Shown: in pieces, positions 1-36,190 of the stretch
Layout of the letters: each line of letters starts with the position of its first letter
Numbering within the stretch: position 1 is the stretch's first letter
Assembly (NCBI GenBank): GCA_043788685.1
Contig: JAYVTP010000023.1
Coordinates: forward strand, 1-36,190
From: Pseudolysobacter sp.
GTDB lineage: Bacteria; Pseudomonadota; Gammaproteobacteria; Xanthomonadales; Rhodanobacteraceae
Length of the DNA stretch: 36,190 nucleotides
Reading direction: 5' to 3'
Position numbers and translations under genes: made by a program
Notes under the pieces: generated by a model
What the model was told of the DNA's origin: nothing
The model's input: the letters and a program-made list of their open reading frames with translations, nothing else
Database searches by the model: none

Positions 1-99
1 CACTCGGCCACACCACGCCGCTGCAAGCGCTGCGCGCCTGGCGCAAGGATCGCCCTGAGCTGTTTGTCAGACATGTCAAGAATCAGACGGGACTAGACA
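1..99 (+). mobile_element. Right end of an IS481-family insertion sequence
   Basis: The transposase frame runs into ...GGGACTAGACA ending at 99. IS481 elements end in 5'-TGT...ACA-3', so the stop codon (102-104) would come from flanking DNA. The left IR is not in the window. Confidence 0.65.
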
Positions 100-104
100 C
101 GTAG
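3..104 (+). CDS. C-terminal fragment of an IS481-family transposase (5' part outside window)
   Basis: Frame 3 reads LGHTTPLQALRAWRKDRPELFVRHVKNQTGLDT*, matching the recognisable C-terminus (LGHxTPxQALxxWxxxxPELFxxxVxNxxGLD) of a subgroup of IS481 transposases; too short for the ORF track. Confidence 0.8.
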   Translation, partial: LGHTTPLQALRAWRKDRPELFVRHVKNQTGLDT

Positions 105-163
105 GTAGTAAGTGGAATAAATTGGGCGAGCTATGCCAGTGATTCGGAGCTCTTTGCAGCGCA

Positions 164-1999
164 TCAGTTTTCCCCCTCCCACTTGCAACTCTGCCCCTTG
201 TTCTGCTGCTTCAACCAAGCATACAACGGCGCGAAATAATCGATGATCGCGCTCGCATCCATCTGCTCGGAGCCGGTGAGTTCCTTGAGGGTTTTCTGCC
301 ACGGTTGGCTCGCGCCTTTTTGCAGCATCGCCCAGTATTTGTCGCCGGCGACCTTGCTGCCGTAGATCGAGCAATCGGCGAGTACGCCTTTTTGTCCGGC
401 GGCTTGGCACAGCGCGCGCTGGAACTGGAACTGCAGGATGTTCGCCATGAAATAGCGCATGTACGGTGTATTGCTGGCAACGTGATATTTCGCGCCCGGA
501 TCGAAATCTTCCTCGCTGCGCGGAATGCTCGACGACACGCCTTGGTATTTCTGCTTGAGCTTCCACCACGCCGCGTTGTAATCGCCCGGCTTGATCGAAC
601 CATCGAACACACCCCAGCGCCATTCGTCGATCATCTTGCCGAACGGCAGGAAAACGATCTTCTCCAGTGCGAGTTTCATCTGCGCATTCAGCAGCGCTTT
701 TTTATCCTGCGTGACTGCGCCGGTCAGGCCGATCGTGTGCAGGTACGCGGGTGTTAGCGATAGCTGGACGGTGTCACCGATCGCCTCGTGGAAACCGTCG
801 TTGGCGCCGTTCTGGAACAGCTCGGGTTGGCCGTTGTAGGCGAGGAAATAATAGATGTGGCCCATCTCGTGATAGACCGTGCGGAAATTTTCCTCGGTCG
901 GATTGATGCACATCTTGATGCGCACATCGCCGGCCTGATCGAGATCCCACGCGCTGGCGTGACACACCACGTCGCGATCGCGTGGACGTGTGAACTGCGA
1001 TTTTTCGTAGAACGATGCGGGCAGGGCGGGGAAACCGATCGAGCGATAAAAATCCTCGGCGCGGTGCACGATCTTCGGCGCGTCGTAGTTCTGCGCGACC
1101 AGCGCGGCATCGACATCGAGACTGCCGGCATCCTTGTACGGCTGCAGTAGCGGATACAACGCCGCCCAATTCTGCGCCCACATATTGCCGGTGACATGCG
1201 CGGGAATGGTGCCGTCCTTCGGCATGCGATCGCCGTATTCGGCCTTGAGCTTGCCGCGCGCGTAGCACTGCAACTGCTCGTACAGCGGACGCACCTGGCC
1301 CCACAGCCGATCCGTCTCGGGCTTGAACGCGGCAGGCGGCATATCGTAACCGGCGCGCCACAGTTCGCCGACATTGCCGTAACCGAGATCATGCGCGCCG
1401 TCGTTGAGCAACTCGGCGAAACGCACATAATCCTTGCGCATGATTCGGCTGGTGTGATGCCAGCCTGCCCACGCTTCGAGATCGGCGTTCCAGTCGCGAT
1501 TGCTCGCGAGCAACTTCGACAGATCATCGAGATTGCGGCACGTCGCCGGATCTTTTTCGTCGCTGCAGAATTTGCCCGCGCCGTATTCGCCGTCGAGTCG
1601 CGATGCGATTTCGGTGAGTTCCTTGAGCTTCGCAGGATCTTTCGGCGCGGGCATGGCGGTAGACAATTTCAGCAGCTCAATGCTGCGTTTGCTCGCTGCG
1701 CTGATGCCCGGCACATTGGCATAGGCCTTGGATTTTTCGACGTCTGCCGAAAGCTTGGCGAGACTGCGCTCGTTGCTGCGCGACACCAGCAATTGCGTAT
1801 CGCCGTTGATATAGGTTTCGGCGATCCACTGTGCGGCGGTGGCCTCGGGATAATCGGCCTTGTATTGCTTGTTGAGCGCGGCGACAAACGCATCCGCACC
1901 GGCTGCCGTTGCGGTGATGTTGTCATTGTCCGCGGCAATGGCGCATGGCGCGGCGCACAGCGCGAGGACGATGGCGAGCGAGATGCTGGCAGTTTTCAC
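164..1999 (-). CDS. M2 family metallopeptidase (peptidyl-dipeptidase A, ACE-like), exported
   Basis: Signal peptide; HEMGH zinc motif, downstream GANDGFHEAIGD, VVCHASAWD and FDPGAKYHV motifs typical of ACE/M2 peptidases; GTG start. Confidence 0.95.
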   Translation of the reverse strand: MKTASISLAIVLALCAAPCAIAADNDNITATAAGADAFVAALNKQYKADYPEATAAQWIAETYINGDTQLLVSRSNERSLAKLSADVEKSKAYANVPGISAASKRSIELLKLSTAMPAPKDPAKLKELTEIASRLDGEYGAGKFCSDEKDPATCRNLDDLSKLLASNRDWNADLEAWAGWHHTSRIMRKDYVRFAELLNDGAHDLGYGNVGELWRAGYDMPPAAFKPETDRLWGQVRPLYEQLQCYARGKLKAEYGDRMPKDGTIPAHVTGNMWAQNWAALYPLLQPYKDAGSLDVDAALVAQNYDAPKIVHRAEDFYRSIGFPALPASFYEKSQFTRPRDRDVVCHASAWDLDQAGDVRIKMCINPTEENFRTVYHEMGHIYYFLAYNGQPELFQNGANDGFHEAIGDTVQLSLTPAYLHTIGLTGAVTQDKKALLNAQMKLALEKIVFLPFGKMIDEWRWGVFDGSIKPGDYNAAWWKLKQKYQGVSSSIPRSEEDFDPGAKYHVASNTPYMRYFMANILQFQFQRALCQAAGQKGVLADCSIYGSKVAGDKYWAMLQKGASQPWQKTLKELTGSEQMDASAIIDYFAPLYAWLKQQNKGQSCKWEGEN

Positions 2000-2107
2000 G
2001 AGATTCCCCTGCTGAGTGAGGCAAGCAGGCTAATCGCCGCGATTGTCACACGCAAACACAGCGCAACATTTCGCCAGGGCGAAACGAGCACATTGTGTCT
2101 TCCGAAG

Positions 2108-2563
2108 CTACATCAGCAACGCCTCAAGCCTTTCGCTGACTCGGCGCATTGCATCTCCGACCGCAATCAGTTCTTCCGGGCTGTCCATCTCCGTCATCGC
2201 ACGCACCACGCCGGCCTGCACGACAGCAGTTTTTTTCGCCATGGCCTCGCCTTTTGCCGTGAGGCGCAGGCGTCGTGCGCGTGCATCGGCTGGGTCGGGT
2301 TCGCGCTTGACCCAGCCGCGTTTTTCGAGCTGGCCGACCAGGCTGCTGATATGACTTTTCGCGGTGAAACAGCGTTGCGCCAGAACTTGCTGGCTGATAC
2401 CCGGATCGCGCAACAAATTGGCGAGGATCTCGTGATCGGGCGTGCGTATGCCGATCGCGGCGAGATTCTGCGTCATCACCGCATCGCACAGGTGATAGGC
2501 GCGCACCACGGCGAGCCACGATCGAATCGCAGCGCGGGAGGTTTCGTCGGTCGTCTTGGTCAT
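2108..2563 (-). CDS. MarR family transcriptional regulator
   Basis: 151 aa winged HTH (GISQQVLA...KSHISSLVGQLEKRGWVKREPDPADARARRLRLTAKG). Confidence 0.93.
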   Translation of the reverse strand: MTKTTDETSRAAIRSWLAVVRAYHLCDAVMTQNLAAIGIRTPDHEILANLLRDPGISQQVLAQRCFTAKSHISSLVGQLEKRGWVKREPDPADARARRLRLTAKGEAMAKKTAVVQAGVVRAMTEMDSPEELIAVGDAMRRVSERLEALLM

Positions 2564-2569
2564 CTTGTA

Positions 2570-2611
2570 ATTGGTTCGGAAACGAACTATATTGTTCGAA
2601 AGCGAACCAAT
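2570..2611. promoter_or_regulatory. Tandem palindromic operator, probably bound by the adjacent MarR
   Basis: GTTCG-N4-CGAAC at 2574-2587 and 2594-2607 (20-bp period), framed by ATTGGTTCG/CGAACCAAT, filling the 57-bp gap between divergent genes. Confidence 0.7.
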
Positions 2612-2620
2612 ACTACGCCA

Positions 2621-3151
2621 ATGAATCTATACCTGCGATTGCTCTGGACCCTGTGGCGCGCATCGCGTCTGCCGAAGCTGCAGATCGGCGACTGGATCGA
2701 GCGCCGCCAGCGCGTTTTGCCGAACGATCTGGACATCAACCTGCATATGAACAACGGTCGTTATCTCACCGTGGTCGACTTGTTGCTGGTGGAATATTTC
2801 GTGCGCTGCGGATTTGCGCCCACCATGCTCCGGCTGCGCTGGCGACCGATGCTCGGAGGCTCGGTGATCACTTATCGCCGCGGCCTGCAACCGTTCCAGT
2901 CGTATCGATTGCGCTTCGCCATCGTCGCTGCTGACGCTCATTGGAATTACATGCGATTCGAGTTTTTGTGCGAGGACGGAACCTTGTGTGCCGCGGGCCT
3001 GGCCAAGGGAGCGGCGGTAGGGCGCAACGGCCTGATCACGAATACGGAATCGTATGCGCAGATGGGCAAGGATTTTATCGCCGCGCCATTGCCGCCGGCG
3101 GTGCAACACTGGCTCGATGCCGAGCGCAGCATCGTCGACGACGTTGCCTAA
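2621..3151 (+). CDS. Hotdog-fold acyl-CoA thioesterase family protein (4HBT-like)
   Basis: Likely start ATG 2621 (MNLYLRLLWTLW...); motif RVLPNDLDINLHMNNGRYLT. The 651-aa ORF-track version is mostly antisense shadow of the M2 and MarR genes. Confidence 0.9.
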   Translation: MNLYLRLLWTLWRASRLPKLQIGDWIERRQRVLPNDLDINLHMNNGRYLTVVDLLLVEYFVRCGFAPTMLRLRWRPMLGGSVITYRRGLQPFQSYRLRFAIVAADAHWNYMRFEFLCEDGTLCAAGLAKGAAVGRNGLITNTESYAQMGKDFIAAPLPPAVQHWLDAERSIVDDVA

Positions 3152-3174
3152 TCGATATTTCCACGGAACCAAAC

Positions 3175-3600
3175 ATGACGAATCAACAGACCGCTTCATT
3201 GCTGATCGCCGCGAGCGCCGCGATCATCCTGCTGCTCGGTATCGTGCATCTTGTGTACACGTTTGTTGGTGCGCGGCTGCATCCGCGCGACGCACGCCTG
3301 ATCGTGCAGATGCAGGCGGTATCACCAATACTGACACGCCAGACCACGATCTGGCGCGCATGGATCGGCTTCAACGCGAGCCACAGTTTTGGCGCGATAT
3401 TGTTTGGCCTGGTCTACGGATTTCTCGCGCAGGCGCACGCCGACCTGCTGCTGCGATCGACGTTTCTGCTATCGGTCGGAATGTTGCTGCTGGCAGGTTA
3501 CATGACGCTCGCATGGCGTTATTGGTTTTCGATTCCGTTTCGCGGCATCGTGCTTTCGAGCTTGTTGTACATCGCTGCGCTGATTACGCTTTGTTTCTAG
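3175..3600 (+). CDS. Small multi-pass membrane protein (LIC_13387-like family)
   Basis: ATG 3175 follows the thioesterase stop; about 4 hydrophobic segments and the conserved-looking WRAWIGFNASHSFG and RYWFSIPFRG motifs. Confidence 0.7.
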   Translation: MTNQQTASLLIAASAAIILLLGIVHLVYTFVGARLHPRDARLIVQMQAVSPILTRQTTIWRAWIGFNASHSFGAILFGLVYGFLAQAHADLLLRSTFLLSVGMLLLAGYMTLAWRYWFSIPFRGIVLSSLLYIAALITLCF

Positions 3601-3711
3601 CGAGCGCGCCTGGCCGATGATTTGTGTATCAGGCGGAAAGTCGAAGAAATGCGGAAAAATCTTTGACGAGTCCTGTGAGTTGATAAGCCAATGCTGAACA
3701 AATTATTGCAG

Positions 3712-4275
3712 TTAGCCAGGAGGTTGCGGCAAGAGTTCACGCTGCTGCTGCAGCCACGCACGCGCGTCTTCGGCATCGTGCTCGAACCACGCGCGCGTTG
3801 AACCGAGGCGGAAGGTGTAGCCCCATGCATCCATGTCGGCCATCAGGCGCGCGCTGCCAACGTTGGGCACACACTCGGCGAGCAGGATTTGCAGATAACA
3901 CGTGGCGTCTTCCTCGGCTTGCGAATCGCTGGCGTCGGTGTGCACGCGCGCGCGACAGTCGGCCGGCAACACGATCAGATGACAGGCTTCGTGCAGTAGC
4001 GAGTGGATCGGCGTATCGCCGCGCGCATACACCGTCGAGCCAATCACGCCGGCCTCGGGATCGCCCCAGTAACTGCCGGGAATCGGTTGATCGTTGGCGA
4101 CGATTTCAAGCGCGAGATCGTAGCGATGTAACAGCGATGTCAATGCGATCAGCGGAAATTCACGCAGCAACAATACGGAGTTTTCCGCTGGCACCGAATG
4201 CATTGTTTCGGCCGTTGCGCTTGACGACGAATCACGCAGCACCGATGCCGAATTTTTGCGTTGAACTATCGACAT
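3712..4275 (-). CDS. Conserved hypothetical protein with HExxH metal-binding motif
   Basis: IPGSYWGDPEAG...DTPIHSLLHEACH...EEDATCYLQ...DMDAWGYTFRLGS; directly downstream of minE. Start may be ATG 4203. Confidence 0.7.
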   Translation of the reverse strand: MSIVQRKNSASVLRDSSSSATAETMHSVPAENSVLLLREFPLIALTSLLHRYDLALEIVANDQPIPGSYWGDPEAGVIGSTVYARGDTPIHSLLHEACHLIVLPADCRARVHTDASDSQAEEDATCYLQILLAECVPNVGSARLMADMDAWGYTFRLGSTRAWFEHDAEDARAWLQQQRELLPQPPG

Positions 4276-4311
4276 GGACCGATCTTCATCGCCGAGTTTG
4301 AAAAAATCGTC

Positions 4312-4599
4312 TCAGCTATTGGTCGCTGGCGGCGGCGTGATTTCGTGGCCTTTTTCCGGCAACGCAACCGATAGTTCCAGCACCTCATGATCGCCATCGC
4401 GCTCGACATTGATCAGCACCGCATCGGGATCGACATTGACGTATTTCTTGATCACTTCAAGAATTTCACGACGCAGCAGCGGCAGGTAATCCGGCGCACC
4501 ACGCGCACCGCGTTCTTGCGCGACGATGATGCGCAAACGTTCCTTCGCCACCGACGCGGTGTTCTTCGGCCGTGCGCGCAGAAAATCGAAAATACCCAT
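4312..4599 (-). CDS. minE: Cell division topological specificity factor MinE
   Basis: MGIFDFL...[14 protein letters not shown]...[19 protein letters not shown]; follows minD. Confidence 0.97.
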
Positions 4600-4601
4600 G
4601 C

Positions 4602-5414
4602 TCAGCCTCCGAACAGTCGTGACATGAGGCCCTTCTTGGGCGCATCCATAAACCGCATCGGACGATCCTGGCCGAGCAGGCGCGCCACCGCGTCTTCATA
4701 GGCGAGGCCGGCGTTCGAGCCTTCATCCAGAATCACCGGCACGCCGGAGTTGGATGCAGCGAGTACGCCTTCGGATTCGGGAATCACGCCAAGCACGTTG
4801 ATGCCGAGAATTTCTTGCACGTCGGCCAGGCTCATCATGTCGCCATTCTGCACTCGGGCCGGGTTGTAGCGGGTCAGCAGCAGGTGTTCCTGCACTTTTC
4901 CCTCGCCGAGTTCGGCGCGACGGGTCTTGCTCGAAAGCAGGCCGAGGATGCGATCCGAATCGCGTACCGAGGAGACTTCCGGATTCACCACTACGATCGC
5001 GCGATCGGCAAAATACATCGCGAGGAACGCGCCTTTCTCGATGCCGGCAGGCGAGTCGCACACGACGAAGTCGAACGCTTCGGTCTTGAATTCTTCGAGC
5101 ACACGCTCGACGCCTTCCTTGGTCAGCGCGTCTTTGTCGCGCGTTTGCGAGGCCGCGAGCACAAACAATGTTTCGTAACGTTTGTCCTTGATCAGCGCCT
5201 GCTTCAAAGTGCATTCGCCGTGGATGACGTTGACGAAGTCGTATACCACACGACGTTCGCAGCCCATGATCAGATCGAGGTTGCGCAGGCCGACGTCGAA
5301 ATCGATGACGGCGACTTTTTTGCCGTGTTTGGCCAAGCCGACCGCGATGCTCGCGCTGCTTGTGGTCTTGCCGACGCCACCCTTGCCGGATGTGACAACG
5401 ATAATTTCAGTCAC
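4602..5414 (-). CDS. minD: Septum site-determining ATPase MinD
   Basis: Deviant Walker [34 protein letters not shown]-terminal amphipathic helix [12 protein letters not shown] 5414 sits after a GGAG RBS; ATG 5426 is an alternative start. Confidence 0.97.
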
Positions 5415-5492
5415 TATTTTCTCCATTCTTGTTTGACTTGCCGACGGTTTGAAAGCCGGATTCTTGATATAACAATCGCATCGCGAGATGTA

Positions 5493-6281
5493 TCAGCCGA
5501 GTTTTGCCAGCAGCAGTTTTTCGCCATCGAGCCAGACCTGCACCGGCTTGCCGCGCATGTCGTCAGGAATGGTTTCGAACACGCGATATTGACCGGCGAT
5601 GGACACCAGTTCGGCATGGAATTCTTGACAGAATATTCGCGCGGAGATATCGCCTTGTGCCCCAGCCAGCGCGCGGCCGCTTAAACGGCCATAAATGTGG
5701 ATTGATCCATCGGCAATCGCTTCGGCACCGTTGCCTACGGCCGCAGTGAGAATCAGGTCACGACCGCGTGCATACACCTGCTGGCCGGAGCGCACCGGTT
5801 TGGTATGCAGCATGCCGATGTTCGCGGCTGCCGTTGCACTCGCGGGCGGCGCGGGCGCCGCGCGTGTTGCGACCGGCGCCGGTTCGATCGCGGCAACGTG
5901 CGCGGGTTCGGCATTGGGTGTGTTGCCACCGCTGCGTTCGTACGACGCACGGAATTTTGCGAACAGCGGCAGATCCAGCGCACGCGCCAGTGCTTCGTTC
6001 TCGGTCGTGCCGTAGGAAAGTCCGACCGGCAGCACGCCGGTTTCGCGCAGCGCGGTGATCAACTGCCGCACCGTCTCGACATCCGGCGTGTGCAGCAAAT
6101 GGCTGAAGTCCACGATCACCGGCGCGTGCAGAAACATCTGCGGCGCGGTTTCGACGCGTTGCCGCATTTCCTGCACGAGCATTTCGATATCGAGTTCGCG
6201 GATGCGCAGATTGGCCACACCGACCTGGCCGAATTTGAGTTCGCCGGCTTGTTCGCTGATCACGGGATGGCGTTGCGGCAT
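5493..6281 (-). CDS. minC: Septum site-determining protein MinC
   Basis: C-terminal domain PVRSGQQVYA...GAEAIADGSIHIYGRLSGRALAGAQGD...AELVSIAG; Pro/Ala linker. Start uncertain (ATG 6281 or GTG 6263 rather than 6341, which overlaps the GNAT gene). Confidence 0.95.
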   Translation of the reverse strand: MPQRHPVISEQAGELKFGQVGVANLRIRELDIEMLVQEMRQRVETAPQMFLHAPVIVDFSHLLHTPDVETVRQLITALRETGVLPVGLSYGTTENEALARALDLPLFAKFRASYERSGGNTPNAEPAHVAAIEPAPVATRAAPAPPASATAAANIGMLHTKPVRSGQQVYARGRDLILTAAVGNGAEAIADGSIHIYGRLSGRALAGAQGDISARIFCQEFHAELVSIAGQYRVFETIPDDMRGKPVQVWLDGEKLLLAKLG

Positions 6282-6294
6282 CGTATGTATCGGC

Positions 6295-6906
6295 CTAGTT
6301 TTCGCCGGCGGCGCGCGCGCGTCGCGTTGCGTGCGGTTCACGCTCGAGTAGCCATGACAGATTTGGCAAACCGTGATCCGCGCCGTTCAAATAGGTGTCG
6401 CGCACGAACGGAAAACTTGGCAGCGATTTCACCAGCAACGATACCGGCACGTTGAATCCGGCCATCACCTGCTGACCGACTTCATGGAAGCCGAACATGC
6501 CATGGAACAACACCGAGACATCGTCGCGCGGTTCTAGCAGCACTTCGCAACTCAGCACCGGCACGCGCACTTCGGCATAACTGGTGACGTCGCAATAAAA
6601 CACCCGCCCCAGGCCGAGGCCGCGATACGCCTGCCCGAGCACGATGCGATCGATGTAGACAAACTCGTCGTAGCGCTCGCTGAACCAGCGATAGTTGGGG
6701 CTGTCGTATTGCGCGTCAGCACGCATCGCGATCAAAAATCCGACGATGCTGCCATCGACTACGGCGACACGAAAATAATCGGCGATTTCGAAAAACTGGC
6801 GCAGGCGTGCCGCGTTCAAGGGCAGGATGGTGACACCGGCAGCGTTGTTCAGCGCGAGCACGGAATCAAGTTCATGCTCGCGCACGTCGCGGATGGCTAC
6901 GGCCAT
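6295..6906 (-). CDS. GNAT family N-acetyltransferase
   Basis: YDSPNYRWF...FVYIDRIV...YRGLGLGR acetyl-CoA binding motif...FHGMFGFHEVGQQ. Confidence 0.9.
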   Translation of the reverse strand: MAVAIRDVREHELDSVLALNNAAGVTILPLNAARLRQFFEIADYFRVAVVDGSIVGFLIAMRADAQYDSPNYRWFSERYDEFVYIDRIVLGQAYRGLGLGRVFYCDVTSYAEVRVPVLSCEVLLEPRDDVSVLFHGMFGFHEVGQQVMAGFNVPVSLLVKSLPSFPFVRDTYLNGADHGLPNLSWLLEREPHATRRARAAGEN

Positions 6907-7015
6907 TCGGGTTTACTCCATCGGACGGGATAGGTGCGGCGAGCCGCTCCAGAATGACGCAATTATGGCATGCGCTCCGCGGCGTCGCTACGCCGAAACC
7001 GCCTGACGCCGTTAA

Positions 7016-7199
7016 GAACCTGTTCAATATCTTACTGCGCGACCCTGATCGAGGGTCATGCGCTGCTCGAAATACGCACATACGAAAAGTATGCTCCGCT
7101 TTCGGCAACTGCATCCTGCGTTGCTCTAACTCCGGCATCCATGCCATCGTCTGCGCTGCGCGGCACACAGATGTCCATGTGCCGCGATTGAACAGATTC
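7016..7199. mobile_element. MITE-like non-autonomous element (IS5-like ends)
   Basis: 13-bp terminal inverted repeats GAACCTGTTCAAT (7016-7028) and ATTGAACAGATTC (7187-7199), 12/13 match; flanked by TAA at 7013-7015 and 7200-7202; several internal hairpins; no convincing coding frame. Confidence 0.75.
7103..7149. repeat. Small palindromic (REP-like) repeat nested in the MITE; related copy at 36153-36190
   Basis: CGGCAACTGCATCCTGCGTTGCTCTAACTCCGGCATCCATGCCATCG with GCAAC/GTTGC and GGCAT/ATGCC stems; 30/38 ungapped identity to 36153-36190. Confidence 0.6.
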
Positions 7200-7288
7200 T
7201 AAGAACTTGCAAATATTCCCAAACAATCCGCGTCGCCCCCTTACTTAGGATAGATTGCGCTCGGCGCTGCTGCGCCTATGATGCAGGC

Positions 7289-8443
7289 ATGAATTTCCAG
7301 TCGATCAACCACATCCAGCTGCTGCGTTACGCGGGCCTGTACACCTATGTCTGGGTCTGCATTCCGTGGTTGTGGAATATTCCGGAGGATGAGGGTACCA
7401 CCGCCGTGCATCTGGCTTGGGTGGTGTCGTACCTCACGTTTGGCGTGGCGTACTGGGCCATCACGCGCGATCTCGGCAAACGCCAGCCGTGGCAGTTGAA
7501 GGTGCCGTTGCTGGTGATCATGACCTCGATGACGATGGCGCTGAGTTATTTCAGCCATTCCGGCCTCGGCAGCGTGCTGATGTTGGTGATCGCCGGGGTG
7601 CTGCCGTGGCTACTGCCGTTCTGGCCGAGCATGGTGTGGCTGATCCTGCAGAATCTCGCGCTGATTCCGATCATGAAAAGCCAGCCGGATTACGGTTGGC
7701 TGGACGCGCTGATCCAGAGCGGCGTGTATCTGGGTTACACCGGGTTCGCCTTCATTACCTCACTCGTGGCGCGCCAGCAGGCGGATTCGCGTGAGGAATT
7801 GCGCCGCCTGAATTCCGAATTGCGCGCGACGCGAAAACTGCTCGCGGAATCCAGCCGCATCGCCGAACGCATGCGCATCTCGCGCGAGCTGCACGATCTG
7901 GTTGGGCATCATCTGACCGCGCTGAGTTTGAATCTCGAAGTGGCCAGTCATCTGGTCAGTGGCGGCGCGCAGGAACACGTGCGCCAGGCGCAATCGGTCG
8001 CAAAATTATTGCTGTCGGATGTGCGCGAAGTGGTGAGCCAGTTGCGCGATGGCGACGCAATCGATCTGACCGAAGCACTGCGCACGATTGTCGAAGGCGT
8101 GCCGGCGCTGGCGATCCATCTCGAACTGCCGCCGCGTTTTGCGGTGGACGACCCACGTCGCGCGCAGGTACTGTTGCGCTGTGCGCAGGAAATCATCACC
8201 AACGCGGTACGGCATGCCGATGCCAGAAATCTGTGGCTGCGTTTTGAACACACTGCGGAAAAAGAATTGGCGATCCATGCCCGCGACGATGGGCTCGGCG
8301 CCGATATGCTGAAACAAGGCAACGGGCTGGTCGGCATGCGCGAGCGACTGGCGCAGCTTGGTGGCCGCTTGAACATCATTACCGCCAAGGGGCAGGGCTT
8401 CACGCTCGAAGCCTGGCTGCCACTGGAGACAACCGATTTATGA
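7289..8443 (+). CDS. Membrane sensor histidine kinase (HisKA_3, DesK/NarX-type)
   Basis: N-terminal TM helices; ERMRISRELHDLVGH H-box; QEIITNAVRHA, DDGLG, GNGLVGMRERL. Confidence 0.95.
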   Translation: MNFQSINHIQLLRYAGLYTYVWVCIPWLWNIPEDEGTTAVHLAWVVSYLTFGVAYWAITRDLGKRQPWQLKVPLLVIMTSMTMALSYFSHSGLGSVLMLVIAGVLPWLLPFWPSMVWLILQNLALIPIMKSQPDYGWLDALIQSGVYLGYTGFAFITSLVARQQADSREELRRLNSELRATRKLLAESSRIAERMRISRELHDLVGHHLTALSLNLEVASHLVSGGAQEHVRQAQSVAKLLLSDVREVVSQLRDGDAIDLTEALRTIVEGVPALAIHLELPPRFAVDDPRRAQVLLRCAQEIITNAVRHADARNLWLRFEHTAEKELAIHARDDGLGADMLKQGNGLVGMRERLAQLGGRLNIITAKGQGFTLEAWLPLETTDL

Positions 8444-9081
8444 TTTCCGTATGCCTGGTCGATGACCAGACCCTGGTGCGCCAGGGCATTCGCAGCTTGC
8501 TTGAACTGTCCGACTCGATTCGCGTTGTCGCCGAAGCGGTGGATGGCGCGCAGGCGGTCGAGATCATTCCGCAGGTCAAGCCCGATGTGGTGTTGCTCGA
8601 CATGCGCATGCCCGGTTTGTCCGGCCTCGATGTGCTGAACGCGCTCGCTGCAAAACAGCAATTGCCGCCGACGATCATCCTGACCACATTCGATGACGAC
8701 CAGATCGTGCTGGCCGGATTAAAAGCCGGCGCGCGCGGTTATCTGCTCAAGGATGTGTCGCTCGATCAACTCGTGACCGCCGTCAAAACCGTGGCCGAAG
8801 GCGGATCATTGGTCGCACCGATTCTGAGCCAGCGGCTGCTCTCGGGATTGGAGCGCATGCAGAACGATTTCACCAGCCTTGATCGGCCCGATCCGCTGAC
8901 CGAGCGCGAAACCGAAATCCTGCGTCTGATGGCGAGTGGCTACAGCAACAAGGAAATCGCCAATTCGTTGAACGTGGCCGAAGGGACGGTGAAAAATCAC
9001 GTCTCGAATATTCTGTCCAAGCTCGGCGTGCGCGATCGCACGCGTGCCGTTTTGAAGGCGTTCGAGCTGGGGATTGTTTAA
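8440..9081 (+). CDS. NarL/LuxR family response regulator
   Basis: REC domain (VDD, LLDMRMP, YLLKD) plus LuxR HTH (LTERETEIL...GYSNKEIA...EGTVKNHVSNILSKL); ATGA overlap with the kinase. Confidence 0.96.
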   Translation: MISVCLVDDQTLVRQGIRSLLELSDSIRVVAEAVDGAQAVEIIPQVKPDVVLLDMRMPGLSGLDVLNALAAKQQLPPTIILTTFDDDQIVLAGLKAGARGYLLKDVSLDQLVTAVKTVAEGGSLVAPILSQRLLSGLERMQNDFTSLDRPDPLTERETEILRLMASGYSNKEIANSLNVAEGTVKNHVSNILSKLGVRDRTRAVLKAFELGIV

Positions 9082-9168
9082 GGTTTCTGCCGCATGCGAT
9101 CAGTCAATTCATCCATGCCATGAGTTGGGGTCGTTCACGATCGCGACTTGAGTTAAGCTTCTACCGGT

Positions 9169-9185
9169 ACGTTATAACGTCTCGT
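9169..9185. promoter_or_regulatory. Candidate Zur-like box upstream of the metal uptake operon
   Basis: Perfect palindrome ACGTTATAACGT (9169-9180) containing the GTTATAAC core seen in Zur boxes, about 60 bp upstream of 9240; the second half of a full box is degenerate. Confidence 0.4.
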
Positions 9186-9239
9186 CCTTGCTGACGAATA
9201 GCGCCACTTCTGGCGTGCTGACAACTACCGGGATTCTCG

Positions 9240-10649
9240 ATGAAAAAATCGCTGTTCGCATGGTGCGTGGCTACCGCACCGATCGCGTGTGTACTGTCCG
9301 CGCCGGTCATGGCCGCGGATGCAACCACCGCCGCGCAGTTGCAGGCGCTCGATATACGTATTCGCGCGCTGGAAGTGGAAGGCCAAAAGTTGCGCGAGCA
9401 AACCGCCTCAGCTCTGGCGGCGGCTGATGCGGCGCGTGCCGAACTCGAAAAAATGAAAGCCGCGCAGCAGTCCGAGCAGGCATCGACACAGCAAAGTGCC
9501 GCGATGGCGAATGTTTCCGCGCCGACGGAATCGTCCGGGCCTTCAGCGGGTGGCGCCAATGGCAACGCGTTCAATCCGGCGATCGCCGTGATCATGAACG
9601 GCTTGTACGGACATCATTCGCTGAATCCCGATCATTATGTGCGCGCCGGGTTTCCGCTGGTCGGTGGCACCGGGCCGGGCAAGCAGGGCCTGTCGCTCGG
9701 CGAGAGCGAGCTATCGTTCGCGGCGAATATCGACGACAAATTCTATGGGCAGCTCACGCTGAGCTACGACGATGATAACGGCAAGATTGGTACCAGTATC
9801 GAAGAAGCCTATATCGATACGCTAACCTTGCCCGATGGTTTCAACGTGCGCGCCGGGCGCTTTTATTCCAACATCGGTTACCTCAACAGTCATCATACAC
9901 ACACTGACAATTTCGTCGATCGGCCGCTTGCGTATCAGGCGTTTCTCGGCAACCAATACGGTGACGATGGTGCGCAAGTACGCTGGGTCGCGCCGCTGGA
10001 TTTTTTCCTCGAGCTCGGCGGTGAAATTTTTCGCGGCGAAAGTTTCCCGACCGCCGGCGCCAATCAAGGCGGTGTAGGCACACACACCTTGTTCGCGCAC
10101 GCCGGCGGTGATGTCGGCACCGATAATTCGTGGCTTGCCGGCGTGTCTGTGCTGAAGGCAAAAACATCGTTGGCGGATGATGGATTCAGCGGTGACAACA
10201 CCATGTACGTCGCCGATGCGACTTGGAAATGGGCGCCGAACGGCAATACCAAGGATGGCGGTGTCACAGTGCGCGGCGAATATTTCCTAGACCGGCGCGA
10301 CGGCACGTACGCATTACCGGCGGATGCAACGCTGGATTTGACCAATCCGTTGTTGAATCAACCCTGGGTTGGCGATCGACGTGGCGGTTATGTCGAGGCG
10401 GTGTATCGCCTGAATCGCGTATGGGATCTTGGTTATCGTTTCGACAAACTCTGGGCGCCGAGCAGTGGCCCGTTCGCCACCGATTTCGATCCGGTACGGC
10501 ACAGTCTTGAACTCACCTGGCGCAACAGCGAGTTCAGTTTTTTCCGCCTGCAATATAGCCATGACGATCCGACCCGCACCACTACCGACAACGCGATTTA
10601 TCTGCAATACGACGTCAGCCTCGGCGCCCACGGTGCGCATAAGTTTTAG
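9240..10649 (+). CDS. Outer-membrane beta-barrel protein associated with Zn/Mn uptake
   Basis: Signal peptide, coiled-coil N-terminus, NAFNPAI motif, His motifs LNSHHTH and C-terminal LGAHGAHKF ending in Phe; adjacent to a ZnuA-like gene. Confidence 0.8.
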   Translation: MKKSLFAWCVATAPIACVLSAPVMAADATTAAQLQALDIRIRALEVEGQKLREQTASALAAADAARAELEKMKAAQQSEQASTQQSAAMANVSAPTESSGPSAGGANGNAFNPAIAVIMNGLYGHHSLNPDHYVRAGFPLVGGTGPGKQGLSLGESELSFAANIDDKFYGQLTLSYDDDNGKIGTSIEEAYIDTLTLPDGFNVRAGRFYSNIGYLNSHHTHTDNFVDRPLAYQAFLGNQYGDDGAQVRWVAPLDFFLELGGEIFRGESFPTAGANQGGVGTHTLFAHAGGDVGTDNSWLAGVSVLKAKTSLADDGFSGDNTMYVADATWKWAPNGNTKDGGVTVRGEYFLDRRDGTYALPADATLDLTNPLLNQPWVGDRRGGYVEAVYRLNRVWDLGYRFDKLWAPSSGPFATDFDPVRHSLELTWRNSEFSFFRLQYSHDDPTRTTTDNAIYLQYDVSLGAHGAHKF

Positions 10650-10681
10650 GCCGCTGCATACGAACTACAACGAGAGTACAA

Positions 10682-11578
10682 ATGAACAAGTTCGCATTTT
10701 TCACATTGTTGCTTTTTACATTTATCGCACCGAACGCGCATGCGCTGAACGTGTTTGCGTGCGAGCCCGAGTGGGGCGCGCTGGTGCATGAACTGGCTGG
10801 CGATGCGGTGACGGTGGATGTGGGCACCACCGCGCTGCAGGATGTGCACGTGATCGAAGCGAAACCGAGCCTTATCGCCAAGGTGCGCCGCGCCGATCTG
10901 GTGGTCTGCTCGGGTGCGGATCTGGAAATCGGCTGGTTGCCGCAGCTGATCCGCCAGGCCGGCAATTCGAAGGTTGCGTCGGGCCCGGGTTATTTCATGG
11001 CCGCGGATCAGATCGTTACACTGGAGAAACCATCCAAGCTCGATCGCTCAGAAGGCGACGTGCATCCGCAGGGCAATCCGCATTTCCAGCTTGATCCGTA
11101 TCGTGTGCTGGCGGTCGCCAAGGCGGTGGATGTGCGTCTGATTGAGCTTGATCCGAGCAAGGCGGCGGTTTATCAACAGCGTCTGGCCGATTTCAGTACA
11201 CGCTGGCAGGCGGCGATCAAGGTCTGGGAAACCAGGGCGGCGTCGTTGAAAGGACGCAAAGTCGTCGTGCATCACGGCAGTTGGATCTACCTGCTGCAAT
11301 GGTTGGGCATGACCGAAATCGGCGCGCTCGAGCCCAAGCCCGGCGTGCCACCGACCAGCGCGCATCTGGCCAGCCTGATCGATATCACCAAGAGCGGCAA
11401 CACGCTGGCGATCCTGCGCGCGGCGTATCAGGATCCCAAGCCGGGCGACTGGTTATCCGAACATACCGGTGTGCCGGCGATCACCTTGCCGTTCACTGTC
11501 GGCGGCGATGACAAGGCCAAGGATCTGTTCGGCCTGTTCGACTCGACCATCGACAAACTCCTCGCGGTGGTGAAATGA
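10682..11578 (+). CDS. Metal ABC transporter substrate-binding protein (ZnuA/TroA family)
   Basis: QDVHVIEAKPS, GADLEIGWLP, GDVHPQGNPHFQLDP, LEPKPGVPPTSAHL. Confidence 0.92.
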   Translation: MNKFAFFTLLLFTFIAPNAHALNVFACEPEWGALVHELAGDAVTVDVGTTALQDVHVIEAKPSLIAKVRRADLVVCSGADLEIGWLPQLIRQAGNSKVASGPGYFMAADQIVTLEKPSKLDRSEGDVHPQGNPHFQLDPYRVLAVAKAVDVRLIELDPSKAAVYQQRLADFSTRWQAAIKVWETRAASLKGRKVVVHHGSWIYLLQWLGMTEIGALEPKPGVPPTSAHLASLIDITKSGNTLAILRAAYQDPKPGDWLSEHTGVPAITLPFTVGGDDKAKDLFGLFDSTIDKLLAVVK

Positions 11579-12366
11579 ACTGGGAAGGACTCGAGCTAAG
11601 CATTCTCGGGCCGGCGTGTCTTGCCGGCCTGTTGGTGTTGTCGACGCATGTGCCGCTTGGCCAGCAAGTGCTGGCGCGCGGCATCATTTTCATCGATCTG
11701 GCGATCGCGCAGGTTGCCGCGCTCGGCGTGATCCTCGCGCAATATCTCGGCATGGACGAGCAGGGTTACGGCGTCGAGATCGCCGCAGCGATTGCCGCCT
11801 TGATCGGCGCCACCTTGCTGACCTGGACCGATCGCAAGTGGCCGGATTATCAAGAGCCGCTGATCGGTACATTGTTTGTGCTTGCGGCCACCGGCAGCTT
11901 GTTGCTGCTGGCGAACAATCCGCACGGTGGCGAGCATCTGAAGGATTTGCTGGTCGGCCAGATTCTATGGGTCAGCATCGGTCAGTTGATTCCGGTCGCG
12001 GTGTTGTCGGCCGCATTGCTCACTGCGATGTGGTTCCGGCGCGGACGTTTGTCGGGCCTGCTGTTCTACGGTTTATTCGCGCTCGCGATCACCGCATCGG
12101 TGCAACTGGTCGGCGTCTATCTGGTATTTGCCAGCCTGATCGTACCGGCACTGGCGACGGTCGGCATCGCAAAAACATCGCGCCGACTGGCGCTGGCATA
12201 CGTGATCGGCGCATGCGGTTATGTCTCGGGCCTGGTGTTATCGGCGGTGCTGGATTTGCCGAGCGGCGCGATGATCGTCTGGACACTTGCCGGCTGCGGC
12301 ATTCTGGCGCGCGTGCTGATGCGTTCTGGCCTTGGATCACGCACCAGCGCCGTCGCTTCGGTTTAG
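11575..12366 (+). CDS. Metal ABC transporter permease (ZnuB/ABC-3 family)
   Basis: Highly hydrophobic; RGIIFIDLAIAQVAALG, LLVGQILWV, VQLVGVYLVFASLIVPA; ATGA overlap with the binding protein. Confidence 0.9.
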   Translation: MNWEGLELSILGPACLAGLLVLSTHVPLGQQVLARGIIFIDLAIAQVAALGVILAQYLGMDEQGYGVEIAAAIAALIGATLLTWTDRKWPDYQEPLIGTLFVLAATGSLLLLANNPHGGEHLKDLLVGQILWVSIGQLIPVAVLSAALLTAMWFRRGRLSGLLFYGLFALAITASVQLVGVYLVFASLIVPALATVGIAKTSRRLALAYVIGACGYVSGLVLSAVLDLPSGAMIVWTLAGCGILARVLMRSGLGSRTSAVASV

Positions 12367-12626
12367 CCTTTGAAGCTGGCTGGGATGGTGGACGGCGCGA
12401 TTGCGCCACTGTCGCGGCGAGTAATTCTGTCAAATATTCCATCGGATTGTCGCCAGCCGATAGCCATCCAGCGCGAGAGTCAGTAACATCGACGTTTCGG
12501 CTGTCGCGCGTGCCTGCTTTGAGTCAGGTCGCGGCCGCCGGGTCATGCCGGGCACGCCCCGCGATTGCCTTGGCGGCAATCGTGTGGAGACTCTGCCGGG
12601 GCTGGATAACACCTGGAGAACGTTGA

Positions 12627-13682
12627 ATGATCCGTCTGTTAGAATTTGTTGTTGCGATCGTGATCGTAGTCATATTGGCTGTGCTGTTCGGCGTTGCGTT
12701 ACCGAATCACGGTCATATCGAGCGCACGCTCGAAATCAGCAACCCGGCACGTCAGGTATATGACTCCATCGATGGGTTCAGCACCTATCCGAGCTGGAGC
12801 GCATTGAGCAGCTACGATACCGCTGTGAAGTTCACGCCATCCGGCCCGGTAAGCGGCAAGGGCGCCAAGATCGATTGGGCCAGCACCAGCCCGCAGATCG
12901 GCAACGGCAACCTGACGATCGATTCGGATCAGCAGGATACGCAGGTCAAGATGTTGCTCGAAAACGACTGGAAGGGCTTGAACAAGGCTTATACCATCAA
13001 TCTCGCGCCGACCCAGAACGGCAAGACCGTCAAGATTACCTGGGCTTACGATGCCGATTACGGCTGGGATCTGCTCGCACGTTACTCGGGTCTGTACCTT
13101 GAAGGCGATCCGGCTGCGCAAATTCAGTTGAACCTTGGCAAGCTGTCCAACACGCTCGCGACCGTGCCGCTGGTGGATTACAAGGATACCGTCATCGAGA
13201 TTGCCGATGTCGTGGCCAAGCCGGTGCTCATGGTTTCGACCAGCGCCAAACGTTCGCTCGATGAAGTGGCCGACGCCACCGACAAGGCCACCGGCCTGAT
13301 CAACGACGTGATCAAGAAAAACAAGCTCGTAGCGAACGGCCCGCGCACCACCGTCACCACCAACTGGGGCGACGATACCTACAGCTTCGACGTGCTCGTG
13401 CCAGTGGATCGCAATGACATCAACTTGCCTGAGGAAAATCCGGTCAAGGTCGCGAACAGTTTCGCCGGCAAGGCGCTCAAGAATACCTTCACCGGTTCGC
13501 CGGCACAGTTGCCGCTGGTACGCCTTATGCTCAAGGCGTATGCATTGACTCATGGCTACAAGTTCGACGACACCACCGAAACCGGCACGGGCCGATTCTT
13601 TGATGAACTCACGACCAGCGATCCGGCGGCAGCCGACGATCAGCAATCGTTCAACGTTTATCTGCCGATCCAGACGCAATAA
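12627..13682 (+). CDS. Membrane-anchored SRPBCC (polyketide cyclase-like) protein with C-terminal GyrI-like ligand-binding domain
   Basis: N-terminal TM anchor, LPNHGHIERTLEI...YPSWS...SGPVSGKGAKIDW typical of SRPBCC; C-terminal half resembles a GyrI-like domain. RBS GGAGA upstream. Confidence 0.75.
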   Translation: MIRLLEFVVAIVIVVILAVLFGVALPNHGHIERTLEISNPARQVYDSIDGFSTYPSWSALSSYDTAVKFTPSGPVSGKGAKIDWASTSPQIGNGNLTIDSDQQDTQVKMLLENDWKGLNKAYTINLAPTQNGKTVKITWAYDADYGWDLLARYSGLYLEGDPAAQIQLNLGKLSNTLATVPLVDYKDTVIEIADVVAKPVLMVSTSAKRSLDEVADATDKATGLINDVIKKNKLVANGPRTTVTTNWGDDTYSFDVLVPVDRNDINLPEENPVKVANSFAGKALKNTFTGSPAQLPLVRLMLKAYALTHGYKFDDTTETGTGRFFDELTTSDPAAADDQQSFNVYLPIQTQ

Positions 13683-13703
13683 ATGTTGTTGCATTGATTC
13701 AGG

Positions 13704-13734
13704 CAGGGCGGCTTTCGGGCCGCCTTTGTTTTTT
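13704..13734 (+). terminator. Rho-independent terminator
   Basis: GGCGGC-tttcgg-GCCGCC stem followed by TTTGTTTTTT, about 20 nt after the 13682 stop. Confidence 0.85.
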
Positions 13735-13870
13735 GCGGCGAAAGATTTTGCAGGCGCGGGAACTTTTTGCAAAATATGTTGTAAATTCTCCGGTCGGCAT
13801 GCTTTGCGTGGTAGGCGCACCGTGCCAGAAGCCGCTGTTATCTCGACGAACAACCCATGGCGATACGACG

Positions 13871-14809
13871 ATGATAGAAACCCGACAACTCACCAAACGC
13901 TATGGCGAATTCACCGCCGTGAACAACATCAGTTTCAAGGTCGAACCCGGCCAGGTGCTCGGTTTTCTCGGCCCGAACGGCGCTGGCAAATCCACCACGA
14001 TGAAGATGATCGCGGGGTTTCTCGCGCCGACCAGTGGCGGCATCAGCGTGTGCGGCTTCGATGTGCAGAAGCAATCGATCCAGGCCAAGCAGACGATCGG
14101 ATATCTGCCCGAAGGTGCGCCGAGCTACGGCGAAATGACGCCGCGAAAATTTCTGAGTTTCATCGCCGATGTGCGTGGGCTCAAGGGCAAGCATCGCGAG
14201 CAGCGCCTCGATGACGTGATCGAGCGCCTGCATCTGAACGCAGTGCTCGATCAGTCGATCGAAACCTTGTCGAAGGGTTTCAAGCGTCGCGTCGGCCTGG
14301 CGCAAGCGATCCTGCACGATCCGCAGGCGTTGGTGCTGGACGAACCCACCGACGGCCTCGATCCGAACCAGAAACACGAAGTGCGCGCACTCATCAACGC
14401 GATGGCGCGCGACAAGATCATCATCATTTCCACGCACATCCTCGAAGAGGTGCACGAAGTCTGCAATCGCGCCATCATCATCGCGCACGGCAAGGTGCTG
14501 GCCGATGCCACGCCGAGCGAACTCGAAGCGCGCTCGCGTTATCACCAGGCGGTTTCGTTGACCACGAGCAGCGTCAGCGCCACACGCGAAGCACTGAGCC
14601 GCATTGCCGACGTCGAGGCGGTCGAAGTCGATCCGCAGGATCACCGCATCACTGCGTTTCCAAAACCCGGCCGGCAGATTTTTGCCGCGGTCAGTGAGCT
14701 GGTCAAAGCACAGGGAATTCCGGTCAGCGAGCTGCAACTCGAAAGCGGCCGGCTCGATGAAGTGTTCCGCACGATTACCCAAGGCGAGCAGCAGGAGGCA
14801 GCGGCATGA
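13871..14809 (+). CDS. ABC transporter ATP-binding protein (GldA-like)
   Basis: Start ATG 13871 (MIETRQLTK); Walker A GPNGAGKST, signature LSKGFKRR, Walker B LVLDEPT, H-loop STHIL. Confidence 0.95.
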   Translation: MIETRQLTKRYGEFTAVNNISFKVEPGQVLGFLGPNGAGKSTTMKMIAGFLAPTSGGISVCGFDVQKQSIQAKQTIGYLPEGAPSYGEMTPRKFLSFIADVRGLKGKHREQRLDDVIERLHLNAVLDQSIETLSKGFKRRVGLAQAILHDPQALVLDEPTDGLDPNQKHEVRALINAMARDKIIIISTHILEEVHEVCNRAIIIAHGKVLADATPSELEARSRYHQAVSLTTSSVSATREALSRIADVEAVEVDPQDHRITAFPKPGRQIFAAVSELVKAQGIPVSELQLESGRLDEVFRTITQGEQQEAAA

Positions 14810-15540
14810 ATACGATCGTGACTCTTTTCAAACGCGAACTCGGCAGTTATTTTGCCACGCCGGTCGCGTATGTCTTTATCGTGATCTTTCTGGCGCTGGC
14901 CGGTGCATTCACATTTTATCTCGGCGGTTTTTACGAGCGTGGCCAGGCCGATCTGCAGCCGTTTTTCAATTTCCATCCGTGGTTGTATCTGTTCCTCGTG
15001 CCGGCGGTTTCGATGCGCATGTGGGCGGAAGAACGCAAGAGCGGCACGATCGAATTGCTGCTGACCTTGCCGGTGACGATGTGGCAGGCGGTGTTCGCGA
15101 AATTCCTTGCGGCGTGGGCGTTCATCGGCATCGCCTTGTTGCTGACATTTCCGGTGTGGATCACGGTGAATTATCTCGGTTTGCCCGATAACGGCGTGAT
15201 CTTCGCGAGTTATCTCGGTAGTTTCCTCATGGCTGGCGCGTTTCTCGCCGTTGGTTCGTGTATTTCTGCGGCGACACGCAATCAGGTCGTCGCGTTTATC
15301 CTTACGGCTGCGCTGTGTTTTCTGTTCCTGCTTGCCGGCACGCCGCTGGTGCTGGATTTTTTCCGCGCATTTTTTCCGCAAGGCGTGATCGATGCGATCG
15401 CGGGCTTGAGTTTCCTGAGTCATTTCACCTCGATCAGCAAAGGCGTGATCGATCTGCGTGACATGATTTATTTCCTGGCGACGATCGGCTTCTGGCTGTA
15501 CGCCAATGCAGTGGTCATCGACCTCAAGAAAGCCGATTGA
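14806..15540 (+). CDS. ABC-2 type permease (GldF-like)
   Basis: KRELGSYFATPVAY...SMRMWAEERKSGTIELLLTLP...GVIDLRD; 6 TM segments; ATGA overlap. Confidence 0.92.
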   Translation: MNTIVTLFKRELGSYFATPVAYVFIVIFLALAGAFTFYLGGFYERGQADLQPFFNFHPWLYLFLVPAVSMRMWAEERKSGTIELLLTLPVTMWQAVFAKFLAAWAFIGIALLLTFPVWITVNYLGLPDNGVIFASYLGSFLMAGAFLAVGSCISAATRNQVVAFILTAALCFLFLLAGTPLVLDFFRAFFPQGVIDAIAGLSFLSHFTSISKGVIDLRDMIYFLATIGFWLYANAVVIDLKKAD

Positions 15541-15553
15541 GGAGAGAACAAAA

Positions 15554-17410
15554 ATGAATAATCGACGACTTCTTACCAGCAGCGCACTCGCCATCCTGGC
15601 CGTGCTGTTCGTGGCCGTGGTGCTGCTGAGCAATACGCTGTTCCGTGGTGCGCGCCTGGATCTCACCACCAATCATTTGTACACACTCTCGGAAGGCACC
15701 AAGAAAATTCTCGGCGAAATCGACGAGCCGGTGCATCTGTATTATTTTTTCTCGGACAAGGGCACGCAGAACAATCAGGGTTTGCGCACCTACGCCACGC
15801 GCGTGCGTGAAATGCTCGATGAGATGGCCGCGCGCGCTGGCGGCAAACTCAAGCTCGATGTGATCGATCCGCTGCCGTATTCGGAAGACGAAGATCGCGC
15901 CACCACACTCGGTCTGCAGGCGATTCCAGTCGGGCAGGGTGGCGAGAACCTGTTCTTCGGCTTGGCCGGAACCAACTCGACCAACGGCAAGGCAACGATT
16001 CCGATTCTCGATCCGGCCAAGGAAGAGTTTCTCGAATACGACGTGGCCAAACTCATCCATGGTCTGGCGATCAGCAAGAAACCGATCGTCGGCATCGTCA
16101 GCAGTCTGCCGATCAGCGCTGGCTTTGATCCGAGCACACGTCAGATGCGCGATCCGTGGGCGGTGCAGCAGCAGCTCGATCAGTTGTTCGATGTGCGTCA
16201 GCTCAGTGCGCCGTCGCTGAAAACGATCGACCCCGACATCAGCGTGCTCGTGCTGGTGCACCCGAAGGATTTGACCGACGATGCGTTATACGCGATCGAT
16301 CAATTCGTGTTGCGTGGCGGTCATCTCGCGGTGTTCGTCGATCCGATTGCGGAGAGCGAGCAGGTGCCGTCCGATCCGAGCAATCCGGCCGCGGCGGCGA
16401 TGGCGAACAAGTCATCCGATCTGCCGAAACTGTTCAAGGCGTGGGGCGTTTTATACGATCCGAACAAGGTCGTGCTCGACCGCACCTATGCATTGCAGAT
16501 TTCGACCGCGCAAGGCGCGCCGCCGATCCGCCATGTCGGCATTCTCGGTTTCACCGGCGCATCGCTGAATCCCGATGACGTGACTACGGCCAAGTTGCAG
16601 ACCATCAACACCTCGAGCGCCGGATTTTTCCAGCTCGACAAGGACAGCCCGCTGAAACTGGTGCCGCTGATCCAGACCAGCAAGGATGCGACCACGGTCG
16701 CGACCGAGCGCTTCAAGATGCTGTCCGATCCGAAGCAATTGCTGAACGGCTACGAGCCGACCGGCCAGTTGTACATCGTCGCCGGGCGCCTGCAAGGCAA
16801 GTTCAAGAGCGCATTCCCCGAGAAAACCGGCAAGGAACATCTGACCGAATCGAAGGAAGACGGCCAGATTGTGCTGGTCGCCGATACCGACATGCTTACC
16901 GATCGGTTGTGGGTGCAGATGCAGAATTTCTTCGGCCAGAAACTCAGCAATGCGTTCGCCAACAATGGTGACTTTTTCATCAACACGGTCGATAACCTGA
17001 CTGGTTCGAGCGAGCTCATCAGCATTCGCGGTCGGGCGACTTCGCAGCGTCCGTTCACCACGGTCGAGCGCATCAAGCGCACCGCTGATGAGCGTTTCCG
17101 CAACAAGGAAACGCAGCTGCAGCAAGAGCTCAACGAAACCGAACGCAAGCTCACCGAATTGCAGTCCGGCAAGAGCAAGGATCAGGCGATGATCCTCTCG
17201 CCCGAACAGCAAAGTGAACTGCTCAAGTTCCAGAATCGCAAGCTCGAAATCCGCAAGGAGCTGCGCGGGGTACGACGCCAGATGGATGCAGATATCGAAT
17301 CGCTCGGCACGCGCCTGAAGATGATCAACATCTTCCTGATGCCGCTGCTGGTAATCCTGCTGGCGCTGGGTTTTGCGTGGTGGAAACGCCAGCAGCGCGC
17401 GGTCAATTGA
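15554..17410 (+). CDS. GldG family ABC auxiliary protein
   Basis: ATG 15554 after GGAGAG; RLDLTTNHLYTLSEGT, EYDVAKLI, YAIDQFVLRGG, NNGDFFINTVDNL...LISIR; N- and C-terminal TM anchors and a coiled coil. Confidence 0.9.
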   Translation: MNNRRLLTSSALAILAVLFVAVVLLSNTLFRGARLDLTTNHLYTLSEGTKKILGEIDEPVHLYYFFSDKGTQNNQGLRTYATRVREMLDEMAARAGGKLKLDVIDPLPYSEDEDRATTLGLQAIPVGQGGENLFFGLAGTNSTNGKATIPILDPAKEEFLEYDVAKLIHGLAISKKPIVGIVSSLPISAGFDPSTRQMRDPWAVQQQLDQLFDVRQLSAPSLKTIDPDISVLVLVHPKDLTDDALYAIDQFVLRGGHLAVFVDPIAESEQVPSDPSNPAAAAMANKSSDLPKLFKAWGVLYDPNKVVLDRTYALQISTAQGAPPIRHVGILGFTGASLNPDDVTTAKLQTINTSSAGFFQLDKDSPLKLVPLIQTSKDATTVATERFKMLSDPKQLLNGYEPTGQLYIVAGRLQGKFKSAFPEKTGKEHLTESKEDGQIVLVADTDMLTDRLWVQMQNFFGQKLSNAFANNGDFFINTVDNLTGSSELISIRGRATSQRPFTTVERIKRTADERFRNKETQLQQELNETERKLTELQSGKSKDQAMILSPEQQSELLKFQNRKLEIRKELRGVRRQMDADIESLGTRLKMINIFLMPLLVILLALGFAWWKRQQRAVN

Positions 17411-17422
17411 GGAAGCACGGAC

Positions 17423-18733
17423 ATGAATAACAAAACTCTGTTGGGCTTGGCTGCCGCAGCGCTGGTCGCGTTGCTGGTAGCGGTGCTGCTGAATCACTCG
17501 AACAAGCCGCTCAACGAAACCACCGAGCAGACGCGTTTCCTGCTGCCGGGCCTGCGTGAACATGTCAACGAGGTCAGCCAGATCACCTTGACCGGCGCTG
17601 ACAACAAGGCCATGGCGACGCTCAAGCGCGGCGATGCCGGCTGGACAGTAGCGGAGAAATCCGCCTTTCCCGCCGACCTGGCCAAGGTGCGCGAATTCCT
17701 GCTCAAGCTCGCTGATGCGACACTCATTGAGCAGAAAACCTCGAACAAGGATCGTTACGCCGAGCTCGGTGTCGAGGACGTTACGGGCAAAGATGCCAAG
17801 GGCGTGCTCGTGGAGTTGGCAGGGCTGACGCAGCCGGTCAGGCTGATCGTCGGCAACTATAACGGTGGCGGTGGCGGCGGCACGTTCGTGCGGTTGCCGA
17901 CCGAGGCGCAAAGCTGGCTGGCCAAGGGCAATATCACGGTCGAGAAATCCGCGCCGAACTGGCTGCGCCACGAACTCACCGACGTGCAGGCTGCGCGTTT
18001 TCGCGAAGTTGTCTTGACCGCGCCCGATGGCAAGGTATTGAAGGCAGCGAAAGCAGCGCCGGGCGACGTCAACTACAAACTTGCCGATGTGCCGAAAGGT
18101 CGCGAACCGAGTTCGGATTTCGCCGCCAACGGCCTGGTTTCGACGCTGTCGGGTTTGCGTTTTGACGACGTGCTACCAGCCAAGGATGCGGAGCCAGGCG
18201 ACAAAGTATACAAAGCGCATTATGTCGCCTACGACGGGTTGATTGTCGATGTGCAAGCGTGGGAAAAAGACGGCAAGGACTACGCGCGATTCAAGGCGAC
18301 GCTCGATGCGGCCGCTGCCGAGACGCAGATCAAGACCGATCAGGCCGTTGCCAAGACTCAGTTCGATGCGAAACAGTTCGATGCCAAACAAGCCAAGCCT
18401 GAAGCGAGCGACAAGACGATGGCCGATGCCAAGCCCGATGCGGCGAAGCCGGCGCCCGATCTCACGCCGCCGCTCGCGGTCAGCGACCCAGCCAAGGATC
18501 ATGCGGATCGTTTGGCGTCGATCAGCAAGGAAATCGCCGATCTGAACAAACTGTTCGATGGCTGGTCGTTCGTCTTGCCGGTATACAAGTTCGCCAATAT
18601 CAACAAGAGCATGGATGAAATGCTCAAGCCGCTCGACGATGGCAAGGGCAAACTCGATCCGAAAAATCCCGGCAAAAAACTCAACACGCTGGTTGGCCCG
18701 GGTGCGACGATGCCGGGCGGCAAATTACAATAA
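17423..18733 (+). CDS. DUF4340 domain-containing protein
   Basis: N-terminal anchor, WTVAEKSAFPAD...YAELGVED...TFVR...QSWL; usual position after GldG. Confidence 0.8.
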   Translation: MNNKTLLGLAAAALVALLVAVLLNHSNKPLNETTEQTRFLLPGLREHVNEVSQITLTGADNKAMATLKRGDAGWTVAEKSAFPADLAKVREFLLKLADATLIEQKTSNKDRYAELGVEDVTGKDAKGVLVELAGLTQPVRLIVGNYNGGGGGGTFVRLPTEAQSWLAKGNITVEKSAPNWLRHELTDVQAARFREVVLTAPDGKVLKAAKAAPGDVNYKLADVPKGREPSSDFAANGLVSTLSGLRFDDVLPAKDAEPGDKVYKAHYVAYDGLIVDVQAWEKDGKDYARFKATLDAAAAETQIKTDQAVAKTQFDAKQFDAKQAKPEASDKTMADAKPDAAKPAPDLTPPLAVSDPAKDHADRLASISKEIADLNKLFDGWSFVLPVYKFANINKSMDEMLKPLDDGKGKLDPKNPGKKLNTLVGPGATMPGGKLQ

Positions 18734-18836
18734 TGACGTTCGGGATTTGCTCGAGTCTCGGCAATTCGCGATACGGTGACGGCGAAATCGTCACCGTATC
18801 GATTCCTTCTTGAACAAGATCAGGCAACGAAACTTC

Positions 18837-19208
18837 ATGCAACGTTGCTTCGGAATCATCGCGAGCGTGTTCGGCCTGACCGCCGTGATGCTTGGCGCGT
18901 TCGGCACTCACGCGCTACGTGGCGTTATCGCGGACGCATCATTCGCGATCTTCCAGACCGGTGTGCAATATCAGTTCTACCATGCGCTGGCCTTGCTCGG
19001 TATTGCCGCACTGAGTGCGCAGCGCGAGCATTTGCCACTGCGTATCTCCGGCTGGGCCTTCGTCGTCGGCATCGTATTTTTCAGCGGTAGCCTGTACCTG
19101 ATCGCACTCGCAGGATGGCGAATTTTTGGTGCGGTCGCGCCGATCGGTGGCTTGGCCTTGATGGTCGGCTGGAGCGCATTGGCGATCAGCTTCTGGCGCA
19201 AGGCTTAG
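18837..19208 (+). CDS. DUF423 (YgdD/TMEM256) membrane protein
   Basis: LGAFGTHAL...FQTGVQYQFYHALAL...FSGSLY...APIGG...GW. Confidence 0.92.
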   Translation: MQRCFGIIASVFGLTAVMLGAFGTHALRGVIADASFAIFQTGVQYQFYHALALLGIAALSAQREHLPLRISGWAFVVGIVFFSGSLYLIALAGWRIFGAVAPIGGLALMVGWSALAISFWRKA

Positions 19209-19301
19209 CCGCTAGCCAACGTTTTTCCTCCTGACTTGCAAACGACAGATGATCGGGAACGGCGTTCTGCCCGTTGCTACTTTTCGTGATTGATGTTTTC
19301 A

Positions 19302-19321
19302 TACCATCCATATGGATGGTA
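19302..19321. promoter_or_regulatory. Perfect 20-bp palindrome, probable operator of the CopG-like regulator
   Basis: TACCATCCATATGGATGGTA equals its own reverse complement and ends 10 nt before ATG 19332. Confidence 0.7.
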
Positions 19322-19331
19322 ATCGGATGGC

Positions 19332-19754
19332 ATGAAAACGATCACGGTTGCAGAACCCAAGCGCGTAGCGCCCGATACCGAAAAACTCACGATCAATCTG
19401 GGTGTCGTCGATCTCGGTCAGATTGATCTTCTCGTGCAGGAAGGATTTTATTCCAATCGCACCGATCTGATCCGCACCGCCATTCGTAATCAACTCACAG
19501 TGCATGGCGAGGAAATCAAAAGAACCGTAGCGCGGCGGACGTTGGTTTTGGGCCTGCACGATGTGCGTCGCAGTGATCTTGAGCGCATGCAGCGGCAACG
19601 ACAGATGCTGGATATCCAGGTGGTCGGCCTCGTGCGCATCGCCGATGATGTCTCGGCGAAATTGGCATTGGCCACGATTGCATCGATCGAGGTTCTCGGT
19701 GCGCTACACGCTTCTGCGGCAGTGCGCACTGCACTCGCCGCGCGTATTCGCTGA
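19332..19754 (+). CDS. CopG/ribbon-helix-helix family transcriptional regulator
   Basis: EKLTINLGVVDLGQIDLLVQEGFYSNRTDLIRTAIRNQL; this family is typically paired with PHB depolymerase-like esterases. Confidence 0.9.
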   Translation: MKTITVAEPKRVAPDTEKLTINLGVVDLGQIDLLVQEGFYSNRTDLIRTAIRNQLTVHGEEIKRTVARRTLVLGLHDVRRSDLERMQRQRQMLDIQVVGLVRIADDVSAKLALATIASIEVLGALHASAAVRTALAARIR

Positions 19755-19868
19755 ATCTTGGCTGGAGGTCGTTTGAAAATTTTACGAGGTTGGCGCAGCG
19801 GCTTGAACGCTGGCAAATTGGCAGGTTCGGCAGCAAATCGCGTCGGCAGCAAAAAGATCGCAGGGCTG

Positions 19869-20948
19869 ATGGATTCCATGCTCAAGGGAATTCAACGCCG
19901 CAGCAGCGAGAATCAATCGCCTACGAATATTTCGGCGACGATCTTGCGGGCGCTGAACGATGCCGGGTTGAGTTCGTCCGCCGTTACAGCAGCGGGCGCG
20001 GCCAGAACACATGCCAACGCTGCCACGTCTGGAAATTCCGCTCATGACAACGATCAATCGGGATCTTTCACTGCGCACTGTTTCAGCAATTCCGCAGGCA
20101 GTCGCAACTACAAGTTGTACGTGCCGCGTAGCTACGATGCGACCGCTGAAAAAACATTTCCACTGATCGTCATGCTGCATGGCTGCACGCAGTCGCCCGA
20201 TGATTTTGCGGCAGGAACGCAAATGAATACGCTGGCCGAACAGCACGGATTTCTCGTGTTGTATCCGGCGCAGTCCGCGAATGGCAACGGCTCGAAATGC
20301 TGGAACTGGTTTCGCGGCGGAGATCAACTTCGCGATTGTGGCGAACCATCGCTTCTCGCCGGAATGACGCAGGAGGTCGCACGCAATTTTCGTATCGACG
20401 ACCGTCGCATTTTTGTGGCAGGACTTTCGGCGGGGGCGGCAATGGCTGTGATCCTTGGCCAAACCTACCCGGATATTTACTCCGGCGTAGGCGTTCATTC
20501 CGGGCTGGCATACGCCGCGGCGCACGACGTGCCCTCCGCATTCCGCGCCATGCAGGGTTTGCATGATGTCACGGATGAATCCTCGCGCAAGCCTCAGCAC
20601 ACGGCGTTGTTGCCAACGATCATATTTCACGGCAATCGCGATACCACGGTGGCAGAAAAAAATGCCGGGATCATTGTGCAGCAGGCCCTCGCTGCGCATG
20701 GCGGCGCAGCGCCTTTGTCGAAAGCACAAAGTCGCGGAGAAGCTGGCGGACGGGGATTTGATTGCACCGTTTATCGTGATGAAGCGGGGCATGACATGAT
20801 CGAGTGCTGGACTATCGATGGCGCAGGACATGCGTGGTCGGGAGGCGACCGTATCGGATCGTATACAGACTCAACCGGCCCGAATGCGTCAGCGGAAATG
20901 CTGCGTTTTTTCTTCGCGTTACCGCCGCTTCAGACACCTGCGCGCTGA
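19869..20948 (+). CDS. PHB depolymerase family esterase (LpqC-like alpha/beta hydrolase)
   Basis: VMLHGCTQ oxyanion region, CWNWF, lipase box GLSAG, FHGNRD, GAGHAWSGG. Start uncertain (TTG 19758, ATG 19869 or 19878). Confidence 0.92.
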   Translation: MDSMLKGIQRRSSENQSPTNISATILRALNDAGLSSSAVTAAGAARTHANAATSGNSAHDNDQSGSFTAHCFSNSAGSRNYKLYVPRSYDATAEKTFPLIVMLHGCTQSPDDFAAGTQMNTLAEQHGFLVLYPAQSANGNGSKCWNWFRGGDQLRDCGEPSLLAGMTQEVARNFRIDDRRIFVAGLSAGAAMAVILGQTYPDIYSGVGVHSGLAYAAAHDVPSAFRAMQGLHDVTDESSRKPQHTALLPTIIFHGNRDTTVAEKNAGIIVQQALAAHGGAAPLSKAQSRGEAGGRGFDCTVYRDEAGHDMIECWTIDGAGHAWSGGDRIGSYTDSTGPNASAEMLRFFFALPPLQTPAR

Positions 20949-21191
20949 TCGAAAGCCTGTCCGGAAAAATTTGCGCGAAGGTATTTTTTTGGCGCAAGCC
21001 CAGCGCATATTTTCGGCAATGTGCCATGCGGCCATCTGCTGATTCCGTGGCCGTTGCCGCGACTGAGCGTGGGTTTTGGCAGTTTGCGGCAAGATTAATC
21101 TGTCGGCCATAGCTGCGTCTGAGCGTCTCAGGAAAAAATTCCAAGTGGCTGACTATGCCGCGTCGTCTCGGCGGACGAGCACAACCTGATT

Positions 21192-22031
21192 TCACCGCTC
21201 GATTTGGCAACGCCGCGCGCGCTCGAACTGATCGTCGTAACGACGCGGCATCGGTAGCACGACTTGTTTTTGCCGATGGGTTCGCGTTTGTCGCATCACA
21301 TTAAATCCGGCCGCGCTGAAAATGCGTTCGGCCGCCGCGAAATAAATCTGTGCCGGAAATGCATCCAGAATTCGGGTGGCGGCGGGCAATTTGTCGGGCG
21401 GTTGTTTGCTTGCCACCCACAGCTCGATGTCGCGGTTTTCGATAGTGCGAATCTCGTCAGCATAATCAATGATTTCTGCCACTTCCGCTGCCGGCCCGCT
21501 GTGCACGATCAGCCAGAAGGCATCGGCGCAATCGATGGGATCGGGCATCGGCGCGTCGATCAACTCAAGATATTCGATCCGATCGCTGTGCGCTTCGAGA
21601 AATTGCTGATGCGCGCAATGCAGTGGTTCAAGACACCAGACTCGTGTGTAGCATGGCGCTGAGCCGTAAATCAGCGGCGCGTATTGTTCCCAGCGCAGCA
21701 GGCGCGCGATATGCCAGAACTCAAGACCGAGATTGCTTGGCAGATCGCATAATTCGCCCAGAATTCCAGCGGGGAATACGTCGATGCAAATACATTCGGC
21801 ATCGAGTCTTTCGATGTGCCGGATCAACCACGCGCGAAAACTGGCAGCATTTTCCTGTAACGAATTCGGCACCGCAAGAATATTCAAGCCTTTCACAATA
21901 CGCGGATCGGCGGCAAACTCCGAGTGGGTCAGCACCGTGGTTTGCGCGGTGAGCTCGGTCATTTGCAGAAACGCTCTGGCGCGCACGAGATGACCGAGGC
22001 CACCGCCGAGGGCGTAATAAATCAGGCGCAC
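21192..22031 (-). CDS. Glycosyltransferase-like protein (GT-B fold, GT28/GT1-like)
   Basis: N-terminal YYALGGGLGHLVRA and C-terminal SAAGFN...LPMPRRYDDQFERA motifs; short at 279 aa; GTG start. Confidence 0.7.
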   Translation of the reverse strand: MRLIYYALGGGLGHLVRARAFLQMTELTAQTTVLTHSEFAADPRIVKGLNILAVPNSLQENAASFRAWLIRHIERLDAECICIDVFPAGILGELCDLPSNLGLEFWHIARLLRWEQYAPLIYGSAPCYTRVWCLEPLHCAHQQFLEAHSDRIEYLELIDAPMPDPIDCADAFWLIVHSGPAAEVAEIIDYADEIRTIENRDIELWVASKQPPDKLPAATRILDAFPAQIYFAAAERIFSAAGFNVMRQTRTHRQKQVVLPMPRRYDDQFERARRCQIER

Positions 22032-22080
22032 GATTTTGGCTTGCGCGCAGCGAAAGGCGAGGTTAGTGCAAGCGTGTTGA

Positions 22081-22701
22081 TTAGCGTCCGCGCGCCATCA
22101 ATTCGGCGACGATCACGAGTGCCGACTCGCGCGGAATACCGCTCATCAACAGCACCCCGTAAGCCGCGGAAAGCTTGCCGGCCTCGATCACGAACTGCTC
22201 GGTATCATTGCCATCCCTGACCTTGATCTTGCCGGTCTCCTTGCTGAATTTGACCTCGCCGATGGGATGCTCGGCCGGATCGACGATCTTCGCCTTGTCG
22301 CCATGATCGGTCTTGATCGCCCAGGCATTGGCATTTTGTTCGTTGTCGCTGATTTTGATCTTGTCGTCGCCGATTTTGATTTTCCACAACAGTTTGCTGT
22401 CCGGTGCGCGCAGCTTGAAACCAGCCGATTCGGATTTGACTTCGACCAACGCCGGGCCGCCCGCACCACGATGGTAGTAACGTTTGTCGCCGATGCTGTC
22501 GCCGATCAGTTTTACGTTGGTCGTGGTGATTTCGACATGGCCGGCATTGACCGTGATCGTGATTTTTTCCGCGTCTTTTGACGCGGCGATCACCGCGCTA
22601 GCGGAGGCATCAACTGTCGGTATCGTGGCAGCGCAATGCGCCGCATTACTCGCGAAAAAAAATCCAGAAAGGCTCAAGATGAGAAGGATGCGTGCGGTCA
22701 T
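22081..22701 (-). CDS. Exported beta-strand-rich hypothetical protein
   Basis: Signal peptide; repeated K/I/V-rich beta-hairpins (WKIKIGDDKIKISD, AKIVDPAEHPIGEVK, KIKVRDGND) and a C-terminal hydrophobic helix; start overlaps the upstream stop (22698-22701). Confidence 0.75.
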   Translation of the reverse strand: MTARILLILSLSGFFFASNAAHCAATIPTVDASASAVIAASKDAEKITITVNAGHVEITTTNVKLIGDSIGDKRYYHRGAGGPALVEVKSESAGFKLRAPDSKLLWKIKIGDDKIKISDNEQNANAWAIKTDHGDKAKIVDPAEHPIGEVKFSKETGKIKVRDGNDTEQFVIEAGKLSAAYGVLLMSGIPRESALVIVAELMARGR

Positions 22702-23879
22702 GTCTGGTATTCCTTGAGGTGGATTGGTGCGCTCGATTTGCGTTTATCGCGAGTGATGCTTGATGCGGTTTCGGTCAGCAGTTCGTGATATCGGCGTGCC
22801 TCGATGCGCTGGTCGAATTCGCGCAACACCGTGGTTTGCAGGTTGATGCCGAATGTCTGTCGCGTGGGCTCCGGCATTTCGATGGCAGCATCCAGCGCGC
22901 GGCGACAGGCGTGACCATCGCCCGGCGCAAAGGTCAGCGCGTTGTCGCCTTCGATCAGCAGATCGGCGAGACCACCGACCATCGCGCCGAGTACCGGGAT
23001 ACCTAGCGCGGCGGCTTCGAGCGCGACGTTCGGCATGCCATCGTAGAGCGACGGAATCGCCACGAAATCGCACGCTGCATACCAGCGCAGCAGTTCGAGC
23101 CGGTCGAGAAACGGCACATGCGTCCACGCAATATTCGTCGGCAAGGCTTGCAGGCGTGTGAGCATTTCGGTCTCGATCTCGCCGACGATCAGCAGATGCG
23201 CCTGCGCTGCATTTTCGCAGCCTTCGAGTGCATCGAGAAAAAACAGCCCGCCTTTTTTTCGCTTCAGATGGCCGAACAAACCGATCACCGTTTGGCTGTC
23301 GCACGCCTGCGCTGTGCGCCACGCATGCGCCTGATCGCGATCAATATCGAGCAAGGTCCAATCGTTTGCATCGATGCCATTGGCGATCCATTCGCTGCAA
23401 ATATCGGGAAACAAACTCGACACCTTGTGGCGATGATCGGTGCTGACCGCGCATACCGCAGCGGAGTGCGCGAGCGCATCGCGCAACATCCAGCCACGAC
23501 TCAACGAAAAAATACCGGTATCGAAATCGTTGCCGCGCAATAACGTGATGAGCGGAACCTGCATCCACGCGGCGAAACTCGGCGCGCACAACATCGGCAA
23601 CAAACCACCGAACGCGAGGATATGCGAAGGACGAATCGGATCATGCCCGAGCGTGTTCCACAGCAGGTTGAGCGCATGCGCCGGATCATCCGCGATCGGG
23701 CAGCAGATCAGCCGCCCGCGCTCGTGCTGGTCGATGCGCAGCGCGGCATGGCGCGCACTCAGATGCACCACGTCGAGGTCGACACCACGCGAGCGCAGAC
23801 CGCGCACGATGCGATCGCAGGATTGCGCCATGCCGCCACGATCGGGCGGAAAGTTTTCGGTGAGCAGCAGCGGTCGCAT
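22698..23879 (-). CDS. Glycosyltransferase family 4 protein
   Basis: Likely start ATG 23879 (MRPLLLTENFPPDRGGMAQSC); IANGID, GHLKRKKG, PSLYDGMPNVALEAAALG (D-x7-E variant of the GT4 motif). Confidence 0.9.
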   Translation of the reverse strand: MRPLLLTENFPPDRGGMAQSCDRIVRGLRSRGVDLDVVHLSARHAALRIDQHERGRLICCPIADDPAHALNLLWNTLGHDPIRPSHILAFGGLLPMLCAPSFAAWMQVPLITLLRGNDFDTGIFSLSRGWMLRDALAHSAAVCAVSTDHRHKVSSLFPDICSEWIANGIDANDWTLLDIDRDQAHAWRTAQACDSQTVIGLFGHLKRKKGGLFFLDALEGCENAAQAHLLIVGEIETEMLTRLQALPTNIAWTHVPFLDRLELLRWYAACDFVAIPSLYDGMPNVALEAAALGIPVLGAMVGGLADLLIEGDNALTFAPGDGHACRRALDAAIEMPEPTRQTFGINLQTTVLREFDQRIEARRYHELLTETASSITRDKRKSSAPIHLKEYQT

Positions 23880-23883
23880 CGTC

Positions 23884-24273
23884 TCAACTGTCGTTGAAGC
23901 CGGCGCGCGTATTGTCGCTGCCGTCGTCGATTTCGCCTTCGCGCTGGTTGAACGAGCGCGTGTCGTACTGATCATAATACGTGCTGTGATGCGAGCCGAG
24001 GTAGATCGGCGAATAACCGCTGTCGTAATACCGATGCCGGTAGGAATACGCCCAGTCGTCGTCATAAGTATTGTTGGCATTGGTCGCGCGGGGATTGGTC
24101 GTCGCGGTTTGCTGTTCGCTGCGCGCCCAGCAATCGCGGCATTGCGAAAACTTGCTGGCCACTGCGGAGTGCTCATAGCACATCGCGCGCTGGCACGTAG
24201 TGCATTGTCCGAGTGATGGCTCGCCACAATCGCGCAGCGAGAAAAACCCGCTCTTGCATTGGCATGCGCTCAT
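23884..24273 (-). CDS. Small Cys/His zinc-finger-like protein with Tyr/Asp-rich C-terminal tail
   Basis: ATG 24273 overlaps the upstream stop (ATGA); 129 aa: MSACQCKSGFFSLRDCGEPSLGQCTTCQRAMCYEH...CRDCW then ...YDDDWAYSYRHRYYDSGYSPIY...YYDQYD...GFNDS. Confidence 0.8.
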   Translation of the reverse strand: MSACQCKSGFFSLRDCGEPSLGQCTTCQRAMCYEHSAVASKFSQCRDCWARSEQQTATTNPRATNANNTYDDDWAYSYRHRYYDSGYSPIYLGSHHSTYYDQYDTRSFNQREGEIDDGSDNTRAGFNDS

Positions 24274-25151
24274 GCGGCGCTCCTGGTCGGTGGGGTGGCG
24301 CGTTGGTAGGCTTCGGAAATCACGTCGATCAAGACGCGTGGATCGAGCGGCTCCAACGACTTCGCCTTGAACTTGCGCACGAGTTTGACATCGCTGCGCT
24401 TGGCGCTGTGCTGCACCGTGATTTTCGATACGGGCAGTTGCGGTGAGCGACTTGCCGACGCATTCACGCCGTAGGATTTGTTCGGCAGCGACAGCCCGAT
24501 CGCGACCAGGCTGCGTTTGCAATGGCGCAGCTTGGTTTTCGTTTTGCCGCTGCTGCTGCGCTTGCTGCGTTTGCTTTCGCAAATCGTATCGAGCAAACGC
24601 CAACGCAAGATCGCATCATCCGCCAGTCGCGCCGAACCATCGAACCACGGATCGCGGTAAGTAGTATCGACGATTTTGTTGTAGGCGCCGCGCTCGTACG
24701 GTTTGGATGTGCCGGCGCATTTTTTGCTGTCGATCACAGGCGTGAGGTCGAGACGAACCGACAGCTTCTGCGCTGCCCGCATATCCTGTTTGAGGATCGC
24801 GATGAACGGCAACGCCACTGCGCTGATATTTTCGGAAATCGCGAATTGCGACAGGCGGCGCGTGATCATCGAAAGATAGATAAATGCAGCAATCGCCACC
24901 GCGAAAATGCAAAGGCGCAATCCGAACGGTAACGGCGAAATGAACAAAATGCCGATCGCCAGCGCAATCGCGAGCAGCTTCCACTTCAGCAATCGACTTC
25001 GCATCGCTGAATTTTGCTGATCGAATTTGGCCAGTGCGCGCATCTGTTCGAGCAGAGCCAGCGCAGTGAATTCACCGCTGATTTTTTTCTTGTCGATCGC
25101 CCTGCGCAACGCGGGCGACAGACTGTTGAACGCATTGAGTGAAGAGAACAT
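24270..25151 (-). CDS. Hypothetical membrane protein (2 TM) with basic C-terminal domain
   Basis: ATG 25151 after an AAGGAG RBS; two adjacent hydrophobic helices; YRDPWFDGSARLADD and KRSKRSSSGKTKTK segments. Confidence 0.78.
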   Translation of the reverse strand: MFSSLNAFNSLSPALRRAIDKKKISGEFTALALLEQMRALAKFDQQNSAMRSRLLKWKLLAIALAIGILFISPLPFGLRLCIFAVAIAAFIYLSMITRRLSQFAISENISAVALPFIAILKQDMRAAQKLSVRLDLTPVIDSKKCAGTSKPYERGAYNKIVDTTYRDPWFDGSARLADDAILRWRLLDTICESKRSKRSSSGKTKTKLRHCKRSLVAIGLSLPNKSYGVNASASRSPQLPVSKITVQHSAKRSDVKLVRKFKAKSLEPLDPRVLIDVISEAYQRATPPTRSAA

Positions 25152-25185
25152 CCTGGACTCCTTGGTTGAATTCAAGCGACTGGAT

Positions 25186-26403
25186 TCAGGCCGATGTCGC
25201 GGTGAAGGCGGCATCGGCGTGTGGTGCAGTTTCGACAGCATGCCTTGGATCGATACGTCGATAAATATCACGCAGCAGTTGCAACGAATGCGGCCAGGTA
25301 AATCCATTGGCGATGCGTTCGCGCCCACACTCGCCCATCCTGCGGCGACGCTCGGGATACGCCATCAATACCCGAATCGCGCGCGCCAGTTCGGCCGGCC
25401 GATCCGGCGCCACCAAGCGTCCTTCGATGCCATCGCGAATCAGTTCGCGCACCGGTGGCAGATCGGATGCAATCACCGCAACACCTGCAGCCATCGATTC
25501 GAGAATCTTCAATGGCGCGCAACCTTGTAAGACATTGCGCGCGCACTCACGCAACGGTACCAGTGAGATTTCCGCATTGACGATCCACGGCGCGAGTTCC
25601 GCCGCCGAAAGCTGCCAGCGCCAGACGATACGATCATCGAGGCCGAGTTTGGTCGCGAAACGTTCGCTGCGCCGTGCATCGCGCGATAACTGCGATCCGC
25701 AAATCACGAGGTGCAGATCGTCCATATCGGCCAATAATGCAAACGCGCGCAGCAAGGTATCGATGCCTTGCCAGGTTTGCAGTGCGCCGAAATAAATCAG
25801 GTATTTTTGCGGTGCCTCGGTTGGGCGCGGTGATGGCTCGATCAGCTCGGCACCGTTCGGCACGACGGTGATTTTGGCGCTGGCAACACCGAGTGATTCG
25901 AGCAGGCCGCGCGTCGTGTGCGATGGCGTGACGATCGCATCGCAGCGATCAAGACAATACAACTCGGTGGCGCGAATTTTCTCCAGCGTGCGCGGCGCGA
26001 TGCCCGGATACGCATGCAACAATTCGATCGAGGGCAGGGCATTGACCTCAAACACCGTCGCGTAATCGTGCGGCCGCGACAACAACGGCACACCGCTCCA
26101 CGGGTCGCGGAAGTGCGCGATGGCAAGCCCGCTCGCGGCGTGATCCAGAACTCGTTCGAGATACGCGCCATAGGCCGTGGCGCGTTTGAGAAAGTTATCG
26201 AACGGCAGCGAAAATCGCAGGATTTCGACATTGCCTTCGCGCTGCTGCACCGGCAGCGTGGTATCGCCCAGCACGTACAACAAACCGCTGCCCGCATAGT
26301 CGAACAGGCACGGCGCAAAACGCGCGATATGGTTCGATGCTCCCTTGCACGTCGGGAATCGGTCGAAGGCAGCATAAAGCGATCGCGGTTGGGTCAGCAG
26401 CAT
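25186..26403 (-). CDS. Glycosyltransferase family 4 protein
   Basis: YAAFDRFPTCKGASNHI N-terminus, VVPNGA, YFGALQTWQGID, QGCAPLKILESMAAGVAVIASD. Start ATG 26403 (GTG 26436 alternative). Confidence 0.92.
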   Translation of the reverse strand: MLLTQPRSLYAAFDRFPTCKGASNHIARFAPCLFDYAGSGLLYVLGDTTLPVQQREGNVEILRFSLPFDNFLKRATAYGAYLERVLDHAASGLAIAHFRDPWSGVPLLSRPHDYATVFEVNALPSIELLHAYPGIAPRTLEKIRATELYCLDRCDAIVTPSHTTRGLLESLGVASAKITVVPNGAELIEPSPRPTEAPQKYLIYFGALQTWQGIDTLLRAFALLADMDDLHLVICGSQLSRDARRSERFATKLGLDDRIVWRWQLSAAELAPWIVNAEISLVPLRECARNVLQGCAPLKILESMAAGVAVIASDLPPVRELIRDGIEGRLVAPDRPAELARAIRVLMAYPERRRRMGECGRERIANGFTWPHSLQLLRDIYRRIDPRHAVETAPHADAAFTATSA

Positions 26404-26452
26404 GGTTCTGGCCGGATTTTCGGCGGAGCGTAGCACTAATCACGGGCATCGC

Positions 26453-26506
26453 GAAAAGGGGTGTCGGCCGACTTTTTCGAGTGCCGACAGCAATGTCCCC
26501 TTTTTC
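26453..26506. other. Extended inverted repeat/hairpin in the divergent intergenic region
   Basis: AAAAGGGG-TGTCGGC-N14-GCCGACA-N7-CCCCTTTT. Confidence 0.5.
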
Positions 26507-26637
26507 AAATAAACGCGTAATGCATTTTGCAGGGCAACCGCCCAAAGACAACTTTCGGGATTCTCGTTATGTGCAGAAAATACTTCTCGACGGTGCGCTT
26601 GCTCTTGGGCATTCACTTATGGTTGTCACGTACCGTG

Positions 26638-27747
26638 ATGGCACTGATGTTGATCTGCGTCACCTTCGCCTTTACGTTCACCAATGCAGCCGTCGCGGGT
26701 AGTACGTTCACTGCCACTGGCAGCATGGCCACGGCGCATGTGTATACCGCCGCCACACTGCTATCCAACGGACAGGTGCTGATTGCGGGCGGACGCAATA
26801 CCAATGGCGTCGTCTCCGGCGCGGAACTCTACAACCCTGCGAGCGGCACGTTCGCGCCGACCGGCGATCTGCTGGTGGCTCGTTATGCCGCCAGCGCAAC
26901 ACTTCTTCCCAACGGCCAGGTTCTTGTCGCGGGAGGTTATGACAGCACCGATCATATGCTGGACACCTGTGAACTTTATAGTCCGGCGAGCGGCATATTC
27001 AGCAGCATCGGCAGCCTGATTTCCGCGCGAGCCTTCGCCACCGCGACCATGCTCAACAACGGCCGCGTGCTACTCGCAGGGGGCTTCGGCAAGTTTGGCA
27101 CGACGCTCGCGACTGGCGAGATCTATGATCCATCGACCGGCGTGTTTACCGCGGCCGGCAACATGCCCACGGCCACCGCATACGCCAGTGCTACCTTGCT
27201 GGCCAATGGTGAGGTGCTGATCGCCGGAGGTTCGCTGAGCGGTGTCAATCTTGTCCAAGCGCAGCGTTATGACTCCATCAGCAACACTTTCACCGCCACC
27301 GGCACGATGGCGGCGGGGCGCAGGCAGACTGCTGCCAGCCTGTTGCCGAATGGAAAAGTGCTGATCGCCGGCGGCTTCGGTAACGACCAAATCGCGCTCG
27401 TCAGTACCGAGCTTTTTGATCCTGCCAGCGGCGCTTTCGTCGCCGGCAATGACCTGATCCGGGCGCGTCAAAACGCAACCGCCACGTTGTCCGGCGGCCA
27501 GGTATTGATCGTGGGCGGTAGTGGTGCTGCGGGCTATGTCAGCGGCGCCGAGCGTTACGATCCCGTCACTGGCAAGTTCGCCAGCAACGGCAATCTGAAT
27601 ACCGCGCGCTGGCTTGCGACCGCGACTCTGCTGCCGAACGGCAAGGTGTTGATCGCCAGCGGCGTGGGCAGTGACGGATATCTAAGCAGCGCGGAAATCT
27701 ACGATCCGGCGGGTGACACGTTGTTGTCGGACGGCTTCGAGGGTTGA
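26638..27747 (+). CDS. Exported Kelch-repeat (7-bladed beta-propeller) protein
   Basis: Seven repeats of F.ATG.M...R...ATLL.NG.VL.AGG...AE.YDP; signal-peptide-like N-terminus; ends DTLLSDGFEG. Start uncertain (26569 or 26638). Confidence 0.9.
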   Translation: MALMLICVTFAFTFTNAAVAGSTFTATGSMATAHVYTAATLLSNGQVLIAGGRNTNGVVSGAELYNPASGTFAPTGDLLVARYAASATLLPNGQVLVAGGYDSTDHMLDTCELYSPASGIFSSIGSLISARAFATATMLNNGRVLLAGGFGKFGTTLATGEIYDPSTGVFTAAGNMPTATAYASATLLANGEVLIAGGSLSGVNLVQAQRYDSISNTFTATGTMAAGRRQTAASLLPNGKVLIAGGFGNDQIALVSTELFDPASGAFVAGNDLIRARQNATATLSGGQVLIVGGSGAAGYVSGAERYDPVTGKFASNGNLNTARWLATATLLPNGKVLIASGVGSDGYLSSAEIYDPAGDTLLSDGFEG

Positions 27748-27891
27748 GCACGGGTTTCTGCGCCGGATTATTTCTTGCGAAGCACCCTGTTAGCTGTGCC
27801 CTTTTGCGTAATCCCGTGGTGAGCGGGCGAACATTCATTAGCTATCGTGTCCCATCCGTCACGATGCGGCTCGGGTAAGCGTCTTTACTCT

Positions 27892-29253
27892 TTACGCAGA
27901 CCGAGTCGCATGGAATGTAATCGTGACGCGCAAGCCCGGCGCGCAGTCCGACATTTGCAAGTCCGCATCGTGCAATGCGGTGATCGCTGCCGCCATGCTC
28001 AGGCCGAGGCCGTTGCCCGGTGTGCTGCGACTCGCATCCAGCCGGACAAAACGTTGCAGAACTTTTTCGCGCATCTGTGCGGGAATGCCGATGCCGTTGT
28101 CGCTCACGGAAACACTCACCGTGGTCGACTTCTGTTCGGCCGCCAATACAATGCGCGCACCTGCGGCACAGTGCCGCGTCGCATTTTCAACCAGGTTAGC
28201 GAACAACTGCGTCAGTAGTTCGCGGTCGCCGCTGACGATCAAGCCCGGCGCGATCAGCTCAGCCAGAAACTGTGATTTTTCCTCGAAGGCAGGTTGGTAT
28301 ACTTCTGCAATTGTGCGCAAAATCTCGCTCAGATCAACGGCACTGAAGCTGGCCTTGCGCGCGCCGCTTTCGACCTGCGCAATGCGCAAGAGCGCGCTGA
28401 AGGTTTGCAGGATGGCATCGATATCGGTCAGCGTTGCCCCCAGCACCCCATGCAATGCGGCGGCATTTGTCGAACATTCCTGCGCCAGCTCCAGCCGCTG
28501 GCGCAGGCGCGTCAGCGGCGTGCGCAGATCGTGGGCGATATCGGTCGATACCTGACGCAGCCCTTGCATCAGCACATCAATGCGATCGAGCATCGCATTC
28601 AGACTGACCGCGAGATGGTCAAATTCGTCGCCGCTGCCGTTCAGGGCGATTCGGCGTTGCAGGTTGCCGCCGATGATGTCGCGGCTGGTTTGGCTCATCG
28701 CCTCGATCCGGCGCAGCACCGAAAAACTCATAGCGGCGCCGCCGATCAGTACTAGCAGCATGGCCGCAGCGAAGCCCCACATAAACGAGCGTGCGACCGA
28801 TTCGCGCATCTCGTACACCTGATGCGCGTTCATGCCGATAAACACGTAGGCGCCATCGACCGCATCCACGCCCATTCCGCGAATATCGATGTTGCGAAAT
28901 TGCGCCAGACGCTCAGCGCCGACCCATTCGCGCACGTCGGCAACCGGATCTAGCCTGGGCAAATTCCCGGCCAGCACATTTCCGACGCGATCCTGCAGCA
29001 GATAGAAAAATCCTGGCGATTGCTCGGTCGATTTCTGCACGATATGGCGCAGGCTTTCGAGGCTGGTGTCCGCTGCGCCGTTGCGCAATTCCTTGATCTC
29101 GGCGGCCACAGTGATGTCGATCTGGTGCTGCATGAATTGCGTGGTCGACCAGAAGATCACGGCAAACAGCAGCAGAAAACTCACGCCGGTCAATCCGGCA
29201 TAGAGCAACGTCAGACGAAAGCTGGATGTGCGCAGCAGCCTAGGCAGATTCAC
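27892..29253 (-). CDS. HAMP-domain sensor histidine kinase (OmpR-partner class)
   Basis: Two TM helices, HAMP, IAHDLRTPL H-box, NLVENATRH, DNGIGIP, GNGLGL. Confidence 0.95.
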   Translation of the reverse strand: MNLPRLLRTSSFRLTLLYAGLTGVSFLLLFAVIFWSTTQFMQHQIDITVAAEIKELRNGAADTSLESLRHIVQKSTEQSPGFFYLLQDRVGNVLAGNLPRLDPVADVREWVGAERLAQFRNIDIRGMGVDAVDGAYVFIGMNAHQVYEMRESVARSFMWGFAAAMLLVLIGGAAMSFSVLRRIEAMSQTSRDIIGGNLQRRIALNGSGDEFDHLAVSLNAMLDRIDVLMQGLRQVSTDIAHDLRTPLTRLRQRLELAQECSTNAAALHGVLGATLTDIDAILQTFSALLRIAQVESGARKASFSAVDLSEILRTIAEVYQPAFEEKSQFLAELIAPGLIVSGDRELLTQLFANLVENATRHCAAGARIVLAAEQKSTTVSVSVSDNGIGIPAQMREKVLQRFVRLDASRSTPGNGLGLSMAAAITALHDADLQMSDCAPGLRVTITFHATRSA

Positions 29254-29917
29254 GCAGACAGTACCCCGCGCCGCGCACGGTATGAATCAATGACGTGCTG
29301 TGTGCCTTGTCAATCTTGCCGCGCAGGCGGCTGATATGGCTTTCGACCACATTGGTGTGCGGATCAAAATGAAAATCCCAAACCTGTTCGAGCAGCATCG
29401 TGCGCGTGACCACCGCGCCGGCGTGGCGCATCAGGATTTCGAGCAGACGAAATTCCCGCGGCTGCAGTTCGATGCTCTGGCCTGCGCGCTGCACGCTGCG
29501 GGCCAGCAAATCCATTTCGAGATCCGCGACATGGAGCGTGGTGTCGGTAGCGGTCCGGCGTGGCCGTCGGCCCAATGCTGCAACGCGCGCGGCAAGCTCG
29601 GAAAATGCAAAGGGCTTCACCAGATAATCATCAGCGCCTGCATTCAAGCCATTCACGCGATCATCGATGCCGCCAAGCGTGGTCAAGAACAACACCGGGG
29701 TTTCGATGCCGCCCGCGCGCAAGGTACGCACCAGCGTCATGCCGTCGAGTCCGGGCAGCATGCGATCGACGACCAGCAAATCCCAGTCTTGTCCTGTGGC
29801 CTGAAACAATCCGTCGCGGCCGTTGGGCGCAGTGGCGATGCTGTGGCCCGACTCACGCAGACCTTGCATCACATAATTCGCTGTCTCGGCGTCATCTTCG
29901 ATGAGAAGAATTCTCAC
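29240..29917 (-). CDS. OmpR/CusR-like response regulator
   Basis: Likely GTG 29917 (MRILLIEDD); DRMLPGLDG, GADDYLVKPF, winged helix VWDFHFDPHTNVVESHISRLRGKID...TVRGAGY. Confidence 0.95.
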   Translation of the reverse strand: MRILLIEDDAETANYVMQGLRESGHSIATAPNGRDGLFQATGQDWDLLVVDRMLPGLDGMTLVRTLRAGGIETPVLFLTTLGGIDDRVNGLNAGADDYLVKPFAFSELAARVAALGRRPRRTATDTTLHVADLEMDLLARSVQRAGQSIELQPREFRLLEILMRHAGAVVTRTMLLEQVWDFHFDPHTNVVESHISRLRGKIDKAHSTSLIHTVRGAGYCLRESA

Positions 29918-30104
29918 TGCTGGCAAGTCTCGCTGGAAATCCTGATGGCTCTCTGCCCGTCGTTCGCGCTTTGCGGAAATGACGGCGTTTGCAACGCCTG
30001 CGTATCGCAGCACATCTAGAACGATTCTTATGCCGAGGTCAAGTTGCGAAACGGTAATGTTGCGGCCATGCTGCGACATAGTTGCGTCGCCTAAGTTATG
30101 CACT

Positions 30105-31469
30105 ATGCTTACTCCAGCTGGCGCTTGCCAGTTTATTTCTCACGCTACGCTGACATGTGCACTCTGCGCGTTGTCGGCCTGCGCAAGCTACACGGCGCGC
30201 CCGCTTGATACGCATGCGGCGGCGAAAACCGATGTGGCCGAACTACGCCATGCGAAGCCATTGCCGGCACGGCTCGGCATTGCCGATATCGAACGTCTGG
30301 CGCTGGACAACAACCCCGAGCTGATCGCTGCGCGCACCCAGCGCGGCTTGTCGCGGGCGCAGTTGCGCATAGCCGGAACTCTGCCTAATCCGGTACTTAG
30401 CGCGGGCTATCAGGACGTACTCAGCGGGCCTGGCACATTCGCGGCGCTGGCGGCTGGCCTGACCCAAGACCTGAAAGCATTGGTCACGCTTTCGTCGAGG
30501 CGCCACGCCGCGCAGAAATCGGCGCAATCGGTGGATGTGACGGTGCTGTGGCAGGAGTGGCAGACTGTCGGCAAGGCAAGACTTTCGGCTGTGGATCTGG
30601 TCCAAGGTGACAAGCAACTCGCCCTGTTGCGCAGCAATGCCAAGTTATGGAGCGAGCGAATCGATCGTGGTCGCCAGGCGCTCGCGCAGGGCGACGCGAC
30701 TCTGACGACGCTGACGCCGGACATTGCGGCCGGTTCCGATGCGCAGAAACTGTCCGACGATTTTGCACGTCAGCAACAGATGCGACGACGCGATCTGAAC
30801 CTGCTGCTCGGACTGGCGCCGCAGGTGATGTTAGCCCTGACTGACGACGTCGCCGCGCCTGCGCTCGATGCCGAAGCAACCCTCGCGCAATTGCCCGATC
30901 TCGCCAATCGGCGGCCGGACTTGATCGCACTGCAACTCGGTTATCAGGCGCAGGAAGAAAAAGTGCGCGGCGCGATCCTCGCGCAGTTCCCGTTGTTTTC
31001 GCTCGGCTACAACTATGCTCGCGATACGAGCAACGTGCGCACGCTCGGGCCGCAGTTGACGATGGACCTGCCGGTGTTCGACCGCAACCAGGGCAACATC
31101 GCGCAGGAGCAGGCAACACGCGAGCAACTGCATGCCGAGTTCAATGCGCGCTTGATCGCAGCGAAATCCGAAGTCGAAGCACTGCTCGCCGAGCAGAAGA
31201 TTTTGCACGAACAACTCGCCGCCAAACGCGACCTGTTTGCGGCAATAGCCCCCATCGTTACGAGCGCGGAAAACGCCTACCGCAGCGGCGATATCGACGC
31301 GCGAAATTATGTCGATCTCGTCGCCACGCACAATGCCAAACAGCAGGAAATCCTCGCCATGCAACTGACTCTTCTCGAACAGCAGATAGCGATCGCTACC
31401 CTGGTCGGTGTCGGCATGCCGCCAGTGGCTTTGGTCGATGCGCAGACGAACTCGGAGACGACGCCATGA
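30105..31469 (+). CDS. TolC family outer-membrane efflux (lipo)protein
   Basis: Lipobox-like ALSAC; ALDNNPEL, RRPDL, LPVFDRNQGNI outer-membrane-factor motifs. Start ATG 30105 is approximate. Confidence 0.9.
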   Translation: MLTPAGACQFISHATLTCALCALSACASYTARPLDTHAAAKTDVAELRHAKPLPARLGIADIERLALDNNPELIAARTQRGLSRAQLRIAGTLPNPVLSAGYQDVLSGPGTFAALAAGLTQDLKALVTLSSRRHAAQKSAQSVDVTVLWQEWQTVGKARLSAVDLVQGDKQLALLRSNAKLWSERIDRGRQALAQGDATLTTLTPDIAAGSDAQKLSDDFARQQQMRRRDLNLLLGLAPQVMLALTDDVAAPALDAEATLAQLPDLANRRPDLIALQLGYQAQEEKVRGAILAQFPLFSLGYNYARDTSNVRTLGPQLTMDLPVFDRNQGNIAQEQATREQLHAEFNARLIAAKSEVEALLAEQKILHEQLAAKRDLFAAIAPIVTSAENAYRSGDIDARNYVDLVATHNAKQQEILAMQLTLLEQQIAIATLVGVGMPPVALVDAQTNSETTP

Positions 31470-32584
31470 AATCCCGAACGCGGTTCGTCCTGCTTGTTGG
31501 TGCGCTCGTCGGTACGGCGGCAGGCGTGATGGTTTCTTCCATCCTGCGTGCCGCTGCGGGCGACGCGAAAGCCGAAGCAAGCAGTGTGCTCGTCGAAACC
31601 AAACCGGTACGGCAAGGTGAGATTGCCGACAGGCTGATTGCCTACGGTAGTGCCGTGCCGGCGATCAACGGCGGCATGACCATGAGCGTGCAGGCTGAGG
31701 GGCGCGTCATAGGTATCATGGCCACCCCGGGCGAAGCCGTGCATACCGGGCAGGCTTTGCTCGAATTTCAGTTGTCGGCGGCGGCCAGCAGTACTTACAG
31801 CCAGGCTATTTCCGCAGTCAAACTGGCGCAGGGGGAACAGACCCGAATCGCGCGATTGCTTGAACAACAGCTTGCCACTCGCGACCAGAAGGCGCTGGCC
31901 GACAAGGCGGCGAGCGATGCGCAGGCGGCGCTCGCCGCGCTCGAACACGAAACGGGCGGCAGGCAGCAACAGACTTTGCTTGCGCCGTTCGATGGCGTCG
32001 TCGCTACGGTTCCGGTCGCGCAGGGCGATCGCATCGCGGCAGGCGCGCCGCTGCTCACGCTCACGCGCACCAACGGCTTGATCGTCACTGTCGGCATCGA
32101 GCCAAGCGAGCGGATGCGTTTGAAATTGGGCCAACGTGTAGAAATGGAATCGCTTGGCGATGCGGCAGTCAAGCACGAGGGCAAGCTCGCGCGCATTGAT
32201 CGCAGTTTGAATCCGAAAACGCGCCTCGTCGATGCGGATATCGCCGTCGAGGAGGAGATACTTCAAGGCGACGCGTTTCGCGCGAGTATCGTCGTCGGTC
32301 AGTTGAAGGGCTGGCTGGTACCGCGCGATGCGGTGCTCGACGATGACGAAGGCGCGTACCTGTTCCAGGTTGACGGCAGCAAAGCGGTGCGCGTGAAGGT
32401 CGAACGTATCGGCAGGGACGAGGAAACCGCGGTTGTCGAGGGTACGCTGAATGCGCAGCGCGAGGTCGTCGTGCTGGGCAACTACCAGCTCGAAAACGGC
32501 TTGGCAGTGCGCAAAGCGCCTGCTGAAAATGACAAGGAAGATGCCGCCAAGGACGAAAAAACACCCGGCGCAAAGAAACCATGA
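31466..32584 (+). CDS. RND efflux periplasmic adaptor (membrane fusion protein)
   Basis: N-terminal anchor, lipoyl half-motifs (GEAVHTGQAL; LLAPFDGVV), helical hairpin, VPRDAV; ATGA overlap. Confidence 0.93.
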   Translation: MKSRTRFVLLVGALVGTAAGVMVSSILRAAAGDAKAEASSVLVETKPVRQGEIADRLIAYGSAVPAINGGMTMSVQAEGRVIGIMATPGEAVHTGQALLEFQLSAAASSTYSQAISAVKLAQGEQTRIARLLEQQLATRDQKALADKAASDAQAALAALEHETGGRQQQTLLAPFDGVVATVPVAQGDRIAAGAPLLTLTRTNGLIVTVGIEPSERMRLKLGQRVEMESLGDAAVKHEGKLARIDRSLNPKTRLVDADIAVEEEILQGDAFRASIVVGQLKGWLVPRDAVLDDDEGAYLFQVDGSKAVRVKVERIGRDEETAVVEGTLNAQREVVVLGNYQLENGLAVRKAPAENDKEDAAKDEKTPGAKKP

Positions 32585-35500
32585 ATTTCGTCGGTCTGAT
32601 CGAACAGCATTCGCGCTCGCTGTTGTGTGTCGCTGGCGCACTGGCGATCGCGGGCCTGGTTGCTGCGCTGTCGTTGCCGGTCGGTTTGTTTCCGCAGGTC
32701 TCGTTTCCACGTGTGGTGGTTGACCTCTCCTCGGGCGACAGGCCGGCCGATCAGACTGTGCTCAGCGTGACGCGCCCGGTCGAAGAAGTGATCCGTTCGG
32801 TGCCCGGCGTGCGCGAAGTACGCTCGGCCTCATCGCGCGGTGCGGCGCAGATATCCGTCGATTTCGGCTGGGGCCGCGACATGATCGCGACCACGCTGCT
32901 GGTCAATGCAGCAATCAGTCAGGTACTGCCGAAGTTGCCCGCCGGAACCTCGTATGGCGTGCGGCGTATGGACCCGACCGTGTTTCCGATTATTTCCTAC
33001 GCGCTGACCTCGGACAAACTCACGCCGAATGCACTGCGTGATCTCGCGCAGTTTCAGATCGTGCCGCTGCTTGCCTCGGTGCCCGGCCTCGCCCGCGTCG
33101 GTGTGCAGGGCGGTGCGATCGACGAAGTGCATGTGCTCGCTGATCCGCATCGACTCGCGACATACAATCTCGGTCTCAACGATCTCGTCGCCGCAATCAC
33201 GGCAGGTAATGCGCTGCAGGCGATCGGGCGGGTGCAGGATCACGACAAACTTTATCTGGTCGTGTCGAACAGCAACCTGCGCGCGCTCGATGAACTCAAG
33301 CAGATCGTGATCCGCAGCGATCCCGCTGGCATCGTGCGCCTCGGCGATGTCGCCGACGTGCAAGCCGGCTCGGCGCCGGAATGGATCCGCGTGGTCGAGG
33401 ACGGCAAACCTGCCGTGCTGTTCAACGTCTACGAGCAGCCCGACGGCAATGCGGTACAGATTGCACAGCAGGTGCACGAGCGACTTGCCGGGTTCAAGCT
33501 GCCGGCAGGCGTGACGCTTGCGAATTGGTACGATCAGAGCGTGCTCGTCGTCGATTCGGTCGCGAGCGTGCGCGATGCGGTGCTGATCGGTCTCGCACTT
33601 GCCGGTATCGTGCTGTTCGTGTTCCTGCGCAATGCGCGTGCGATGTTGATCGCTGTTCTCGTCGTGCCGGCTACGCTGGCAATCACGGTACTGCTGCTAG
33701 ATGCGCTCGGTTTCAGCTTCAACATCATGACGCTGGGCGGCATTGCCGCGGCGGTTGGCCTGGTGATCGATGACATGATCGTGATCATCGAGCACATCGC
33801 ACGTCGTGCCGGTGCTGCCGGTGTCAGCGACGGCCGCGCGGCTGTGCTTCCTGCCACGCGCGAATTTCTGCGTCCACTGACGGGTTCGAGTCTCGCTACG
33901 CTGATTGTATTTCTGCCCTTGAGTTTCATGAGCGGCGTCACCGGCGCATTCTCGAAAGCGCTCGCGGTGACGATGGCGTCAGCGCTGATCATTTCGTATC
34001 TGTTCGCCGCACTCATCGTACCGATCCTCGCGCGCCGCTTCATCGATTTCAATCGCTGGCACGATCCGGCTACGGATCGCGAGGACTGGCTTTCGCGTCA
34101 TCACGCCAATTTGCTCGAACGAGTATTTCGCAAGCCCGTCATTCTTGTCGCCGCCGTTGTGCCGCTGTTGCTGATCGGCGCACTCTCGTATACCAAGGTG
34201 CCGAGCGGTTTCATGCCGAAGGTGGACGAAGGCGGCTTCGTGATGGATTTTTATACGCTGCCCGGAACCTCGCTCGACGAAACCGAGCGCGAGTTGCAGC
34301 AGGTCGAGGCGATTCTGCACGAGCAGCCCGAAGTGCTGACATTTTCGCGCCGTACCGGCACTGGTCTTGGTGGTGAGCTGGGCGAAGCGCATCACGGCGA
34401 TTTCTTTGTGCGCCTGAAATCCGATCACGAACGCGGCACCGAAGAAGTGATGGCCGCTGTGCTTGCAGATATCGACAGTACGGTGCCCGGCGTACAAATC
34501 GAACTGGCACAATTGTCCGAAGACCTGATCGGCGATCTGACGGCGGTGCCGCAACCGATCGAAATCAAGCTCTATGCCACCGATCCCGCCAAACTGATTC
34601 CGCAGGCGCGCAAGGTCGCCGCAGCGATCGGGAAGATCGATGGCGTGGTCGAAATCAAGGACGGTGTGATGCTCGCCGGCGATGGCATCAACGTCAAAAT
34701 TGACCCGGTCAAGGCCGCGTTCGAATCGGCGACGCCGGATGAAATCAGCAAGGGCGTTGATATCGCGTTGAACGGAGCGATCGCGACGCAATTGCCGCAT
34801 GCCAACAAGCTGGTCGACGTGCGAGTTCGCATCCCCAATGCGATGAAAATGAGCACAGAAGGTCTGGCCGATCTGCCGATCCGCGCCACAGACGGCCATT
34901 TGTTTCCGCTACGCCGCGTCGCCACGCTGACGCCGGTATCGGGCGAGCCGGAAATCTCGCGCGACAATCTCGAGCCGATGGTGGCCGTCACTGCGCGCAT
35001 CGAGAATCGCGGCATCGGCGCAGCGGTGGCCGACGTGCAAAAAATGCTGGCGCAGCCGGGTCTGCTCGCTTCCGGTGTGCGTTACGAGTTGGGTGGCCTG
35101 TATCGCCAGCAGCAAATCGCATTCGCGAGTCTGGCTCTCGTATTCCTTGCGGCGCTGATAGCAGAGCTCGTGCTCTTGCTCGTGCTGTATGAAGATTTCT
35201 GGCTGCCGCTGATCATCGTTGGCACTTCGCTGCTCTCGACCAGTGCCGTGTTCACGGCGCTGTGGATCACTGGCGTGGAATTGAATATCACGGCGTTGAT
35301 GGGGATGACAATGGTGATCGGAATGGCCACCGAAATGGCGATATTTTACGTCAGCGAATACACCGAACTTGCGCACACGCTGCCGCCACGTCAGGCACTC
35401 ATGGAAGCCAGTCGCAATCGTCTGCGCCCCATTACCATGACCACACTCGCCGCAATTCTGACCTTGATGCCGCTGGCGCTCGCCATCGGCCAAGGCGCGG

Positions 35501-35643
35501 GCATGCAACAGCCCTTGGCGATCGCGATCATCGCAGGCTTGCTGATCCAGTATCCGCTGGTACTGCTGGCGATGCCGGTGTTGATCGGACTTTCGCTGCG
35601 CGGAAAGCCAGCGGCCTTGTCGATCGACCATGCGCATGGATGA
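32581..35643 (+). CDS. RND efflux transporter permease (AcrB/AcrD/AcrF family)
   Basis: 1020 aa; LPVGLFPQV, NIMTLGG...GLVIDD, F.PKVDEG, RLRPITMTTLA, QQPLAIAIIAGL. Confidence 0.96.
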   Translation: MNFVGLIEQHSRSLLCVAGALAIAGLVAALSLPVGLFPQVSFPRVVVDLSSGDRPADQTVLSVTRPVEEVIRSVPGVREVRSASSRGAAQISVDFGWGRDMIATTLLVNAAISQVLPKLPAGTSYGVRRMDPTVFPIISYALTSDKLTPNALRDLAQFQIVPLLASVPGLARVGVQGGAIDEVHVLADPHRLATYNLGLNDLVAAITAGNALQAIGRVQDHDKLYLVVSNSNLRALDELKQIVIRSDPAGIVRLGDVADVQAGSAPEWIRVVEDGKPAVLFNVYEQPDGNAVQIAQQVHERLAGFKLPAGVTLANWYDQSVLVVDSVASVRDAVLIGLALAGIVLFVFLRNARAMLIAVLVVPATLAITVLLLDALGFSFNIMTLGGIAAAVGLVIDDMIVIIEHIARRAGAAGVSDGRAAVLPATREFLRPLTGSSLATLIVFLPLSFMSGVTGAFSKALAVTMASALIISYLFAALIVPILARRFIDFNRWHDPATDREDWLSRHHANLLERVFRKPVILVAAVVPLLLIGALSYTKVPSGFMPKVDEGGFVMDFYTLPGTSLDETERELQQVEAILHEQPEVLTFSRRTGTGLGGELGEAHHGDFFVRLKSDHERGTEEVMAAVLADIDSTVPGVQIELAQLSEDLIGDLTAVPQPIEIKLYATDPAKLIPQARKVAAAIGKIDGVVEIKDGVMLAGDGINVKIDPVKAAFESATPDEISKGVDIALNGAIATQLPHANKLVDVRVRIPNAMKMSTEGLADLPIRATDGHLFPLRRVATLTPVSGEPEISRDNLEPMVAVTARIENRGIGAAVADVQKMLAQPGLLASGVRYELGGLYRQQQIAFASLALVFLAALIAELVLLLVLYEDFWLPLIIVGTSLLSTSAVFTALWITGVELNITALMGMTMVIGMATEMAIFYVSEYTELAHTLPPRQALMEASRNRLRPITMTTLAAILTLMPLALAIGQGAGMQQPLAIAIIAGLLIQYPLVLLAMPVLIGLSLRGKPAALSIDHAHG

Positions 35644-35941
35644 AAATGAATATTTCATTCGCTGCGAGGTCGTGATTCGCGGCGATGCAACGAATATTGC
35701 CGGCGCTGTGCAGCGTCAGCCGCCCCGGGTTTCACGCTCTGCCGTTGCGGCGGCAATGGCGCGGCCTGGGTAACGCGTGGGTCAAATTTGCAGTTGCTTG
35801 TTATTCGGCCGTTACGATGAAAAGCTCGTGGTTTTGCAGCTCACAAACACCTCTGTCTGAGCCGTAAGATTACGGCTCAAAGATGTCTAGAAAAAGCGGG
35901 GTGACTCAGCGTATCGCGTGACTACACGAAGATTGATGAAG

Positions 35942-36016
35942 TGGTGGGCGATACAAGGATCGAACTTGTGACCCCTGCCGTGTGAAGGCAGTGCTCTACC
36001 GCTGAGCTAATCGCCC
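35942..36016 (-). tRNA. tRNA-Val (anticodon CAC)
   Basis: Reverse complement GGGCGATTAGCTCAGCGGTAGAGCACTGCCTTCACACGGCAGGGGTCACAAGTTCGATCCTTGTATCGCCCACCA; cloverleaf with encoded CCA. Confidence 0.97.
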
Positions 36017-36080
36017 ACTATTATCACATTTGCTGCAAGCGCAGGACGTTGAAATGGCGACGTCGGAACTGCATTTGCGA

Positions 36081-36152
<72 letters not shown>

Positions 36153-36156
<4 letters not shown>

Positions 36157-36190
36157 AAATGCTCCTTGCTTTGCACTACCTCCTGCATCC
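36153..36190. repeat. Second (window-truncated) copy of the small palindromic repeat, abutting the tRNA-Thr 5' end
   Basis: CGGCAAATGCTCCTTGCTTTGCACTACCTCCTGCATCC, 30/38 identical to 7103-7140. Confidence 0.55.

Follow-up and report, generated by a model that had tools for sequence, protein, structure and literature searches.

The six genes described here form a real, conserved system. In the explanation that we favour, which is held with moderate confidence, the membrane protein B would serve as an inner-membrane dock for the acidic tail of the small protein C, whose terminal serine would be glycosylated by three enzymes (A, D and F). The window, which is the whole stretch of DNA analysed, consisted of 36,190 nt of Pseudolysobacter sp. 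(contig JAYVTP010000023.1). All six ORFs were co-oriented on the minus strand in the order A (GT4)-B-C-D (GT4)-E-F (GT1/28-like), as follows.

A, 26403-25186, minus strand: 405 aa, GT4 glycosyltransferase
B, 25151-24270, minus strand: 293 aa, unnamed family, two predicted membrane helices
C, 24273-23884, minus strand: 129 aa, B-box-like zinc finger and acidic tail
C tail (last 25 codons), 23887..23961, minus strand: acidic, with the terminal Ser codon at 23889-23887
D, 23879-22698, minus strand: 393 aa, second GT4 glycosyltransferase
E, 22701-22081, minus strand: 206 aa, exported protein, likely Tubby/LURP-like
F, 22031-21192, minus strand: 279 aa, short GT-B-type protein, likely inverting glycosyltransferase

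The ORF coordinates bore out the six co-oriented genes, their order and places, the ATGA overlaps and the short gaps described in the sequence-only reading: ATGA overlaps join B to C and D to E, and gaps of 34, 4 and 49 bp separate A from B, C from D, and E from F, respectively. Its claim that the window contains no Wzx, Wzy or Wzm, no priming transferase and no nucleotide-sugar enzyme agreed with a Pfam scan, which found none among 26 other ORFs chosen from the 188 listed. B, C, E and F of the window had no match in Pfam, NCBIfam or PADLOC, and a scan for promoters and terminators remained at chance level.

Across 80 loci, drawn from at least six phyla, the gene order was constant, and no other neighbour recurred widely. 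Since the same order is kept in distant phyla, the grouping goes far beyond chance. Of 131 Cytophagales genomes, 18 contained A, B and D, and this set was identical for all three genes, even where the operon was scattered. B and D likewise coincided in 3 of 281 Xanthomonadales genomes, and 4 of 191 Acidobacteriota genomes had both B and A, a fifth having a divergent A. Cultured carriers included Solirubrobacter soli, Patulibacter minatonensis and Flexithrix dorotheae, and a homologue was present in Pseudolysobacter antarcticus. Myxococcota and Planctomycetota are also listed in the Atlas. As to whether the unnamed genes occur without the glycosyltransferases, B and C tracked the enzymes, with two kinds of exception: E stood without other members in 2 of 131 Cytophagales genomes, and 1 of 191 Acidobacteriota genomes had a C-like protein consisting of the finger only. 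In a distant variant (L171), C, F and B were adjacent, C ended in Ser, F was 17-25% identical to the others, and the A orthologue lay on another contig, where it overlapped an ABC exporter gene; a metagenome scan that used the variant F as query found no contig other than its own. The reading of genome G541 as a variant lacking GT4 was dropped, since a looser search gave a full-length A orthologue (E 3e-54) that a cut of 1e-60 had missed; D was not found at 1e-20 in this fragmented 2.6-Mb assembly.

The tracking of the glycosyltransferases by B and C, together with the gene content around the 80 loci, where no EPS, LPS or osmolyte gene recurred, supported the earlier proposal of a self-contained, unnamed glycosylation module. 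That the six genes are a piece of a usual pathway for EPS, LPS, capsule or osmolytes, with the rest elsewhere, is highly improbable and largely refuted. A and D did match many polysaccharide glycosyltransferase models, all far under the cut-offs, and their donor nucleotide sugars must be supplied by other loci. Against such a fragment, genes for export, polymerisation, priming or a phosphatase did not recur among the 80 loci, such pathways make no use of the three unnamed families, and the module is spread over both monoderm and diderm phyla.

The acceptor in the favoured explanation would be the free end of C. This protein contained seven invariant Cys and one His, forming a B-box-like finger, followed by a Tyr/Arg-rich linker and an acidic tail with a family median net charge of -7. 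All 68 C copies ended in Ser, 59 of them in Asp-Ser, and this Ser was the sole invariant hydroxyl residue in the alignment, while the penultimate Asp was replaced by A, E, Q or L in other copies. For comparison, a terminal Ser was present in 145 of 2629 long ORFs of the window's genome, and in the partners from the same loci it occurred in 4 of 64 (A), 11 of 67 (B), 16 of 80 (D), 0 of 51 (E) and 6 of 66 (F). In Cytophagales, all 14 separate C proteins ended in Asp-Ser, and the four genomes without a separate C all carried fusions of the tail to B, each ending in Asp-Ser or Glu-Ser, as had been predicted beforehand. Because these fusions keep the Ser-ended tail without a separate C, it is the free terminal Ser that looks essential rather than the finger. 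No longer protein with C as a part turned up in a search, though this counts as weak evidence, and PDB sequence searches with C and E gave nothing significant. The Asp-Ser end as a phosphopantetheine-carrier site was ruled out, as no residue follows the Ser. The sequence-only reading had proposed a co-encoded target, namely the small protein, the membrane protein or a lipid; the invariant terminal Ser lends specific support to the small protein as the candidate target.

Docking motifs that are read with a free carboxylate, such as the SSB tail, EEVD and HbYX, also have invariant ends, so that an invariant end is equally typical of docking, which counts against the best reading. In the principal alternative, which is possible though less probable, the F-x-D-S tail only docks or activates, B and C bring the three enzymes to the membrane and switch them on to glycosylate a lipid or a small molecule there, and E binds or moves the product in diderm envelopes. 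A pure docking motif should tolerate Ala or Thr at its end, and none of the 68 + 18 copies does, though the Asp varies. The logic of the favoured explanation has several precedents. The C-terminal Ser of pseudomycoidin is the modified site, with hexoses on its phosphate (PMC11912497), the GT-B enzymes SdgB and SdgA have a positive groove along which they glycosylate the Ser of Asp-Ser peptides (PMC8561734), and basic enzymes recognise acidic carriers whose last residue becomes modified (PMC9303977).

A and D both belong to the GT4 family, as PF00534 and PF13439 exceeded the curated cut-off and the donor-binding motifs were retained (PF00534, 96 bits for A and 64 bits for D against 26.4, the scan of D having used an internal start 14 codons short). 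A was the most conserved member (median identity 55.5% in 28 complete loci), with P297-x-K299-x-x-E302 invariant in a 37-row alignment that held many other invariant residues. D contained an intact D-x7-E motif (D280, E288) and K209, invariant in 26 rows, as well as invariant Arg and Lys residues. F contained GGGxGHxxR, His14, Asp84, G-F-N and D-D-Q, all invariant or close to it in a 59-row alignment, which we take to be a His base with its Asp partner and donor motifs by likeness to UGT and MurG. PF13528 was matched by 9 of 59 F homologues (best E 6e-6), the variant F matched PF04101 below the cut-off, and no solved structure was found for F at E<0.01 among PDB sequences. The earlier label of GT28-like for the window's F thus rests on its motifs and relatives, because this copy has no family match of its own, and F is likely an inverting GT-B glycosyltransferase judging from these motifs.

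The enzymes also bear on the lipid alternative. Glycolipids are commonly made by GT4 and GT28-type enzymes, and PimA and PimB were among the PDB matches of the GT4s. On the other side, A and D showed no clear membrane segment, and their matches to lipid glycosyltransferases were no better than those to MshA, BshA and glycogen synthase. An ESMFold2 complex of D, A and C, with F and B left out, scored 0.45 against 0.00 for the best control and 0.00 with A replaced; the runs shared at least 44% of contacts with partner pLDDT of at least 58, and no interface was returned. Passes at ≤0.60 comprised 18 of 157 solved complexes and also both of the two passing mismatches (of 215), so the prediction lends weak support, and contact of A with C is weakly predicted.

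B agreed with its earlier description as a basic protein with two membrane segments, having hydrophobic peaks at residues about 59 and 78 and a pI of 10.5. Its predicted fold (pLDDT 96) joined a helical hairpin, which holds both predicted membrane helices, to a domain that is basic and rich in beta structure, and the soluble domain had a family median net charge of +14. Foldseek against PDB gave nothing at E<=0.001, and a wide fold search gave no clear match, generic helical hairpins dominating. Middling matches were actin capping protein (Z 8.0, rmsd 4.0, 129 aligned), DR_1245 (Z 7.1, rmsd 4.6, 119 aligned) and SycN-YscB (Z 6.4, rmsd 3.7, 106 aligned), viral matches were maturation proteins with low TM, and Atlas searches with stored B and C homologues as queries returned unnamed clusters only. 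B is likely the inner-membrane dock for C.

B was also the most variable member, with a median identity of 31% against 51-56% for the GT4s. It formed tandem arrays in Cytophagales and Pyrinomonadales, and one genome (G042) held 12 B paralogues against single copies of A, C, D, E and F, which is not explained by a simple dock. This variability, together with some E copies in which a membrane helix and a cytoplasmic TPR-like region are joined to the protein, would fit a defence or recognition role in which B and E sense an invader or neighbour cell and the glycosyltransferases act as effectors on C or on invader molecules. GT4 domains have been predicted as conflict effectors (PMC8195603), D had a weak GT4-conflict match (22.9 bits against a cut-off of 26), and the spread was patchy, with the module in 2 of 40 relatives and 3 of 281 Xanthomonadales. 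We nevertheless consider such a role improbable, and the mobility and neighbourhood data gave no support to the defence module suggested earlier. PADLOC found no match for the six genes. Among 128 proteins that flank 22 of the loci, it matched only 8, a count taken with no background control and made up mostly of generic ATPase, kinase, protease, WYL and TIR proteins. Plasmids, phages and viral contigs gave no match, the quick D tree mostly tracked phyla (6 phylum-label changes against a shuffled mean of 37), and the genes survive singly in scattered operons, unlike mobile defence cassettes.

E is exported, and its homologues are often lipoproteins. The predicted fold contained 14 strands and two C-terminal helices, and structural comparison matched At5g01750 (Z 7.9, rmsd 4.2, 125 aligned) and Tubby (Z 7.6, rmsd 4.5, 130 aligned), both matches taking in the C-terminal helix, while Foldseek matched 1zxu with probability 1.0 and TM 0.38/0.46. 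On this modelled fold, E is likely Tubby/LURP-like. Tubby-like proteins are described as binding phosphoinositides or acting as scramblases (PMC10584680). E resembles a lipid-binding fold outside the cytoplasm, which points to a lipid product, against the Ser-acceptor reading. The lipid alternative is also favoured by three monoderm-type genomes, two of Solirubrobacterales and one of Chloroflexaceae, in which the rest of the module was present and E was not found (3 of 3), and by the ABC exporter gene overlapped by A in the variant genome. It is disfavoured by the middling scores of the fold match and by outer-membrane barrels, which score higher on the sheet of E alone (Z about 10).

The favoured explanation, with C as the acceptor, builds on the joint inheritance, the invariant Ser, the B-tail fusions, the opposite charges of the C tail and B, and the GT4 membership of A and D, all of which we count as established. 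We infer the binding of B to C, the cytoplasmic position of both, the acceptor role of the Ser, an active and inverting F, and the order of the enzymes. B would hold C at the inner face of the membrane, A, D and F would load the free C-terminal Ser with a short sugar chain, and the loaded C would serve as a switch or as a LysW-like carrier. The glycan might stay on C as the mark of a membrane-linked switch, a form that we hold tentatively, and it is rather doubtful that it is handed to an envelope acceptor via E; the switch is favoured because the loci have no recurring flippase, oligosaccharyltransferase or hydrolase that could release the glycan. It is likewise unlikely that C is a protein glycan carrier, the sugar counterpart of LysW, with an oligosaccharide assembled on its terminal Ser at the membrane by the three nucleotide-sugar transferases; the Tubby-like lipoprotein E and B proteins that can replace one another would then pass the glycan to acceptors in the envelope, with no need of undecaprenol.

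Of the six families, four (B, C, E and the window's F) are without a Pfam, NCBIfam or PADLOC entry, yet the whole set is co-inherited across at least six phyla. A pathway placing sugars on the terminal Ser of C was not described in the literature found, and searches on the module or on a Ser-tipped glycan carrier, with most subscription papers outside their scope, gave nothing relevant. If the Ser gains sugars, either glycosylation would be a dedicated mark that turns a membrane-linked pathway on or off, or a glycan would be assembled on a protein carrier, neither of which was met in that literature. If it gains none, the module would still be a new, tail-controlled route to an envelope glycoside.

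Several known systems resemble the module in part. The GT4 conflict systems (Kaur et al. 2021, PMC8195603) also contain GT4 domains, and filamentous or gliding bacteria are common among the hosts in both cases. Unlike them, the module has no fusion to STAND, AP-GTPase, TIR or caspase domains, PF20706 was under the cut-off, and a term search of 12 of the 13 supplementary files of that paper gave no row for it. Among known anti-phage systems, no PADLOC model fitted, and no mobile or defence-island context was found. Glycosylated RiPPs, namely glycocins and the pseudomycoidin lasso peptide, likewise have a small gene product beside glycosyltransferases. In the 80 loci no leader peptidase, transporter, cyclase or kinase recurred, and the tail can also be fused to the membrane protein B and is therefore not a released peptide.

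SdgA/SdgB and GtfA/GtfB are likewise pairs of co-encoded GT-B enzymes with an acidic Asp-Ser acceptor motif (PMC8561734). Unlike these pairs, neither A (405 aa) nor D (393 aa) has a DUF1975 insertion or such a Pfam match, and the SdgA/B models gave about 15 bits on the module against a cut-off of 800. The Sdg/Gtf substrate is a large exported adhesin with serine-rich repeats, whereas the candidate substrate C is a probably cytoplasmic protein of 129 aa with a single terminal Ser.

The LysW/AmCP carriers and the pearlins are likewise small, acidic and encoded together with their enzymes, and they too consist of a globular N-terminal part and a C-terminal extension with a fixed last residue. LysW, which we take to be a zinc finger protein, is like C in this respect. 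No sequence similarity between C and LysW, AmCP or pearlins was seen, and the likeness is one of architecture. The acidic LysW/AmCP carrier is read by basic partners, as the opposite charges of the C tail and B would suggest here, and the N-terminal part of pearlins is dispensable, as the finger of C seems to be (PMC9303977). The module differs in that no ATP-grasp ligase, PEARL or releasing peptidase recurs in the 80 loci, its enzymes being glycosyltransferases. The LysW/AmCP carrier ends in Glu, whereas C ends in Ser in 68 of 68 copies, and the module, unlike LysW/AmCP, has a membrane partner, B.

Re-examination of the window sequence bore out the strand, lengths and junctions of the six open reading frames described in the sequence-only reading, which form an operon on the minus strand (21192..26403) and are called A to F in order of transcription. 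A and D were GT4 enzymes by Pfam, and neither reached an NCBIfam cut-off. The two-TM membrane protein B, the 129-aa zinc-finger-like protein C, the exported protein E and the 279-aa GT1/28-like protein F were all searched and had no match in Pfam, NCBIfam or PADLOC. The closest named homologues were from Pseudolysobacter (83-90% identity), the G+C content of the operon (56-60%) was in line with that of the window, and operon and flanks were collinear at 88% with the same-genus genome G002. D was absent from two of four same-genus genomes. By Pfam, ordinary neighbours in the window were:

164-1999, minus strand, ACE-like M2 peptidase
13694-18733, plus strand, ABC transporter with PF09822 and DUF4340 partners
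29979-35643, plus strand, RND efflux set adjoining a two-component pair

A ribbon-helix-helix regulator and a PHB depolymerase-family esterase (19332-20948, plus strand) converged on the operon end. A Kelch/galactose-oxidase-type propeller gene (26527-27747, plus strand), divergent from A, was collinear in G002 and did not recur as a neighbour at other loci in the neighbour clustering of 80.

That the six genes constitute a real, widely conserved system is well supported. Scanning GTDB with an alignment of D gave 374 related stretches, the best 80 of which were retained, and this set leans towards relatives of the window's D because it was picked as the best matches. These 80 loci came from Acidobacteriota, Actinomycetota, Bacteroidota, Pseudomonadota, Chloroflexota, Verrucomicrobiota, SAR324 and Ozemobacteraceae, and contained ABCDEF (42), ABCDF (17), D alone (8), ABDEF (1) and other partial sets (12, mostly at contig ends), with the gene order broken in none. 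In all-against-all clustering of the same best 80 of 374, no seventh family was present at over 10 loci once off-frame shadows of these genes were discounted. In five genomes with D standing alone, A, B and C were encoded elsewhere in all five and F in four. Unbiased samples, whose genomes include kin so that counts are not independent, agreed with this picture. Among 131 Cytophagales, A, B and D were confined to the same 18 genomes (three already known from the D scan); 17 of these also had F, 17 had E and 14 a separate C, and E was present in two further genomes. B and D were common to the same 3 of 281 Xanthomonadales. Among 191 Acidobacteriota, A, B and C occurred together in four genomes, a fifth (G541) held a divergent set, and a sixth the finger-like domain only. 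Genomes G090 and G063 carried E with no D found, and G080 an isolated second D copy (L162 4494-5183, L163 3870-4679, L165 3802-4908).

In G541, C, F and B were adjacent, followed by an FG-GAP-like propeller protein of the membrane that carries a zinc ribbon at its C terminus, and then by a radical SAM enzyme; on a separate contig, the A orthologue overlapped an ABC exporter gene (PF00664 and PF00005). A search of this genome for D found none. The variant loci were:

L171, 849-5193
L176, 2-2543

A quick-method D tree of 79 loci and the window (L039 left out as short) branched largely by phylum, with the Xanthomonadales copies grouping with Thermoanaerobaculia (99% SH-aLRT), and plasmids, phages and viral contigs searched gave no match. 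This pattern fits an old system that would have undergone much loss and some transfer.

B was the most variable of the six members. It had 1025 relatives at the 50% cluster level, with no named family among their clusters, and fold searches gave no convincing match. Its confident model (pLDDT 96) combined a long helical hairpin, which bears two hydrophobic stretches, with a sheet whose long strands are rich in Lys. The soluble domain is probably cytoplasmic, since natural fusions join it to the tail of C, a Cys-rich protein without a signal peptide; it is basic, and the C tail is acidic. The Cytophagales genome G042 had 12 B genes versus one each of A, C, D, E and F, and locus L031 a B-C-B-C-B run. 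Given such expansions, a defence system, one option of the sequence-only reading, is possible, but the usual signs are lacking: none of the six matched PADLOC, D follows phylum for the most part, and only 8 of 128 flanking proteins from 22 loci matched PADLOC, mostly through generic domains. Tandem arrays of diverged B paralogues, several with an additional hydrophobic insert mid-protein, were seen in Cytophagales (L092, L093, L094 in G042, L096-L098). In one Cytophagales genome, a gene for a bacterial major vault protein (PF11978, PF17795) converged on the B array (L098 2-1843), the one such case seen.

In C, eight invariant Cys/His residues were followed by a middle region rich in Arg and aromatic residues, and then by the acidic tail; the finger gave weak B-box/AN1 matches in 8 and 6 of 66 members. 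The last residue was serine in 68/68 copies (Asp-Ser in 59), usually with an aromatic residue two places before it, against a background of 5.5% terminal serine in the window's genome and 0-20% in the other five families. At the Bacteroidota locus L082, B was fused to a C-type tail without the finger (truncated L058 seemed alike), which predicted B-tail fusions in Cytophagales genomes lacking a separate C; they were found in 4/4. The G541 C also kept its terminal serine, although the preceding residue is Leu. Because the finger-less fusions and this variant all keep the end serine, the finger appears dispensable and the free terminal serine does not.

The F motifs GGGxGHxxR, Asp84, G-F-N and D-D-Q, which we take to be a His-Asp catalytic pair and nucleotide-sugar site by likeness to UGT and MurG enzymes, were kept almost without exception in 59 copies, 9 of which matched PF13528. 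E had a signal peptide and often a lipobox Cys. Its confident model contained 14 strands and two terminal helices; matches including the helices were Tubby/LURP proteins, with middling scores. All 15 Actinomycetota loci lacked E, and whole-genome searches of three monoderm-type genomes did not find it. Eight of the Actinomycetota loci without E had, head-to-head with A, a gene for an unrelated small lipoprotein that matched nothing in Pfam; it may be an E replacement or mere synteny among kin. Among these genes are:

L040, 5964-6446, small lipoprotein gene beside A
L061, 6035-6568, the same
L073, 6067-6546, the same
L079, 6105-6851, the same

In four Cytophagales, the E domain was fused behind a TPR-like/helical region and a membrane helix, and one copy had a below-threshold Death-domain match (E 5e-4):

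L160, 2322-3344, receptor-like E fusion
L161, 2601-3641, the same
L166, 2550-3665, the same
L167, 3301-4428, the same

The terminal serine of C would be the acceptor of the three sugar transferases, which most simply accounts for a hydroxyl residue that has to stand last in a protein encoded beside such enzymes. We give this mechanism about an even chance. The three-chain prediction of C with the GT4 pair faintly suggests contact: it scored 0.45 against 0.00 for the best control and was lost once A was replaced (the runs shared at least 44% of contacts, and the partner pLDDT was 58 or more). Passes this low occurred in 18/157 solved complexes and in both mismatches that passed. In the main rival, the C tail would do no more than dock and activate the enzymes, which would glycosylate a lipid. 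If the serine is the acceptor, the glycan would somewhat more likely stay on C as a mark than be handed off from C as a true carrier, because no release or export gene recurs at the loci.

The architecture of C works like that of the LysW/AmCP and pearlin carriers (PMC9303977), and its Asp-Ser end recalls SdgB/SdgA glycosylation of Asp-Ser (PMC8561734), but membership tests placed it with neither. The literature searched yielded no description of the gene set, nor did it turn up when terms were looked for in 12 of the 13 supplements to PMC8195603, the paper on GT4 effectors of conflict systems. The module, which the sequence-only reading had proposed as self-contained, is an unnamed six-gene glycosylation set with one sharply testable feature.
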